Shown: one piece after another, positions 1-64,000 of the stretch | Layout of the letters: every line of letters begins with the position of its first letter | Position numbering within the stretch: position 1 is the first letter of the stretch | Assembly (NCBI GenBank): GCA_039024555.1 | Contig: JBCCQQ010000010.1 | Location: forward strand, 1 to 64,000 | Direction: 5' to 3' | Length of the DNA stretch: 64,000 nucleotides | From: Cyanobacteria bacterium P01_D01_bin.156 | GTDB taxonomy: Bacteria; Cyanobacteriota; Cyanobacteriia; Phormidesmidales; Phormidesmidaceae | Translations under genes and position numbers: made by a program | The notes under the pieces: model-generated | What the model was told of the DNA's origin: nothing | What the model saw: the letters and a program-made list of their open reading frames with translations, nothing else | The model's database searches: none

Positions 1-504
1 CGCGCCGGAGAAGCCAACACACTGGGTAACATCGGCATTATCTATGATTTATTAGGTGACTATCCGCAAGCGCTCGATTACCAAGAACAAAGCTTAGCAC
101 TCAAACGAGAGCTGGGTGATCGCGCTGGAGAAGCCAACACACTGGGTAACATCGGCATTATCTACCGCTTATTAGGAGACTATCCCCAAGCGCTCGATTA
201 CTACGACCAAAGCTTAGCACTCAAACGAGAGCTGGGCAATCGTGCCGGAGAAGCCATAACCCTAGGCAACATCGGCATTATCTATGAGAAGTTAGGCGAC
301 TATACCCAAGCGCTCGATTACTACGACCAAAGCTTAGCACTCAAACGAGAGCTGGGCAATCGCGCCGGAGAAGCCATAACCCTGGGCAACATCGGCAATA
401 TCTATCAGTTGTTAGGTGACTATCCCCAAGCGCTCGATTACTACGACCAAAGCTTAGCACTCAAACGAGAGCTGGGCAATCGCGCCGGAGAAGCCATAAC
501 CCTG
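1..504 (+). repeat. Tandem 120-bp repeats encoding 40-aa TPR units (4 full copies plus a partial)
   Basis: Units start at 1, 121, 241, 361 and 481 with CGYGCYGGAGAAGCC. The four full units share CAAAGCTTAGCACTCAAACGAGAGCTGGG. Confidence 0.97.
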
Positions 505-2409
505 CTGAATATTGCCTCTGTTAACTACTTCCTTGATCAAAATGACCAGGCACTCTCCGGTTATCAACAAAGCTTATCCATCAAACAAGAAATTGGTGAC
601 TATACCGGTCAAGCGTTAGCCCTTTGGGGTATTTCCCTAATTTATGAACGTTCTCAGGACTATACAAAGGCAATTAGTACCTACCAACAAGCCCTAGCCA
701 TTAGTCGCGCCGTTGGCGCTCAACCCACAGAGGCTGCCCTGCTTAACCGCCTTGGCTTTGTGTTTGGTCAGCAAGAACAATCCGAACTGGCCATTATCTT
801 TTACAAAGAAGCCGTCAACATTTACGAGGAAATTCGAGCAGGCAATCGCTCGTTAGAACAAAGCCTCCAAGATTCCTATACTTCTAATATTGAATTCACC
901 TATCGTCAGCTCGCCGACCTCTTACTCCAGCAAGAACGTATTCTAGAAGCTCAGCGAGTTATGGACCTGCTCAAGGTGCAGGAACTCGATAACTATTTGC
1001 GAGGGGTGCGCAGCTCTGCCAACTCCCGCGCAGGTGCAGAACTTGTCCCTCCAGAAACGATCATCGCCACCGCCCACGCAACCTTGATTGACCGTGCCAT
1101 CACCAATGGCAAACGTCTGAATGAGCTAGAAACTAAACCCACCCTCACCGATGCAGAGCTGGATGAACTCGTAGGGCTACAGGCAGAACAACAACAAATT
1201 CTACAAGCGTTTAATACCTTCCAAGATAGCTCTCCCATTAAAGCTCAGATCGAGAAACTTAGCCCAGAAGAACGGGACCGCAATGTCAAACTCAGTGAAT
1301 TACCTGCCCTACAAGACAATCTCGGTCAAATCCCTCAGGGAGCCGTGCTCCTCTATCCCCTCATTCTAAATAACAAACTAGAGCTAATTGTCACCTCCCC
1401 CTACGCCCCACCGATTAACCGCACCGTCGATGTCTCCCTTGATCAGCTGATCGACGCCGTCGATGCCTTCCGCTACGCCCTCGACGATCCCACCCGCGAT
1501 GCCGTCACTCCAGCCCAACAACTCTACGAGTGGCTGATCGCTCCCATCGAAAACGATCTCCAGGCCGCTGGCGTCAATACTCTCATTTACGCCCCCGATC
1601 GCATCCTCCGCTACATTCCCCTCGCGGCCCTCCACGATGGCGAAAATTGGCTAGCCGAACGCTACCGCATCAACCACATCACCGCCGCCAGCCTCACCGA
1701 CCTCAATACCCCCAACCGTAACGATCCAAAAATTCTCGCCGGAGCCCTCACCGACGAGGCCGTTACCATCAACGTTGGTGATAACGCCTACAATTTTCCC
1801 TCCCTCGACCATGTGGACGACGAAGTTAACGCCATTGCGGCCCTTTCCCCCACGGCCACTTCGCTGCTAGATAGCGATTTCAACCGGGCGCTAATCGAAC
1901 GTGAGGCTAATCGCCATAATATCTTGCACCTGGCTACCCACGCTAAGTTTCTCGTTGGCCAGCCCGAAGACTCCTTTATCCTTTTTAACAATAAAGAACG
2001 CTGGACCCTAGGCGAGTTTAACCAGGGCCTGCTCAACCTCACCCGCGTCGATCTTGTTGTCCTCAGCGCCTGCGAAACCGGTGTAGACAACACCTTCGGC
2101 AACGGCGAAGAAATCCTCGGCTTCGGCCACTTGATGCAAACCGCCGGAGCTCGTGCTTCCATGGCTTCCCTCTGGGCCGTAGACGACGGCGGCACCCAGC
2201 TCCTTATGGGCGAATTCTACGAAGCTCTGATCAAAGGCAACCTTAGTAAAACCGCTGCCCTGCAACAGGCCCAGCTATCCCTAATTAACATTAACGAAAA
2301 TCGCGATCGCGGTGGCCTCGAACTCGCCGAATCTATCGGCCTTGATCCCACTGATCTATCTCACCCATACTACTGGGCACCCTTCATCCTCATCGGCAAC
2401 GGCCTATAA
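1..2409 (+). CDS. TPR-repeat CHAT-domain (caspase-like) protease, 5'-truncated by the window
   Basis: Frame 1 is open from base 1 (RAGEANTLGNIG...), so the TTG at 409 is internal. TPR repeats are followed by CHAT motifs HLATHA, VVLSACETG, SLWAVDD and HPYYWAPFILIGN. Confidence 0.93.
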   Translation, partial: RAGEANTLGNIGIIYDLLGDYPQALDYQEQSLALKRELGDRAGEANTLGNIGIIYRLLGDYPQALDYYDQSLALKRELGNRAGEAITLGNIGIIYEKLGDYTQALDYYDQSLALKRELGNRAGEAITLGNIGNIYQLLGDYPQALDYYDQSLALKRELGNRAGEAITLLNIASVNYFLDQNDQALSGYQQSLSIKQEIGDYTGQALALWGISLIYERSQDYTKAISTYQQALAISRAVGAQPTEAALLNRLGFVFGQQEQSELAIIFYKEAVNIYEEIRAGNRSLEQSLQDSYTSNIEFTYRQLADLLLQQERILEAQRVMDLLKVQELDNYLRGVRSSANSRAGAELVPPETIIATAHATLIDRAITNGKRLNELETKPTLTDAELDELVGLQAEQQQILQAFNTFQDSSPIKAQIEKLSPEERDRNVKLSELPALQDNLGQIPQGAVLLYPLILNNKLELIVTSPYAPPINRTVDVSLDQLIDAVDAFRYALDDPTRDAVTPAQQLYEWLIAPIENDLQAAGVNTLIYAPDRILRYIPLAALHDGENWLAERYRINHITAASLTDLNTPNRNDPKILAGALTDEAVTINVGDNAYNFPSLDHVDDEVNAIAALSPTATSLLDSDFNRALIEREANRHNILHLATHAKFLVGQPEDSFILFNNKERWTLGEFNQGLLNLTRVDLVVLSACETGVDNTFGNGEEILGFGHLMQTAGARASMASLWAVDDGGTQLLMGEFYEALIKGNLSKTAALQQAQLSLININENRDRGGLELAESIGLDPTDLSHPYYWAPFILIGNGL

Positions 2410-2447
2410 TTTAGCAAGAAAATTTCTGAGTAATCTTTGGACCCCAT

Positions 2448-2470
2448 AAAGTACCCTTTCGGGTACTTTC
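2448..2470. promoter_or_regulatory. Palindrome AAAGTACCC-TTTC-GGGTACTTT (candidate regulator site or RNA hairpin)
   Basis: Perfect 9-bp arms. A 19/21-identical copy lies at 44282-44302. Confidence 0.55.
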
Positions 2471-2596
2471 CGTCCTAAACTCTAGATCCTGATAATGATA
2501 ACTAGATTTATTGGGCAAAGATTTCTTAAATTTCTTAGTTACCTAAGAAATCTTCTGTCTAGTGAAAACGTATAAAACAACCAGGGTGATGGATCT

Positions 2597-2986
2597 ATGT
2601 CAGACAACAACTACTTTGATGAATCCGTAAAAGCTTATGAACAAGCGAAAGCTATTTACGAGGAATTAGACGATCTAGATGGCCAGGCATTAGCTCTTAT
2701 TTCTTTAGGGGATGCTTATCGCGCTCGCTTTGAATCTGTTTATAGAGGAACAATTTCACCACCACCACCACCACGGCCACGGCCACGGCCCGTTATCCCT
2801 AGATTAAAAGTATTGGAAGGCTTAGAGAACGCAAAGATTGCATATCGAGAAGCAATTGAGGTATACACAGATAATAATAATCGTAGCGGCGAAGCAGCCA
2901 CCCTACTCAGAATGGGCGACGTTCATCTCATTCAGTCATTTGAACACATAGATGATCCTGAAATAGTTAGTTCTGAGGAAAGCTAA
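2597..2986 (+). CDS. Small TPR-like protein with a central YRG + PPPPPRPRPRP insertion
   Basis: 129-aa ORF with TPR-like helices (YEQAKAIYEELDDLDGQALALISLGDAY; YREAIEVY...GEAATLLRMGDV) flanking a (CCA)5(CGGCCA)2CGGCCC tract. Confidence 0.75.
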   Translation: MSDNNYFDESVKAYEQAKAIYEELDDLDGQALALISLGDAYRARFESVYRGTISPPPPPRPRPRPVIPRLKVLEGLENAKIAYREAIEVYTDNNNRSGEAATLLRMGDVHLIQSFEHIDDPEIVSSEES

Positions 2987-3111
2987 CTGGATTAAAGGCA
3001 AATTATTGATTCCACCAGTTGAAAGCAGTAGACTTCTCATAGTAGGTATTAACAATGCCTACTATGAGAAATTTATTAAGCAGCTAAGAGTATACATAAG
3101 GAGATAAGGCG

Positions 3112-5769
3112 GTGTGGGCTCTTCAAGCAGTTTTTCTCTCAGGTCTTATTATCTTTAAACCTCTCTCCATTTTCTCGCTGACTAGCACTAATCCAAATTC
3201 AAAAAATAATATAGTTTCTGAACGACTATTTGCCCAAACTCATTTAAGGTCAGAGGCTGATAGTTTTCTTAATCAGGGTCTAAATGCATCTTTAAATGGA
3301 GATTATCAAAATGCCATTGACCTTTATCGACAATCAGCGATTATTTATCAAAAATTGGGTGACCAATCTACACTTGGATATGTATTAAAGCAGATAGGCT
3401 CATCTTTTTATAATTTATATGAATACGATCAGGCCCTGGAAAACTATCAGCAATCACTCATTGAAAGCACCGAAAGCAATGATGTAACTGGGATGTTAGA
3501 AACATCTTACGCAATCTGTTTGACTCATTATATTTTATCCAAATATGCAGATGCGCTTACTTTTTGTCAGAATGCAACTGAGTATTTAGAAATAGTTAAA
3601 AACCAAGGGAAACAGAATCTACAAGCATATTTGTTACACCTTACAGCAATTTTGCATACAGAGTTAGGGCAACACAATCTAGCCGATATTTTATATCAGA
3701 GAGCCTTGCAAGCGGCTAGAGAAGAGGATAACCGAGCCTCAGAAGGGAGTATTTTAAGTAATTTAGGTCTGAATACTTTACGTCAAGGGGACTATCAACA
3801 AGCTGTTACCCTATATCAACAAGCTATCGATATACATAGAGAGGTAGGCGATACTCTTGAAGAAGGTCGAACTCTAAATAAGCTGGGTGAAGGATACCAC
3901 TTGTTAGGTCAATATGAACAAGGGGTAGAAATTTTGCTTCAGGCATTAAACATTACCCAAGAACTCCAGGATTGGCGTTTTCAAGGTGTTGTTCTCGATA
4001 GTCTTGGCTCTGTCTATGCAGATCAAGGTGAATACCAAAAAGCTTTGTCAGCTTATCAAGAAGCTTTGGTTTTAAGTCGTTTAGTAAATAGTGTAGACGA
4101 CGAGAGAATTGCACTAAGTAATTTAGGCGATTTACTAGCAAAACAAGAGAACATTGACCTAGCAATCATATTCTATAAAGCAGCGGTCAATATTATTGAG
4201 GATATAAGAAGTGATATTGAGAATCTTTCACAAAATTTTCAAGAGTCTTACACTGTGGAAGTCAGTGACACCTATCGTCAGTTAGCTGACTTGTTACTAC
4301 AACAAGGTCGTATACTTGAAGCCCAGCATGTTCTAGAGCTTCTTAAAGTAGAAGAGTTAAGAGAATTCACCCGCGCAACTTATACCACGAATGGCATTGA
4401 ATATGACTCCATTGAACAACCTGTTATCAATGCTCATGGAAGTTTGATTGCCCTTGGTGCTGAAATCTATAATTGTGGTCAAAATTGTCCACAAACGCTG
4501 ATTGAACAGCAAATTGATTTGGAAGGTGCGTACACTGACCAAGTCAGAACCTTTAGAGATATTGTTCGCCGTAATCGTGGAACTGACGATGTTTTCTACG
4601 ATCCCACAACGCTAGGCACAGATGCCCTAGATTTGGTCAACGCGCAGTCCAAAACAGCCTTGATCTATCCGTTCGTAAAAGATGATGATCTCTGGTTATT
4701 ATGGGTTGCTACTGGTGGTGTCGTCGGTCGTGTCAAAGTGAACACTATTAATAATGCCGAAGACGATCTCAATCGAGCTGTATTAGAGTTTCGCCAATTA
4801 TTGAATAAGCAAGATGCAGACTCTCTAGAACAACTTAAGCAAAAAGGAAATCAGCTCTATAACTGGTTGATTACCCCCCTTGCTAAAGAATTAGAAAAAA
4901 ACGATATTCAACAGCTTATTTTTGCTCAAGACCGCACTACCCGTTACCTGCCCATGGCGGCTTTATACGATGGTGAACAATTTCTAATTGAGCGTTACAC
5001 AGTCTCAACGGTACTCTCCGCTGCCCTAACCAATACCACAGATCGCCTAGGGCCAGTGGAGTCTGCCGATACTCTGGCTCTGGGTCTTCAAAAAGATTTT
5101 CCTGGGTATCCCGCTTTGCCGAATGTGCGCGAAGAACTCGATGGTGTTGTCAAGACCGATAACAATGATCCAGGCATTTATCCTGGCCAAGTTTTTATGG
5201 ACGATGCCTTCAACTTTGATACGCTCAGTCAACAGGTCCGCCACCACCGTATTCTGCATATTGCCACCCATGCAGAGTTTGTTCCCCACGTTGCCGATGC
5301 ATCCTACATTCTTTCAGGACAGGGTGAACAACTTACCATTGCTCAGCTAGGTTCTTTAGGAACTCAGTTTAATAACCTACACCTTGTAGTTCTCTCCGCT
5401 TGCCAAACAGCCCTGGGGGGTGAAGCACTAGATGGTACCGAAATCGCTGGGGTAAGTTCCTATTTCCTAGGCAAAAACAAAGCTGAAGCTGTTATGGCCA
5501 CCCTATGGAAGGTAGATGATGAGGGCACCAGCATTCTAATGCAGCGCTTCTATGAGCTGATGGCCAGCGGCGAACTGACCAAAGCCGAAGCCTTAAAGCA
5601 TGCCCAGCTAAGTTTACTCAACAACGAAGTTAACCTAACCGAACGCTTTGACAAATTAGGCATCCAACGCGGTGGTTTAGTCAATGCCGATGCACCAGAT
5701 ACCGAATCAGTAGGTCTCAGCCATCCCTACTACTGGGCTCCATTTATTCTCATTGGCAATAGCTTGTGA
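3112..5769 (+). CDS. TPR-repeat CHAT-domain protease with hydrophobic N-terminus
   Basis: TPR array followed by HIATHA, VVLSACQT, TLWKVDD and HPYYWAPFILIGN. GTG start preceded by AAGGAG. Confidence 0.92.
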   Translation: MWALQAVFLSGLIIFKPLSIFSLTSTNPNSKNNIVSERLFAQTHLRSEADSFLNQGLNASLNGDYQNAIDLYRQSAIIYQKLGDQSTLGYVLKQIGSSFYNLYEYDQALENYQQSLIESTESNDVTGMLETSYAICLTHYILSKYADALTFCQNATEYLEIVKNQGKQNLQAYLLHLTAILHTELGQHNLADILYQRALQAAREEDNRASEGSILSNLGLNTLRQGDYQQAVTLYQQAIDIHREVGDTLEEGRTLNKLGEGYHLLGQYEQGVEILLQALNITQELQDWRFQGVVLDSLGSVYADQGEYQKALSAYQEALVLSRLVNSVDDERIALSNLGDLLAKQENIDLAIIFYKAAVNIIEDIRSDIENLSQNFQESYTVEVSDTYRQLADLLLQQGRILEAQHVLELLKVEELREFTRATYTTNGIEYDSIEQPVINAHGSLIALGAEIYNCGQNCPQTLIEQQIDLEGAYTDQVRTFRDIVRRNRGTDDVFYDPTTLGTDALDLVNAQSKTALIYPFVKDDDLWLLWVATGGVVGRVKVNTINNAEDDLNRAVLEFRQLLNKQDADSLEQLKQKGNQLYNWLITPLAKELEKNDIQQLIFAQDRTTRYLPMAALYDGEQFLIERYTVSTVLSAALTNTTDRLGPVESADTLALGLQKDFPGYPALPNVREELDGVVKTDNNDPGIYPGQVFMDDAFNFDTLSQQVRHHRILHIATHAEFVPHVADASYILSGQGEQLTIAQLGSLGTQFNNLHLVVLSACQTALGGEALDGTEIAGVSSYFLGKNKAEAVMATLWKVDDEGTSILMQRFYELMASGELTKAEALKHAQLSLLNNEVNLTERFDKLGIQRGGLVNADAPDTESVGLSHPYYWAPFILIGNSL

Positions 5770-5823
5770 GTTTTGTCAACTTCTATTTTCAGAAAAACTC
5801 ATGAAATATTTTTAAGTAGCCGT

Positions 5824-6052
5824 CGGTTGTGCCTTAGTAAAAAGTGGGATAGGTCAAAACGTCATACCCTATCCAAGGCTGTGTGATTAATCCAGCTCGC
5901 TGTGCTGCGGTATCTTTCGTCCGGCTATGTTGCCAAGCCCAGTTGAAATAGGTCACCACGAATCGAGTCGTCACCTGAGTCTGTTCCCAACACTTAGCAA
6001 ATTTGTTCTAGCGTCGATGCCATCGTCCTGTTTGTTGCCGCATTGCGTTATT
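5824..6052 (-). pseudogene. C-terminal relic of an IS1-family-like transposase with probable terminal IR
   Basis: Minus strand reads NNAMRQQTGRWHRR*NKFAKCWEQTQVTTRFVVTYFNWAWQHSRTKDTAAQRAGLITQPWIGYDVLTYPTFY*. It resembles, from memory, cyanobacterial IS1-like transposase tails. In-frame TAG at 6008-6010; CGGTTGTGC just beyond the stop. Confidence 0.7.
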
Positions 6053-6392
6053 GGGTGGTCATAGAAAGGGTAATTCGCTAGCACACTGAATCAATCCCTT
6101 ATTATGATGCCTTCCACACTTATCCAGTTCACAACCAATATTTTTTTCTTCTTCAGAGGTCATCTCTACCCTACTATTCTTATCCTTTCCTAAAATAGAC
6201 TTCCACGCTTAATAGTTTGGGCATAATCGATTGAAATGCCAACATAAGGCTTACCAGATCGTTTGCCTTCATCTGTAGCAAGGATTTATATCTGACTGTT
6301 TTCCCGAAAGGACCTAGTGTTAAGGATATTCTCTATGCTTTCAACCTATGGTTCTTTCCGCAGTGAACCATCCCATCGCGAATAGTTGAAGC

Positions 6393-7448
6393 ATGAAGTC
6401 ATCCGTTCGCTCAATCGTGTCAAATCGTCCGAATCCATGGCTAGCGGTTAACTATTCGCTAGTGTTTCCTGGGCTTGGGCAGATTTACAGTGCTTTCTGG
6501 TTAAAGGGAATTAGCCTAGTCCTGGTGGCAGTGATTATGCTCAGCTATGCTGTATGGTCTATTTTTGGGGCCAATGGTCAAACAATGCAAGGGGGTTGGA
6601 GCATTGGCGGCTTCTTTTTGGTTTACGGCTTTAGTATTTTGGATGCCTATCGTGGTACTCAACCAGGGTATGCCACTCGGATTTCGATTCCCAAAGGTAG
6701 GTCCGATCCTTGGTATGCCGTTTTTTTATCGCAGATATTACCTGGATTGGGACACTTGTATGTTCAGCAGGCTCTAGCTGGAGGATTATTTCTGATTACA
6801 GGCATTGTAGCGGCCTGGCTGGCGAACTCTATTCCACAACTTGTTCCAATTCCGCCGTTGATTTGGGCATTTAGCTGTTATCACGTGTATGTAAGTGATT
6901 CTCATGGGACAAAGCGGTATGCGATCGCACTGCTTGTTCTAAGTCTCTTTATTGTGCGACTGTCCGTAGGTTCAATACCCGGTTGGGTGCAACAGGCAGT
7001 TGAACAGTGCATTGTGCCGACCAATTCCATGACCCCCACGTTGCAAATTAACGATCGCCTGTTTGTTCGGCATAATCCAGCCTATCGCCCTAACGTTGGC
7101 GATATTGTTGTATTTACTCCACCAGAAAAAGCTTTGCAGGAGATTGATGAGAGCGCTGAAGATCTGTTGTATGTAAAGCGCGTAATTGGTTTGCCAGGGC
7201 AACAGATAGCGATTAGCGAAGGAATTGTTTATGTTAACAATAGCCCTTTGACGGAGCCTTATCTTCAAGCCAAATCTACTGATCAGTGGGGACCAGAAAT
7301 AGTGCCGGAAAACAGTTACTTCGTTTTAGGGGACAATCGCCAAGAAAGCTATGATTCTCGTGCCTGGGGATATGTGGCTGAAGCTGAGATACTGGGTGCA
7401 GCTTACAAAATTTACTGGCCCTCCGAGAGGGTTCAGCCGCTAGACTAA
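6393..7448 (+). CDS. lepB: Signal peptidase I with multi-TM N-terminal extension
   Basis: Catalytic Ser box (PTNSMTPTL), Lys box (YVKRVIGLPG) and GDNRxxSxDSR. The N-terminus has two PWxAV...PGLG membrane repeats. Confidence 0.92.
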   Translation: MKSSVRSIVSNRPNPWLAVNYSLVFPGLGQIYSAFWLKGISLVLVAVIMLSYAVWSIFGANGQTMQGGWSIGGFFLVYGFSILDAYRGTQPGYATRISIPKGRSDPWYAVFLSQILPGLGHLYVQQALAGGLFLITGIVAAWLANSIPQLVPIPPLIWAFSCYHVYVSDSHGTKRYAIALLVLSLFIVRLSVGSIPGWVQQAVEQCIVPTNSMTPTLQINDRLFVRHNPAYRPNVGDIVVFTPPEKALQEIDESAEDLLYVKRVIGLPGQQIAISEGIVYVNNSPLTEPYLQAKSTDQWGPEIVPENSYFVLGDNRQESYDSRAWGYVAEAEILGAAYKIYWPSERVQPLD

Positions 7449-7459
7449 TAATTAGCTCT

Positions 7460-8389
7460 CTAGTCTGTAGGCTTTTCGCTCACTAACCGAAAGCCAAATA
7501 AAATATGTCGTGACCCCACCGGTCGATCATGCTGGTAGGCGGCTCGACAAAAACCTGGAAAATCATCCCAGCTACAGCCCTTGAGCAAAACCTCCGCCCC
7601 GTTTCTAGTCAGCGTGCTGGTGTATTCAAACACATTGCCTGCCATATCCTCTACACCGTAGGGGCTCTGGCTTAGCGGATAGGCGCCCACTTCACTGGTG
7701 CCATAGGGGCCATTCTTAGCCCAGTTTGTACCCTCATCCTGCCATTCACTTCCCCATGGAAAATAGCGCCCATCGTCTCCCCGTGCTGCGTTCTCCCATT
7801 CCAATGCGGTCGGTAACCGGTAGCCCACACCATCCTGCGCTGCTTTCCATTCTGCGTAGGCATTGGCATCCTCGTAGGAAACTAACACTACGGGATGGTT
7901 TGCCTGCCCTGCTGGATATTGGTCACCCTGCCATAGGTAGGGCTCCACCGCACCGTAGAGATGTACTAAAAAGCCCTGCTCCTGATAGTCTGCAGCTGAA
8001 ATTCCTGGTGATCGATAGCCTGTGGCTTGTACAAAGGCTTGATAATCTGCATTGGTAGTCAAATTCTTCGCTATACAGAAAGCAGGGAGTGTTTCTGTAC
8101 GCCGCCCAGGCTCTCGCTCAAACCACTTACGCTGTCGGTAACCGGCTTCTGCAACTGCTACATCTTCAGGGGAGTTGGCAAATCCTTCTGCACTAATACG
8201 ATAGGCGTAGTCTCGTTCGGTGCGATCGCTCCCCGCAATAAACTCTCCACCCTCTACATACACAAATCCTGGTATTGCATCACAGTCTGCCTGAGTCATT
8301 ACAGTTTGGGGCACAGAACCATCACTAAGTTCTTGACAACTTGCCGCAAAGAGCAGGGTCAACAGACTTAAACTTCTGACAGTAGGCAT
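7460..8389 (-). CDS. Formylglycine-generating-enzyme (SUMF1/EgtB/PvdO) domain putative lipoprotein
   Basis: HPVVLVSYEDA, RLPTALEWENAARG, DMAGNVFE and GFRLV motifs. N-terminal LLFAASC is lipobox-like. Confidence 0.85.
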   Translation of the reverse strand: MPTVRSLSLLTLLFAASCQELSDGSVPQTVMTQADCDAIPGFVYVEGGEFIAGSDRTERDYAYRISAEGFANSPEDVAVAEAGYRQRKWFEREPGRRTETLPAFCIAKNLTTNADYQAFVQATGYRSPGISAADYQEQGFLVHLYGAVEPYLWQGDQYPAGQANHPVVLVSYEDANAYAEWKAAQDGVGYRLPTALEWENAARGDDGRYFPWGSEWQDEGTNWAKNGPYGTSEVGAYPLSQSPYGVEDMAGNVFEYTSTLTRNGAEVLLKGCSWDDFPGFCRAAYQHDRPVGSRHILFGFRLVSEKPTD

Positions 8390-8595
8390 GTAATAGGAGT
8401 GTTTCTGTTATTTAGAACAGCAACTATTATAGGCTCCGAGTCTGAGAATAAACTTAAGACTCAATCACAATCATCTACAAACCGCGCGCCAAGTAAAATA
8501 AAGGGTACGCTTTCTAGAAGAAGGTACTGAAGCTCCTTTACTTAATTGTGAGAAACCGTAATTCTAAGTCTTCCAAATAAACCCCATATACTTCC

Positions 8596-9729
8596 TTAAC
8601 TCAGAAATTCTTCTCGATGGACAGTATTATCTAATTGAATATTGACCCTAAGCTGTTGTCCCGCTTGACAGCGAAACGGGGGAATCTGAATAAAACTATC
8701 GTTGAGTCCAGCTGTAATAGACTTAAGTAATTTGCCTGTTTGAGATATTTCTAACGACAAAATAACCTGAGCGGGCAAAGTCTGCTCACTGGATGGATAT
8801 AGCTGAATTCTGATATTACGACGATTGTCAGCTTCCATATCAACACTAAACATTAGCAACAGTTCGTTGTCACTGTTGTCTAAAACAATTTTTTTGCCAC
8901 AGGTAAGAACGGCAGGGGTGGTGGCAACAGAACGAAATCGAACAGAGTTCATTTCAGCTAACAAAACGTGGGCAGGCTGCCACTCTTGACGATATATCTG
9001 GTTAAGCCAATCTTGCACACTTACAGGAGTTAGTCCGTGTCGTTGTTGATAGAACTTTTGTCGCCAATTGTCATTACTAAAGAGGCTACCCCACTGGCTA
9101 AACGGAAGCGCTAATCTGGGCTCCGGTGCAGATACTAGCTGATGAATCAAACTCTCTGCTTGTGTCGGAGAAAGCTCTGGTAATGGGTCTACGGGCATGA
9201 GGGTAGCTGCCGGTAGCTGTTGAGCTACCCAGAATGCTGAGAAGTCTTGCACTAGGCTATCTGCGTTTAGTCGATAGGTCCGGTTTGAGGGAATATATGA
9301 GCCCTGGGTCTTCAGGGTGTGATGATTGGTGTATCCCCATAAAATCAGCTGTTGTTCATCTACATTAATGTGGGCCGCTAAGTAATAATCAGTACGCCAG
9401 TTGGGCAAATCGACCCACTCTTGAGGGACTTCAATATCTGCCATGGCAATGGTTTCCGATAGGATGACGGTAAGCTTGCGTTCTCCTAGCTGCAGGCAAA
9501 GACCATCAGTGGTGTGCCATACGTCAAACAGGGCGGCATGGGGCCATGGCAAAACAGGCTGTTCAAATTCTTCTTGCAACCAAGCCATGATTGCTTTGAG
9601 ACCAATACGGTGAAGATAGATACGCCAGCGAGCAGCCGGGTCTGAGATGGAATCATAGGCTTGCCACTCTGGGAGGTCGGTGGGCATCACCAGAATTGGC
9701 TGTACGGGATTGTCCAAAAAAACACTCAT
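8596..9729 (-). CDS. DUF1822 family protein (candidate anti-sigma factor)
   Basis: VPQEWVDLPNWRTDYYLA motif and C-terminal beta domain (IQLYP...LP...FIQI...EEF). ATG at 9729 lies just downstream of the sigma gene stop. Confidence 0.8.
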   Translation of the reverse strand: MSVFLDNPVQPILVMPTDLPEWQAYDSISDPAARWRIYLHRIGLKAIMAWLQEEFEQPVLPWPHAALFDVWHTTDGLCLQLGERKLTVILSETIAMADIEVPQEWVDLPNWRTDYYLAAHINVDEQQLILWGYTNHHTLKTQGSYIPSNRTYRLNADSLVQDFSAFWVAQQLPAATLMPVDPLPELSPTQAESLIHQLVSAPEPRLALPFSQWGSLFSNDNWRQKFYQQRHGLTPVSVQDWLNQIYRQEWQPAHVLLAEMNSVRFRSVATTPAVLTCGKKIVLDNSDNELLLMFSVDMEADNRRNIRIQLYPSSEQTLPAQVILSLEISQTGKLLKSITAGLNDSFIQIPPFRCQAGQQLRVNIQLDNTVHREEFLS

Positions 9730-9731
9730 GG

Positions 9732-10961
9732 TTAGTCCTCTGGCGGTTCTGGAGAATAGTGGCACTGCAACCACTGATGGATAATGTTGCTAACACTTTC
9801 TAATACGTTCAGTTTTGTAGGGGTATGCAACTCGGTTTGGCCCCAGGTGATAACCGTAAGCAGCAACTGGCGACGAATACGTTCAAGCTGGCGGGAAACT
9901 TGATACTGCTGAATAGTCAGCTGTTGAGCGATAGCGCTTTGGGTAAGCTTTTGTCGATAGTAGAGGGTTAGCAATGTTTGCTGATCGGTGGGCAAATTAG
10001 CGAGAGCTTGCTTCAATACATGCTGCATTGCTTGAAGCTGTTGCTGCTGCTCTGTGTAGGCTTCAGACTCTAGCAGCTTTTCCATAGGGGTGTTTTCTTC
10101 CTCATGGGTGAGGATATCCAGTTGTTCGTTCCCAGCGTCGTCGTACTGGGGCTGATTGAGGGACGTAATGGGCGGATTTAAATAACTCCGAAGGATAGCG
10201 GCTATTTGCACTAACTCTCCCATTACCTGTTGGGTATTGAGGATGTCGATATTTTTAGTAAACTCTTGGGTGGTTCCATTTTCGGCATCACAGATACCGT
10301 TATTTTGAGTTGATTGTCGGATTTGATTAAAGCGTTGAATGATCTTCTGCAGTTGCTCCTCACTAGGAGCGGGTAAACCCCGTACTGATGCTTGCGGGGT
10401 TGGAGTACAAATATGGCGAAAGCATTGCCAGATTAAAATTGCGGTGGAGGTGTGGCCAAAACCGGCATTTTGTAGTGCTTCGGTTAGCTGGCTTTGGCTA
10501 ACCCGTCGTAGTAGGCCCCAGTCGCTGCTGATATTAAGCTCATGATGCTGTCTGAGATAATCCCGAATGGCGTTACCAAAGGCTGTTTTTGCATAGGCTT
10601 TCAGCTTATTACCGTAATCAGGGTTATAGCGCTTTAAAATCCGAGGCACATGGGCGATCTCAATTTGAAACCCGTCTGCGGTGGAAAATGACACCAGGGA
10701 AAACTGACGGGTAACCTGCTCGGCTACCTGATAGCAAGGTTCTTGCAAGTATGCCCAAAGATGAGCCGATGCCCGGGGATGGTTGTCCAGAAGTCTGTAC
10801 CAATATAGTACCCAAAATGCTTCTGAACGTTCCGGCAAGTCATTCTGTAGCTGCCGCATACTCCGCACTAGCTGCGGTATAGCCTGCCATCGCTCAAAGC
10901 GATCTCCCGCAAACTTAATAAACGTGGAGAAGACAGCCAAAATGTCGTTCCGAGGGCGCAT
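9732..10961 (-). CDS. Sigma-70 family sigma factor (cyanobacterial DUF1822-associated type)
   Basis: Region 2-like YNPDYGNKLKAYA...IRDYLR, SLN motif, and region 4 HTH LTQSAIAQQLTIQQYQVSRQL. Confidence 0.85.
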   Translation of the reverse strand: MRPRNDILAVFSTFIKFAGDRFERWQAIPQLVRSMRQLQNDLPERSEAFWVLYWYRLLDNHPRASAHLWAYLQEPCYQVAEQVTRQFSLVSFSTADGFQIEIAHVPRILKRYNPDYGNKLKAYAKTAFGNAIRDYLRQHHELNISSDWGLLRRVSQSQLTEALQNAGFGHTSTAILIWQCFRHICTPTPQASVRGLPAPSEEQLQKIIQRFNQIRQSTQNNGICDAENGTTQEFTKNIDILNTQQVMGELVQIAAILRSYLNPPITSLNQPQYDDAGNEQLDILTHEEENTPMEKLLESEAYTEQQQQLQAMQHVLKQALANLPTDQQTLLTLYYRQKLTQSAIAQQLTIQQYQVSRQLERIRRQLLLTVITWGQTELHTPTKLNVLESVSNIIHQWLQCHYSPEPPED

Positions 10962-11082
10962 TCTCTAAACTAAGCAGTTAATCAGTGACGCAGACATATA
11001 GATCATCCCACGATTTACCCCTGGCTAATATAAATTAATATCATTGAGATTATTCTTGGGTAGTACGGCTTAAATTTGCCCA

Positions 11083-11511
11083 TTAAATCCTAGGACGGTA
11101 ACCATACTGACGATAGTGCCAGTAGTCCTGCAAAATTTTGTCATGGTCAAAGCATAAATTGTTGGGTAGTTCCCATAGGGGAAACATCTGAAAATGCTTA
11201 GCATCATCTCCGGCGACAGGGTTTCCCGTTGCTGTGGCTAAGAAAACAATGCTGATGGTGTGTTTACGCTGGTCTCGCTGGGGATCAGAGTAAACATAAA
11301 ACTGTTCTAGTAGCGTTATATCCAGACCAATTTCTTCTTTAGCTTCCCGTATGGCGGCTGTTTCCACGGATTCACCATAGTCCACAAATCCTCCCGGAAT
11401 GGCCCAGCCAAACGGCTCATTTAAACGCTCAATTAAAATAATTGGGCGGTGGGGACGATCGGTCAATTCAATAATAATGTCGACCGTGGGTGCAGGATTG
11501 CGATAGGCCAT
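11083..11511 (-). CDS. NUDIX hydrolase (ADP-ribose pyrophosphatase-like)
   Basis: Nudix box [23 protein letters not shown]. Start chosen at MAYRNP. Confidence 0.92.
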
Positions 11512-11590
11512 GGAGTACTTAGGGGAACGGTATAGCATCGAATAACCATGCTAAAGTCAGTTGGCCTTAATTCAGTATCCATTACCCACC

Positions 11591-13090
11591 ATGTCATTTT
11601 CCAGAGCTAGTGGTATTTTGTTGCACCCAACATCGCTTCCCGGTCGCTACGGCATTGGCGATTTAGGTGAAGCGGCCTATCGCTTTGTGGACTTCTTGAC
11701 AGAATCTAAACAGCAGCTTTGGCAGATTTTGCCGTTAGGCCCCACTGGGCATGGCAACTCCCCCTACATGTGTTATTCCGCGATGGCGGGCAACCCGCTG
11801 TTGATTAGTTTAGAGGGCCTGGTGGAACAAGGGCTTTTGGATAAATCAGATTTGGCAGATGTGCCAAATTTTCCTGATGAGCATGTGGATTACGACCGGG
11901 TTATTCCTTACAAATTTGCACTGCTTGGCAAGGCCGCGAAGAAGTTTTCGTCCGAATCGTCGTCAGAATTTCAGGAGTTTTGTCAGGCTCAGGCATTTTG
12001 GTTAGACGATTACAGCCTATTTATGGCCCTTAAGGAGGAACATAATGGTTCGAGCTGGAGTGACTGGGCGCCGACGGTGGCTAAGCGAGAGCCAGAGGCT
12101 CTAGAAACCTGGCGGGCTAAGTTAGCAGATACGATATTTTTACAAAAGTTTTTACAGTTTGAGTTTTGCCGCCAGTGGTTTGCGCTCAAGGCCTATGCCA
12201 ATGAGCGTCATATCCAAATTATTGGGGATATGCCTATTTATGTGGCCCACGATAGTGCTGATGTGTGGGCGTTCCCAGAGAACTTTATGATCGATCCGAA
12301 CTCATTTTTACCTGCGGAGATGGCCGGAGTACCGCCAGATTACTTTAGTGAAACAGGGCAGCTGTGGGGCAACCCTACGTATAACTGGGAGGTGCTCAAA
12401 GAAACTCAGTTTGACTGGTGGTTAAAACGAATCAAGACATCCCTTGCCTATGTGGATCAGATTCGCATTGACCATTTTCGAGGATTTGAGTCCTATTGGG
12501 CTGTTCCCGCAGGGGAGCAAACAGCCATGAATGGTAAATGGATTGAGGCTCCCGGTGTAGAACTATTTGAACGAGTAGAGCAGGTCCTAGGTAAACTTCC
12601 CTTTTTAGCCGAGGATTTGGGGATTATTACGCCTGAGGTGGAAGCGCTACGGGACAAATTTGGGTTTCCAGGGATGAAAATTCTGCAGTTTGCCTTTGGC
12701 TCAGATCATCGTAATCCCTACTTGCCGTTTAACTGCGATCGCAACTTTGTTATCTACACGGGCACCCACGATAACGACACCACCGTCGGCTGGTACACCG
12801 CTGCCAATGACTATGAAAAACAGCGATTAGCCACGTTTGTCGGAGGCATTACACCGGAGTCAGTTCATTGGAGCATGATCCGGCTAGCCTTATCATCTGT
12901 TGCTAATCTGGCAATTATTCCTCTACAGGACCTGTTAGGCCTAGGCTCTGAAGCTCGAATGAATACGCCAGGTTTAGCCGAAGGCAATTGGCAATGGCGG
13001 TTACCTGAAGGAATGCTCACCCCTACTGTTCAGCAGCAGTTTACTACGCTAACGGAGCTCTATGGACGGGGCACCTACCAATGGCCCTAG
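11591..13090 (+). CDS. malQ: 4-alpha-glucanotransferase (GH77)
   Basis: GILLHPTSLP, RIDHFRG, AEDLG and YTGTHDNDT motifs. Confidence 0.97.
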   Translation: MSFSRASGILLHPTSLPGRYGIGDLGEAAYRFVDFLTESKQQLWQILPLGPTGHGNSPYMCYSAMAGNPLLISLEGLVEQGLLDKSDLADVPNFPDEHVDYDRVIPYKFALLGKAAKKFSSESSSEFQEFCQAQAFWLDDYSLFMALKEEHNGSSWSDWAPTVAKREPEALETWRAKLADTIFLQKFLQFEFCRQWFALKAYANERHIQIIGDMPIYVAHDSADVWAFPENFMIDPNSFLPAEMAGVPPDYFSETGQLWGNPTYNWEVLKETQFDWWLKRIKTSLAYVDQIRIDHFRGFESYWAVPAGEQTAMNGKWIEAPGVELFERVEQVLGKLPFLAEDLGIITPEVEALRDKFGFPGMKILQFAFGSDHRNPYLPFNCDRNFVIYTGTHDNDTTVGWYTAANDYEKQRLATFVGGITPESVHWSMIRLALSSVANLAIIPLQDLLGLGSEARMNTPGLAEGNWQWRLPEGMLTPTVQQQFTTLTELYGRGTYQWP

Positions 13091-13423
13091 GGCTGAGATA
13101 GTTACGCTGCTGAGAAATAATCTCTATGAATTCATGACATCTGTCCTGTGTTGAAGGCACAACAGGAATAGATGCTTCAGAATGGTTCTGTGAATTTTCT
13201 TGCTAAAAACCTTCAAAAAATAAAAACTTAAGATGATCGCTTTTGTCCCCTGGTGACGGTCTTGAGAGTTCTAGCCACTGTCTAAGGTTTGTCCGCGGCC
13301 CCTGCATCGTCAGTGAAATTGTGTAGTTGAATTTACTGAAAATGATTCGGGAAAACACACTTTCGCTTTGCAACATCCCTGATAAAATCCAACCATAGAG
13401 GTAGTGAAGACAACATCATCAAT

Positions 13424-14188
13424 ATGGCTATGGTTTCTAGCGGCTTAGCTCCAGTCCAATCTACGCTACGGGTAGGTCTGGGCCGAGTACTAATCGTTGA
13501 AGATGAAGAGTTGATTCGGGAAACAGTTGCTCTAGCCCTAGCGGAAGAAGGATTTGAAATCGTGGTGGCGGCTGATGGCCCTACGGCGTTAGAAAAACTC
13601 ATAGGTTCAGCGGACGGTAGCAAGGAAGCTATTCCAGACATCAGCTTAGTAATCCTGGACCTGATGCTACCAGGAATGAATGGTTTAGATTTATGCCGTC
13701 TGGTGCGTCATCGCGGTTTGGATATCCCCATTTTGATTCTCAGTGCTAAAGGCACAGAAATGGATCGGGTCGTCGGATTGGAAGTCGGTGCAGATGACTA
13801 TTTGTCTAAACCTTTTGGTATGCGAGAACTGATCGCTCGCTGCCGCGCATTGTTACGACGCTATCAATCTAAAGGGAAGACAGAGGATACCTCGGCTCTA
13901 CGGTTTGAAAATATTACCCTTCATCCCAATGAGTGTCGTGCTTTTCTGAGCGATCAGGAGCTTAACCTATCTCCTAAGGAATTTAAAATTCTAGAACTGT
14001 TTATGGGGCGTCCGCGTCGGGTGTGGTCCCGCGATCAGATTATTGATCGGGTTTGGGGCTATGACTTTATGGGAGATAACAAAACGGTGGATGTGCACAT
14101 TCGCTGGCTACGAGAAAAACTCGAAGAAGATCCCAGTAAGCCCAAGTATTTGAAAACTGTTCGTGGTTTTGGTTATCGCTTAGGTTAG
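13424..14188 (+). CDS. OmpR/PhoB-family response regulator, SphR/PhoB-like
   Basis: REC domain (VEDE, LDLMLP, KPF) plus winged helix KTVDVHIRWLREKLE...TVRGFGY. Confidence 0.9.
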   Translation: MAMVSSGLAPVQSTLRVGLGRVLIVEDEELIRETVALALAEEGFEIVVAADGPTALEKLIGSADGSKEAIPDISLVILDLMLPGMNGLDLCRLVRHRGLDIPILILSAKGTEMDRVVGLEVGADDYLSKPFGMRELIARCRALLRRYQSKGKTEDTSALRFENITLHPNECRAFLSDQELNLSPKEFKILELFMGRPRRVWSRDQIIDRVWGYDFMGDNKTVDVHIRWLREKLEEDPSKPKYLKTVRGFGYRLG

Positions 14189-14588
14189 CCCATTTACCGT
14201 TGTTGATTTATGGGATGTAACGCCCCATAGGTTGGCTAATGGTTTGGATATGACCGATAAAACTCTTCCATAGCTCGGTGCAACTGCTAATCCACGGCAG
14301 TTGCATTCACTGTTGGCTTTTTGACAGTTGATTTAGAGTTCTCCATGACTCAATAATCGGCAATATTCTTGCTGCAGGCATTAAAACCATATTCTTTAGA
14401 CAAATATTGCAAGGATCCTTGATATAAGTTTGCTAGAGTAGTCGCGGGTATGGTGGGCGGTATTCGATTGCCGTCAAGTTAGCTTGTGTAAATTTTCAGA
14501 GGCTTTGATGTATGGCTTGGTACCCATAGTTCTAGTCATACAGATTCAAGCTCCCTTGCTAGTAGATGTTATGTAGTGCCCGTCTGTG

Positions 14589-17500
14589 ATGACATCGCCC
14601 AACGAAAACCGACCACCTGAGGGTCCAAGATTTTGGAAAATTGCAGCTATTACCCTAGGCGCAGGCACTCTTCTCGTTGGTACTGTGGCTGTCGTCAGTG
14701 CCTGGATCTTTATAAACAATGGGCTTACTCCCCTGCTTGAGAGGCAGCTGTCTAAGCTTTTAGAACGAGAACTAGAGCTGGGGGAGTTGGAGGCCATTTC
14801 CTGGAACGGAGCGCGGGTGGGTCCTTCGCAGCTCAAGGCCACAGCTACCGATCCCACCTATGTGACTGCAGATGCTGTGGCAGTGGCCTTTAACCCTCTG
14901 CAGGTTATCTTTCAGCAAGAGCTAGATCTCGATCTCCGGATCATGGGTGCGGAAGGCTATCTAGAACAGCATCCAGATGAAGGCTGGCTGGGGATCGATG
15001 TACCCACATTTGAGCCACCTGCCAAAGAGCCTCTTATCAAAGTGCGTCTAGATGACCTGGAGGTAATAGATAGCCAGGTTAGCCTGGTGCCTTTACCTGC
15101 AGATGGAGATGCTCCTGCCCCCTTACTAATCAGTGATATTAATGGCAGAGTTGGCATTGATCCTGTGCAAATTAGTGGTCAGGATAGCCAGCGCATAGAA
15201 TTTGAGGCTACGGCCACACCTCCCCAGGGAGGAGAACTAGAAATTACTGGAGAAGTCCAACCAACCGCAGCTGGTAACCAGCCTTTACAGCAAGAAATTC
15301 GTTTAGGCATAGAGGGTGAGGGGGTTTCAGCTGGACCTGTCATGGCATTTTTATTGCCTACCTTAGGTCAGAAGGATTTACCCATTACCGCAACAGCCGG
15401 GCGAGTCAGTGGTCAGTGGGCTGTTTCGTTTCTCCCAAATCAGCCCGTTACGGTGGATGGTGCAGGCACCGTTAACAATGGTCAGTTACGGTTAGACCCT
15501 TTACCCAGCAGTGGACCATGGGGTAATACCATCGACAATATTGACGCTACGGCCAGATTTAAGGGAACCACCATTACGGTGGATCAGGCCCAAGGTAGCT
15601 ACAGCGAGCTAGTGGCTACCGCCACCGGTACTGTGAATTGGGAAGGTGACTATAACCTGATAGCCCAGGTGCCCGATATTGATCTAGAACAGCTGTTAGC
15701 GAAAGCTGAGGTGGATGCCCCCATTGCCCTCAGCGGTGTGCTTGACAGCACTGTGGCGATTACTGGACCCATGCTGCAGCCTCAGCTATCGGCAGATGTG
15801 GTGGCGATTGGCCCGGTCACGATTGATCGAATCGTCCTCAATGAGTTGGATGCTGATGTGGAGATGCGCAGCGATCGCATCGAGAATCTACTGGATGTTG
15901 TCACGGTTACCCAACTCATAGCTACCCCCGACATTGGCGGTCAGATTACTGGTAGCGGTGTCCTAAACCTAGCGAATATCCCAGCACAGCCACCAGAGTT
16001 CGACTTTACCGCCCAAGCAAGCAATGTCCCTGGAGAGCAGATCATCGCTCTCTATGCTGAACAGCAGCTGCCGTTTACCCTAGGAGCCGTAGACGCAAAT
16101 GCCACCATTGTGGGGACTCCTGCCGCCTTAGAAACCCGCATCAATGTCAATGCCCCCACCCTGGCCTATGGCAGTCAGGTTTATCCCACTAATGCCACAG
16201 CGGTATTTGCCGATGGTGGGTTAAGGATTCCTCAGGCGGTTATGCAAGTGGGCTCAGGCACCTTGACCGGCAGTGGCGAAGTGGGTACCGACCGCTGGCA
16301 GGCCGATGTGTTCGCGAATAATGTCAATCTTCAGGCGTTAGGCATTGCCCAAATACCTCCAGGGAATTTAGATGCGGATATAGCCCTGGCGGGTCCTCTT
16401 CAGGGAGCTTCCCTCAATAACGTATTGGCCCTGGGGGACTACAACGTTCAGTTTGCAGCAGGATCGATCCAGGGAGATGTTGCCCTGCAGCAGGGCAGCT
16501 GGCAAACCGATGCCAACCTGATCTCCTTGGGGTTAGGGCAGTTTTCTCCCCAGATTCAGGGCAGTACCACTGGTACCGTGCGTTTGGGGGGCCAACTGAC
16601 AGCGCTGACCCTGGCTGATGTAGAAGCTCAAGGCGATCTCAGATTTTCTGATGGTCTAGCGGGGCTATCTCCCCAGCTAGCTGGTTTTGATACGCCCCTA
16701 GACACCCAGTTTGAATGGTCTAACCAGGAACTCCGCATTGTCCAAGCCAGTAGCGCCCAGCTCCAAGCTCGGGGAATCGTTTCCCCAGATCTAGTTGGCA
16801 ATCAGTTTAAGGGGATTCGAGGGTTTGTCCTGGATCTGGATGCTGAGCGCTATCCTTTAGCCCTGCTGCCCAGTCCGGTACCCCTGGACGGATTTGCTTC
16901 ATTTGCCGGACGGCTGATGGGTACACCTGCTACACCCCAATTGGATGGGACATTACTGTTAGAGCAGTTTACGGTCAATCAGGTCGCCTTTGATTCCTGG
17001 CTATCCGGTCCGGTTAGCTATGGTCCCCAGGCTGGGCTAATGGTTGATTTAGATGGGTTGACCATGGCCAATGGTATGGCCGACGGCATTGCCATTAATT
17101 TTCAAACCCCGCGTAGCTTAGATTTTGATGTGCGTTGGCAGGGGGCACGGGCCCAGGGCCAAACAGAGGGTGCTTTGCTCCGTACCAGTCTCCAAAATTT
17201 GCCGTTACAGGCGTTGGGATTACCCACAGTTGCCCGCCTAGGTGGCGGTGTGCAAGGAACGCTCTCATCCCAAGGAGAGTGGATTATCGATCTAAACCGG
17301 CAAACCCTAGTGGGGGCCGTACAGGTAGATCAACCCGGCCTGGGGTATCTCAATGGGCAACAGCTGACTGGCCTGGTAACCTATCGGGATCGACATATCT
17401 TTATAGAACAAGGAGAGCTACTGATTGATGCTTGCTCTGGTGTCAGTGGCCGTCGTTCTTCAGCCAGTGACTGCGCTATTGTTGCCGACAGTGTTTACCG

Positions 17501-19976
17501 ATTTAACGGCAACATTGCCATCGATACGTTTGCCTACAATGCCAATGTTTCAGTGGAAAATGGTGATGTCAGAGATGTGCTAAACGCCTTAGCCATTAAT
17601 GATCTTGAGGACTTGATCCAGACATTTCAAACATCTCCATCCCTGGAGTCTTTACCGGCTGCGGAGGATATTCCAGGGATTCTTGCCACCCAGGCCGCCG
17701 GTAACAGACAAGCGACTTTGCAAGATCAGCTACGACGGCTAGCCGAGATCCAGGCTATTCAGGAGCAGGTACTTTTAGCGGAAGCTGAGAATCCGATTCC
17801 ACCCCTGACAGCTTTAGAGGGACGCTTTGATGCGTTGGTGAGTGTCAGTGGTCGTCCCCAAGAGCTGCCCCAGCTGGAGTTTGATGTGGAGGGGCAAGCC
17901 TGGCGATGGGGACGTGACTTTACTGCCGATAGGGTGATTGCGAAGGGACGGCTGGTGGATGGTAACTTAACCCTCCAGCCCGTGCGTTTAGAGACATTAT
18001 TGCCGCCGGAGCCTGATGGTACTCAGCAACTGGCCTTTGCCAACTTAGCCGGAAACGTATCTCTGGTGGAACAGGATAGCTCCGGTCTACAGCTGGTGGC
18101 TGAGCGTCTGCCCGTGGAAGCGGTACGAGATATTTTTAATCTGCCCCTGGGACTGCAAGGAGAGTTGAATGCGATCGCAAACTTTAGCAACAGTATCGAT
18201 AACCCTACGGTTAGAGGAGATGTCACCCTAGCGGCTGGCAGCATTAATGACCAACCCATTGACCAAGCAGAAGTATTCTTCCTCTATGAGGATGCAAGAT
18301 TGTTGCTCGACGGCACCTTGATCCAGGTGGATAATCCCCAGCCATTAACCCTGGCGGGCAATATTCCCTATGCTTTTGACTTTATGACCGTACAACCCGC
18401 CGATGACCGCATTGAGCTCAAAATCAATGTAGAGGATGAAGGCCTAGCCCTACTTAATGTGCTCAATAATCAGGTGAGTTGGGAGTCTGGACAAGGACGC
18501 GTATCCCTTGATGTCAGGGGTCGCCTTAGCAGTCCAATCATCACTGGGGTGATGGATGTTCGGAATACCGTTCTGCGTTCTCCCTTACTGCCTGATCCCC
18601 TCACAGACTTCACCGGTCGCGTTGTCTTTGAAAACAACCAAATCATGGTTGAAGAGCTGCAGGGCAACTATGGTGATGGTCGCTTACAGGCTGCCGGTAA
18701 TGTGCCCCTGGGATTTTCTCTCATCAGTGGTCTCGACCTAGCCGCATTGGGGGCAGAAACAACCTCCCTAGAAGCTACCCCTGAGGCAAATACTGCGCAG
18801 GCAGATACATCCGCGTCAACGACAAGCCCTGCAACCGATCCCCCTGTTGTTGATAGGTTCATACCTCATCCTTCCGGAGCGCTGACAGTTATCCTGGACG
18901 ATATTGACCTAAAACTGCGCGGTATTTATCGAGGACGTGTTAAAGGACAGATTGTTGTAGGCGGGAGTTTGTTATTAGGAGGTCTTCAGGTAGGTGGCAA
19001 TGTTGAACTATCAAACGGCAGCCTATTTTTACCAGAGGGCAACACAGGTACACCCCCGGAAAATCCTGTAGCAGAAACATCCTTGTTTATTCCTCGATTC
19101 GAAACTCTCAAGATCACCCTAGCTAGAAATATTCAAATCCAGCAAAGCAATCTGCTCAATGTAGTTGCCCAGGGAGACTTACGCATTAGCGGTCCTCTAA
19201 CCCCATTCCGAGCCATTGAGCCCGAGGGAGAAATTCGTCTGCGCTCCGGTCGCATTAACTTGCTTACTACCACCTTCCGTCTGTCAGGACGAGATAATGT
19301 TGCCCGATTTGTGCCCGAGCGAGGGATCTCTGATCCATTCTTAGATATCCTGCTACGCACATCTGTGACCGAAACCCAACAAAATAACATCGTAGAAGCC
19401 ACTGCCTTCACATCATCTGAAGTCGCTGATGCGTCTGCCGATCCATTTCGCGGCACTGCGGGTCTCGAAACGATTCGGATTCGAGCCAATTACCAAGGCA
19501 CCGCCAGTAGTCTATTGGAAAGTTTATTTATCTCAGACATTACCGATACGGTGATCGAACTCTCCAGCTCCCCACCTCGTTCTAGACAGGAAATCATTAA
19601 TCTATTGAGCGGTAGCTATGTTGCAGCCCTACAGTCAGGAGAAGGGGTGCTTAACTTTTTTGGTGGAGCTTTATTAACAAGTCTGCAAGACTTTATTGGT
19701 CGGACCCTTAACCTAAGCGAGTTTCGTCTTTTTCCAGTAACCGGTGCCTCACGATTTGCCAGTGACGACAATACAGGCTCTGGCCTAGATGTAGCCACAG
19801 AAATTGGGGTCGATATCACCAACAACGTTACCTTATCTCTACTAGAAATTTTGACAGATAGCACTCCCACAGAATTTAACCTGCGCTACCGTCTGACGGA
19901 TGAATTTACACTCCGTGGAACCACTAATTTCGACAATCGCAATCGAGTTTTGTTAGAGTTTGAAACGAGATTTTAA
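14589..19976 (+). CDS. tamB: Translocation/assembly module TamB (DUF490) protein
   Basis: About 1795 aa, N-terminal TM anchor, beta-rich repeats, C-terminal LSSSPPRSRQEI...EFETRF. Confidence 0.85.
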   Translation: MTSPNENRPPEGPRFWKIAAITLGAGTLLVGTVAVVSAWIFINNGLTPLLERQLSKLLERELELGELEAISWNGARVGPSQLKATATDPTYVTADAVAVAFNPLQVIFQQELDLDLRIMGAEGYLEQHPDEGWLGIDVPTFEPPAKEPLIKVRLDDLEVIDSQVSLVPLPADGDAPAPLLISDINGRVGIDPVQISGQDSQRIEFEATATPPQGGELEITGEVQPTAAGNQPLQQEIRLGIEGEGVSAGPVMAFLLPTLGQKDLPITATAGRVSGQWAVSFLPNQPVTVDGAGTVNNGQLRLDPLPSSGPWGNTIDNIDATARFKGTTITVDQAQGSYSELVATATGTVNWEGDYNLIAQVPDIDLEQLLAKAEVDAPIALSGVLDSTVAITGPMLQPQLSADVVAIGPVTIDRIVLNELDADVEMRSDRIENLLDVVTVTQLIATPDIGGQITGSGVLNLANIPAQPPEFDFTAQASNVPGEQIIALYAEQQLPFTLGAVDANATIVGTPAALETRINVNAPTLAYGSQVYPTNATAVFADGGLRIPQAVMQVGSGTLTGSGEVGTDRWQADVFANNVNLQALGIAQIPPGNLDADIALAGPLQGASLNNVLALGDYNVQFAAGSIQGDVALQQGSWQTDANLISLGLGQFSPQIQGSTTGTVRLGGQLTALTLADVEAQGDLRFSDGLAGLSPQLAGFDTPLDTQFEWSNQELRIVQASSAQLQARGIVSPDLVGNQFKGIRGFVLDLDAERYPLALLPSPVPLDGFASFAGRLMGTPATPQLDGTLLLEQFTVNQVAFDSWLSGPVSYGPQAGLMVDLDGLTMANGMADGIAINFQTPRSLDFDVRWQGARAQGQTEGALLRTSLQNLPLQALGLPTVARLGGGVQGTLSSQGEWIIDLNRQTLVGAVQVDQPGLGYLNGQQLTGLVTYRDRHIFIEQGELLIDACSGVSGRRSSASDCAIVADSVYRFNGNIAIDTFAYNANVSVENGDVRDVLNALAINDLEDLIQTFQTSPSLESLPAAEDIPGILATQAAGNRQATLQDQLRRLAEIQAIQEQVLLAEAENPIPPLTALEGRFDALVSVSGRPQELPQLEFDVEGQAWRWGRDFTADRVIAKGRLVDGNLTLQPVRLETLLPPEPDGTQQLAFANLAGNVSLVEQDSSGLQLVAERLPVEAVRDIFNLPLGLQGELNAIANFSNSIDNPTVRGDVTLAAGSINDQPIDQAEVFFLYEDARLLLDGTLIQVDNPQPLTLAGNIPYAFDFMTVQPADDRIELKINVEDEGLALLNVLNNQVSWESGQGRVSLDVRGRLSSPIITGVMDVRNTVLRSPLLPDPLTDFTGRVVFENNQIMVEELQGNYGDGRLQAAGNVPLGFSLISGLDLAALGAETTSLEATPEANTAQADTSASTTSPATDPPVVDRFIPHPSGALTVILDDIDLKLRGIYRGRVKGQIVVGGSLLLGGLQVGGNVELSNGSLFLPEGNTGTPPENPVAETSLFIPRFETLKITLARNIQIQQSNLLNVVAQGDLRISGPLTPFRAIEPEGEIRLRSGRINLLTTTFRLSGRDNVARFVPERGISDPFLDILLRTSVTETQQNNIVEATAFTSSEVADASADPFRGTAGLETIRIRANYQGTASSLLESLFISDITDTVIELSSSPPRSRQEIINLLSGSYVAALQSGEGVLNFFGGALLTSLQDFIGRTLNLSEFRLFPVTGASRFASDDNTGSGLDVATEIGVDITNNVTLSLLEILTDSTPTEFNLRYRLTDEFTLRGTTNFDNRNRVLLEFETRF

Positions 19977-20212
19977 GAGGTGTGAGTCATGTGTCTACTG
20001 TGTCACCTGGTTTCATACCCTATAGCTATTGACCTGTAGATATCGGTATTGTTTTTAGGTTTAACAGAGAGGGTAAGTTGTATACCACTGCTCAGATTGT
20101 CGATACTCGTCCAAATAGTGTATCTATACTGGTAACTAGTTAGGTCACAGAAGCCATACACAAAGACTAGCCTTCTGGTCATTTTCCACATTTTATTTAT
20201 CGTTTATCCCCT

Positions 20213-21082
20213 ATGAAGCAGTTTATTTCTCGTCTTGCCCATCCTGCCTTAGCCACACTGATAGCTGTGCTGGGATTTGGCTGGGCAGCTCAGAGTGTAG
20301 AAGCTCAAGCACTGCTCCCCTACACCCTGCCTTTAGATGAGGACCGACTGACAGCAACTGGACTGACATTAGCCCAAGAAGCTGCCCAACTGGCGCAGTT
20401 CCAGCAATATGACGAAGCCTTGGCTCGGGTGCAGCTCGCTGCCCAGCTAGCGCCTCAAGATCCCCAGATTTTGGCCCTAATGGGGAGTCTTTATCTACAA
20501 GTGGGAAATAGTTCAGCTGCCGTAGGGGCGTTAGAAAATGCAAAGGCGCTGAGCAATGATGACCCTGTTATTTGGTTTACCCTAGGCTCAGCTTACTTTA
20601 GTGAAGCTAAATACCTACAGGCTGCCAATGCCTTAGAAAAAGGTTTGAGCTTGGAGCCCAGTAATCCAGCCGCCCATTTCGATCTAGGAAATGCTTATTA
20701 CAAGCTCAATCGCTATCAAAAAGCCATTGACCAGTACGAAACATCCATTAGCTATGACGAACTGTTTTGGCCGGCTATTAACAACATTGGCTTAGTTCTG
20801 TACGAAATGGGGCAGACCAATTCGGCTATTGAGCAATGGGAGCGCTCCTTGGGGGTGGCCGATGATGAACCAGAACCGACCTTGGCTATCGCTGTTGCCA
20901 ATTACGCTGCCAACATCAATCGACCTGCAGCCATTGAATCTGCTACCGCAGCGCTAGAAAGGGATAGCCGCTATGCTGATTTAGCATTTTTGGAAGAGAA
21001 CCTTTGGGGCAATCGTTTGTTGAGTGCCACCGAGGCAATGTTTGGCACCCCTGGTCTACAGGAAGTCCTATCTGGTCTGTGA
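20213..21082 (+). CDS. Exported TPR protein
   Basis: Signal peptide ending AQA; several TPR units. Confidence 0.88.
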   Translation: MKQFISRLAHPALATLIAVLGFGWAAQSVEAQALLPYTLPLDEDRLTATGLTLAQEAAQLAQFQQYDEALARVQLAAQLAPQDPQILALMGSLYLQVGNSSAAVGALENAKALSNDDPVIWFTLGSAYFSEAKYLQAANALEKGLSLEPSNPAAHFDLGNAYYKLNRYQKAIDQYETSISYDELFWPAINNIGLVLYEMGQTNSAIEQWERSLGVADDEPEPTLAIAVANYAANINRPAAIESATAALERDSRYADLAFLEENLWGNRLLSATEAMFGTPGLQEVLSGL

Positions 21083-21115
21083 TGAGTTGTCATAGTTAAT
21101 CTGACCTATACCCAT

Positions 21116-21168
21116 TCAAAAGCCCGAGAGCTGTTTGTTGGACCAACAAACAGCTCTCGGGCTTTTGA
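21116..21168. terminator. 53-bp perfect palindrome, probable bidirectional terminator
   Basis: TCAAAAGCCCGAGAGCTGTTTGTTGG-A-CCAACAAACAGCTCTCGGGCTTTTGA, located between convergent genes. Confidence 0.75.
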
Positions 21169-21505
21169 CTCCTAATAAACTCATTATTGCAAGTTTATAT
21201 AGTTTATTTGTACTATTATGCTTGTATACAGCTTGAGATAATGTTGAGCAGTCTGAGCGAATTACAGATATATTTTCTGTTAACGTCCCATATGCTCTTG
21301 TTACTTGAGAATCCTATGGATTACTTACAGTGTGAGTCACCCACGTAAAACAGTAAAAAATAATTCTAAAGATAACGGCAGTTTAGGACTTGTTAAAAAT
21401 TAGAATCATGGCCTCATGCATCTAAATCATGGTTGAACAAGCTTGTCAGGCTTAACCCGTGAAGTCGCTTCTTAACCGCTCCTTAAATGTCACTGTTTGC
21501 TCCAA

Positions 21506-21907
21506 CTATTCATCAATCATGGCTTTGACGTCATCTACAAACTTTTGATGATCCACAATAGGCTTGGAAATATATCCGTCAGCACCGCTTTGCTGGAGAA
21601 AGTTCTCTCTATCTCCATCCATAGCATGGGCCGTGACCAAAATAATGGGTAATTGGGCGGTGTTGCTGTTGGCTTTGAGCATCTGGGTGATGCGAATACC
21701 ATCTACTGGTTTGCCTTGGTAGACGCTGTGGGCTAAGGAAACATCCATTAAAATCACATCTATTTCGCCGCTTTCGGCAATTTGTATGACTTCATCCACG
21801 TTTTCCGTATGTTTGACCGCTAAGCCACCCCGCTTGGTCAAAATCTTGGAGAAAACGCGAGCGTTTATCATGTCGTCTTCCACGATTAAAACCGTTTTCA
21901 TAGGCAT
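21506..21907 (-). CDS. Single-domain response regulator (CheY/DivK-like)
   Basis: VEDD, ILMDVSL, VTAHA and SKP receiver motifs. Confidence 0.92.
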   Translation of the reverse strand: MPMKTVLIVEDDMINARVFSKILTKRGGLAVKHTENVDEVIQIAESGEIDVILMDVSLAHSVYQGKPVDGIRITQMLKANSNTAQLPIILVTAHAMDGDRENFLQQSGADGYISKPIVDHQKFVDDVKAMIDE

Positions 21908-22215
21908 TTTGTTGACACAGCAAAGTTACTATAACTGGTGGCAGGCATGGCATTCTTTGCCATCGCCATGGTGATGATTCACTTAGAAAACAACGACTTG
22001 TGGACATAGATATCGACAAATCGATTGAATTCTTTGTTGATTTTGGATCTGAACTATTGCGCATCCATAACGCTTGTGTATAAGGTACAGCATTGGTAAG
22101 GCTAAACCACGTTCAAGTTGAAACCTGTGGTTTTCCTCTACTCAATCACGACGTCTCTGGACGTAAAAAACATTTAATCACTGCATACTGAGGCAGCTTT
22201 CAAGGATACGAAATC

Positions 22216-24714
22216 ATGGCAAACCAGCTAAATGCATTTTCAGATGAACAAATTGTTGTTACCTCTCTTCATACAGAGGTGCAGCGATCATATCTGGAAT
22301 ATGCCATGAGCGTCATTGTGGGTCGGGCGCTGCCAGATGTGCGAGATGGCCTAAAGCCAGTACATCGGCGTATTCTCTATGCGATGCACGAGCTAGGGTT
22401 GACCCCCGATCGGCCCTTTAGAAAATGTGCTCGCGTTGTCGGGGATGTGCTGGGTAAATATCATCCCCATGGCGATCAGGCCGTCTATGACGCTTTGGTG
22501 CGCATGGTGCAGGATTTTTCTAGCCGCTATCCGTTGCTAGATGGCCACGGCAATTTTGGGTCGGTGGATAATGATCCGCCCGCAGCCATGCGTTACACAG
22601 AGACCCGATTAGCGTCGGTAAGCCATGAGTCATTGTTAGGGGAAATTAGCGAAGCGACCGTTGATTTTATTGATAACTTTGACAGCTCCCAACAGGAGCC
22701 CATTGTATTGCCCGCTCAGCTGCCCAATTTGCTGCTCAATGGGAGTTCAGGGATTGCGGTGGGCATGGCCACCAATATTCCTCCCCACAATTTAGGAGAA
22801 GTGGTAGATGGATTAATCGCCATGATTGATCGCCCCACGATTTCGGATGAGTCTCTATTTAAGCTGATTCCTGGACCCGACTTCCCTACTGGGGGGGAGA
22901 TTACTGGTACTAAAGGAATTCACGATGCCTACCTTACAGGGCGGGGCAGTATTCCGGTGCGGGGGATTGCTAGTTTTGAAGAGGTGCAGCCAGGTAAGGG
23001 GCGTCAGCGACGTAATGCCATCGTGGTGACGGAACTGCCCTACCAGGTGAATAAGGCTGGTTGGATTGAAAAGGTCGCTAATCTGGTCAATCAAGGTAGG
23101 CTCGACGGCATCGCCGATATTCGGGATGAGAGCGATCGCGACGGCATGCGTGTGGTCATCGAACTAAAGCGAGAAGCCCAGCCCCACAGCATTCTGGCTG
23201 CTTTATACAAGATGACGCCACTGCAGAGTAACTTTGGTGCCATTATGCTGGCTTTAGATGGTGGGCAGCCGGTACAAATGCCCCTACGCTACATGTTGCA
23301 ATCTTTCTTGGATTTCCGAGAAGAGACGTTAGTTCGCCAGTACACCAACGAACTAGAGAAAACGGACCAACGTCTGCACATTGTAGAAGGCTTGCTCACG
23401 GCCCTGGATAGCATTGACGAAGTCATTGAGATTTTGCGGGCAGCTCCTGATGGCACCACGGCCAAGATTGAACTCATTGAGCAGTTTGATCTGAGCGATC
23501 GTCAGGCAGATGCAATTTTGGCGATGCCCCTGCGACGTTTGGTCGGTTTGGAGCAGGAAAAGTTGCTCAATGAATTTGAAGAGCTTTCAACGGTGAAGGA
23601 ACGGTTGGAGCTGTTGCTGTCAGACCGTAAGGAACGGCTGAAATCCCTAAAAAAAGAGCTTAGAAGGCTTAAAAAAGCTTATGGAGATGAGCGTAGGACC
23701 CGCTTACAAACGGCGAGTGAGCGTGCTGAAGAGGAAGAGCGATTGGCGAATTTAGTCGCCGAAGCTCAGGAAGAGGAAACCGTGGTGGAATTTACTCGCA
23801 AAGGATATGCCAGACGAGTGTCTCCTCGTACCTATCAGAGACGTCAAGGTAAACAGGAGCCGATTCCAACTAAGTTAGCTGAGCTCGACGACGTCACGAC
23901 TCAAACTGAATTTGCTTGGACTGCCCAAAACCTATTGGTGTTTTCCCGAGATGGTAAGGCCTACAGCTTAGGGATTAATGAGGTCCCCCTAGCTCAGCGT
24001 CAGTCTAAAGGTCAGCCTTTGATCAATTTGCTGCCGGATGGGGTTGGCAATCATCCCAACGATATTTTGCCGCCCATTTTAATGACCGATGAGGTGATGA
24101 AGCGACAGCTAATTTTGGTAACGGCTAATGGCAAAATTAAACGATTGCCAATGACGGAGTTTGAATCTATTACCGGACGTGGGTTAGTGGCGATCAAGCT
24201 AAAACCCGACGACCATTTAGCCTACACGGTGGTGGCGGATTTGGGTCAAGATTTGATGCTGGCCTCCTCTGGTGGTCGTCTCCTGCGCTTTACCATTGAT
24301 GGCGAGCAGCTACCGGACACCAGCCGTAATTCGCAAGGAACTCAAGCAATTCGGGTAATCAAAGGAGAAGCGGTAGTGGGCTGTGTGCCGATTGAGAATG
24401 ACAGCAAACTGTTGATGATATCGATTAAGGGATATGCCAAGCGGATGCAGGTGGCCGCGATTAATCGCAGCAGTCGCGGTGGAATTGGCTCCCAGTCGTT
24501 TAAGTTTAGTCAGAACAGCGATCATTTAGCCACCATCGTTAAGATCGTAGAAGGGGCTAACTTTGTACTTATGAGCAGTGAGGATCGAGCGGCTAGGCTT
24601 AAGATAAACCGCGTGCCACTACAGGGACGTAGTCAACCCTGCGATCGCATTCTTACCCCTGCCCGTGGTGAAACCATTACCGATATCCTGGTATCTGTGG
24701 TGGAACAGGATTAA
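22216..24714 (+). CDS. gyrA: DNA gyrase/topoisomerase IV subunit A family (likely the second cyanobacterial paralog)
   Basis: [22 protein letters not shown], catalytic AAMRYTE and a beta-pinwheel C-terminal domain. The GyrA box is degenerate. Confidence 0.9.
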
Positions 24715-24723
24715 GGCATAAAC

Positions 24724-25938
24724 GTGGCGCAGGTTGTTATAGACAACGTTTACAAAACATTTCCTCGGCAATCATCGGATGCAAAACCAGTAACGGTGCT
24801 TAAACGCATTCACTTAGATGTCAAGGACGGTGAGTTTATGGTCCTGGTAGGACCATCGGGCTGTGGCAAAAGCACTTTGCTACGTCTGATTGCAGGGTTA
24901 GAGAGTATTACCGGAGGGACTATCACCATCGGTGAGCAAGCGGTGAACGCCCTTGCCCCCAAACAGCGAGATGTGGCGATGGTATTCCAAAGCTATGCCC
25001 TGTATCCACATTTGAGTGTTTACGATAATCTGGCGTTTGGGTTGCGACGAACCGCCACAGATCTACCTGCCATTAGTCGTTGGCAGCAGGTTTTATTTGG
25101 CCTTACCCGGTTGCTACCTCCAGGTTTTCACTACTGGCCTGAACGGGAACAGGCCATTGCTAAACGGGTTAAAGCCATTGCCGAAATTTTACAAATCACC
25201 CCGCTGCTAAAGCGCTTGCCACGTCAGCTTTCCGGTGGGCAAAAACAGCGGGTCGCCCTAGGGCGAGCTATGGCTCGCAATCCCCAGGTGTTTTTGATGG
25301 ATGAACCCCTATCTAATCTGGATGCTAAGCTACGTACCGAAACCCGAGCTCAAATTGTAGCCTTACAGCGACAGCTGGGAACGACGACGGTTTACGTTAC
25401 CCATGATCAGGTGGAAGCTATGACCATGGGAGATCGGATCGCAGTGATGTCCGCTGGGGTGATCCAACAGATTGCCTCCCCATTAGAGCTGTATCGACAT
25501 CCTGCTAACCGATTTGTGGCCTCGTTTATTGGCTCTCCCCCCATGAACTTTCTCCAGGTTCAGGTGCAGATGCCTTTGACGTTGGTTCACCCTGCGTTTC
25601 GCCTGACGTTACCTGGTCATTGGGAGTCTCGCTTAGCCCCCTATGGCAATCGTCAGGTGATCTTGGGAATTCGTCCGGAACATCTACGTCTGGCAGTCCC
25701 CGCGCCCAAGCATTTGGCCGTCACGGTTCAACGTACAGAGGCACTGGGAAGTGAAACCTATTTAACAGTCTCCTTGGATGATGTTCCTCAAGAAGAGACA
25801 ACAGCTGGAACAAATCACTTGCTAGCCCGTCTTAACGGCACTGAGGAGAATGTTCCTCAACTAGGAGATAAACTCACCCTAGGTATCCGTGTAGAACATG
25901 TCCACTTGTTTGATCCGGAAACCGATGCTGCACTGTGA
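24724..25938 (+). CDS. Sugar/polyol ABC transporter ATP-binding subunit (MalK/MsmX/UgpC-like)
   Basis: GPSGCGKS, LSGGQ, DEPLSNLD and FVASFIGSP motifs; TOBE-like C-terminus. Confidence 0.93.
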   Translation: MAQVVIDNVYKTFPRQSSDAKPVTVLKRIHLDVKDGEFMVLVGPSGCGKSTLLRLIAGLESITGGTITIGEQAVNALAPKQRDVAMVFQSYALYPHLSVYDNLAFGLRRTATDLPAISRWQQVLFGLTRLLPPGFHYWPEREQAIAKRVKAIAEILQITPLLKRLPRQLSGGQKQRVALGRAMARNPQVFLMDEPLSNLDAKLRTETRAQIVALQRQLGTTTVYVTHDQVEAMTMGDRIAVMSAGVIQQIASPLELYRHPANRFVASFIGSPPMNFLQVQVQMPLTLVHPAFRLTLPGHWESRLAPYGNRQVILGIRPEHLRLAVPAPKHLAVTVQRTEALGSETYLTVSLDDVPQEETTAGTNHLLARLNGTEENVPQLGDKLTLGIRVEHVHLFDPETDAAL

Positions 25939-25976
25939 TGGGAGTTTGTGCAGATATGCGGCTGTTTTAATAACAG

Positions 25977-26723
25977 CTATTTGACGGGTTTATGATTCCG
26001 TTTCCAGAATAGGCCAAGCCCGGCTAGTGCTGCGATCGCAAAACTGGGTTCGGGCACAGAAGTGACAGGCCCTTCATCGGGCTCAGAAATTCTTAGACCA
26101 AAATTGGTAATGGTTACCTGGGCTCGTCCGCCCTGATTATCACCCGTGCCAATAGAGAATCCGAAGATTTCGTTAGCTTCTATGGCAACAGTTGTTGAAC
26201 CCGTTTGTGCAGTCGCCCCAGCCCTATCGCTGAGTTGACTAAATGGACTGTCGGGTAACGCTTCAGGTGGTAAATCACTGACTACAAACCCAAATAAATC
26301 AAATGCTGCGCCACCAATATCATCAGTGATATATTCCCAATCAAAGAAGAGTTCACCGCTTTCTGGCACAGTCACATAGACTGTTGTAAAGCTGTCACGA
26401 CAAAGAAAGGAGAAGTCGCTGGGAACTGTATTACAGGTAAAACCAAATTGCTCTAAAATCCCTGACTGATTACTCCCTAGTAACGTGAGAGATTCAGGGG
26501 CATCAAACTCTACTGAACCATTAAACGGTGCCAGAGGAACACCATTAATAGCTAGGGCAGAGTTATCGATATCTGGAAATGCGGGACTGCTATTAAAAAG
26601 TTCCCACTGCTCGGGAGCAAAGTTGTCGGTAAATCCTTGTGCTGATGCTATCTGTGGAGATACACCCACCGCAGATATAATGATTGCTGCCCCGAAAACA
26701 GACTTAGAAATGGCGTTTGCCAT
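25977..26723 (-). CDS. PEP-CTERM sorting-domain exported protein
   Basis: Signal peptide; C-terminal VPEPS followed by a hydrophobic stretch and a basic tail (WKRNHK). Confidence 0.85.
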   Translation of the reverse strand: MANAISKSVFGAAIIISAVGVSPQIASAQGFTDNFAPEQWELFNSSPAFPDIDNSALAINGVPLAPFNGSVEFDAPESLTLLGSNQSGILEQFGFTCNTVPSDFSFLCRDSFTTVYVTVPESGELFFDWEYITDDIGGAAFDLFGFVVSDLPPEALPDSPFSQLSDRAGATAQTGSTTVAIEANEIFGFSIGTGDNQGGRAQVTITNFGLRISEPDEGPVTSVPEPSFAIAALAGLGLFWKRNHKPVK

Positions 26724-27436
26724 GTATCTCGTAGTAAAACCTTAACGTTATTTCTCTAATCAAAGGGTTAATTACCCTAACCGGAAGATGACCTGACATA
26801 TAGGTATGAACAAATCAATCTGGAAATTTACTTCAGATTGATTTATCGTTATGCCGAATATAGTCATTCTCGAAAGCAACGTCGGGCACTAGGACACACG
26901 TTTATGAAAACAATATCCTGGCTTGCCCTTTGTTAAAGTTGCTTAGAGACTAAACAACAAGTTTTGGTAAAGCCAGGTAAACGCTCAACAAATTGCAGAA
27001 CCGTCATCCGTAGGGTTCACAATATTGACTACGCCATCTATGTAGTTTTGGTCGCTACTGGTTCCTAGAGGGGAGGTAAGACTTTGGCTATTTCTACAGG
27101 TCACCTGCCATCCGTAGTCAAGCTCAACGTATCGTATCAATTGACAACAGTGGCACGCTCGTTTAAGGACAATACAGCGCTAAGCTGATTTTTGCGTTGC
27201 TGATCTAGGGGATGAAACAATCTGTAGAACTTATCGCTTATCTGGGTTTGACAGATAAAATTCTGCCGAGGATCAGCAGCGCCTGATTTTTGCCCTGTTG
27301 ATGTAGCCATACTGTTCTTAATGCCCATACATAAAAATGTTGCACAGTATATCCACCTATCAATAATTTCTAAAACTTGACCTAGTTGTTCCAGAACGCT
27401 GTAATCTCAAACCGCACTAACACTTAAAGAACAACT

Positions 27437-28582
27437 ATGGGACAGCTTCGGGACAGTAAACGAATTGGCTTACTCACCAGTGGCGGTGACTGTGCAGGGC
27501 TTAATGCTGCTTTGAGGGCGGTGGTGCATCGAGCCGATAGCTATGGATGGCATGTATTAGGGATCTCTCGGGCTACCCAAGGGCTGATGGCACGCCCCCC
27601 ACAATATGTGGAGTTTGATGTATCCAGTACCCACGATTTGCTATTGGCCGGGGGAACGGTATTGGGCACGACCAACAAGGGTAACCCCTTTGACTTTCCA
27701 TTACCCGATGGTTCTACCTGCGATCGCGCCCAAGATATTATCGATGGCTATCACCTCCTCGGGCTAGATGCCCTAATTGGCATTGGTGGTGACGGTAGCA
27801 TGGCTATACTCAGGCGTTTAGCTCAACAAGGAGGCTTAAATCTTGTCGGCATTCCCAAAACGATTGATAACGATTTGGGGTCTACTGAACGGTCGATTGG
27901 GTTTGATACCGCCGTTAACATTGCCACCGAAGCGTTAGATCGACTGCACTTTACCGCCGCTAGCCATTCTCGGGTGATGATTCTAGAGGTGATGGGCCGG
28001 GATGCAGGCCATATAGCTCTCAATGCCGGTATTGCCGGCGGTGCCGACATTGTTCTGATTCCTGAAATCCCTTACACCATCGACAATATTTGTCAGACCA
28101 TTAAGGGCCTAAAGCGTAACTTCTGCACCATCATCGTGGCAGAAGCCGTGTGTACCGAGGCTGGTGAAAAGGTGACCCAAACCAATCGTCTGGGCCAATG
28201 TCGTCTGGGGGGCATCGGTGAATATTTAGCAGAACAAATTACTGAAACGATTGGAGCCGAAACCCGAGTTACTGTGCTTGGACATGTCCAGCGAGGGGGG
28301 ACGCCATCGCCATTAGATCGGGTCTTAGCAACTGCGTTTGGCGTTGAAGCGGTAGATCTGATTGCGGCGGAAAAATACGATCACATGGTGAGCTGGCAAA
28401 ATCGCCAGGTCGTCCATGTGCCTATTGCCGATGCGATTGCAGAATATCGGGCTGTTAATCCTCAGGACACCCTAGTCAAAACTGCTCGAGGTATGGGCAT
28501 TTGCTTAGGGGACGCCTCCTGTCAGGTCGTCAATCATCACATTCGTTGCGAGGCCAATATATTAGCCAAGGCAACTGTTTAG
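27437..28582 (+). CDS. pfkA: ATP-dependent 6-phosphofructokinase
   Basis: TSGGDCAGLN, GGDGS, PKTIDND, EVMGR and LGHVQRGG motifs. Confidence 0.95.
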   Translation: MGQLRDSKRIGLLTSGGDCAGLNAALRAVVHRADSYGWHVLGISRATQGLMARPPQYVEFDVSSTHDLLLAGGTVLGTTNKGNPFDFPLPDGSTCDRAQDIIDGYHLLGLDALIGIGGDGSMAILRRLAQQGGLNLVGIPKTIDNDLGSTERSIGFDTAVNIATEALDRLHFTAASHSRVMILEVMGRDAGHIALNAGIAGGADIVLIPEIPYTIDNICQTIKGLKRNFCTIIVAEAVCTEAGEKVTQTNRLGQCRLGGIGEYLAEQITETIGAETRVTVLGHVQRGGTPSPLDRVLATAFGVEAVDLIAAEKYDHMVSWQNRQVVHVPIADAIAEYRAVNPQDTLVKTARGMGICLGDASCQVVNHHIRCEANILAKATV

Positions 28583-28837
28583 AGCTCACTGCTGATTTAT
28601 ACCCTGGTACTGCGACCAGTTTGTATCCTGGTCGCGGACTACTGATATTTTCTGTGAGTGGTGGCTGTCGTGAGACATAGATACATATCAATGAATGTAA
28701 GCTTCTGTTAACCAATGATGTGATTGTGCAGCTCGCAATAGACAATAGCCCAAAGGCCAAAGGATATAACCATCGTTACGATCCTTAAGGGAGATGACCC
28801 ATTTCCCACTCATATTGGTCTTTTTGTCTGTCAGCGC

Positions 28838-29476
28838 ATGAGAGTGCCTTGTTTTATGCAATCTGCTAGATCGTTAACAACCTCCCAAGATGATACTCAA
28901 GAGAAAATCCTGGGGGCAGCACAGCGATTGTTTGCTCGGCGGGGCTATGGCGGTACAACCACGCGAGATTTGGCTCAAGCAGCAGGAGTCGCCGAAGGAA
29001 CACTGTTTAGGCACTTCGAAAATAAAAAGGCGATCTTAATTGAAGTGGCTACCCGAGGTTGGGTGGACTTACTGACCGAACTATTGACCGAGCTAAGCGA
29101 GATGGCGAGCTACACCGCCATTGCCAAGGTGATGCGTAAGCGTATGCTCAACCTAGCCGCCAACACAGATATGCTGCGGGTATGTTTTATGGAGGCCCAA
29201 TTCCATCCGGAGTTAAGAGAGCGGGTACAAGCCGAGGTGATTGCCAAAATGACCGATGTGGCAGAGGCCTTTTTTCAGACAGCGATGGATCGTGGCACTT
29301 ATCGCCCCATGAATCCTCGGGTGGTGGCGCGTATTTTCTTGGGAATGTTTACCGTTGCCGGTTTTAGTCAGGTTACTTTGGCTGATGAAGCTAGCTCTGC
29401 TCAAGATATGAAAGAACTGGCGGAAACCCTGGCAGATATTTTTCTTAACGGTGTTTTGGTCAAGTCTGAAACCTAA
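28838..29476 (+). CDS. TetR/AcrR family transcriptional regulator
   Basis: HTH TTTRDLAQAAGVAEGTLFRHFENK. Confidence 0.93.
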   Translation: MRVPCFMQSARSLTTSQDDTQEKILGAAQRLFARRGYGGTTTRDLAQAAGVAEGTLFRHFENKKAILIEVATRGWVDLLTELLTELSEMASYTAIAKVMRKRMLNLAANTDMLRVCFMEAQFHPELRERVQAEVIAKMTDVAEAFFQTAMDRGTYRPMNPRVVARIFLGMFTVAGFSQVTLADEASSAQDMKELAETLADIFLNGVLVKSET

Positions 29477-29964
29477 CGTTGACGCGGCTCTTCCAGCTGA
29501 TTCAAATTATCCTTTCGGACTCGATAGGCAGCCCCAAAGCCTAAAACAAACTGTCCTGTTTGAGGTCGTAGGCAAAATAATTGAAAGTCTGGCAAATCCT
29601 TCATTAAGCCAATAACATTGCCAAATCGCTGCTCGAACTGCTCAATTCGCGTCTGCCATTCCCCGGTATCACGGGGTAAGGCAGCTGCGGTGCATGCATA
29701 GGTCAAACGACGGCGAGCAAAAATTTGGGTGGTTTCGGCTTCATCCTCCAGCAACAGCACACTGGCACGTCCCGTCTGTTTAAGATTCTCCGTATGGGTG
29801 GATAACCCGCTGATATAGATATAAATGGCCTTATCTGAATCCATCACAAAGGGGGCGTAGCTGGCTTGGGGAATCCCATCAGTATTCGCTGTACTCAAAA
29901 CTACGCTGCGGAACTTATTTGGAAAATCCTGATACAGCTCAGTTACACGATTAAAGTCAGCCAT
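29473..29964 (-). CDS. Pyridoxamine-5'-phosphate-oxidase-like / HugZ-HutZ family protein
   Basis: PQASYAPF, YISGLSTHTENL, IFARRRL and FVLGFGAAY motifs. Start chosen at MADF. Confidence 0.85.
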   Translation of the reverse strand: MADFNRVTELYQDFPNKFRSVVLSTANTDGIPQASYAPFVMDSDKAIYIYISGLSTHTENLKQTGRASVLLLEDEAETTQIFARRRLTYACTAAALPRDTGEWQTRIEQFEQRFGNVIGLMKDLPDFQLFCLRPQTGQFVLGFGAAYRVRKDNLNQLEEPRQR

Positions 29965-30087
29965 AGATGCGATAGTCAACCAAATGAGTACAGCTGAAAT
30001 GATATCGAAGATTGGTGTCTGAATCCGGCAAGACAACGTGTTTCCTGTTCGGTAAAATACTCAAGCTAGTTCATCAATTCAACAGTT

Positions 30088-30477
30088 ATGGTTCGTCGCA
30101 TTGTTCAAACTGAGAGTGCTCCTGCGCCTGTTGGTCCCTATAATCAGGCCATTGTTGCGTCTGGAGAGATGGTTTTTGTCTCAGGACAAATTGCGTTAGA
30201 CCCCAGCGGCGGCACCTTAGTAGGAGAAGGCGATGTCGCAGCCCAAACTAAACAATGTCTGGAGAATTTAAGCGCAGTTTTAGCTGCCGCCGGAGCCACC
30301 ATGGCCAACGTGGTCAAAACATCGGTCTTTCTAAAAGACATGAATGATTTCGCCACGATGAACACTGTGTACGCCACCTACTTTGATGAAGCAACGGCCC
30401 CTGCTCGTGCCTGTGTGGAAGTTGCTCGTCTACCGAAAGATGTTTTAGTTGAAATTGAATGTATTGCAGTGGTGTAA
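30088..30477 (+). CDS. ridA: RidA/YjgF family enamine deaminase
   Basis: APAPVGPYNQA, SGQI and PARACVEVARLPKDVLVEIE motifs. Confidence 0.93.
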   Translation: MVRRIVQTESAPAPVGPYNQAIVASGEMVFVSGQIALDPSGGTLVGEGDVAAQTKQCLENLSAVLAAAGATMANVVKTSVFLKDMNDFATMNTVYATYFDEATAPARACVEVARLPKDVLVEIECIAVV

Positions 30478-30655
30478 TCATTGAGCCGTCCCTGAGCCTG
30501 ACGATGGCTCTATGCCAAAGACGCTGTGGTCTTGGGTGTCTGGGTAAGAGGTTCATACACTTCATCAGGAACGGTATCGTTTGAAGTTGACGATTGGAAT
30601 TTGACGCGCTACCGTACAGATATTAATCAAAGAGTTTTCCCGAAGTATTTCATCC

Positions 30656-30703
30656 ATGCGTCGCAAGTTTTTCTACTTTTGGTTTATCCAGGTTCACCGG
30701 TAA
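30656..30703 (+). CDS. Aromatic amino acid attenuator leader peptide 1 (MRRKFFYFWFIQVHR)
   Basis: 15 codons including six consecutive Phe/Tyr/Trp codons. The 3' end overlaps the antiterminator arm. Confidence 0.85.
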   Translation: MRRKFFYFWFIQVHR

Positions 30704-30771
30704 GGAACCATGGTTTGAGCATGGAAGACCGGTGAACCGCAGAGCGCATGCCCTGCGGTTTTGTTTTTTTT
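30691..30771 (+). terminator. Attenuator 1: antiterminator plus intrinsic terminator
   Basis: GGTTCACCGGT (30691-30701) is the exact complement of ACCGGTGAACC (30728-30738). That arm overlaps the terminator stem AACCGCAG/CTGCGGTT (30735-30760), which is followed by TTGTTTTTTTT. Confidence 0.85.
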
Positions 30772-30794
30772 AATTTATTGGCATCATCATCCCT

Positions 30795-30857
30795 ATGACC
30801 GTTTATTACAGCTGGCAATTTACATTTTTCTTTTTTATGCCACCACCGGGTAGGTAG
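30795..30857 (+). CDS. Aromatic amino acid attenuator leader peptide 2 (MTVYYSWQFTFFFFMPPPGR)
   Basis: 20 codons, 8 aromatic (5 Phe, 2 Tyr, 1 Trp). The 3' end overlaps the antiterminator arm. Confidence 0.85.
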   Translation: MTVYYSWQFTFFFFMPPPGR

Positions 30858-30918
30858 CATTCGCTTTGCTTTACTGACTTGCCCGGAACCTTAACAGGTT
30901 GCGGGCTTTTTGTTTTTT
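30846..30918 (+). terminator. Attenuator 2: antiterminator plus intrinsic terminator
   Basis: CCGGGTAGGT (30846-30855) pairs over 10 bp (2 G-U) with ACTTGCCCGG (30877-30886). That arm overlaps the terminator GCCCGGAACCT-TAAC-AGGTTGCGGGC (30881-30906), followed by TTTTTGTTTTTT. Confidence 0.85.
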
Positions 30919-30939
30919 ACCGTTTCTATCTCTAAACCC

Positions 30940-31815
30940 ATGAATAACGCAAAACTTGTTGCCAAGACTCATCCTGACCACACCAGCATAATTTCGATTA
31001 CCCCTCATCTCTCTGTGGGTGGTAAAGACTTATTTATTGTTGGCGGTCCCTGTTCCATTGAGAGCATGTCACAAATGGAAACCATTGCTGCCTCTCTCCA
31101 AAATGCACCTGTACAGGCTTTACGAGGCGGTATTTACAAGCCCCGCACATCACCCTATGCATTCCAAGGTATTGGCGATGTTGGTTTAGATATTCTCACT
31201 GCCATCAACCAGCGCTACGGTTTACCTGTCATTACTGAGGTGATGGCCATTCACCAAATTGAAAAACTGGCAGAGTATGCGGATGTCCTACAGGTGGGCA
31301 GTCGTAATATGCAGAACTTTGACTTATTAAAAGCGCTGGGGGCGATTGACAAACCGATTCTTCTTAAGCGGGGGTTAGCGGCTACCGTCACCGAATTTGT
31401 AATGGCTGCAGAATATATTGCTAGTCATGGTAATTCTAAGATTATTCTCTGTGAGCGGGGCATCCGCAGCTTTGATAATTACACTCGCAATGTGCTGGAT
31501 TTGGGTGCCGTTGTTGCCCTGAAGCAGATTACTCACCTGCCGGTACTGGTGGATCCTAGCCATGCAACCGGAAAGCGGGAGCTGGTAGCTCCGCTAGCAA
31601 GAGCTGCCGTTGCGGCTGGAGCCGATGGTTTAATGATTGAATGTCATCCAACCCCTGAGCAGTCCATTAGTGATGCCCGACAGACCATGAGCCTAGAGGC
31701 CATGGTAGACCTTGTCGATAGTTTAAGACCTATTGCCCAAGCGGTTGGCCGTTCGATTCATCCAGTACCGACAAATGCCGATCTGAATTCTAGGGAGGTT
31801 GCGATCGCAGGCTAA
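30940..31815 (+). CDS. aroF: 3-deoxy-7-phosphoheptulonate (DAHP) synthase, type I-beta
   Basis: [36 protein letters not shown] and MIECHP motifs. ATG at 30940 follows terminator 2. Confidence 0.93.
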
Positions 31816-31858
31816 GTGTTGCTGCTACCGCTTGTCCCCCAGATTTGGCAGTCCAAAC

Positions 31859-31973
31859 ACAGAGATTATTGGCATTGCTGGTTTAGGAGATGAAAAAATC
31901 GACAAGACCGTTCAATCGATAGAACTTGAGAACTCATATCATTTCAAGGATTGGCAATGCCAATAACCTCTGT
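31859..31973. repeat. Inverted repeat, about 22-bp arms and about 70-bp spacer
   Basis: ACAGAGATTATTGGCATTGCTG ... TGGCAATGCCAATAACCTCTGT. Confidence 0.65.
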
Positions 31974-32688
31974 TTCCCCTAACTAGAGATGTCACTGAGA
32001 CCTTGGAACAATGTCTAACATTCACATGTCTGTGATGATAACTAGACCATAACGCGGCCACTAAGGGTGTCAGCCGTTAACGACTGTTTGCACATCGAGC
32101 ACTGTTATAGTAATCAGGGAAATTATCATGATGCTCAAATATATTGCTTGGTAGGCTTCGCAGAACTACTTCTGTAGGAATTTTCTTGGTGCATCAGGGC
32201 AACTGTTGAAGCTTAAAACATCAGCGCTATCAAATCTGTTGATTTCAGTGTCTATTGGTTTCAGTAATAGACGCTAGAAAAAGACAAGCTAAACGTTGCA
32301 GCTCATAATTATTGGTCTGACACAGTAGCTATCAGCCAAGTTTCCATAATTTACAGATTGCTTATTTTTCTGGGCTGGAATGTTCCGATTCCTGAACTTT
32401 TCCGAGTCTTGTCAACAACTGTTCGGATTCTTTGTAATTAGCTTGTTGATTAAGATATCGGGGGTGCTTTACTAGCGCTATTTTTTCATGTCTTTATAGC
32501 CATATTCAGATCAAAACTGAGGATGTGAGCTTCGGTTCAAGCCATCTATTCGAAGTTCTGATCAATTGTCAGAGTAATCTACAGCAAGCTGTTAATTGTA
32601 TTTAGCCGTTTGCACTGCCCATTGCTATGTAAAGTTCTGGCAATTACCTGACAGTTATATGCGCAAAGCTATCTTTTTATTTTTGGAG

Positions 32689-35520
32689 ATGCCTGAAGTG
32701 AAACGAAAGCACTTCCTAAAGGGTATACCTGCTGTCGCTACACTCTCAGTCTTAGTCGTTTTAGGTCTGAAAAATTTTGCTGTTGATTTTGACCAATATA
32801 GAAGCTACAGTGCCCTAATTTCAGATCAGCTGGTCAATGAAGCCGATGTTCAACTAGCATTGCAAAACATTCGCTATACCATTTCTCAAAATAGTCAGTC
32901 CCTCAACGTCGCTTTACTAGAAGCGGAAAAAGTTCAGCTTCAACTGACAGAGCAAATTCCTCCCTCTCTTTCAGACAGAAATAAAAATCGGCTACAAAAA
33001 CAGCTAGAGTTCAATGCTGAACTTCTAGAAGAAAAGCGTCAGCTCATTGAACAACTTGAAGGGCACCACGCCAAAGTAAGAACCGCCCTAGCTCAAGAGG
33101 CTAATTTATTAGAAGGGCTAGATGGTAATCTGCGGCTAGAAGTGGAAGCTTTGCTAGATGACTTATCTCTTTATGCAGTGACTAGTAATGAACAGCTGAT
33201 CCTTGACATTGACGTAAAACTCCAGCGCTTAGAGAACAGGCTCGGCATCAATACAGCAACCCAACAACGCATCAATCAGGCCACTCAAATTCTCCTAGAG
33301 AATAAGCCTGTGGCGGATCAGCTAGTCGATGAAGTATTTGATTTACCCCTAACTAATAATATTCGGGCTTTAGAAAAACAGTTTGCTGAGATTCAGCAAA
33401 CGACTCGAGGAAGAGTTGAACTATACCGTAGTTTAATCTACGCTCTATTATTTATCAGTTCGGGCGTTGTATCCTTTTGGGTTATCAGTCGTTTACGTCG
33501 CTCAAGCCAACATACCGTCAGAGTGTTAGAGAGTATCACGGATGCATTTATTGCTGTGGATCGTAAGTGGGCAATTACCTACGTAAACGCTCAGGCTGCT
33601 GATATCCTCAAGTGCGAGATTTCCGGACTATTAGGACAAAGTTTTCTGCAAGTATTACCCGAATCTTTGGGCAAGCGGTTTACTGGGTACTACCGTGATG
33701 CTGTCATTAAAAAATTGAGAGTAGTTAGCTTTGAAACTTACTATAAGCCTACCCAACGCTGGTTAATGGTAAGAGGTTACCCTAGTCGAGATGGGCTATC
33801 TATTTTCTTGCAAGACTTTACTGAACGCAAACAAGCTGAGGAAAAGCTATTAGAACTGAATCGTGACCTTGATAATCGGGTCAAAGACCGTACAGCCCAG
33901 TTGGCCAATGCGATGGAGGAGGCAGAATCAGCCCGTGTAAAAGCTGAAGATGCCAATCGCTCCAAGAGTGAATTTCTCGCCAATATGAGCCATGAGTTAC
34001 GGACGCCTTTGAATGCCATTATCGGCTACAGCGAAATGCTGGAAGAAGATATCTATAGCATTGGTGAAGATGAATTTGTTCCTGATCTACAGAAAATTCA
34101 AGGGGCTGGCAAACACCTATTGGGGCTGATTAATTCAGTGTTAGACCTCTCTAAAATTGAGGCTGGTCGCATGGAACTCTTTGTGGAAGAGATCCATGTA
34201 CAAACCCTGATTAAAGAAATCATGGGAACTATTCAGCCACTGGTACAGAAAAATTACAATCAGCTGTTTGTGTCCTGCCCCGATGACATTGGTACCATGT
34301 ACGCTGACCAGGTAAAGCTACGGCAAAGCTTGATTAACCTTCTCAGTAATGCTTGTAAATTTACAGAGAATGGCAAAATCACCCTAACAGTTAGCCCAAC
34401 TAGCATTAATCACCAGACAGGTACACAGGAAAATGGTGTGCAGTTTATGGTGACAGATACGGGTATTGGTATGACTCCAGAGCAAATGAGTAAAGTATTT
34501 CAAGCATTTACTCAGGCCGATACATCAACTACCCGTAAGTATGGCGGTACTGGATTAGGGCTGACTATCACCAAACAATTTATTTCCATGATGGGTGGAG
34601 ATGTCTTGGTGGATAGTACCTACGGTGAGGGAACGACATTCACACTGATGCTCCCGAGAACAGTGGATGCAGAGAATTTATCAGAGGAAACATTCTTTGC
34701 GCCTCCCATACCGCGTACTGAACGGGAAACTGTTTCAGCCCTTTATGAACTATCTGAACAAACATCTGAAAAAACTATACTGCTTGTGGTTGATGAGCCG
34801 CAGACTCAAGAAAATTTGAAGAACTGGTTAGCTGACGAGGGCTATACAGCTATTTTTCCCGTGGATAGACAACAAGCCCTTGCCTATGTCGATGAGCTAC
34901 TACCGGATGTTATTCTGCTCGACGGCTTGCTCCCACGGCAGGATAGGGAATTTCTTTTAGAAGAAATCAGGGCTAGAACAGATTTGACCCAGGTACCTAT
35001 TATTTGCCTATCAGCTCCCGATGAATATGCTAATACTTATCAGCTAGGTGTCACCGAGTATGTCTCTAGGCCCCTGCAACCTACTAGTTTACTCAACACC
35101 TTAGAAAAGTATTTTCCAGAGTCTCCAGGACCTAAAATTTTAGTTGTTGAAGATGACTCGGATGCACGGGAAATCATGGGTCGATTATTACGCCAGTACG
35201 ACTGGACAATAGCGTTAGCTGCGAATGGACTACAGGCCCTTGACTATCTTCAAAAAACTGTCCCGGATCTGATTATTGTTGATTTAATGATGCCGGACAT
35301 GGATGGCTTTGAGCTAGTTAAGCGTCTGCGCCAGTCAACTCAGTGGGGAAGTATTCCAATTATCGTTATTTCAGCTAAAACGTTAACCGCTAGAGAACAA
35401 AAGCAATTAGAAGGTGTGGTCCGGATCTATCAAAAAGCAAACTTTAATCGCCAAGAGCTATTGAATGATGTCAAACGGATTGTATCTGCCAGAGCTAATA
35501 GTACATCAATGGCAAGTTGA
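32689..35520 (+). CDS. Hybrid histidine kinase (2 TM, periplasmic helical DAHL-like sensor, PAS, HisKA-HATPase, 2 REC)
   Basis: [28 protein letters not shown] and GTGLGL motifs. First REC is degenerate. Start uncertain (ATG 32689 or GTG 32698). Confidence 0.92.
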
Positions 35521-36122
35521 CAGGTCATATACCCATCACTGTAGAGCACCGTGGAAGAAGTATTTGCTGTAGCTGTGATAGTAGCAGAAAACTCCAGTAG
35601 CCAAGAGTTTCGGCCTGATAAATAAACGCTATAAAGACCGTGTTGACCACAAATATTTTTTATTATGAGCATTTATTTTCCGGAACTAATCGCTAGAGGA
35701 GAGCATCTTTATAAAGAAGTTTCGCATCTACTGAAATTTAGCCGTAATTAGAATTAGTGAGTGCTGGCATCAAATATTGCCCAATATTCGATTTTTAAAG
35801 CGCCATTATTTAGCTATGACTATCTAAATATTTTATAGAGTCAGTTAACCGTTAGTTAGATTGAATCTTTATTGCTAAGGGCAAGGTAAGAAATAAGTGT
35901 TTGTTGATCAAAGTAGCGCTACCAATATGATCTTCTGTCGGCTCCCATACCGATGGTTGTTGAACTCAGTCATTTCTCTCCTGGAGAGTACGGTTTTAGT
36001 GAGGCAGTTTCGTGCATGTGGTGAACTGAGGGATTTATATGTTCATCCGGATCATGTGTTGACAACAGCTTGTCAGTCGAGTTTATGACCACTCTCCTCA
36101 TATATACAGAGGTTTAGGAGGA

Positions 36123-38999
36123 ATGCTAGTGAATCGAGACGCTCTATTTCGAGGTGCAGGAGTCGCTGTTACTTTTCTGCTCCTTGCATTTTTAGGAATT
36201 AAAGGTAAATCTGTCGATGTGCGCCAGTACCAGCGTTACGCCGACTTGATTTCGAGCCAAGTTGAAAGTGATGCAGAAGTTGAACTGGCCTTGCTTAAGG
36301 AACGTTACACGGTTCTGCGGAATGACGAGCCCCTAGAGGAGGCATTGGCAGAAGAACTCTCTATTCAAGAAGAGCTCGCCAAAGAGGTTCCTGATTTTAT
36401 TTCTAAAGACGCCCAAGATACATTGCAGCAGTTAATTAGTCGGGATGCCCAGTTATTACAAGAAAAGACTGAGCTCATTAATCAATTTCAGCAAACCAAC
36501 TCGGAGCTGCAAAATGCCTTGGTGCAGCTGCCAAGTTTGGTTAATAACCTAAAGAATACCAGCGACGCTGATCTAGAACGGCTGATTGATGATGTCTTGA
36601 TTTACATTATGGCCACTGATGAGCAACTAGTGGCCACTATTGAGAAAGAGTTAGGTACTGTTGAGACTAAGCTAGATTCTAATGATTTCTCTAGTTCCGA
36701 TGATGTTGCACAGGTTGTTCAACTATCGCAGACGGTTTTACAAAATAAGCCCTTAGCCGATGCATTAGTCGATCAGGTCATCAACTTACCGCTTACTCAA
36801 AATATTAGAGAGTTAGAAGATGCCTTTGATCAGTCTAGCCGCAGTGCGTTTCGACGAACGGCACTCTATCGCAATACAGCTTACCTGGTGGCTCTCGCAC
36901 TCATTGGTGTGATTGCCTATAGTTTAATAGCTCGATTGAGGCAGTCGACCCAGCGGACAACAAGTGTCCTAGAAAATATTACTGATGCTTTTGTAGCCGT
37001 TGATCGTGGGTGGAAAGTCACCTATGTTAATGCGCAGGCTGCGGAAGTCTTAAAGCGAAATATTCAAGGACTTTTAGAACAGGATTTTTGGAAGATTTTT
37101 CCAGAATCTCTGGGCCTACGTTACCAGCAACAATATCGTCGGGCGATGGCTGAGCAAACGGTCGTCAGTTTTGAGACCTACTACGCTCCTACCCAACGTT
37201 GGCTACAGGTGCGGGGCTATCCTGGTCGTGATGGTCTGTCACTGTTTCTACAGGATGTTACGGAACGGAAGCAGGCAGAAGAGCAGTTGATGGAACTCAA
37301 CCGTGACTTGGATAGCCGCGTGCAGGATCGCACGACTAAACTCATGAAGGCTATGGAAGAAGCGGAAGAAGCGCGGGTTAAGGCAGAAGATGCCAACCGT
37401 TCTAAAAGTGAGTTCTTGGCAAATATGAGCCATGAACTACGGACGCCGCTCAACGCCATCATTGGTTACAGTGAAATGCTGGAAGAAGAAGCGACTGATG
37501 TCGGTGAAGACGACTTTGTTCCTGACTTACAAAAGATTCAGGGGGCAGGAAAACATTTACTGGGGCTGATTAATTCGGTGCTGGATCTGTCCAAAATCGA
37601 AGCGGGTCGGATGGAGCTGTTCTTAGAAGAATTTGCTATCCAAGACTTGGTAACAGATATTGCGGGGACCATTACGCCAGTTGCTCACAAAAATGAAAAT
37701 CATCTATCGGTGTTCTGTCCTGATGACATTGGTAACTTGCATGCAGATCAAACAAAGCTACGTCAAAGTTTGTTCAATTTGCTAAGCAATGCCTGCAAAT
37801 TTACTGAAAATGGTGATATTACTCTAACGGTAGAAGAAGTCTCTACGGTTGATAGTGATATCTATGACGGTCCATGGCTAAGGTTTATCGTTAGCGATAC
37901 CGGTATTGGTATGAAGGAAGATCAAATTGAAAAGATCTTTGATGCGTTTACCCAGGCCGATGCATCAACCACTCGAAAGTATGGCGGAACAGGTTTGGGA
38001 TTAGCCATTACCAAACAGTTTATCAATATGATGGGTGGTGATATCTCTGTAGAGAGTGCCCATGGCCAAGGAACAACATTTTCACTGCTGATTCCACAAG
38101 TGGTCCAGACTGCCAATGCTAAAGGGAAGACATTCTTTGCTCCAGCCCTATCTTCTGAAGGGGCATCGAGCCTGCCCAGTGGCGATATCACTAAGATAGC
38201 GACCAAACAAACAATTTTAGTGATTGATGACGACCAGGATGCTCGAGAAATCTTGCGTCGTTCTCTAAATGAGGCTGGTTATAACGTAGTTTGTGCAAGC
38301 AGTGGAGAGCAGGGACTGGCATTAGCAGAAGAGCTATTACCAGATGCCATTACTTTGGATGTAATGATGCCACAGATGGATGGATGGTCTGTATTGAGGC
38401 AGCTTAAAGAGACCCCCACGGTTGCGGATATTCCTGTTATTTTATTGTCCATTGTCGATGATCGTCCCCTGGGCCACAGTCTGGGAGCTGCAGATTATCT
38501 TACTAAACCCATTGATAGGCAGCGGCTGCTGGGAGTTTTAGAAGCTCATCTTTCCGGTCAAGCATCACCCACAATTTTGGTGGTTGAAGACGATGTCAAT
38601 GCCCGGGAGATTATGGGGCGCTTTTTACAGCGCCAAGATTGGACGGTAGATTTGGCCGCCAATGGGCGTGAAGCGGTGCATTATCTGGATGTGACAACGC
38701 CAGACCTGATTGTCCTGGATTTAATGATGCCTGAAATGGATGGATTTGAATTTATTCAGGTCTTGCGCCAAAATCCAGACTGGCAAGATATTCCTGTGAT
38801 TGTTGTTACGGCTAAAGCATTAACCGTTAGCGATCAACAGCAGCTGGAAGGCGTCGCACGGGTGTATCAAAAGGCCGATCTCAATCGTCAAGAGTTACTG
38901 AATGAGCTGCAGGCAGTTGTGTCAGCTAAAACAGTCTCAATGCCCAGTACAACAGATTCAGTGTCTAGCCCTGATAGGGTGTCTAGTACATCTGATTAA
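36123..38999 (+). CDS. Hybrid histidine kinase, paralog of the upstream gene
   Basis: Same architecture with near-identical PAS/HisKA/HATPase; both REC domains canonical. AGGAGG precedes the ATG. Confidence 0.94.
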
Positions 39000-39038
39000 C
39001 CCGCTAGTGACTGTAGGCTGAGGTTAATTAAGGGGATT

Positions 39039-41309
39039 ATGACAAAAATTTTATTAGTTGAAGATAATGAGCTCAATCGCGATATGTTAAGTCGGCGCCT
39101 TCGTCGTCGTGGATATGAGCTGTCAATTGCCGTAGATGGGGCAGAAGCGATCGCAATTGCCTCTGCCCAGACCTTTGACCTTATCCTGATGGATATGAGT
39201 CTGCCAGTGATGGATGGATGGGAAGCAACACGTCGTCTAAAAGCCCAACCCCACACCCAAAAGGTCCCCATTATTGCTTTGACTGCCCATGCTATGCGAG
39301 GCGATCGGGATCAAGCACTGGCGGCAGGATGTGATGACTATGATACCAAGCCTATTGATCTCAAGCGACTATTAAGCAAAATAAAATCCTTCTTATCATC
39401 AGAACAACTGGCAGATACGTCAAGTACTCCCAAACCTATCAAAACGAAGGAAAGTCCTGCGGCACCGGTGATTCCTATCAAACCAATCACCCCCATTGCC
39501 ACGCCAACTATTCTGCCGATATCTGCAACAACTTCCGAAACACCCGTTACACCAATTAATCCCGAACCTTTCCCCAACCCATCGGTTGCTCCTGAAGTTC
39601 AGTTGCCCAGCGGACTCCCAGCTGCTGCTACACCTAGTGATGATCTGTGGACTACTCCCTCTCCATCCTCTAAGGATGAACTATGGACCACCCCCTCCAC
39701 TGATGAGCTATGGTCACCCCCATTAGAACCAACCTCCCTGGATGTGGCCGGTATTAATCTAGATGTGAGCAAGAATGAGCCACCAGCCTCCCCGATTACG
39801 GCAAATATTCCAGACGTTGCGTCTGATGCTACTGAGGTCAAAGCTCCAGCTACTCTCGATGACGCAGATGTCAAAACTCCAATAGCTAGTGAAAAGAAAA
39901 AGAATATCTTTAGCGGCTTGCCCATTTTAGTGGTGGACGATAACGAAGATAACCGCGACATGTTAAGCCGTCGCCTTACCCGTCGAGGCTACTTAGCTGT
40001 TGTGGTAGAAAGTGGTGAAGCCGCTCTAGATTATATTGCCACCCATGCCGATGTAGCCCTAGTCCTTCTCGATATCATGATGCCAGGGATTGATGGTATC
40101 GAGACCTTAAAGCGTATTCGCAAAAACTACTCTCGTCAGCAGCTCCCTGTACTAATGGTTACTGCCAAAGCGCAGAGTGATGATATGGTCAAGGCTTTTG
40201 AACTAGGGGCCAATGACTACATTACTAAACCCATTGATTTTGCAGTGACCTTAGCTCGGGTGGAGACACAACTGGCGATTGTTAAAGCAACAAAGGTCAT
40301 AGATGAGCCTCCCCGATCCATTCGTCGTGCTCCAGAGGTTGCTGCTAAGAAACCCAGTGCACCACCTAGCACACCACTACCAGTAACTTCTGAAAAGACA
40401 GCTGAAAAAACAGCACCGTCTGAGCCTCAGCCAACTAGTGCAAACATTAGTCTGGTCCCTGACAACACAACGTTTTCTCGGTTCGCGGCAGATCGCTATC
40501 AGGTACAGTATTTCTTACGACAGGAGCCCCTCGGACCTCTTTCTATTGCCTTAGATAAACACACAGATTCTCTAGTCCTGTTGCAGACCCTCAAGGCGTA
40601 TTCCCAAGATACCGCTGATTTGTTAAAGCGAATCATGGAAAAAGAGACTGAAGCCTTTCAGCCACTAAGATCCCTTTTTCCAGGATATACCTATGGTCAA
40701 GTCGGAAACACGTTCTATATTGTCCATGGCTTGGGGGATACCTTCCATCAAGAGCAGTTACTACAGGCTAAATTGCAAAACCCTTGGCCATTGGAATCTG
40801 TTCTACTATTAATGGATCGCCTGCTGGAACAAGTCAGTGTCTTTCATCGCCACAACCAAATTCATACAGGGTTACGAGATGACTGTTTTATTCAGACCAA
40901 TGATTGGGAAACTAAGGGACAATCAATGGTTTTAGTGGACAGTGGTCTGGGCAAGCGAGTCATGATTGGCGTTAGCCAACAGTCTGCTGAATATCGCAAA
41001 CAGCTATTGATGCAGCGAGACTATCAGCCCTTGGAGCAGCGGATTGCTCGTCCCGTTATGAGTAGTGATGTCTATGCTCTGGGGTTAATCGGTCTGCAAG
41101 CACTGACTGGGCAATCCATTGATCAATTGACCATGCCCAGCGTTAGCGGAGAGCTACAGTGGCGTCAATTTACCACCATTCCCGATCCAATTGCAGAATG
41201 GTTTGAACAACTCATTCATCAGAGTCAGAATAAGCGCTTTGGCCATGCTATGGCCGCTCGCAACGCGCTTACTCCCCACCTACAGACTTACATGGCAGAA
41301 CCGGGGTAG
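39039..41309 (+). CDS. REC - Pro-rich linker - REC - degenerate Ser/Thr kinase-like domain protein
   Basis: Two REC domains, both with NRDMLSRRL. The C-terminal HTGLRDDCF / VDSG / YQPLEQ / SDVYALG motifs align to kinase subdomains VIb-IX. Confidence 0.85.
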   Translation: MTKILLVEDNELNRDMLSRRLRRRGYELSIAVDGAEAIAIASAQTFDLILMDMSLPVMDGWEATRRLKAQPHTQKVPIIALTAHAMRGDRDQALAAGCDDYDTKPIDLKRLLSKIKSFLSSEQLADTSSTPKPIKTKESPAAPVIPIKPITPIATPTILPISATTSETPVTPINPEPFPNPSVAPEVQLPSGLPAAATPSDDLWTTPSPSSKDELWTTPSTDELWSPPLEPTSLDVAGINLDVSKNEPPASPITANIPDVASDATEVKAPATLDDADVKTPIASEKKKNIFSGLPILVVDDNEDNRDMLSRRLTRRGYLAVVVESGEAALDYIATHADVALVLLDIMMPGIDGIETLKRIRKNYSRQQLPVLMVTAKAQSDDMVKAFELGANDYITKPIDFAVTLARVETQLAIVKATKVIDEPPRSIRRAPEVAAKKPSAPPSTPLPVTSEKTAEKTAPSEPQPTSANISLVPDNTTFSRFAADRYQVQYFLRQEPLGPLSIALDKHTDSLVLLQTLKAYSQDTADLLKRIMEKETEAFQPLRSLFPGYTYGQVGNTFYIVHGLGDTFHQEQLLQAKLQNPWPLESVLLLMDRLLEQVSVFHRHNQIHTGLRDDCFIQTNDWETKGQSMVLVDSGLGKRVMIGVSQQSAEYRKQLLMQRDYQPLEQRIARPVMSSDVYALGLIGLQALTGQSIDQLTMPSVSGELQWRQFTTIPDPIAEWFEQLIHQSQNKRFGHAMAARNALTPHLQTYMAEPG

Positions 41310-41316
41310 TCATCCG

Positions 41317-44013
41317 TCATGAGCCATTACCAATAAGTACAAACGGTGCCCAGTAATAGGGTTCATGGTGCCCTTGATCTATTAGCTGTTGTTGAGCACT
41401 TTGGAGCGCTTGAGCTTTAGTGTTACCTGTCTGCAATGCCCGATAGAAAAGCTCCATTAGCGTTGATGTGGCGCGGTCATCGACCCACCATAGCGACGCT
41501 AATGCGGCTTGTGCCTCTGTGCGCTGGACCTGAAAGCCCATGCCTAAAATCTCTAACCCGTCCTCAATATGGCTAATGCCAGTTTGGCAGGCACTAAGTA
41601 CGACTAAATCTACATTGGGCAATGACCAATGACGTAATTCCTTGAGGGTAATCGTATCTCCATCCCCCAGTAAAATAAATGAGTTTTCGGGCTGCCCTGG
41701 AACAAAGGCGGCATGAGTTGCTAAATGGACAATATTTTGTCCATTTAATTGGTTTTCCAGATTGGCACGGGTAAAGTCTGTGTCGAGTAAAATTTGAGTG
41801 TCAGGAAATGTCTTCTGTAAAGCATGCACTTCTCGACCAGCATAAGGTAGCCCATTAAAATTCATGTTTTGCTGGGCAATTCGCTTTTCAAACGTTTGAT
41901 TAGTATTGGTAAAAGCCCCGGCTAACACACTCCATGGCTGTTGCGGTGAATGGGTTAAATCACCCACATTACTGGCTGTCAAGTTATAGGAAACATAGTC
42001 CTGTGTGAGCCATCGACCACTCTCACGATTATATAGAACAGAGAGCGGAATATAGTGAAGAATGCCGTCAGGAATGTAAATAATATGTTCGATGGCCAGT
42101 TTTTCAAGAGTTTTGTTGAAAGGAGCAATAATAGCGTCATATAGTGAGCTGGCAATGGCTTTAACGTCACTGCTGGGATCTACCAGTTGTTGACGTAGGA
42201 CATTGACTTGCTCTTCAATTTGATGCTTGCTCAAGCTAGTTGTTTTATGAATGGGTGCCCCATCTGCTGAGACAAGCAACAACTCTAAACGATCTTCAAG
42301 AATGAGAGGGTAGAGCACAGCAGACTCATAAGGCAAGGCATTAAGTTTTTGCTGGAGTTCTTTCAAGGAATCTGAGTGTAGCTCGGGATTCCTATTGAGG
42401 GTGTCTAGAGCTCCCTCTACATCGGGATATGCTAAGAACTCTTCCAAACTTAGAACTGGAGAGGTTTCGGCAAAGGTCTCTAATAGCAAGATCTGGTGCT
42501 GTTCTAACAGTATTCGCTCTCCAGTTAGATAGGGCAACTTCTCTTTGAAGTCAGGTTGTTCTGAGCGAACATCGTGGAAGTAGTCTTCAAGTTCTTGGAT
42601 CTTGAGTAAATCTAAAACCTGTTGTGCTTCAAAAACACGATTTTGCTTTAGTAGTAGGGCTACTAGTTCTCGATAACTGTTAGAAACGGTTTCGACATAG
42701 CGCTGCTGAGTTTCTAAGGGGAGCGATCGCACATTGTCTCGAATTTGCTCAATGTCATTAATAGCCTGTTTATAAAATGCGATCGCTAGCAGCGGCTGTT
42801 TTTGCTGAACTAGAGATTCAGCAAAACTGATAGTGGCCATGATTGTTCGTTGTCGCTCCCCTCCATCTAAAGCCAGTCGCAGGGCTTGATGATAGTTCTC
42901 CCAGGCCACAGCATAGTCTTCTGTAGCCGAGTAGGCCCTAGCAAGTGTGATTTTGAGGTTTATCCGCAGGCCTCTATCATAGAGGGAAGTTAACTCAAGT
43001 GCTTTATTAAGCAACGATATGGCGGACTTGAGTTCCCCTAAAAAGATATGCACGTTACCCAGATTATGTAACGTTGCACTAATGTCAGAAGGACGGCCTA
43101 AAGACACTTTGATTGCCAAGGCCTGCTGATAAAAATTTAGAGCAGCTGAGTAATTGCCCTGGCGATTTTCAACGACTCCAAGATTATCGAGTATTTGGCT
43201 AGTTTGCAGCGTGTCGCCACCTGTAGCATCTAGGGCAAGAGCCTGCTTATAAAATTGCTTAGCGGTTTCATAGTCTCCTAGGTGAGTCCAAATATTGCCA
43301 ATATTGATTATTGACTTGATTTGATCTTCAATAAAAATCTCATCCACATATTCAGCATAGCCTCTTTCAAAAACAGATTGAGCTTGAGTGTAGTGCTCAA
43401 TAGCATTAGGAAAATCACCATAATCCTCAGAAATAGCTCCCAATATGTAGTATGAGTAACCTAAACTGTCTGGTGTTACAGGTGCATCTAATGACAGCTC
43501 AATAACTTGATTTAGAAGCGCAATAGCCTGTTCTCGCTGCCCCAATTTAAAGGCTAACCGTCCCCAAGAATAGAATATATCTGCTCTCAAAGTCATTACT
43601 TGGGGGATTTCAATCATATCAGTAATGCCTAGAGCCTGTTGATAAGCTTCAACGGCTAACTGTGGCTGAGACATCTCATGATAAATCTGGCCAATTTTCT
43701 GTAATGTAATGGCTAACCCAATAGAATTATCATCTTGCCTGTAGAGATCCTTTGCCTGCTGAAACGTGTCCAGGGCAGCTGATAGCTGATCATCTATAAA
43801 TAGACGCTCCCCTACGTCTAATAACGTTTCTATTTGGACAGCTTGCGTTGGATGAGTCTGAGCTAGGATCGTAGGCGCTCCTAAACTTAGAAAAAAGACG
43901 AGACTTAAGCCCAGATTAATAGGTATTTTTTGTCGCACTAATCCTTTACTGCCAAAAGCTCCACACTTTGAGAGTACACAACGAATCCTCAAAGTGTGGA
44001 GTGTTTTTAACAC
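41317..44013 (-). CDS. TPR-repeat CHAT-domain protease with signal-like N-terminus
   Basis: TPR array followed by HLATHA, VVLSACQTG, SLWWVDD and PYYWAPFVLIGN. Start codon uncertain. Confidence 0.92.
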   Translation of the reverse strand: MLKTLHTLRIRCVLSKCGAFGSKGLVRQKIPINLGLSLVFFLSLGAPTILAQTHPTQAVQIETLLDVGERLFIDDQLSAALDTFQQAKDLYRQDDNSIGLAITLQKIGQIYHEMSQPQLAVEAYQQALGITDMIEIPQVMTLRADIFYSWGRLAFKLGQREQAIALLNQVIELSLDAPVTPDSLGYSYYILGAISEDYGDFPNAIEHYTQAQSVFERGYAEYVDEIFIEDQIKSIINIGNIWTHLGDYETAKQFYKQALALDATGGDTLQTSQILDNLGVVENRQGNYSAALNFYQQALAIKVSLGRPSDISATLHNLGNVHIFLGELKSAISLLNKALELTSLYDRGLRINLKITLARAYSATEDYAVAWENYHQALRLALDGGERQRTIMATISFAESLVQQKQPLLAIAFYKQAINDIEQIRDNVRSLPLETQQRYVETVSNSYRELVALLLKQNRVFEAQQVLDLLKIQELEDYFHDVRSEQPDFKEKLPYLTGERILLEQHQILLLETFAETSPVLSLEEFLAYPDVEGALDTLNRNPELHSDSLKELQQKLNALPYESAVLYPLILEDRLELLLVSADGAPIHKTTSLSKHQIEEQVNVLRQQLVDPSSDVKAIASSLYDAIIAPFNKTLEKLAIEHIIYIPDGILHYIPLSVLYNRESGRWLTQDYVSYNLTASNVGDLTHSPQQPWSVLAGAFTNTNQTFEKRIAQQNMNFNGLPYAGREVHALQKTFPDTQILLDTDFTRANLENQLNGQNIVHLATHAAFVPGQPENSFILLGDGDTITLKELRHWSLPNVDLVVLSACQTGISHIEDGLEILGMGFQVQRTEAQAALASLWWVDDRATSTLMELFYRALQTGNTKAQALQSAQQQLIDQGHHEPYYWAPFVLIGNGS

Positions 44014-44055
44014 TATCTCTAGTGTGGTACGTATAAACTAATATCGGCTACATGG

Positions 44056-44175
44056 TTATGAAAAGGTATATTGACGACTGAATTTGCGAGATAACCATCT
44101 CATTGCTCGACGTCTGCGATTGGGACGTGAATCTGGACGTACGGGGGCTGATGTATCTGATGAAGAAGCGGTCAT
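44056..44175 (-). CDS. Possible 39-aa Pro/Arg-rich small protein (MTASSSDTSAPVRPDSRPNRRRRAMRWLSRKFSRQYTFS)
   Basis: ATG-to-TAA ORF directly upstream of and co-oriented with the CHAT gene. No clear SD sequence. Confidence 0.35.
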   Translation of the reverse strand: MTASSSDTSAPVRPDSRPNRRRRAMRWLSRKFSRQYTFS

Positions 44176-44281
44176 AGTGAACTACTTAGCCTAATTTTCT
44201 GCCGTTAGAATTTCCAACTTCGATGTAACAAGCGTGTTGCCGTTGATATCTTGATGATGAAATCTGGGGGATGGATCTGTC

Positions 44282-44302
44282 AGTACTCTTTGGGGTACTT
44301 TC
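44282..44302. promoter_or_regulatory. Second copy of the GTAC-N8-GTAC palindrome
   Basis: AGTACTCTTTGGGGTACTTTC versus AGTACCCTTTCGGGTACTTTC at 2450-2470. Lies in the divergent CHAT/sigma intergenic region. Confidence 0.55.
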
Positions 44303-44770
44303 AGTATCAATTTTGCTGTGTAGTCAAATGCTACATGGCTACTTGATATATTCCGGACAAGGTTTTAGCAAATCAACATCTATCGTTGCTGATCTAGAAG
44401 ATGGAGCGAGCAATAACGCTGCCTAAGGGGCTGGATATGATCGATCAAGCCAAGTCGAGGGTCTGGATGCTGGACAACTACTGGGGATTTTTTATCGCCA
44501 TTTCTTGACAGTGGCAACGGCCTAAAGATTGGCCTGATGAAAACTTTGACCTGACTGATAGCCGCTTATACATCCTGCTCTAGCCGACCGATGGACTGCA
44601 TAGATTTGATGATTTGCTTTGGACTGACCCAAACTTTACTTTTGTAAATTCCTCCGGACGAGTGCAGAATAATTTGACTTTGCCCTGATGAATAACTAGC
44701 CGTATAAATTGATATAGGTGGAAAGACGCTAATGCGGACAGTTTTCAGGCGGAGGAACCCAGGGCAGTCA

Positions 44771-45409
44771 ATGAATAATGCTCCAGATGAATTACGTCGG
44801 TTAGCTTGTGAGGCGTGTCGTTACCGTTACGGTAGCCCAGAACGCCAACGGTACCTAACCCAGTTAATTCAGATGGTAAAGCCCCATCTTTGGCGAGACC
44901 CTAACCCTTATTACCAGGATGCTCTGCAACAAACATGGATTTACTTATGCCAAAACCTGTGTGAAGGCAAAACAGCTAAGCCTTATGACCCTGATATTGC
45001 CAGTGTTGCAACTTGGTTAAATGCGTATCTTAAATTTCGACTATTAGATTTTTCTAACGCGACTAAACAAGAACGTCAACGCTGCATTTCTTCCTACACC
45101 GATGATGGCAAGACGACTAATATTGTGGAGACCTTAGTCGCTAAACCAGCCATTCCTCCAATCTTAGAGAGAGTTCAAGATTGGTTAGAACAGAACGCTC
45201 ATGAATTATGCCAGATTCATATCGCTAATCATCCGGAAATCAACTGTTATGAAATGATTCTTAGGCGGCTACCTCCAGAAACGCCTTGGCACGCAATTGA
45301 AACAGAATTTGGGGTGTCCTATAAAACTCTTGAAAGCTTTTATCGTCGTCAATGTAAACCTCGCCTTCGAGAGTTCGGGCGAGCCGAAGGTCATTTGAGT
45401 ACTCGTTAA
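44771..45409 (+). CDS. Compact sigma-70-like factor
   Basis: Region 2-like YQDALQQTW...YDP...SVATWLNAYLKFRLLD and C-terminal HTH WHAIETEFGVSYKTLESFYRR. Alternative start at 44732. Confidence 0.75.
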   Translation: MNNAPDELRRLACEACRYRYGSPERQRYLTQLIQMVKPHLWRDPNPYYQDALQQTWIYLCQNLCEGKTAKPYDPDIASVATWLNAYLKFRLLDFSNATKQERQRCISSYTDDGKTTNIVETLVAKPAIPPILERVQDWLEQNAHELCQIHIANHPEINCYEMILRRLPPETPWHAIETEFGVSYKTLESFYRRQCKPRLREFGRAEGHLSTR

Positions 45410-45461
45410 AGTTTAGTTTGTTGATTCCCATCACTGTCACAGCATTCCGGAGTATCCATCC

Positions 45462-46430
45462 ATGTCTTATTCATCACAAAATAACAATGTAACCATGTTG
45501 ACCTGGCCCATTACCCAACGAGGGAAACTAATTGCCCAACAGTTTGCCAATGCTCACTCTCATCCTGAGATTGCAGAGCGTGTTCGAAAAAATACTCTAG
45601 CGGTTTGGGTCATTCATGATTTCTTCTGTGCTTTAGGTATCGCCACGGATTTATTGACGAGCGATAGCTGGAATCCTGCCATGCAAGCCATAGAGGATGT
45701 GGCTGATTTAGTAGTGCCGGGGATGGGACAGCTAGAATGTCGTCCAGTTTGTGGCGAGAGCACTGTCTATATGCTGCCAGAAAACACTTGGGAGGAACGG
45801 ATAGGTTATGTTGCAGTCGCCTTGAACGAAGGAGTCGGGGAAGCTACTTTACTCGGATTTGCATCTGAAGTGCCTCCTACTCAACCTCAATTACAACGGG
45901 AACAACTACAGCCGATGGAGTATTTCCCAGCGTATCTCCATCAAATTCGTCATGAGAAAAGTACTCCAGAACGTTCTCAGCTAACACAGCTCAGTCAATG
46001 GGTGGAAGGCTATTTTGATGATGGCTGGCAGTTAGCAGAAGACTTGTTGGCTCAGTATATGTGGACTCCAGCTTTTCGGCAGAGCTCTCAACTGTTACAG
46101 TCAGAGACTGCTCAGCAAATTAAACGAGCAAAACAGCTTGACCTGGGACTTAAGCTGGGAAGAGAACACGTGGCTCTGGTGCTGGAAATTGGCCAGGATA
46201 AGGCGTTTACTAATGTGGGAGTCCGTGTATACCCTCTCGGCGGGCAGATGTATTTACCAGAGAGTCTTGTGGTCAAGATTTTAGATGAGACTGGCAAGGT
46301 ATATTTGACTGCCCAGTCGCGCAGTTTAGATAACTATTTGCAACTTTATTTTAGGGGGCATCGTGGGGAATTTTTTAGTGTACAGCTAGATTTAGCAGAC
46401 ATCTCTCTTGTGGAACATTTTATGATTTGA
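45462..46430 (+). CDS. DUF1822 family protein (candidate anti-sigma factor)
   Basis: NTLAVW, SDSWNP, LECRPV, RIGYVAV, LSQW...GWQ, AFR and DNYLQL motifs. Confidence 0.85.
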   Translation: MSYSSQNNNVTMLTWPITQRGKLIAQQFANAHSHPEIAERVRKNTLAVWVIHDFFCALGIATDLLTSDSWNPAMQAIEDVADLVVPGMGQLECRPVCGESTVYMLPENTWEERIGYVAVALNEGVGEATLLGFASEVPPTQPQLQREQLQPMEYFPAYLHQIRHEKSTPERSQLTQLSQWVEGYFDDGWQLAEDLLAQYMWTPAFRQSSQLLQSETAQQIKRAKQLDLGLKLGREHVALVLEIGQDKAFTNVGVRVYPLGGQMYLPESLVVKILDETGKVYLTAQSRSLDNYLQLYFRGHRGEFFSVQLDLADISLVEHFMI

Positions 46431-48853
46431 TGCGGAACAGTATGGTTAATCAGGTCAACCAGGACAATCCCCTCGGTAAGCTGGTAGTACTTAAGTTGGG
46501 TCCTGGCAACTTCCAGCAAGGTTTTGCCGTAACCCTGCAAATTGGTTTTGAGACAGAACGACCGACGTTAGAACTAACGGGGATGCTACCTCCAGCACCA
46601 GATTTACCAACGTTATACCATCAGTGGCAGGCGGCTTATCGACAAATGCAGGGGCCGAACCGTCTGGAAGCCCAGACCAGCATGGTCACTAATGTATCTT
46701 GGGTCGGGGATTGTCAGGAAAGCGCTGAGATGCTGTGCGATCGCATCAATCACTGGCTTATCCAGCCAACTTTTCAACCTATCCACAACAAACTGTTAGA
46801 ACAGCTAAATCCCGCTGATGTCATCCGACTCGTAGTACAAACAGAAGACCCCATCATCAAACGACTGCCATGGCACCAATGGGATCTGCTCCAGCGATAT
46901 CCCCAGGCAGAACTAGCCCTAAGTGCCCCGGTATACCAACAGGTGACAGCCCCTAGGCATCGACAGAAAACCGTTAGGATTCTTGCCATATTTGGCGAGG
47001 CAACTGGCCTAGATTTATCCACAGATCAGACCTTACTGCAAAATTTACCCGACGTCGATCTGCATTTTCTGACCGCGCCTAGTCGACAGACTCTCAATCA
47101 GTATCTATGGCAGTCCCAAGGTTGGGATATTTTGTTCTTTGCAGGCCATAGCAACAGCAATCACAAAAACGGACTGCTTAGTTTGAATGCTCAGGATAGC
47201 CTAACGATTCCTGAGCTGAAATATGCGTTGACTAAAGCGGTGCGGCGGGGGTTAGCGATCGCAATTTTTAACTCCTGTGATGGTCTAGGGCTGGCGGAAG
47301 ATTTGGCCGATCTCCATATCCCGCAAATTCTCATTATGCGAGAGCCTGTGCCAGATCGAGTCGCCCATGAATTTCTCAAGGGTTTTTTGGAAAATTTTTC
47401 CCACAATACACCGCTGTATCTATCCGTGCGGGAAGCCCGAGAGCGGTTGCAGGCATTAGAACATCAATTCCCCTGTGCCACCTGGCTACCGATGCTGTGC
47501 CAAAACCTAGCCCAGCAGCCCCCTACCTGGCAAAGTTTGCAGGGCCGGTCGTCAGTCATTGCCCAGAACAAGCAATCCAGGGAAGTACATCAGCCCTGGA
47601 TTGCCGTTGGGGTAGGAACTGCTATTACCGTTGCCACCCTGGGCATTCGTCTACTAGGGGGGCTGGAGCTATTGGAGCTAGCGAGCTATGACCGCTTTAC
47701 TCGCTGGTGGCCGTTCTGGGAAAACCCTGACTCCCGTATTGTTGTAATTGAAAATACAGCCACTGACCTAAAACAACAGGGATTGGATAGGACCTCCCAT
47801 ACATCCATTACCGATCAAACATTGCTGGCTGTATTACAAGAGATTGAGTCATTTCAGCCTAGGGTGATTGGTCTCGATATTTATCATGAACATGACATCT
47901 CTCCCGATTTGCCAGAATTAAAACAACAATTAGAGACTTCGGCCAATCTAGTTACCCTGTGTAAACACGCGTCCATCTCAACCGCAACACAGGGTATTGC
48001 CCCACCACCGAATGTGGACCTGACTTATGGTGGTCTAGGGTTTAGCGATTTGTTTGAAGATCGAGACGGGAAAGCCCGTCGTATTTTATTGGCAACAGAG
48101 CCCCCACCAGGATCTGTTTGTACAGCTTATAAAAGTTTTGCGGCCCTTGTGGCCGCTCATTATTTGGATGCGAAAGCGATAGAAAGGCCCCAAAGTCCTT
48201 GGTTGGATGATGTGTTTTGGTCTAACGATGAACAGTTTCAAATTAAACAGACCCAGATTCCTCCCTTACATCCGACTTCTGGAGGGTATCGCTTATCAAG
48301 ACAAGGCTTTGGAGGCTATCAGCAGCTACTTCACTATCGACATTTGCAGGATCTAGAAGCTATTGCAGACACCTACACATTATCGGAAATACTAAATGGG
48401 AAGGTTGCAAGGGAGGCACTGCGCGATCGCATTGTACTCATCGGTACCACAGCCCTTGAATTTGGTATGGGCGACATTGAAGAACGAGATTTTTGGGAGA
48501 CTCCTTACACCACTAGTGAGCGTCCTGAAGACATGATGCCAGGTGTTTTTATCCAGGCGCATATTATTAGCCAGCTGATTAGTGCGGTAGAAGATAATCG
48601 TCCCCTGATTAGCACCTGGAATGAAGGGTTAGAGATCGGATGGATTATCCTCTGGTCATTAGTGGGAGGTGTCTTGGGCTGGCATTTAACCAAAGGGAAG
48701 TTTTGGTTAATGTTCTTGACCCTAGAAACTAGTTTGTTTCTAATTTGCTGGATACTACTGGCAGTCCCTGCCATTTGGGTGCCCTATGTTCCTGCCGTCA
48801 TCGTCTTCACAGGCTCCACTATCACCGTTAATCACTACCGATATCGCCCATGA
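46430..48853 (+). CDS. CHAT-CHASE2 membrane protein (N-terminal CHAT-like protease, TM, CHASE2 sensor, C-terminal TMs)
   Basis: LPWHQW, FFAGHS (His) and FNSCDG (Cys), then a TM segment, CHASE2 motifs PRVIGLDIY, GFSD, IVLIG and PGVFIQA, then hydrophobic helices. TGATG overlap with the DUF1822 stop. Confidence 0.88.
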   Translation: MRNSMVNQVNQDNPLGKLVVLKLGPGNFQQGFAVTLQIGFETERPTLELTGMLPPAPDLPTLYHQWQAAYRQMQGPNRLEAQTSMVTNVSWVGDCQESAEMLCDRINHWLIQPTFQPIHNKLLEQLNPADVIRLVVQTEDPIIKRLPWHQWDLLQRYPQAELALSAPVYQQVTAPRHRQKTVRILAIFGEATGLDLSTDQTLLQNLPDVDLHFLTAPSRQTLNQYLWQSQGWDILFFAGHSNSNHKNGLLSLNAQDSLTIPELKYALTKAVRRGLAIAIFNSCDGLGLAEDLADLHIPQILIMREPVPDRVAHEFLKGFLENFSHNTPLYLSVREARERLQALEHQFPCATWLPMLCQNLAQQPPTWQSLQGRSSVIAQNKQSREVHQPWIAVGVGTAITVATLGIRLLGGLELLELASYDRFTRWWPFWENPDSRIVVIENTATDLKQQGLDRTSHTSITDQTLLAVLQEIESFQPRVIGLDIYHEHDISPDLPELKQQLETSANLVTLCKHASISTATQGIAPPPNVDLTYGGLGFSDLFEDRDGKARRILLATEPPPGSVCTAYKSFAALVAAHYLDAKAIERPQSPWLDDVFWSNDEQFQIKQTQIPPLHPTSGGYRLSRQGFGGYQQLLHYRHLQDLEAIADTYTLSEILNGKVAREALRDRIVLIGTTALEFGMGDIEERDFWETPYTTSERPEDMMPGVFIQAHIISQLISAVEDNRPLISTWNEGLEIGWIILWSLVGGVLGWHLTKGKFWLMFLTLETSLFLICWILLAVPAIWVPYVPAVIVFTGSTITVNHYRYRP

Positions 48854-49623
48854 AGTGCATTTACTCCTTGACCAGTCATACGCCTTTTTATCTTGTTTTG
48901 TTGCTCCCGTTTAGCCTAGGAATAGCTTCTCCTGGGTTAGCCCATACGTCTAAAATTTTTAACAGACCGATCGCTGCGCCCACACTTTTGACAGGACGCC
49001 CTAGTAATTTAGGCTATCCCCAAGATGGCACCCGGCGGGGCGGTGGCAGTCGTGGTGGAGTATGCGATGTATCTCCGGGCACCCCTCCCTTAACGGCCCT
49101 CATGCCCGACACCAGTACCTGGACCGACAGTGAGCAATCTTCCCTAGAGGACGTTGTTTTTAGTTTGACTCAACAATCGTCTCCAGACATCTGGATTTAT
49201 GTTCCCTATATTATCGAGACGTCTAATCAGCTACTGTTTACCCTCAAAGACGACGCGAATAATCAGCTGATGCGGGTACAGCTAGCTTCTACAGAGAATC
49301 TTCCTTCCACCCCTGGTATTATTCAGGTCTCCTTTAATAGTCTAGGAGTCAATCTATTACCCAATGTGGATTACCACTGGTATGTGACGGTGAACTGTGA
49401 GCAAGGCCCTCCAGTTGTGGTGGATGGCTGGTTACGGCATCAGGTTGATCGAGCAGAGGACGCTCCTGAGCATACTTTTTTTGTAGATGACCTATCGTCT
49501 TTGGTTCAAACAACCAGTAGCGATGCTTCAGCCCGCATGGAGTGGCAAGCTTTATTGAAGGCTGTTGGATTAGAAGATATTTCTACAGCACCGATTGTCA
49601 ATTGTTGTCGTTTGGTTAACTGA
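48850..49623 (+). CDS. DUF928 family exported protein
   Basis: Signal peptide; RRGGGSRGGVC, LTALMP, WIYVPY, YHW and LLKAVGL motifs. ATGA overlap with the CHASE2 gene. Confidence 0.85.
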   Translation: MKCIYSLTSHTPFYLVLLLPFSLGIASPGLAHTSKIFNRPIAAPTLLTGRPSNLGYPQDGTRRGGGSRGGVCDVSPGTPPLTALMPDTSTWTDSEQSSLEDVVFSLTQQSSPDIWIYVPYIIETSNQLLFTLKDDANNQLMRVQLASTENLPSTPGIIQVSFNSLGVNLLPNVDYHWYVTVNCEQGPPVVVDGWLRHQVDRAEDAPEHTFFVDDLSSLVQTTSSDASARMEWQALLKAVGLEDISTAPIVNCCRLVN

Positions 49624-49716
49624 GATCTTGCACCAGTCTCACTAAAGGCTTGGCAAGTGGACAAAAATCTGAAAAAACGGGTGTAACCAAACGAAAAACT
49701 GGAGGCCATGATAAAC

Positions 49717-49753
49717 CAGCCCCGGCAAACATGCTTGCCGAGGCTGTTTTTTT
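49717..49753 (+). terminator. Intrinsic terminator of the sigma-DUF1822-CHASE2-DUF928 operon
   Basis: CAGCCCCGGCAA...TTGCCGAGGCTG followed by T7. Confidence 0.75.
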
Positions 49754-49801
49754 GACGACGGATGATCCGCTGCAGGTGGCACTCTCCGCATCAGTAACGC
49801 T

Positions 49802-50317
49802 TTAGGAAGCCGTAGCCTTTAGAAATCGATTGGTAAACTTAAGGACATTGCCAAAATCTGTGCTGTTGGTACGCTTGCCATCTAAAAACGTATCCAGGAG
49901 AGAGTTGCTATTCTCAACGCTGCTAGATGTTGGAGCTCCCATATTCAACAGTTGCATAATCACAGGAAGTAACTTAGGCAAAATTGTCTGGGCAACGCCA
50001 ATATTCATCCCTGTTTTCTGCGCAACGGTCTGGGCTAATCGTTGTTGTAACTGAGGTGGAATCAAAGAGGTCACCATGTCGGCATTATCTGCAGTACCCA
50101 ACATCGAGGTGAGGGCGCTGCCTCCTAACTGTGTTTGTTTTTGTTTTAACAAGGGCTGCAGCGTTGCTCCTAATACAGTCATCATGGACTGCATTTGTTG
50201 AGAGTTAACACCCTGGCTGACAGCCAACTGCTGAACGGTTGTTGTGACTTGTTCTAGCTGGCCAACACTCGCCTGCTGGTTAGGGTTATTGATGGCGCTT
50301 AGAATTTCAAAAAACAT
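49802..50317 (-). CDS. DUF937-like helical protein
   Basis: MFFEILSAINNPNQQASV start and LLPVIMQLL...FLD motif; family recognised from memory. Confidence 0.7.
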   Translation of the reverse strand: MFFEILSAINNPNQQASVGQLEQVTTTVQQLAVSQGVNSQQMQSMMTVLGATLQPLLKQKQTQLGGSALTSMLGTADNADMVTSLIPPQLQQRLAQTVAQKTGMNIGVAQTILPKLLPVIMQLLNMGAPTSSSVENSNSLLDTFLDGKRTNSTDFGNVLKFTNRFLKATAS

Positions 50318-50322
50318 GCTTT

Positions 50323-53300
50323 TTACTTCTCCTCATGCTTAGTAATCGCCAGGGTGACTTCGCCAGTGTTGTCATCTGGGTAAGTATCCACAAAAAAGGC
50401 ACAGAGGGTAGCGGGTTCTCTAACGGTGAGTGTCAGACTATCGTCATAACCGTTGAGGGTAGTCCACGTAGTGCTAACCGGTATTCCTGTTTGGGGATTG
50501 ATGACAGTGCCACCGTGAATCCATAGAATTACAAAAGGCTCACCGGGGTGACTGTCATCGCCATCGTAGTTAAAGACGCCATCCTTGATTTTCAGACTGT
50601 ATAAACCTGGTGACAGATAGTGCGTACTCGCCACAGTGTGTTCGATATGGTGCAGCTGATGTGCATCGAACATAAGGGCATTTTTACGACTGTGAACTTT
50701 AACAGTTTGGCCCTGGTCCTTGTCAGTCTGGCTTAGGGCTAGGCCACCGGCCATAGCGGCTCCAACGGCGGCCATATCAGTGGCGCTTACCCCGGTGTCT
50801 CCATCTTTAGTTTCATCAGAAGTGCTGACGTCAGGTGTCTGAAGTGGCTTGATGACGTTGGAACGGGCCAGCATGAGCCAGTCACCACCCGGTGCTTGGT
50901 AACCGACCTCTGCCAAGTAATCACTATCCCCATTGGGTAGGGGGACTGTGCGATCGCAATCTGCTTCAGCCAAATCGTAGGTTAGCGTGCTCTTAGGAGA
51001 CTGTTGATTAATATCCACATCAGTCACATCATGGATTCGCAGCTGATACGTTTGGCCGCCCTCAGCTTTGACCGCAGTTTTTGCCGCTTCTGGCACATCC
51101 CAGACAGCGTATGCCTTTTGTGAAGACTGGGACGACAGTTTAATACTGCTGGACGGTACTGAAACATCCTCGCCAGAGGGCTGATCGTTTTTGTTACCCA
51201 TGGCTGCAGCGCCAGCCACGCCAGCCACAGCCCCTCCCAAAATAGCGGCACCTGGAATACCTGACTGGGCAACCTGCAGTGGCTCAGACTGGGCTAAAGG
51301 CAGCCATCTTCCCTCAGCGGTTTGGTAGCCCACAGCTGCCATGTAGTTGCGATCCGCAGCCGGAAGGGCAAACTCCGCATCCACATCCTGGTCAGAACAT
51401 TCCACCTGAGCAGCGGGTTCTGGTAGGTCTGCCCCAGGCTGATAGTCCGTAACATCGTAGAGCTTAGCCACCATCGTTTCTCCCCCCTGACGGCGTGCTG
51501 CCGCTAGGGACTCTGAGGGAATGTCCCACTGAGCATGCAGCCGCTTGCCATTGGGACTGGCTAACAATAGCTCACCAGGATGACCAGAGATTAGTTCTAA
51601 ATCGGTTTTAGTAGCCGCTTCGTTGGCCGCCTTATCCTTACCGCCCAGCTTAGCCGCGCCCAAAGCCGCAGCACCAGCCAGAGCGGCACCAGCCCCCATG
51701 GCACCCAAGTTAGGACCCTTAGGCGCAGCCCCATCAACGCCCAGCTGCATGGGGACCCGTACCGGATCAGATTTAACAATCGGTAGCCACTTTTTATCAG
51801 CACTCAGATAGCCAAGTTCTGCACAGTAGCTGCGATCGTCCGCCTGAATGGGGATGTGTAGGTCTGGATGCTCTTCAATACAGGGATATTCCCCCACAGG
51901 TGCTGGCAAGGGGCCTTGTTTCGGTCGGCCGGTTACATCGTAAACGCGTAGGGTCAAGTCTTTGCCTCCCTCGCGCTTAACTGCTGCTAGCTTCTCCTGG
52001 GGAACTTCCCAGTAAGCATAGGCATTCTGGCCATCACGGGGAGTGAGTACCAGTCGGGACTTATCCAGGGCCCCAGCAGCGCCGACCGCCGCCGCTCCGG
52101 CCGCTGCCGCTCCGGCGACTCCGGCAGTCGCGGCTCCGGCCCCAGCTGCTGGGGCTGCGGCCCCACCACCTTTCTTTAGCAACCACCACAGCAACCCTCC
52201 CAGCACAGGAATGGCAAATAATGGCAAAATCCACCAGGGGAAGCCGCCACGTCCAGCTGCTTCAGCACCTGCAGCCGCTACCACATCGGCATCAGAAGGT
52301 GCAGCGGTGGGTGGCGTATCTATAGGGGCGGCTGCCGAATCAGTCCCTGTGGCTGCATCAGTGCCAGCGGCATCAGCCGTTGCAGCTTCGGGATCGGTTG
52401 CGACCGCTGTGCCGTCATCTGCGGCAGCTGTGTCGCTATCTGCGACCGCTGTGTCGCCATCTACGGCTGCACCAATCACTTCTTCTCCAGGGTTAGACGT
52501 TGCGAAACCAAGGAAGGCAAGCGTAGCTGGATCAGCGTCTGCCTTGTAAACAAAGGCTCGATACTGAGAGTAAGGATAACGAGGATCGTCTGGCAGAGTC
52601 TTATGCATTGGAATGATGCGGACATCATCACGTTCTAGCACTTGGGAAACCACCGAGTAGCCAATACCATCCTCACCCAGAGCGTTGATGACAGTCTCTG
52701 TTTCATCGTCATCAATGGGTGCTGCTGTCGCACCTGTCTCAAAGGGTTTTCCCTCAAATACGGTGTAGGTACTGAGGGCGCGGCGGGTATCGCTATAGTC
52801 TGGACGATCAACAAAGCGAATGGGTAAATCAGGACCGCCTAGCGCTGACCAATTGGTAATGTCTCCACGAAAAATCTGAGCAAATTGCTCAAAGGTCAGG
52901 TCCCCTTCAAAGGGGTTTTCTGGCCCTACGATAATTGCCAGCTTTTCCCGTTGCTCCAGGGGAACTTCCACCACACCCTGATTTCTTTCTTCCTGGGTTA
53001 GGGGACGACCAGAGGACAGCACGTCAATGTCCCCATTAATCAGTGCTTCAAACGCCTCATCGGTGCGGCTGGCGTCTAGCTCCACATCCACATTGGGATA
53101 CTGCTGCTCAAATCGACCTTCTAGTTCTTCGTTTGTCAGCCGCATACTGGTGGAACCATCCACCCTTAAGGTCGTACCGTCGGGCAATGACCCGGGAATT
53201 GGAAAGCTTTCGGGCACTTCTCCAAAAGCTTGGGCCTGAGCCTGACGAGAAAAACTTTCACCAACGGCCTGAGACACCGTTGCCGCTATCAGACAGGTGG

Positions 53301-53334
53301 TCGCGAATTTGATCAAGGACATTTTGCGATACAC
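50323..53334 (-). CDS. PstS-like periplasmic binding domain - TM - three DUF4912-like repeats - conserved C-terminal beta domain
   Basis: RVDGSTSM and IFRGDITNWSALGG (PBP); WW-containing TM; repeats AYAYWEV / LHAQWDI / AYAVWDV, each followed by [LV]xDVT and Y.A..GY. Confidence 0.85.
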   Translation of the reverse strand: MYRKMSLIKFATTCLIAATVSQAVGESFSRQAQAQAFGEVPESFPIPGSLPDGTTLRVDGSTSMRLTNEELEGRFEQQYPNVDVELDASRTDEAFEALINGDIDVLSSGRPLTQEERNQGVVEVPLEQREKLAIIVGPENPFEGDLTFEQFAQIFRGDITNWSALGGPDLPIRFVDRPDYSDTRRALSTYTVFEGKPFETGATAAPIDDDETETVINALGEDGIGYSVVSQVLERDDVRIIPMHKTLPDDPRYPYSQYRAFVYKADADPATLAFLGFATSNPGEEVIGAAVDGDTAVADSDTAAADDGTAVATDPEAATADAAGTDAATGTDSAAAPIDTPPTAAPSDADVVAAAGAEAAGRGGFPWWILPLFAIPVLGGLLWWLLKKGGGAAAPAAGAGAATAGVAGAAAAGAAAVGAAGALDKSRLVLTPRDGQNAYAYWEVPQEKLAAVKREGGKDLTLRVYDVTGRPKQGPLPAPVGEYPCIEEHPDLHIPIQADDRSYCAELGYLSADKKWLPIVKSDPVRVPMQLGVDGAAPKGPNLGAMGAGAALAGAAALGAAKLGGKDKAANEAATKTDLELISGHPGELLLASPNGKRLHAQWDIPSESLAAARRQGGETMVAKLYDVTDYQPGADLPEPAAQVECSDQDVDAEFALPAADRNYMAAVGYQTAEGRWLPLAQSEPLQVAQSGIPGAAILGGAVAGVAGAAAMGNKNDQPSGEDVSVPSSSIKLSSQSSQKAYAVWDVPEAAKTAVKAEGGQTYQLRIHDVTDVDINQQSPKSTLTYDLAEADCDRTVPLPNGDSDYLAEVGYQAPGGDWLMLARSNVIKPLQTPDVSTSDETKDGDTGVSATDMAAVGAAMAGGLALSQTDKDQGQTVKVHSRKNALMFDAHQLHHIEHTVASTHYLSPGLYSLKIKDGVFNYDGDDSHPGEPFVILWIHGGTVINPQTGIPVSTTWTTLNGYDDSLTLTVREPATLCAFFVDTYPDDNTGEVTLAITKHEEK

Positions 53335-53456
53335 GATTTTGTTCCCAACTAAGTAGACGGCACAAGGACGATTTCAAAAGAGCGTAGAGAATGCGAGATG
53401 CACTGAATGCGACTAACAATGATTTTTATGGGTGACGGATAACTGAGATCGATTGA

Positions 53457-53849
53457 CTAAATGGCAGTCACCGAAAGGGTTAACTCTCCACCGTGGTTTC
53501 CTGTGCTGGTATCGAAGAGCAGAGCACAGAGAGTTGCAGGTTCAAGCACCTCCAAAATCAGTTCATCGGTGTAGCCGTTAAGGGACGCCCAAGTAGCGAC
53601 CACCTCAGTATCCGTCTGTTTATTGATTACCTTGCCACCGTAAATCCATAGCAGGACCCAGGGTTCGGCTTGATCGCCAATACCAGTGACATAGGGCGTG
53701 TCGCCTTCTAGCAGTTTGATCCGATTAGTTCCAGGTTGCAGGTTCACTGACACCCCGTTATCTTGAATCGCCGTCATCTGTTCGGGGCTCAGACGATAGC
53801 AATTGTGCTGACTGTGGACCTTGATCTCTGCAACTACACCGCTTTCCAT
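53457..53849 (-). CDS. Stand-alone homolog of the C-terminal domain of the downstream PBP/DUF4912 protein
   Basis: Shares KVHS, EP.V.LWI.GG.VIN, W..LNGY, EPATLCA and G..TL motifs with that protein. Confidence 0.85.
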   Translation of the reverse strand: MESGVVAEIKVHSQHNCYRLSPEQMTAIQDNGVSVNLQPGTNRIKLLEGDTPYVTGIGDQAEPWVLLWIYGGKVINKQTDTEVVATWASLNGYTDELILEVLEPATLCALLFDTSTGNHGGELTLSVTAI

Positions 53850-54249
53850 GATTCCAGCTTCCTTTGATGTCTCAGTGAAGAACTTACAGGCCCGTGCTTA
53901 AGGGTAAATAAAGTTGTCTGTGGATTTGGTCAAATGTGAGTCCGTTGCTGAGCCAAATCATGATTTCTTTCTGAAAGATGCTGACATAGGGCAGACCGCA
54001 CAGATTGATTCATAAACCAGCAACGACGGGGGTAATTTCCCATTAGCAGGAGCTTATGAGAATCACCATTGTCAAACCATAGACCGAATCATTTTCTAGA
54101 ATAATCTTCCTTAACAATAAAAAAGGATCGTATAGCCGTACATAAGCAAACCAGATAGATGAAATCTCCACACATCTAAAAGAGCAGATCGTAAGTACTA
54201 AAGATCGCATGTACTTGTTATCTTAGATGCAGGCTGTCAAGCTACATCA

Positions 54250-57237
54250 ATGATTCCGAAGCGGCTAACCCTAATTAATTTTCTGAGTTATCGAGACGTG
54301 ACTCTCGATTTTTCAGGGCTGCACGTGGCTTGTATTTGCGGGGCAAACGGTGCAGGTAAGTCTTCTTTGTTGGAGGCTATGGGCTGGGTCGTGTGGGGCC
54401 ACAGCCGAGTTGCCACCGATGATGATGTAATTCACTTAGGGGCCAAAGAGGTCAAAGTTGAATTTCTTTTTGAGCATCAGGGACAGGTATACCGTATCCT
54501 GCGGGGCCGGCGACGGCGACAGGGTGGTTTTTTAGAATTTCAAATTGAGACAACTGAAGGATTTCGCAGTTTAACCCAGCGAGGGATGCGGGCAACGCAG
54601 CAACTGATTTTGCAGCATCTTAAGGTGGACTACGAAACGTTTATTCATTCAGCCTATTTGCGCCAGGGACGTGCGGATGAATTTATGCTGCGACGTCCAG
54701 GGGAGCGTAAGCAAATTTTGGCGGATTTGCTAAAGCTCAGTCAGTATGACCGCTTGGTGGAAAAGGCCCGAGACCGCTGTCGTAGCTACCAAGCTGAAAT
54801 TAAGGTGCTGGAGACAGCGCTGGTCCAGGCGGAAGAAACCTTGGCCCAGCGTAGTGCGATCGCAACTCACCATCAAACCCTGCAATCCCAAACCAGTCAG
54901 CAGCAAGAACAGCAGCAGACGACCCAGCAGATTCTTGACCAGCTGCGACAGCAGCAGGGTCAATGGCAGCAGCAGCAACAAGCCCTAAGCCATATCCAGC
55001 AACGTTTGCACCATCTACAGCAGCAGCAAAGTCAGCTGCAATCAGAATTGCTGCATTTACAGCAGCAGGGTCAAACCTTACAAACCGAGCTGGATCATGC
55101 CGTTGTGATTGAAGCGGGGTACGAACAACTACAAAAACAGCAGCAGGTAGAGATCGCCTACAGTCAGCGATTACCCCAATATCAGCAGGCCCAACAACAG
55201 CGTATGGAGCTCCTGGGTCAGCACCAGCGCGATCGCACCCATTTAGAAACGGCAATCCACCACGAAGAACGCCACCTGACATCCCTAGATGAAACCATTG
55301 CCGAACTGAAGCACGGTCAGCATCAGCGGGAAACCGTGGAAGTCACCCTGCAGCAGCTCCACCAGGCCCGGCGACAGTTGCGCAATCTGGATCAGCGTCA
55401 GGTGGAGATAGCTCCTCTGCAACAGCGTCGTCAGCAGGTGCACACCCAGCTTAAGCAGGCATCTGCCCGGTTAGAGGCTCGTCTAGAAGCCATTAGCCAA
55501 ACTCAGGCCACCTTAGCAGTGGAGCATCCGCCGGACCTACCCAAAACCTTGGCTGAAGTGCAGCATCAGCTTGTCTATCTGGAGCAGCGACGGGCTTACC
55601 AGGCTCAGGTAAGGCAAAAGGGACAGGAACGTCGAGACTTTATGGCCCTTTTGCAGACAGAGCAGCGTCAGTGTGAAGAACAGCTAGTGCAAGTGGACCA
55701 GAGGTTAGAACTTTTGAATCAGCCGGATGCCCACTGTCCCCTATGTGAACAACCTCTGACAGACCATGGTCCCCAGGTTTTAGAGCAGCTAAATCAGGAA
55801 CGAGAAACACTCCAGCAACGCATCTGGGGGATTCGGGAACAGCTCACTACCTCAGAGCGAGAGATTCAGGTACTGCGCCAGGAGTATCGTCAGCTGGAGA
55901 CAGAATTGGAACAGTACAGCCAAGTTCTACAGGAGCACGGCGCTCTACAGTCTCAACTGTCCGCCGCTGCCGAAGCCCAAACCCGGCTGCAGGCCCTAGA
56001 GCAGGAGCGCAACCATCTGGAGCAATGTTTAGATTCAGAAGACTATGGAACAGAGCTACAGCAGGAATATCAACAGCTAAAACAGCAAATTGCTCAGCTA
56101 GCCTATGATGAACGAGACCATGCCCTGGCTCGTAACCAGGTAGAGAAGCTGCGCTGGGCAGAATTTAAACAAGCAGAACTGGTTCAGGCTGAAAGACAAT
56201 TGGACCAGCTACAGGAAAAACGACGGTTGGCGGAGCAAGCCTTGTGTGAGTTAAAAACTCGACTGCTGCAGTTTGAGCAACCGCCTGACGACCTGTTGGC
56301 CCTGGATAAAACGCTGGCGGCCCTGGACTACGATCCTGAAGAACACCAGCGGCTACGGCAGCAGTTGCAAGCACTCTCCCAATGGCAGCTGCGCTATCAA
56401 ACGTTGCAACAGGCTCGGGCCACCTTGCCAACGTTAGACGAACGACGGCAGACGTTACTGCAAGCCCAGGCAGAGTATCAGCAGGAATGTCAACAGCTCC
56501 AGACCCAGCTGGATGCCATTAATGCTGACCTGCTACCAAATGTTAGTGAAAAAATTCAGGATTTGGAGATTACCCTGGCCCAGCTACAGGTTCAGCGTGA
56601 AGCACAACTGAGTCGGCTGGGGCGGTTGGAGCAGCAGCTCACTCAGTTAGATAGCTTGCAGCAGCAAACCGACGAACAGCGGCAACAACTGCATCAATAT
56701 CGTCATCAGTTCAAGGTGTACCAGGAGCTACAGCAAGCCTTTGGGAAAAATGGCATCCAGGCGCTGATGATTGAAAACCTGCTGCCCCAGCTAGAGGCGG
56801 AAACAAATCAGATTTTGGGACGCCTCAGCGCGCACCAGCTCCATGTGCAGTTTGTGACCCAGCGTTCGGGGCGTACTGACCGTAAGAGGCTGATCGATAC
56901 GTTAGATATTCTGGTGGCGGATACCCAGGGCACCCGAGCCTATGAGACTTACTCTGGCGGTGAAGCATTTCGGGTCAACTTTGCAATTCGCCTGGCCCTA
57001 GCACGGCTGCTGGCCCAGCGGTCTGGACTGGCACTGCAGATGCTGATTATTGATGAGGGGTTTGGCACCCAAGATAAGGCAGGATGCGATCGCTTAGTGG
57101 CCGCGATTAATGCGATCGCTCCAGACTTTGCCTGTATTTTGTCCGTTACTCACATGCCCCACTTTCGTGAAGCATTTCAGACCCGTATTGATGTTACAAA
57201 AACTGAAATGGGCTCCCAGGTAAGAATATCGGGCTAG
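54250..57237 (+). CDS. sbcC: SbcC/Rad50 exonuclease ATPase subunit
   Basis: Walker A GANGAGKS, long coiled coil, CPLC zinc hook, YSGGE signature and DEGFG. Confidence 0.94.
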   Translation: MIPKRLTLINFLSYRDVTLDFSGLHVACICGANGAGKSSLLEAMGWVVWGHSRVATDDDVIHLGAKEVKVEFLFEHQGQVYRILRGRRRRQGGFLEFQIETTEGFRSLTQRGMRATQQLILQHLKVDYETFIHSAYLRQGRADEFMLRRPGERKQILADLLKLSQYDRLVEKARDRCRSYQAEIKVLETALVQAEETLAQRSAIATHHQTLQSQTSQQQEQQQTTQQILDQLRQQQGQWQQQQQALSHIQQRLHHLQQQQSQLQSELLHLQQQGQTLQTELDHAVVIEAGYEQLQKQQQVEIAYSQRLPQYQQAQQQRMELLGQHQRDRTHLETAIHHEERHLTSLDETIAELKHGQHQRETVEVTLQQLHQARRQLRNLDQRQVEIAPLQQRRQQVHTQLKQASARLEARLEAISQTQATLAVEHPPDLPKTLAEVQHQLVYLEQRRAYQAQVRQKGQERRDFMALLQTEQRQCEEQLVQVDQRLELLNQPDAHCPLCEQPLTDHGPQVLEQLNQERETLQQRIWGIREQLTTSEREIQVLRQEYRQLETELEQYSQVLQEHGALQSQLSAAAEAQTRLQALEQERNHLEQCLDSEDYGTELQQEYQQLKQQIAQLAYDERDHALARNQVEKLRWAEFKQAELVQAERQLDQLQEKRRLAEQALCELKTRLLQFEQPPDDLLALDKTLAALDYDPEEHQRLRQQLQALSQWQLRYQTLQQARATLPTLDERRQTLLQAQAEYQQECQQLQTQLDAINADLLPNVSEKIQDLEITLAQLQVQREAQLSRLGRLEQQLTQLDSLQQQTDEQRQQLHQYRHQFKVYQELQQAFGKNGIQALMIENLLPQLEAETNQILGRLSAHQLHVQFVTQRSGRTDRKRLIDTLDILVADTQGTRAYETYSGGEAFRVNFAIRLALARLLAQRSGLALQMLIIDEGFGTQDKAGCDRLVAAINAIAPDFACILSVTHMPHFREAFQTRIDVTKTEMGSQVRISG

Positions 57238-57617
57238 ATAGTAAGCGATAGGGGCAATTAAGGTATGTGTGGTTTCGTCACAGATATGACATAAAATAAC
57301 CACAGGTTTTCGTGATTTTGTAGTCTATGTAACAGCCTCGTTGACCACGTAAGTTCCAGTTTGCCAAATTGTTGTTCCGAGAAAACAGATTTTTGGCAAT
57401 TGTGGCGATGAGGCCTTTAATTTTTAGAGAATGAGAATATTTGTCGCTGACAGAGAGCCAGCACTGGTTCTGTTAAAGAAAAAATATGACCGAGTGATTC
57501 GAGAGTGCGACAGCCAGTATTGCGAACATCTCAGGTGGATCTTTAACCATCCTAATGTCTAGGTAACTTAGTTCAATCGCTCGGTACCCTAGGCGATGCA
57601 GTCCGCCATAGCATTTT

Positions 57618-59054
57618 ATGCAAGTCCAAACACCCGACTGGGTTAAGCATGCCGTCTTCTACCAAATTTTTCCCGATCGCTTTGCCCGTACCCAGCGGCA
57701 GCCTTTACCCCCAGCTATGCATGTCCCTCTAGAGGCGTGGGATGCACCACCTACGTTGGAGGGCTATAAGGGCGGTGATCTGTGGGGAGTGGCAGAAAAC
57801 TTAGACTATCTGAAAGACCTAGGGGTAAATGCCATTTACTTTACCCCCATTTTTCAGTCCGCCAGTAACCACCGTTATCACACCCACGACTACTACCAGG
57901 TAGATCCGTTGCTGGGGGGCAATGAAGCCTTTGCCGATTTGTTGAAAGCGGCCCACCAAAGAGAGATTAAAGTTGTTCTCGATGGGGTGTTTAACCATGC
58001 CAGTCGGGGCTTCTTTTTCTTTAACGATATTCTCGAAAATGGGCCTAGCTCCCCCTGGCTTGACTGGTTCAAGATAGAAGGCTGGCCCCTGTCTGCCTAC
58101 GATGGAGCAAAACCCGCCAACTATGAGAGCTGGTGGGACAATCGAGCCCTGCCGGAGTTTAACCACGACAATCCCCAGGTGCGGGAATACATTATGCAAA
58201 TAGCCGAGTACTGGCTGCGTCAGGGAATTGACGGCTGGCGGCTGGATGTTCCCTTCGACGTTAAAGCAGATGGATTCTGGCAAGAGTTCCGAGAACGGGT
58301 AAAGGCCGTTAACCCAGAAGCCTACATTGTGGGAGAGATTTGGACCGATGCTCGACAGTGGTTGGATGGTACTCAGTTTGACGGGGTGATGAACTATCTG
58401 TTTACTGGACCCGCTCTAGCGTTTACGGCCAAAGACAACGTAGTTATGAAACTGGTGGAGCAGCCGGCCTATTTTCCCTATCCTGCTTTAGATGCCCAGG
58501 GCTATGGGACAAAGATAGATGAGTTGTTGGCATTGTATCCGTGGGAGATTCAACTGACCCAGCTAAATCTGTTGTCTAGCCACGATGTTGCCCGTGCCCT
58601 AACGGTTATCAGTGACGATCAGACTAGTTTTGAGCTAGCCGTGCTGTTGCAGATGACCTTTCCAGGTGCTCCCAGTATCTACTACGGTGACGAAGTGGGG
58701 GTGGCGGGTGCCCACGATCCAGACTGTCGTCGTGGCTTTCCCGCAAGTGCTCAGTGGAATCAAGAACTACTCACACTCCACAAGGAACTGATTGCCCTAC
58801 GTCACGCTCACCCGGCTTTACGCACAGGCCGTTATAAAACGGTTGTAGCGGAGGGCGATACCTATGGCTTTGTCCGTAGTGAAGGGGGTGAAGCCTTACT
58901 GATTGTTATTAATACGGGTGAAACTGCACATCAGATTACGCTCTCGGATATGGAGTTAACCCCCCGCTTACTTTGGGGAACCGCTACTATTGACGCGGCT
59001 AATCATCGCCTTGAGGTGCCACCACGGGCAGGGGCCATCCTCATTGAGGACTAA
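57618..59054 (+). CDS. GH13 neopullulanase/cyclomaltodextrinase
   Basis: YQIFPDRF, DGVFNH, GWRLDV, GEIW, SSHD and YYGDE motifs. Confidence 0.92.
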   Translation: MQVQTPDWVKHAVFYQIFPDRFARTQRQPLPPAMHVPLEAWDAPPTLEGYKGGDLWGVAENLDYLKDLGVNAIYFTPIFQSASNHRYHTHDYYQVDPLLGGNEAFADLLKAAHQREIKVVLDGVFNHASRGFFFFNDILENGPSSPWLDWFKIEGWPLSAYDGAKPANYESWWDNRALPEFNHDNPQVREYIMQIAEYWLRQGIDGWRLDVPFDVKADGFWQEFRERVKAVNPEAYIVGEIWTDARQWLDGTQFDGVMNYLFTGPALAFTAKDNVVMKLVEQPAYFPYPALDAQGYGTKIDELLALYPWEIQLTQLNLLSSHDVARALTVISDDQTSFELAVLLQMTFPGAPSIYYGDEVGVAGAHDPDCRRGFPASAQWNQELLTLHKELIALRHAHPALRTGRYKTVVAEGDTYGFVRSEGGEALLIVINTGETAHQITLSDMELTPRLLWGTATIDAANHRLEVPPRAGAILIED

Positions 59055-59072
59055 TGGTAGTTATTAATGGGG

Positions 59073-59711
59073 TCAGTTACTTTGTAGCAGCCAAACATTT
59101 TCTGTGGCGGCACATTTTCCTTTAAGACCACCAGGCACCTGATTGCTGTTTAACAGATTTAATGTATAGCCGTTGTCATAGTGGTGGCAAACTTCCTCAG
59201 CGCTAATGGAAAATGGTGGGCCTTGCATTACGGTTTGGTCGTATTCGTAGCTGACGAGTAGCTGTGGTGCCGTAGCCGTAATCTCCATGAGATGGGTAGT
59301 ATATCGAGGACGTATCTCCTGGGGCAAGGCCACTAAAGCCGCTCTGTCGTAAATGGCATTGATGGAACCCAACATCGTGCTAGACAGATCAAAAATATTA
59401 CCGACAAAGATGTCGATATTTTCTGCGCTATAGCGTTTGAGTTTGCCAGTATCTGAAATGGTTGGCTCTACGTCAAGTTCTTGAAATAGCTGTTCAATGG
59501 CTATTTCGATTAATTCAGCTCCGGCAACCCGATAGCCACGGGATAAGAGCCAAGCAATGTCGAGGGTTTTGCCACAAAGCGGTACAAATACGCGGGCGCC
59601 CTCACTTAAAGCAAGCTTTTCGAAGTGATTGACCAATAGAGGATTTGCTTTACTTCTGTGGAACGCAATTTGATTTTGCTCCCACTTTTGACGCCAAAAA
59701 CCTGTGTCCAT
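59073..59711 (-). CDS. tpm: Thiopurine S-methyltransferase
   Basis: RVFVPLCGKTLD, YDRAALVAL and GPPFS motifs. Confidence 0.93.
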   Translation of the reverse strand: MDTGFWRQKWEQNQIAFHRSKANPLLVNHFEKLALSEGARVFVPLCGKTLDIAWLLSRGYRVAGAELIEIAIEQLFQELDVEPTISDTGKLKRYSAENIDIFVGNIFDLSSTMLGSINAIYDRAALVALPQEIRPRYTTHLMEITATAPQLLVSYEYDQTVMQGPPFSISAEEVCHHYDNGYTLNLLNSNQVPGGLKGKCAATENVWLLQSN

Positions 59712-59894
59712 ACTATTTGGGGCGTTGCCGACCGTTTGGATGATTTAATCCATCACATTCCGAGGATCGAATAGTTTTGTGGATCGCTCCATCCGTCAAG
59801 GCAGCAACGATTTATAGAATCTTGTTCTTTACCTGACCATTATGGACGATGTTTAGACCGTTTTGCCTGGTTCCGGCTGAACGATACAATCTCG

Positions 59895-60596
59895 ATGCAG
59901 GTGCCCCTCAAGAAACCAATGGCTGAACCCTCTAGTCCCAATCATGCTGTATTTAGTGAACAGACACTTCAACAGATGATGCAGCGGGCCAATATTTCTA
60001 GCCAACGGGCTTTGGCTGAGCAGGCAGGGGTTTCTCGCTGGCAGGTGCAACAGCTACGCCAAGGCAACATTGATACGATGCGGTTAGCGGTTCTCAAAAA
60101 ACTAGCGTTGGCGTTGGAGTGTGCCTTGTCTGAGTTATTAGACGCATTTGATTCAACCTCAACAGGGTTAGAAAAGACGACTGGAGACCCTAGTGAACAA
60201 AATGAAGTAACTCTCCTGCGACAGGAATATGCTCGCTTGGAACAACGGTTAGAACAACAAAGCCAGAGTCTAAAGACACAATTTCAAGCGGAGTCGTTGC
60301 AAGTATTGGAGTCTTGGCTAACCTATTGGCCTACAGCTGCTAAAGCTGCTGCCGAGCGCGATGGGTTTGATGCAAAAAAGCTATTGCCGCTGGTAAAACC
60401 TGTTGAGCGCCTGATGGAAACTTGGGATGTTATATCTATTGGTACGGTGGGTGAACAACTTCCCTATGATCCACAACAGCACCAGTTGGCCAGAGGGGTG
60501 GCCCAATCTGGTGAGCTGGTGCGTATTAGTCATGTAGGGTACCGTCACAGAGACAATCTGCTGCAGCGGACCAAAGTAGTCCCGATTACTCCTTAA
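59895..60596 (+). CDS. XRE-type HTH - coiled coil - GrpE-like C-terminal domain protein
   Basis: SQRALAEQAGVSRWQVQQL HTH; GEQLPYDPQQHQ...GYRHRDNLLQRTKV resembles the GrpE beta domain. Start may be 59919. Confidence 0.8.
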   Translation: MQVPLKKPMAEPSSPNHAVFSEQTLQQMMQRANISSQRALAEQAGVSRWQVQQLRQGNIDTMRLAVLKKLALALECALSELLDAFDSTSTGLEKTTGDPSEQNEVTLLRQEYARLEQRLEQQSQSLKTQFQAESLQVLESWLTYWPTAAKAAAERDGFDAKKLLPLVKPVERLMETWDVISIGTVGEQLPYDPQQHQLARGVAQSGELVRISHVGYRHRDNLLQRTKVVPITP

Positions 60597-60936
60597 AAGA
60601 ACACTCCACGGTGATTTGTAAGTTCGCTTCAGCACTGCCCTCTGTAATATAGGGAATACCTGCAGAACCAGCGATTTTAAGACCAAATTCCAGATTTACC
60701 TTATCTACATTGCCACTGCCTAATTCTTGGAAAGCATTGAGGACATATCGGGTGTATTGGGTAATGGTGTTTTTTACGGTGGGTAGCTGCTGTTGTATTG
60801 CCGATGAAGCGGAGCCCTTTGACACCCGCCCAGACTCACCACTGGTGCTTGGAGCTGTTGGTACATCATTACGATCCACAGCCTCAATATAGATCGTGGT
60901 GCCGTCGTCTAAGGTAATCGGTGCAAGTTGAGTCAT
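60586..60936 (-). CDS. CU044_2847 / trypsin-co-occurring (Trypco1-like) domain protein
   Basis: DDGTTIYIEA and VNLEFGLKIAGSAGIPYITEGSAEANLQITV motifs. Confidence 0.75.
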   Translation of the reverse strand: MTQLAPITLDDGTTIYIEAVDRNDVPTAPSTSGESGRVSKGSASSAIQQQLPTVKNTITQYTRYVLNAFQELGSGNVDKVNLEFGLKIAGSAGIPYITEGSAEANLQITVECSFKE

Positions 60937-61053
60937 TGTTTGTACTTAAGTAGATGCTGTTCTTTCTATACCCAGTTTGAAAGACTCACTATCGTTGATA
61001 TGAAAATGCAGTGGGTGAAGTTAGTCAGCTTTTAGACCATTTGCTTAACCATT

Positions 61054-61072
61054 ATTGAAAATATTTATTAAT
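61054..61072. promoter_or_regulatory. Fur-box-like site
   Basis: ATTGAAAATATTTATTAAT resembles ATTGAnAATnATTnTCAAT; a weaker copy lies at 61265-61283. Confidence 0.5.
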
Positions 61073-61374
61073 TACCCTGTAGACGTGATTGCAAGTGACT
61101 GAATATACTTATTGGGAGCTATAGCTAACTATAAAATCTTAGTAGCGTTGGTTTATGGCTCTATATTTAATAGATATGGTGTTTAGAACTATTGATGTGA
61201 AACGGTGTTACTAACTTTGAAAGGCTGAATTAGTGTATGCGCTCCCTATCTAATGCCGTTTATAAATAAGAATGAGTATCGATTTAACTAATGTAATCCG
61301 TACATCGATAGGCCGGTACATAGCCCCAACGGTATGGCCCAAGGCACTTCGAATCTGTTTCAAGAAAACACGCC

Positions 61375-61833
61375 ATGTCGTTCTATTCAGATGATGTCTG
61401 GAAAGCTGAGCTCAATTCTCGTGGTTATCGCTCCACACCCCAGCGTCAGAAAATTCTCAACATTTTCCAAACTCTAAGCCAGGGCAACCATTTGAGTGCT
61501 GAAGAACTCCATGAGCTGCTTAGGCGTGACGGCGAACGTATCAGCCTTTCAACGGTTTATCGCACATTGCATCTATTGGTATACATGGGACTGCTTAGAG
61601 AACTCGAATTTGCCGAAGGGCATAAGCATTACGAACTCAACCGTCCACTACGGGATCACCACCATCACCTAGTGTGTGTTCAATGTGGGCAAACCACAGA
61701 GTTTAGTGAAAATAATATTGACCGCATTAGCCAAGGCCATGCCGATAGTTCCGGCTATCACGTGCTGGATTGTCAGCTGATGTTGTATGGCGTCTGCCCC
61801 AGCTGTCGCTCGCGCAGTGCAGCGTCAGGTTAG
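61375..61833 (+). CDS. fur: Fur family transcriptional repressor
   Basis: TPQRQKIL, HLSAEEL, STVYRTL, HHHHLVCVQCG and CPSC motifs. Confidence 0.93.
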   Translation: MSFYSDDVWKAELNSRGYRSTPQRQKILNIFQTLSQGNHLSAEELHELLRRDGERISLSTVYRTLHLLVYMGLLRELEFAEGHKHYELNRPLRDHHHHLVCVQCGQTTEFSENNIDRISQGHADSSGYHVLDCQLMLYGVCPSCRSRSAASG

Positions 61834-61890
61834 ACAGTTTGTCAGGATTAATTTCTATTTAACGTAAGAAAATCTAGTCCACACTTTAAG

Positions 61891-62434
61891 GTTATTGATA
61901 TAGATCTGCAATAACCTGATCCATAGCCATAGAAATAAATCAATGGCTACGGATATAAGAACAAATATCAATAGAGACTTTTTTAAGGACGTAGGTGATT
62001 TTTGGCATTACTTAGCAACTGTACAGGTATATTGTCTTGTGTTGCTAAGACTCAATAGTAGTATTTTATGTGCATTGACAGGGCTAAGTTTTCCTAAACC
62101 TCTTTATTTCCAGTGATCTAAAAGATTCTACTTAGCATTTCATGGACTCAAACGGATTATTTTTATTAGCTATTGATGTCAATAAGCTTTTATGGGATAA
62201 TTCTGCGTGTTCTGTAAAATTACTGATAATTAGACCTAATAATGATTTTGCTTTGCGATAGGGACTGTTTGTAGGCAGTTCAATGTTGCCTGGTCAAAGT
62301 TCAGGACAATGGTCTATTTCGGTGGTTTTTGGTGAATGCCAAATCAGATCGAACGGTACTTTTTCGAATCGCTCTACTGTCTAGTTTCCATTTTTAGAAA
62401 AAATTTTCCGATGGAAATGAAAATAGCTTCTAAT
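61891..62434. promoter_or_regulatory. Cluster of Fur-box-like 19-mers upstream of futA
   Basis: ATTGATATAGATCTGCAAT (61894), TATAAGAACAAATATCAAT (61954), ACTGATAATTAGACCTAAT (62222) and AATGAAAATAGCTTCTAAT (62416). Confidence 0.5.
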
Positions 62435-62489
62435 AGGCTGGATTGTTTTGACATAGTGCGGCAGTAGTCAACCAGAAGGATCGGAATCT

Positions 62490-63542
62490 ATGAAATTTTC
62501 ACGACGTTCTCTTTTGATTAGCGGTGCTGGTTCTACAGCAGCATTTGCAGCAACTCAAGTATTTCGTCCCAAGCGGGGGGTAGCCCAGACCGGTGCTGTA
62601 AACCTCTATTCGTCTCGTCACTACAACACTGACGATGTCCTCTACGAAGAGTTTACTAACAAGACAGGCATCCGAGTTAATTTGCTGGAAGGTAAGGCAG
62701 ATGAACTCTTAGAGCGGATCAAGGCTGAAGGCGATCGCAGTCCTGCGGATGTGTTTATGACCGTAGACGCGGGTCGTCTATGGCGTGCAGATCAAGCAGG
62801 TGTCTTTACCCCTGTGTCTTCTAGCACGTTAGAAGCGCGTATTCCTGAGAGTCTGCGTCATCCTGATGGTCACTGGTTTGGTTTTTCCAGACGGGCGCGG
62901 GTGTTCATGTACAACAAAGGTATGATTGATCCTGCTGACCTATCTACCTACGAGAGTCTGGCAGATCCCCGTTGGAGCGGTAAGATCTTGACCCGTTCTT
63001 CTAGCAATATCTATAGCCAGTCTTTAACGGCTTCTATCATTGCAGCCAATGGTGCTGCCGCTGCCGAGCGCTGGGCTAGGGCATTTGTAGCGAACTTTGC
63101 CCGTACTCCTGAGGGGAATGACCGTGCCCAAATCGAAGCCGCTGCTGCTGGCTTGGGTGGCCTAGCAATTGCTAATACCTATTACCTACCCCGCTACGCT
63201 AAGGATTCAGACCCTGCTAAGCAGGATATTTTTAAGAAGGTTGGTGTTTTCTTCCCTAACCAAGATGGACGCGGTACTCACGTGAATATTAGTGGTGCAG
63301 GTGTAGTTAAGTCTGCTCCTAACAAGGAGAATGCTATTAAGTTCTTAGAGTACCTCTCCAGTAACGTGGCCCAAACATTCTTTGCTCAAGGTAACAATGA
63401 GTATCCTGTTGTTGCAGGTACCCCAGTAGATCCTGTTGTAGGTGCATTTGGCCAGTTTGACCCTGATACTGTTAACGTTAATGAGCTGGGTGAAAATCAG
63501 GCTGAAGCTGTTCGTATCATGGACCGCGCTGGTTGGGCATAA
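62490..63542 (+). CDS. futA: Fe(III) ABC transporter substrate-binding protein FutA/IdiA, Tat-exported
   Basis: SRRSLL Tat motif; YSSRHY, ANTYY and HVNISG motifs. Confidence 0.93.
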   Translation: MKFSRRSLLISGAGSTAAFAATQVFRPKRGVAQTGAVNLYSSRHYNTDDVLYEEFTNKTGIRVNLLEGKADELLERIKAEGDRSPADVFMTVDAGRLWRADQAGVFTPVSSSTLEARIPESLRHPDGHWFGFSRRARVFMYNKGMIDPADLSTYESLADPRWSGKILTRSSSNIYSQSLTASIIAANGAAAAERWARAFVANFARTPEGNDRAQIEAAAAGLGGLAIANTYYLPRYAKDSDPAKQDIFKKVGVFFPNQDGRGTHVNISGAGVVKSAPNKENAIKFLEYLSSNVAQTFFAQGNNEYPVVAGTPVDPVVGAFGQFDPDTVNVNELGENQAEAVRIMDRAGWA

Positions 63543-63569
63543 GCCTTATGGCCACAGATATATGAGGTT

Positions 63570-63679
63570 CACCCCGATAAAATCATCGGGGTGCAATGCT
63601 TATCCAGATAATTAGAGCGAGAAACACATTCCTCTCTAAAGACACCTTGCTACATTGGTTCAATATGGCAAGGTGTTTT
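63570..63679. terminator. Two stem-loops downstream of futA (terminator/stabiliser)
   Basis: CACCCCGAT/ATCGGGGTG (63570-63593) and ACACCTTGC...GCAAGGTGT followed by TTT (63642-63679). Confidence 0.6.
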
Positions 63680-63713
63680 CTTGCATGTCTTTTTAGGAGA
63701 TAGTTTGAAGCAA

Positions 63714-64000
63714 CTAGACTTCTTCAGTATTTAAGGTTTCTAGATCTGCCCGAGTAATAATTTCTGGTGTGATGAGGTAAAAAACGCTAGCCAGTCCTTC
63801 TCCAAAGACATTGAGATACTTTACTTCAGCGTTTGGATCACTGGGCTTGTTTATTTTGAAGATAGTTTGGTTGTTGTATCGCTCATCATCTTCTGGAGTC
63901 ACGTCATCCAGTGTGTAACCCTGATCTTCTAAATCCTTTTTGAGGGCTTTGGCTGCATCACTAAAGTTCTTGTCATCTACGGTACGACAGTTTTCTAAAC
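63714..64000 (-). CDS. Hypothetical protein, 3' portion (start lies beyond the window)
   Basis: The frame stays open to the window edge (...LENCRTVDDKNFSDAAKALKKDLEDQGYTLDDVTPEDD...). Confidence 0.7.
   Translation of the reverse strand, partial: LENCRTVDDKNFSDAAKALKKDLEDQGYTLDDVTPEDDERYNNQTIFKINKPSDPNAEVKYLNVFGEGLASVFYLITPEIITRADLETLNTEEV

Follow-up and report, generated by a model that had tools for sequence, protein, structure and literature searches.

Introduction

The closest described systems to the element reported here are the classical trp, phe and leu attenuators, which, as far as the available parts of two sources describe them, combine a short open reading frame (ORF) with codons for the end product, an antiterminator arm under the last of these codons, an overlapping terminator and a biosynthetic gene (PMC3641672, PMC2659441). 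Our element shares this layout; unlike those systems, it has two units arranged serially, each with codons for all three aromatic amino acids, shows no supported 1:2 protector hairpin, lies in a cyanobacterial host and matches no Rfam family. A leader with two short ORFs, each steering alternative stem-loops, is also described for Salmonella mgtCBR, where mgtM senses ATP and mgtP senses Pro-tRNA, their effects are additive, and the stem-loops are unlike intrinsic terminators (PMC3641672, available part). A tandem leader-peptide attenuator, of which the initial annotation of our locus named no described case, is thus on record, though the two Salmonella ORFs respond to different signals, whereas here both units read one codon class and each has its own U-tailed terminator. 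Tandem riboswitches, for example that of Bacillus clausii metE, likewise place two independent switches and two intrinsic terminators in one leader (PMC3641672, available part), but they bind their ligand directly, while the predicted sensor in our element is the ribosome.

Short ORFs and/or terminators before DAHP synthase genes have been recorded as well: a predicted single-uORF attenuator (uORFC-13-1) for Acholeplasma aroF (PMC8632094), a table row giving Shewanella aroF as an attenuator (PMC2659441), and a supplement row annotating a Photobacterium DAHP synthase gene as Trp_leader (PMC2965389). By their descriptions in the accessible parts of these sources, rather than by sequence comparison, these cases differ from ours in being single units from other phyla. 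For cyanobacteria, the accessible text of a 2016 paper speaks of no reliable data on attenuation (PMC4833913), and transcription-translation coupling is, according to the accessible part of another source, not universal among bacteria (PMC7858274). The Synechococcus elongatus aroF row in PMC2965389 gives a terminator with no leader note, and no Nostoc or Anabaena DAHP synthase is among the rows listed in the portion available. Term searches gave no match in the text and six supplements of PMC4734099 or in the one supplement of PMC8632094 that was searched, and no cyanobacteria in PMC5314783; the available portions of PMC10895346 and PMC11439500 hold nothing on a tandem aromatic element. Overall we found no published report of such an element, most subscription papers lying outside the search.

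Results

Two predicted attenuators precede a DAHP synthase gene

The window analyzed here is a stretch of 64,000 nucleotides from the genome of Cyanobacteria bacterium P01_D01_bin.156. It encodes, at 30940..31815 on the forward strand, a short type I-beta DAHP synthase of 291 amino acids (PF00793 without PF18152), and all elements described below precede this gene on the same strand. A candidate promoter, recognized by its sequence pattern, occupies 30587..30615 (forward), with a −35 box TTGACG at 30587-30592, a 17-nt spacer and a −10 box TACCGT at 30610-30615; transcription would be expected to start at about 30621-30622. A strict promoter/terminator scan picked up neither this promoter nor terminators 1 and 2.

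Leader ORF 1 (30656..30703, forward) encodes 15 amino acids, with an aromatic run at 30668-30685 that comprises four Phe, one Tyr and one Trp across six adjoining codons. Antiterminator 1 (30691..30738, forward), predicted by folding, pairs 30691-30701 with 30728-30738 through 11 bp, with a further helix of 5 bp inside (−26.4 kcal/mol when the part is folded in isolation), and captures only the bottom three pairs of the predicted intrinsic terminator 1 (30736..30771, forward), which consists of a hairpin at 30736-30759 (−14.1 kcal/mol) and a U tract reaching 30771. Leader ORF 2 (30795..30857, forward) encodes 20 amino acids, its aromatic codons (two Tyr, one Trp, five Phe) lying between 30804 and 30836. 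Folding likewise predicts antiterminator 2 (30846..30886, forward; 30846-30859 paired with 30867-30886, −19.2 kcal/mol), which captures the lower 5' arm of the predicted intrinsic terminator 2 (30881..30918, forward; hairpin 30881-30906, −18.0 kcal/mol, U tract to 30918). Re-reading the sequence thus confirmed the two leaders of the initial annotation, each with Phe, Tyr and Trp codons, and our folds agree with its proposal that in both units the 5' arm of the antiterminator lies beneath the end of the leader while the 3' arm overlaps a U-tailed terminator.

The fold of the region as a whole is modest (z = −2.7; 2 of 100 shuffles were equally good). A loose leader-plus-terminator filter passed 13 of the 159 aromatic-rich short ORFs in the genome, two of which are these adjacent leaders, and this result, together with the conservation across the class described below, suggests that the layout is more than chance. 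A search of the window against Rfam was negative at gathering score, as was one at E up to 10 over 30480-30960; the tandem before DAHP synthase belongs to no Rfam family.

Several neighboring features were recorded along the way. A RidA-family gene (PF01042; 30088-30477, forward) lies just upstream; 22 of the 101 loci, most of them closely related, have the same neighbor. Two adjoining hybrid histidine kinases (32596-35520 and 36123-38999, both forward), each with a DAHL-PAS-HisKA-HATPase-receiver order, look like a tandem duplication. A 248-amino-acid ORF on the reverse strand (25977-26723) has a signal-peptide-like start, a PEP-CTERM-like tail and no Pfam match.

The downstream gene encodes a short second isozyme

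The enzyme encoded in the window aligns to the Thermotoga chain 1rzm from residue 70 onward, and scores above the TIGR01361 cut-off and below the cut-offs for KDO8P synthase. Its closest named relatives come from Leptothoe and related cyanobacteria and are up to 85% identical. It comprises the catalytic barrel only, lacking both the N-terminal ferredoxin-like (ACT-type) domain PF18152 and a chorismate mutase extension. PF18152, found above cut-off in four of five long paralogues scanned, confers feedback inhibition in DAHP synthase, and the missing domain suggests that the short enzyme probably escapes end-product inhibition.

A family search of the source genome also found a type I-alpha DAHP synthase (at C1), which rules out that the short enzyme is the only one in the genome; no aromatic-rich ORF occurs within 450 nt upstream of this second gene. 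Of the 44 genomes carrying the short enzyme, a further long match is present in 30 and a second PF00793 gene in 13 of the remaining 14, and the short enzyme is a second isozyme in 43 of the 44. The initial annotation had overlooked the absent regulatory domain, the second isozyme and the spread of the element over much of the class. In one genome (G405) it is found in two pieces, at the ends of C108 and C12, with both units preceding the first piece, which is likely an assembly break.

Trp makes up 0.03% of the residues of the short enzymes, whereas the catalytic portions of 30 long paralogues contain 0.62%, and only 10 of 101 short enzymes contain any Trp at all. The short enzymes also favor TTC and TAC (61% and 65%), opposite to the TTT/TAT preference of the genome and to the TTT use of the leaders. 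Upstream of trpE (at C9) there was no Trp-rich leader; two other matches had too little or misplaced upstream DNA.

The tandem is conserved across cyanobacterial loci

We collapsed 110 loci to 101 distinct ones; since these loci are kin, the counts that follow are not independent. Motif rules that were drawn up after inspection of the data recover both leaders in 90 of those 97 loci whose upstream sequence extends to 600 nt or more, and three additions by eye bring the tandem to 96 of the 101 distinct loci, from Leptothoe, Nostoc, Microcoleus, Gloeobacterales and others. Homologues of leader 1 occur in 98 of 101 loci, and homologues of leader 2 likewise in 98. Alignment of the upstream regions, as the initial annotation had suggested, showed that the aromatic codon runs are conserved: Phe, Tyr and Trp are all present in 87 of 90 distinct leader-1 and 89 of 94 distinct leader-2 coding sequences, and aromatic residues fill 94-100% of each of five leader-1 columns, interchanging between F, Y and W. 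These positions also interchange between synonymous codons. ATGs located 30-75 nt ahead of the stop are in frame far more often than out of frame (99 versus 2 in unit 1, 97 versus 22 in unit 2), which indirectly supports translation of the leaders. Shine-Dalgarno-like sites are scarce ahead of the leaders (1 of 98 for leader 1, 17 of 98 for leader 2) as compared with the genes (75 of 101). TTT accounts for 85% and 81% of the Phe codons in leaders 1 and 2, as compared to 72% in flanking ORFs.

The spacing within each unit is equally regular. The last aromatic codon lies seven codons from the stop in 77 of 98 leader-1 and 94 of 97 leader-2 sequences; downstream of the leader, a hairpin of −7 kcal/mol or lower with its U tract is present in 98 of 98 cases for unit 1 and 97 of 98 for unit 2, the distance from stop to U tract being 44-57 nt in unit 1 and 46-60 nt in unit 2. 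TTNTTT was found in 68 of 90 leader-1 and 76 of 94 leader-2 sequences, counted without a control run. T-rich motifs of this type are NusG-type pause motifs. We dropped such a reading for the leaders, as these counts are uncontrolled and the part of PMC10895346 available offers no support for it.

Five of the 101 loci depart from the tandem (L030, L045, L061, L070 and L081). The first of these is truncated by a contig end. Two Calothrix loci (L045 and L061) have, about 195 nt before the gene, a leader 2 that keeps its aromatic run but has lost the stop and reads some 25 codons further (about 44 codons), through its own terminator. At L070, from one Microcoleus genome, an insertion-like stretch replaces unit 1 and the promoter and reaches the start of leader 2. 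Single units ahead of the gene occur in both forms, with unit 1 alone in G077 and G350 and unit 2 alone in G404 and L081.

A promoter pattern of TTGAC[AGT]-N16-18-TANNNT lies ahead of leader 1 in 92 of 97 loci, and the same pattern appears within the leader region in only 1 of 96. These patterns support a single predicted promoter serving both units, with none between them. The units do not look like a recent duplication of one another: their models cross-score at 15.5 and 7.7 bits versus 86.1 and 67.6 for themselves, and their stems differ.

Compensatory changes in the alternative helices

Covariation was assessed in subsets of loci hand-picked for diversity (50 of 98 for unit 1 and 49 of 97 for unit 2), with shuffle controls that overstate the signal because the helices were derived from the same, related sequences. 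Antiterminator 1 has 95.5% of its cells paired and both-side changes at 7 of 11 pairs, and 0 of 500 shuffles reached as high; in terminator 2, the paired fraction is 90.4%, and 5 of 10 pairs show both-side changes (4 of 500 shuffles as high). In terminator 1, 99.7% of cells are paired and both-side changes occur at 3 of 7 pairs, three cells in total. For antiterminator 2, pairing itself is high (93.1%; 0 of 500 shuffles as high), but both-side changes, at 2 of 8 pairs, are no better than chance (188 of 500 shuffles as high). The stem covariation that the initial annotation expected is therefore clear for antiterminator 1 and terminator 2 and weak for antiterminator 2.

The arms of unit 1 occur in 27 variants, 26 of which keep at least 8 of 9 pairs, including those in which the leader changes from VH to VR or AH. 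The codons for the C-terminal VH and SG of the leaders follow changes in the stem and, since arm variants keep their pairing despite the residue changes, these codons appear to be conserved for the stem. Upstream pairing of the antiterminator arm (1:2 type) was found in 14% of loci in unit 1 and 77% in unit 2; a 1:2 protector or pause hairpin is not supported, the one candidate helix examined, in unit 2, showing no covariation.

Taken together, the conservation, the compensatory changes and the fixed spacing bear out the trp/phe-type layout proposed in the initial annotation, and with the single upstream promoter pattern they also favor its placing of two attenuators in series.

Gene-blind searches find the element only ahead of the short enzyme

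We searched 121 genomes of the class with a covariance model for each unit, blind to the gene; several of these genomes had supplied training sequences, and the stricter filters can miss weak matches. Unit 1 was matched in 43 genomes, unit 2 in 42 and both in 41, always once and adjoining. The union of 44 genomes is exactly the set that has the short enzyme (bit score of at least 366), 41 with the tandem and 3 with a single unit, and the models found the element in none of the other 77. All 59 model-match loci that were fetched carry the gene.

A pattern made of the antiterminator-1 arms alone gave at least 120 metagenome matches and one viral match, duplicates kept. Among the 121 matches listed, 68 have an in-frame aromatic run and 67 of those a terminator arm, and all 43 aromatic-rich listed matches with 600 nt downstream carry leader 2 and the gene; none of the other 53 matches listed has a terminator arm or the gene.

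As a control we inspected 34 loci of long paralogues, of which 4 were dropped for misplaced starts. Judged by eye, 28 of the remaining 30 have no leader of this kind. In the other two (L212:643-875 and L213, in G353 and G337, from one genus), a long DAHP synthase that retains the regulatory domain is preceded by a single aromatic leader, with a unit-2-like end and a strong U-tailed terminator, that both covariance models overlooked. This leader is possibly an ancestral or an independent form. The short enzymes form one group in a quick tree (support 94), where three groups, including L212/L213, meet in an undivided fork.

Folding suggests a switch that depends on folding order

In both units the antiterminator and terminator states are close in energy (−34.8 versus −33.8 in unit 1, −22.9 versus −26.5 in unit 2). 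When the ribosome is represented as a mask (to +9), the probability of the unit-1 terminator is 0.1-0.2 with the A site at Y7, F8 or W9, 0.4 at F5 and F6, and 1.0 from codon 11 onward. The antiterminator is already blocked when the ribosome stalls at the last Phe, or at Trp if the footprint is taken as +12, and antiterminated unit 1 retains a residual hairpin close to the U tract. In unit 2 of the window the terminator moves merely from 0.8 to 1.0 in equilibrium masked folds, and the equilibrium shift exceeds 0.5 in 32 of 97 unit-2 homologues. Masked folding, another check named in the initial annotation, thus gave a switch for unit 1 and hardly any for unit 2 at equilibrium, so that the model requires co-transcriptional folding order. 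Consistent with such an order, folds of nascent chains cut before the 3' arm of the terminator yield the antiterminator in 85% of loci for unit 1 and 95% for unit 2 when the ribosome is placed mid-run, and in 0% when it is placed at the stop, the latter partly by construction. Provided that the order of folding is decisive, as it is in classical attenuators, the switch is therefore plausible.

RNA contigs from a Nostoc relative

RNA data were available as assembled contigs from a Nostoc relative (L075; 10-18% word share), and 4 of 24 runs were compared. In X1, a 313-nt contig spanning both units carries adapter sequence some 30 nt ahead of leader 1 and stops within terminator 2; a contig in X4, from another study, also ends at terminator 2, and one contig each in X9 and X21 continues into the gene. 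Contig ends at terminator 1 were absent from the four runs. Contigs of two runs span terminator 1 and leader 2 unbroken, which falls short of proving a single transcript. Contig depth in one run was 295 in the leader versus 30 in the gene, a depth that gives no ranking of the parts, and repeats follow terminator 2 at this locus (L075). Since contigs can show neither ends nor levels, these data are a weak hint in favor of the attenuation model.

Alternative explanations

The same RNA switch might respond in nature to the speed at which UNN codons are decoded, set by tRNA position-37 modification (MiaA/MiaB) or by general translation stress, rather than to a lack of amino acids as such. Phe, Tyr and Trp codons all begin with U, the source genome has a miaB gene, TTT is enriched in the leaders, and in Pseudomonas, trp attenuation is overridden by loss of MiaA, which causes stalling at Trp codons (PMC13434334, available part). 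However, the run consists of the three end products of the pathway, and other UNN codons (Cys, UUR-Leu, UCN-Ser) are not substituted into it, as seen in the near-invariably aromatic columns of leader 1; moreover the TTT excess is modest and the enzyme itself avoids Trp. We therefore consider this signal unlikely, although it would be compatible with the tandem attenuators. Another question is whether one unit alone regulates, the other being a leaky or constitutive terminator or mainly a source of small RNA or peptide. The missing contig ends at terminator 1, the near-complete lack of Shine-Dalgarno-like sites before leader 1 and the weak covariation of antiterminator 2 would fit such a division, but an in-frame ATG, an aromatic run and both alternative helices are kept in each unit, and each is also found alone before the gene, making a single working unit, in our judgment, quite improbable.

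TnaC is a nascent-peptide arrest system, and by analogy free aromatic amino acid could pin the ribosome at the leader stop, so that the arm stays covered and termination is forced. The prevailing seven-codon distance from the last aromatic residue to the stop and the strongly hydrophobic leader cores, with a FYFW-like motif common to both, would suit an arrest peptide. In some lineages, though, the stop shifts relative to the run while run and stem keep a constant distance, leader 2 extends well beyond its usual end in the two Calothrix loci, and the C-terminal residues vary with compensating changes in the stem; arrest is thus very improbable. Translational control by masking of the gene's ribosome site is also unlikely, the U tract of terminator 2 lying 23-324 nt (median 47) before the ATG.

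Discussion

Our preferred reading, to which we assign a probability of about 0.8 on the strength of the comparative sequence evidence, is that two ribosome-mediated transcription attenuators in series on one transcript release a feedback-free booster enzyme when aromatic tRNAs run short. With ample charged aromatic tRNAs, the ribosome would reach the last leader codons and cover the 5' arm of the antiterminator, the terminator would form and RNA polymerase would stop. Under a shortage of charged Phe-, Tyr- or Trp-tRNA, the ribosome would wait on the aromatic run, allowing the antiterminator to form and transcription to continue. Both gates would have to open for transcription to reach the gene and, since each leader holds all three codon types, shortage of any one aromatic amino acid could open both.

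The read-through fractions of the two gates should multiply, giving tighter repression and a steeper response to one class of signal. As Phe, Tyr and Trp codons are all read in each leader, the expected effect of the series is a sharper single response, not an AND between amino acids. Late ribosome loading, if frequent, would leak at each gate, and a second gate would restore tight repression. Since the enzyme probably escapes inhibition and stands beside a housekeeping isozyme, it may act as a starvation-released booster whose activity is set by the level of its synthesis. More broadly, we lean slightly towards the view that a substantial share of cyanobacteria use two independent ribosome attenuators, dissimilar in sequence and sensing the same three aminoacyl-tRNAs, to control a DAHP synthase isozyme that is free of feedback, the multiplied read-through providing a steeper switch that replaces allostery.

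If true, this would be, within the literature searched, the first case in which two leader-peptide attenuators in tandem, each with its own intrinsic terminator, respond to the same signal, and it would provide direct evidence of functional transcription-translation coupling in cyanobacteria. As a compact test case spanning the class, the element allows attenuation, and hence ribosome-polymerase coupling, to be examined in these bacteria, and the natural single-unit versions of both kinds let the question of why there are two be tested directly. It may also bear on the engineering of aromatic products in cyanobacteria, and could serve as a ready sensor part for aromatic amino acids. For the biology of the group, these results hint at an isozyme at the entry to the shikimate pathway that is governed by its synthesis and not by allostery.

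Follow-up and report, generated by a model that had tools for sequence, protein, structure and literature searches.

The locus described here is best explained, at roughly even confidence, as a two-module, two-protease relay that controls a sigma factor. Its outer module would consist of an exported TPR-CHAT protease, a DUF928 protein and the CHASE2 domain of a receptor, and its inner module of the sigma factor, a DUF1822 protein and the EACC2-CHAT portion of the receptor. We infer the export, every cut and every binding step of this relay as follows: on a cue, the exported TPR-CHAT would recognise DUF928 and cut it after R68, and the processed DUF928 (either its tail peptide or its folded domain with a new N-terminus) would engage CHASE2. 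The cytoplasmic CHAT of the engaged receptor would then switch on, possibly because the receptor displaces or cuts its Arg loop (R79), and this membrane CHAT would cleave DUF1822 at the bond following R206, which lies between the two DUF1822 domains; the fragments would be degraded or let go, freeing the ECF-type sigma factor. The genes, folds, dyads, conserved sites and co-occurrence are established here, and what is new is sequence evidence that points to both proposed cuts and matches each protease to its putative target. Each module also occurs with other partners, and the TPR-CHAT is therefore not a constant member of the locus. The features, numbered within the window (the whole stretch of 64,000 nucleotides that was analysed), are:

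41317..44013, minus strand: TPR-CHAT, exported-type protease (898 aa from the first GTG; the true start is perhaps further in)
44652..44708, plus strand: conserved non-coding block 5' of the sigma gene, a candidate promoter that includes a TCCGGA hexamer
44771..45409, plus strand: predicted divergent ECF-type sigma factor (212 aa; frame open from the ATG at 44732)
45462..46430, plus strand: DUF1822, candidate anti-sigma factor and CHAT substrate (322 aa)
46074..46079, plus strand: F205-R206 codons of DUF1822, predicted cut site of the membrane CHAT (after R206)
46427..48853, plus strand: receptor protease CHAT-TM-CHASE2 (ATG at 46430; frame open from the TTG at 46427)
48850..49623, plus strand: DUF928, candidate exported pro-ligand for CHASE2 (257 aa)
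49039..49053, plus strand: GGGSR motif codons of DUF928 (R68), where an exported TPR-CHAT is predicted to recognise or cut the protein
49717..49753, plus strand: intrinsic terminator-like hairpin and T7 tail, between DUF928 and a convergent gene

All five ORFs were confirmed in the sequence. The original prediction had placed the sigma-like gene, DUF1822, CHAT-TM-CHASE2 and DUF928 in one operon, and this is borne out by the ORFs, by a TGATG overlap between DUF1822 and the receptor (46428-46432) and by an ATGA overlap between the receptor and DUF928 (48850-48853), with sigma and DUF1822 separated by 52 nt. The terminator it had proposed was likewise found as a hairpin of 13 pairs (49717-49746, -18.8 kcal/mol) with T7 directly after it. 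The TPR-CHAT does lie divergently on the minus strand behind a signal-like N-terminus, and both CHAT domains keep their His and Cys (H767/C809 in the TPR-CHAT, H241/C284 in the membrane CHAT). The locus is retained in synteny in close relatives, and of the 73 homologous loci whose flank is sufficient, 62 have DUF1822 3' of sigma, an arrangement far beyond chance. Pfam matches in the source genome number 43 for CHAT, 18 for CHASE2, 13 for DUF928 and 5 for DUF1822; no RNA holder was found among the entries listed.

The sigma protein has no match in Pfam or NCBIfam, and TIGR02937 gives weak, sub-cut-off matches in 3 of 10 homologues. Its model nevertheless has the ECF architecture, with a predicted region 2 (approximately residues 1-105) and region 4 (approximately residues 130-208) joined by a short linker, and matches ECF sigma factors over both regions (SigW, Z 10.3, rmsd 2.6, 88 aligned), so that we predict a divergent ECF-type (group 4) sigma factor. 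In most homologues the start corresponds to the ATG at 44771. The conserved block upstream was found in close relatives only, no universal autoregulated promoter was found, and the 78 upstream regions compared share no common motif.

The evidence for the inner cut centres on DUF1822. Its N-terminal domain (35-168) models as a restriction-nuclease-like, PD-(D/E)xK-like fold, with six nuclease-fold matches over these residues (I-Ssp6803I, the top match, Z 9.2, rmsd 3.0, 117 aligned; Hje 7.9; Hjc 7.1), and its C-terminal domain (219-321) models as an Ig-like beta sandwich. Between the two lies a disordered linker (202-216, pLDDT<50) that contains R206; some homologues carry a helical insert after this linker. 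Although the linker is hypervariable and the flanks of R206 are weakly conserved, close homologues have R206 in 66/66 and F205 in 64/66 cases, and a class-wide sample has Arg at this column in 60/63. A [FLMY]-R-small motif is found in 48 of the 63 linkers, compared with a mean of 11.7 (maximum 22) over 2000 shuffles. Class-wide, a sigma-type gene lies 5' of DUF1822 in 54/59 cases and an EACC2-CHAT lies 3' in 43 of 54 cases with a downstream gene, its place elsewhere sometimes being taken by a caspase (2) or a subtilase (1). Three close relatives have kept sigma and DUF1822, with the Arg intact, and lost the receptor protease, and in a relative from outside the Cyanobacteriia the DUF1822 N-domain starts a single-pass membrane protein directly 5' of an ECF sigma gene. 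A search for longer fused DUF1822 forms gave none at E<=0.001, which counts as weak evidence, and PDB sequence searches with DUF1822, DUF928, the receptor, PatU and HetZ gave no meaningful match.

The receptor runs from an EACC2-type N-domain, a name we give by architecture after PMC8195603, through CHAT, a TM segment (392-410) and CHASE2 (400-749) to C-terminal membrane helices. Both CHAT proteins carry the His-Cys dyad in a CHAT fold that marks CHAT (clan CD) proteases; in the receptor this dyad is invariant in 55/55 and 48/48 aligned homologues, and it is followed by a post-Cys D310. R79, which sits on a variable EACC2 loop, is retained in 55/55 and 43/48 homologues. Across the family the common N-terminal module is joined to CHASE2, periplasmic-binding, PsbP-like, STAND-WD40 or HEAT C-termini, and one paralogue (L006) has neither sigma nor DUF1822 beside it. 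The homologue alignment has no conserved Arg between CHAT and the TM helix, and self-release of CHAT from the membrane was rejected on this ground. We consider it likely that the membrane CHAT cuts DUF1822 at R206, and DUF1822 probably inhibits sigma; alternatively, the conserved Arg could serve in docking or inhibition and not mark a cut site. The earlier claim that CHAT cleaves DUF1822 thus gains an invariant linker Arg and a predicted topology with both proteins on the same side, not in the separate compartments that would have spoken against it, while its precedent is an analogy.

That precedent is nearer than the type III-E Csx29-Csx30 pair to which the locus had been likened. In the same phylum it is proven that a CHAT protease cuts an anti-sigma factor: HetF cuts PatU3 at Y116-R117|S118 in Anabaena PCC 7120 (PMC9457339), and PatU3 inhibits the ECF sigma factor HetZ (PMC13342950). 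As in the relay proposed here, a membrane-anchored cytoplasmic CHAT cuts at a conserved Arg in a target that is co-transcribed with, and inhibits, a divergent ECF sigma factor; DUF1822 shares with PatU3 the sequence signature of an Arg between the domains of the sigma partner, and the receptor CHAT shares with HetF a post-Cys motif with Asp. The HetF-site Arg is invariant in 27/27 PatU homologues, at position 117 in four. HetF differs in having periplasmic TPRs where our receptor has CHASE2, and the accessible text of the HetF papers (PMC9457339, PMC13342950) describes no exported protease or DUF928 step. Orthology was rejected, given that a separate HetF-like gene (L018) and HetZ-PatU (L019) are present elsewhere in the source genome and that profile comparisons were not significant: the HetF model matches the locus at E 9e-7, far below its cut-off, DUF1822 against PatU profiles reached a best probability of about 2% with 1/30 shuffles scoring higher, and sigma against HetZ was not significant. 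PatU3 is therefore an analogy. A high SIG2/SIG3 profile score was set aside, since the loci used to iterate the two profiles overlap.

In the Csx29-Csx30-CASP-sigma system a TPR-CHAT-family protease also cuts a two-domain anti-sigma factor, but it is cytoplasmic and RNA-triggered through Cas7-11, the cut falls in a C-terminal domain loop, and cleavage by itself may not release sigma (PMC10028731); in the annotated subset of the window's ORFs no cas gene was identified. In DdvA-DdvS of Myxococcus xanthus, a periplasmic TPR-CHAT tied to ECF sigma control shows that CHAT domains can be located outside the cytoplasm (PMC11506125). That system combines TPR-CHAT, TM and anti-sigma in one protein, with release proposed to need RseP (PMC11506125), whereas our locus spreads these functions over four proteins with two CHAT proteases. 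The neighbourhood had been thought to lack a mechanistic description, but its gene set was already catalogued by Kaur et al. (eLife 2021; PMC8195603) as EACC2-caspase systems, with proteolytic, autopeptidase activation proposed. Similar to those systems, our locus has a constant N-domain, a caspase-like CHAT and a variable sensor, CHASE2 among them, with adjoining ECF sigma and DUF1822 genes. The section on these systems names no substrate or cut site, and DUF928 is unnamed there and in 12 of the 13 supplementary files, although one supplementary row gives a cluster from Fischerella in which a TPR-caspase and an exported beta-rich gene are present as well (PMC8195603). DUF1822 is described there as TPR (text) or as TRADD-N with TPRs (supplement), in contrast to the nuclease-like fold, linker and Ig-like domain of our model, and neither TPR nor TRADD-N appears among its 50 listed fold matches. 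In literature mostly outside subscription, Kaur et al. alone was relevant among the matches listed for EACC2, one paper came up for DUF928 and two for DUF1822, and no paper was found on CHASE2 with a CHAT domain in cyanobacteria.

In the outer module, DUF928 comprises a signal-like segment (residues 13-31), a Pro/Gly-rich tail, the GGGSR motif and a folded, Cys-containing domain, which places the Gly-rich S/T-Arg motif behind the signal-like N-terminus. R68 is 98% conserved across 55 sequences. Of 103 scorable copies 86 carry the motif, as do 135 of 150 family representatives, and it occurs in tandem in the paralogues L001 (five copies) and L161 (four). The TPR-CHAT has its own signal-like segment (residues 32-50), judged as in DUF928 by hydropathy only, then TPRs and CHAT (619-896), and belongs to the common pocket type with Ala two residues before the catalytic His. 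Beside TPR-CHATs in which a Lys adjoins this His, the DUF928 motif reads GG(G/S)L in 16/16 readable pairs, whereas beside other TPR-CHATs it ends in Arg in 39/41 rows, and DUF1822 in the Lys-type loci retains its Arg; this Lys/Leu switch is probably one clade and one evolutionary event, so co-inheritance alone could yield part of it. Ten of the 26 Lys-type proteases have no DUF928 in the DNA examined. The source genome has a Lys/Leu pair of its own (L006).

DUF928 also tracks CHASE2, lying 3' of 18/27 CHASE2-type receptor proteases compared with 0/10 of the other-sensor types. In the source genome 9/12 DUF928 genes have CHASE2 no more than 1 kb away, against 1.3% of random windows, and 8/12 have a TPR-CHAT no more than 6.5 kb away, against 6.9%. 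TPR-CHAT and DUF928 flank sigma on opposite sides, and in close relatives both are present in 7 loci besides this one and both absent in 4. Neither CHASE2 nor TPR-CHAT is near 19 of 47 full-length DUF928 regions. Among the 31 core loci with long flanks only 12 have a TPR-CHAT, and 7 of these 12 are close orthologues; a quick tree places the TPR-CHAT of this locus outside the main clade of 28 linked to DUF928. An atlas search with DUF928 returned no other family, and a PDB sequence search with the TPR-CHAT returned TPR proteins only. We think it quite likely that exported TPR-CHATs recognise the DUF928 motif; that the cut product activates CHASE2 is more tentative, somewhat short of an even call. 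Processing of DUF928 by the exported protease, as originally predicted, thus draws support from the change of motif with pocket, and is weakened by the 19 loci that lack a TPR-CHAT; signalling of the product through CHASE2 is favoured by their linkage and weakened by the 9/27 receptors that no DUF928 follows.

The outer step might instead have the opposite sign, with intact DUF928 keeping CHASE2 off, or keeping the exported protease off as a securin-like pseudo-substrate, until tail cutting or titration lifts the brake. We regard this as unlikely. The Arg/Leu co-switch indicates recognition and not catalysis, translational coupling of DUF928 to the receptor fits a stoichiometric partner, and Pro directly follows the Arg in 5 of 86 DUF928 motifs, a bond that proteases usually do not cleave; however, tandem motifs and stand-alone DUF928 genes are more easily reconciled with a signal that is processed or diffusible than with a 1:1 inhibitor. 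Slightly less probable again is the autopeptidase model of Kaur et al., in which CHASE2 would sense a small molecule and the membrane CHAT would cut itself, with DUF1822 as an adaptor or co-activator and the TPR-CHAT as a loosely linked neighbour. R79 is a candidate self-cut site for such a model, and the patchy occurrence of the TPR-CHAT, the 34 TPR-type CHATs of the source genome and the solitary receptor paralogue all fit it. It leaves unexplained why the linker Arg of DUF1822 is invariant, why other proteases can stand downstream of this gene and why DUF928 and TPR-CHAT switch together, and membrane release by self-cutting is unlikely since the CHAT-TM linker has no conserved Arg. Self-cutting at R79 is compatible with the two-protease relay as an activation step.

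A defence or conflict system, in which DUF1822 would be a latent PD-(D/E)xK nuclease or DNA-binding effector freed by the cut and sigma an accessory regulator, we consider very improbable. It would account for the best fold matches of the DUF1822 N-domain and for the conservation, in the subfamily of this locus, of D82 (invariant) and E92-x-R94 (at least 90%). Against it, the D...(D/E)xK catalytic set is incomplete, with ExR replacing ExK and so the usual catalytic Lys replaced by Arg, and the nuclease residues are lost in more than half of the 63 family members (D82 is kept in 28, E92 in 25 and R94 in 20); a Z of 9 may mean merely a common fold. In addition the tight linkage of DUF1822 is with the sigma gene, the four operon proteins match no PADLOC model, and the locus is syntenic in close relatives.

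Genes for CHAT, CHASE2, DUF928 and DUF1822 are numerous and unexplained in cyanobacteria, and HetF-PatU3-HetZ shows that a switch of such a kind is able to drive cell differentiation. R206, R68, C284 and C809, together with the natural Arg/Leu specificity pair, make the family testable. We know of no ligand for CHASE2; if the two-protease relay is true, CHASE2 would gain one, and bacteria would gain a caspase-to-caspase cascade across a membrane. A broader and more speculative reading, which we put forward as a possibility below even likelihood, is that DUF928 proteins are exported pro-signals, each cut by a matched exported caspase-like protease (of an Arg or a Leu class), whose products would be the ligands of CHASE2 receptors in cyanobacteria regardless of what these receptors control, be it sigma release as here or kinases, cyclases and c-di-GMP enzymes elsewhere. 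If so, this locus would be a membrane-spanning double caspase cascade, and DUF928 would belong to a signalling language, gated by proteases and coded in peptides, that extends across cyanobacteria.

The five-gene system in the window is real and conserved, and it has already been catalogued: in the accessible text and supplement of Kaur et al. 2021 (PMC8195603), sigma-DUF1822-EACC2-caspase neighbourhoods are described with CHASE2 as one of the sensors, autopeptidase activation is proposed, and one supplementary row is a matching cluster with a TPR-caspase. Sequence inspection bears out the five ORFs, both gene overlaps, the terminator and the two His/Cys dyads as originally noted, among these features:

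409-5769, two TPR-CHATs near the second sigma-DUF1822 pair
6393-7448, signal peptidase near the same pair
8596-10961, minus strand, second sigma-DUF1822 pair, from a different clade; sigma above the TIGR02937 cut-off, DUF1822 linker VRFR|S, no adjoining CHAT receptor
32596-41309, plus strand, a tandem pair of DAHL-PAS hybrid histidine kinases, with a double response-regulator protein; upstream synteny kept in close relatives
41317-44013, minus strand, TPR-CHAT
44732-45409, sigma-like gene
45462-46430, DUF1822
46427-48853, CHAT-TM-CHASE2 receptor
48850-49623, DUF928
49717-49753, terminator
50323-53849, minus strand, PBP-like domain, TM and three DUF4912 repeats in one large protein, whose gene lies between two small unannotated ones; the 130-aa product of one of these resembles the C-terminus of the large protein

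In the best 80 of 523 genome loci (sigma ORF called in 78), DUF1822 comes after sigma in 62 of the 73 with enough flank, a CHAT-CHASE2 receptor follows in 48/62, and DUF928 in 38/59; DUF1822 precedes every receptor (48/48), and three relatives retain sigma and DUF1822 without one. Of 31 core loci with long flanks, just 12 carry a TPR-CHAT; close relatives have it in divergent orientation, and it forms part of the operon at three further loci (L071, L073 and L094). Across the class, 41 genomes yielded DUF928 in 35 and DUF1822 in 28; CHAT and CHASE2 genes occur in all five small DUF928-positive genomes, and among five DUF928-negative ones CHAT is missing from four and CHASE2 is found in four. 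This genome also has a full paralogous cluster (L013:4260-12934, contig C12), in which a divergent sigma-like gene of 451 aa is accompanied by DUF1822, a receptor and a DUF928-like gene; the last of these has no Pfam match but keeps a GSR motif.

Hydropathy gives signal-like N-terminal segments in TPR-CHAT and DUF928, from which we infer export, with the thylakoid lumen as a possible destination. The receptor lacks a signal segment; one of its helices (392-410) precedes CHASE2 and others lie at its C-terminus, and no convincing membrane segment was found by hydropathy in sigma or DUF1822; the receptor CHAT would therefore lie in the cytoplasm alongside DUF1822, with CHASE2 outside. An Arg in a variable loop of EACC2, the receptor's constant N-terminal domain, R79, may be the self-cut site of the autopeptidase model.

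The sigma gene has no match in Pfam or NCBIfam. It has 821 homologues, most starting at the ATG at 44771, and for its confident structure model (pLDDT 83) the top matches in either fold search are mostly ECF sigma factors, with predicted regions 2 and 4 at residues 1-105 and 130-208. A sigma-type gene lies upstream of 54/59 DUF1822 genes; one clade of these upstream genes exceeds the TIGR02937 cut-off and another gives weak matches in no more than 3/13, the clade profiles having been built iteratively from the same loci. Most close relatives have TCCGGA, the sigma(HetZ) -35 hexamer, ahead of the sigma gene (44652-44657 here), but no -10 element clearly fits it at 17 nt.

The modelled DUF1822 (pLDDT 82) has two domains with a disordered linker at 202-216 between them. 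The N-domain resembles nucleases of the PD-(D/E)xK fold (I-Ssp6803I, Z 9.2), and the C-domain's matches are Ig-like sandwiches; because catalytic-looking residues occur only in the window's subfamily, we read the N-domain as a pseudo-nuclease. Within the linker R206 is found in 66/66 and F205 in 64/66 sequences while flanking residues vary freely, and of 63 copies from further afield 60 have Arg in this column, with a motif count of 48 versus a shuffle maximum of 22. As far as sequence goes, this putative cut site carries the same signature as the proven HetF site in PatU3, where the cut falls after R117 (PMC9457339); PatU3 itself is the inhibitor of HetZ, which a later paper shows to be an ECF sigma (PMC13342950). 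The cut-site Arg of PatU is invariant in 27/27 homologues (from 30 loci). Two results speak against the proposed inner step: profile comparison could not demonstrate DUF1822-PatU homology, and in the three relatives mentioned above sigma and DUF1822 occur without a receptor. In three loci lacking CHAT a caspase or subtilase comes next after DUF1822, and the subtilase-associated DUF1822 lacks the linker Arg. Outside the class, in 1/40 genomes, the DUF1822 N-domain heads a long acidic single-pass membrane protein with an ECF sigma directly downstream (L252:6390-9837, genome G009). Elsewhere in this genome a 167-aa ORF is the N-domain alone (L012:5815-6318, contig C24), adjoining genes for a phage tail sheath and an endonuclease-domain protein, with a separate sigma homologue (L011) on that contig about 30 kb away; HetZ-PatU, two HetZ-related genes (L019, L020, L021) and a HetF-like gene that scores under the model cut-off (L018) are also present, PatU keeping its cut-site Arg.

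The genes fall into two modules. DUF928 follows the receptor in 18/27 units of CHASE2 type versus 0/10 of the sigma-DUF1822-CHAT units that have other sensors (periplasmic-binding, PsbP-like, STAND-WD40 and HEAT), and is therefore a partner of CHASE2, not of the sigma arm. In this genome DUF928, often with TPR-CHAT, adjoins CHASE2 proteins of varied output (kinase, GGDEF/EAL, cyclase, AAA domain, EACC2-type CHAT); it is often solitary, with neither CHASE2 nor TPR-CHAT in 19/47 full-length regions. The accessible part of a WD40 paper mentions a CHASE2-DUF928 pair and an acid-stress response of a DUF928 gene.

The Pro/Gly tail that follows the signal segment of DUF928 finishes, right ahead of the first Cys, with a Gly-rich S/T-Arg motif, found in 86/103 scorable copies (33/136 being unscorable) and 135/150 representatives of a family of 8,467 clusters. 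In some paralogues it occurs as many as five times; one here (L001:6915-7931, contig C8), with a TPR-CHAT on one side and a CHASE2 hybrid kinase on the other, has five tandem units each with a terminal GGASR. The window's RRGGGSR (49033-49053) bears a loose likeness to RG(S/T)GR, the inhibitor peptides from PatS/PatX (PMC13342950), probably by coincidence.

Two DUF928 exceptions with Leu replacing Arg adjoin two TPR-CHATs of one clade, the only ones in the comparison to carry Lys two residues before the catalytic His and an altered post-Cys loop. A search of 301 genomes with one of the two TPR-CHATs yielded 28 matches, of which 26 are Lys-type: by hand-curated scoring, adjoining readable DUF928 has GG(G/S)L or GGL in 16/16, and for 10 DUF928 is absent from the surrounding DNA retrieved. 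Beside other TPR-CHATs the motif has Arg in 39/41 rows, the other two being one misread and one DUF928 shared with a Lys-type enzyme. At the Lys-type loci DUF1822 retains its Arg, and the Arg/Leu change is therefore confined to the exported pair. The position two residues before the His we take, by analogy with separase, to belong to the acidic pocket; Lys filling it while the substrate loses Arg is the pattern that should be expected of an enzyme-substrate pair, and the co-switch is probably one event. The window's pair is of the common Arg type; in a quick tree its TPR-CHAT falls outside the main DUF928-linked clade, in a clade of 16 of which 13 flank sigma-DUF1822 operons, and in close relatives window-type TPR-CHAT and DUF928 are both present in seven plus the window and both absent in four. 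A Lys-type TPR-CHAT encoded in this genome itself, paired with a DUF928 that reads GGGL (L006:3718-9800, contig C1) and next to a CHAT-CHASE2 receptor without adjoining sigma or DUF1822, is a ready specificity control for the switch.

Taken together, the originally predicted cascade, from exported TPR-CHAT through DUF928 and CHASE2 to CHAT cleavage of DUF1822 and release of sigma, is partly supported beyond gene order alone, while every cut and binding step is one we infer. Literature searches turned up no experimental work on the sigma-DUF1822-CHAT-CHASE2/DUF928 system, and no paper that identifies the predicted cut sites or the Arg/Leu switch. From the accessible parts of their descriptions, Csx29-Csx30 and DdvA-DdvS are more distant analogues than HetF-PatU3-HetZ. 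The system most likely operates like HetF-PatU3-HetZ without being a member of that pathway, with an exported TPR-CHAT step that would be added ahead of a similar switch, in which CHAT would cut DUF1822 to control sigma.
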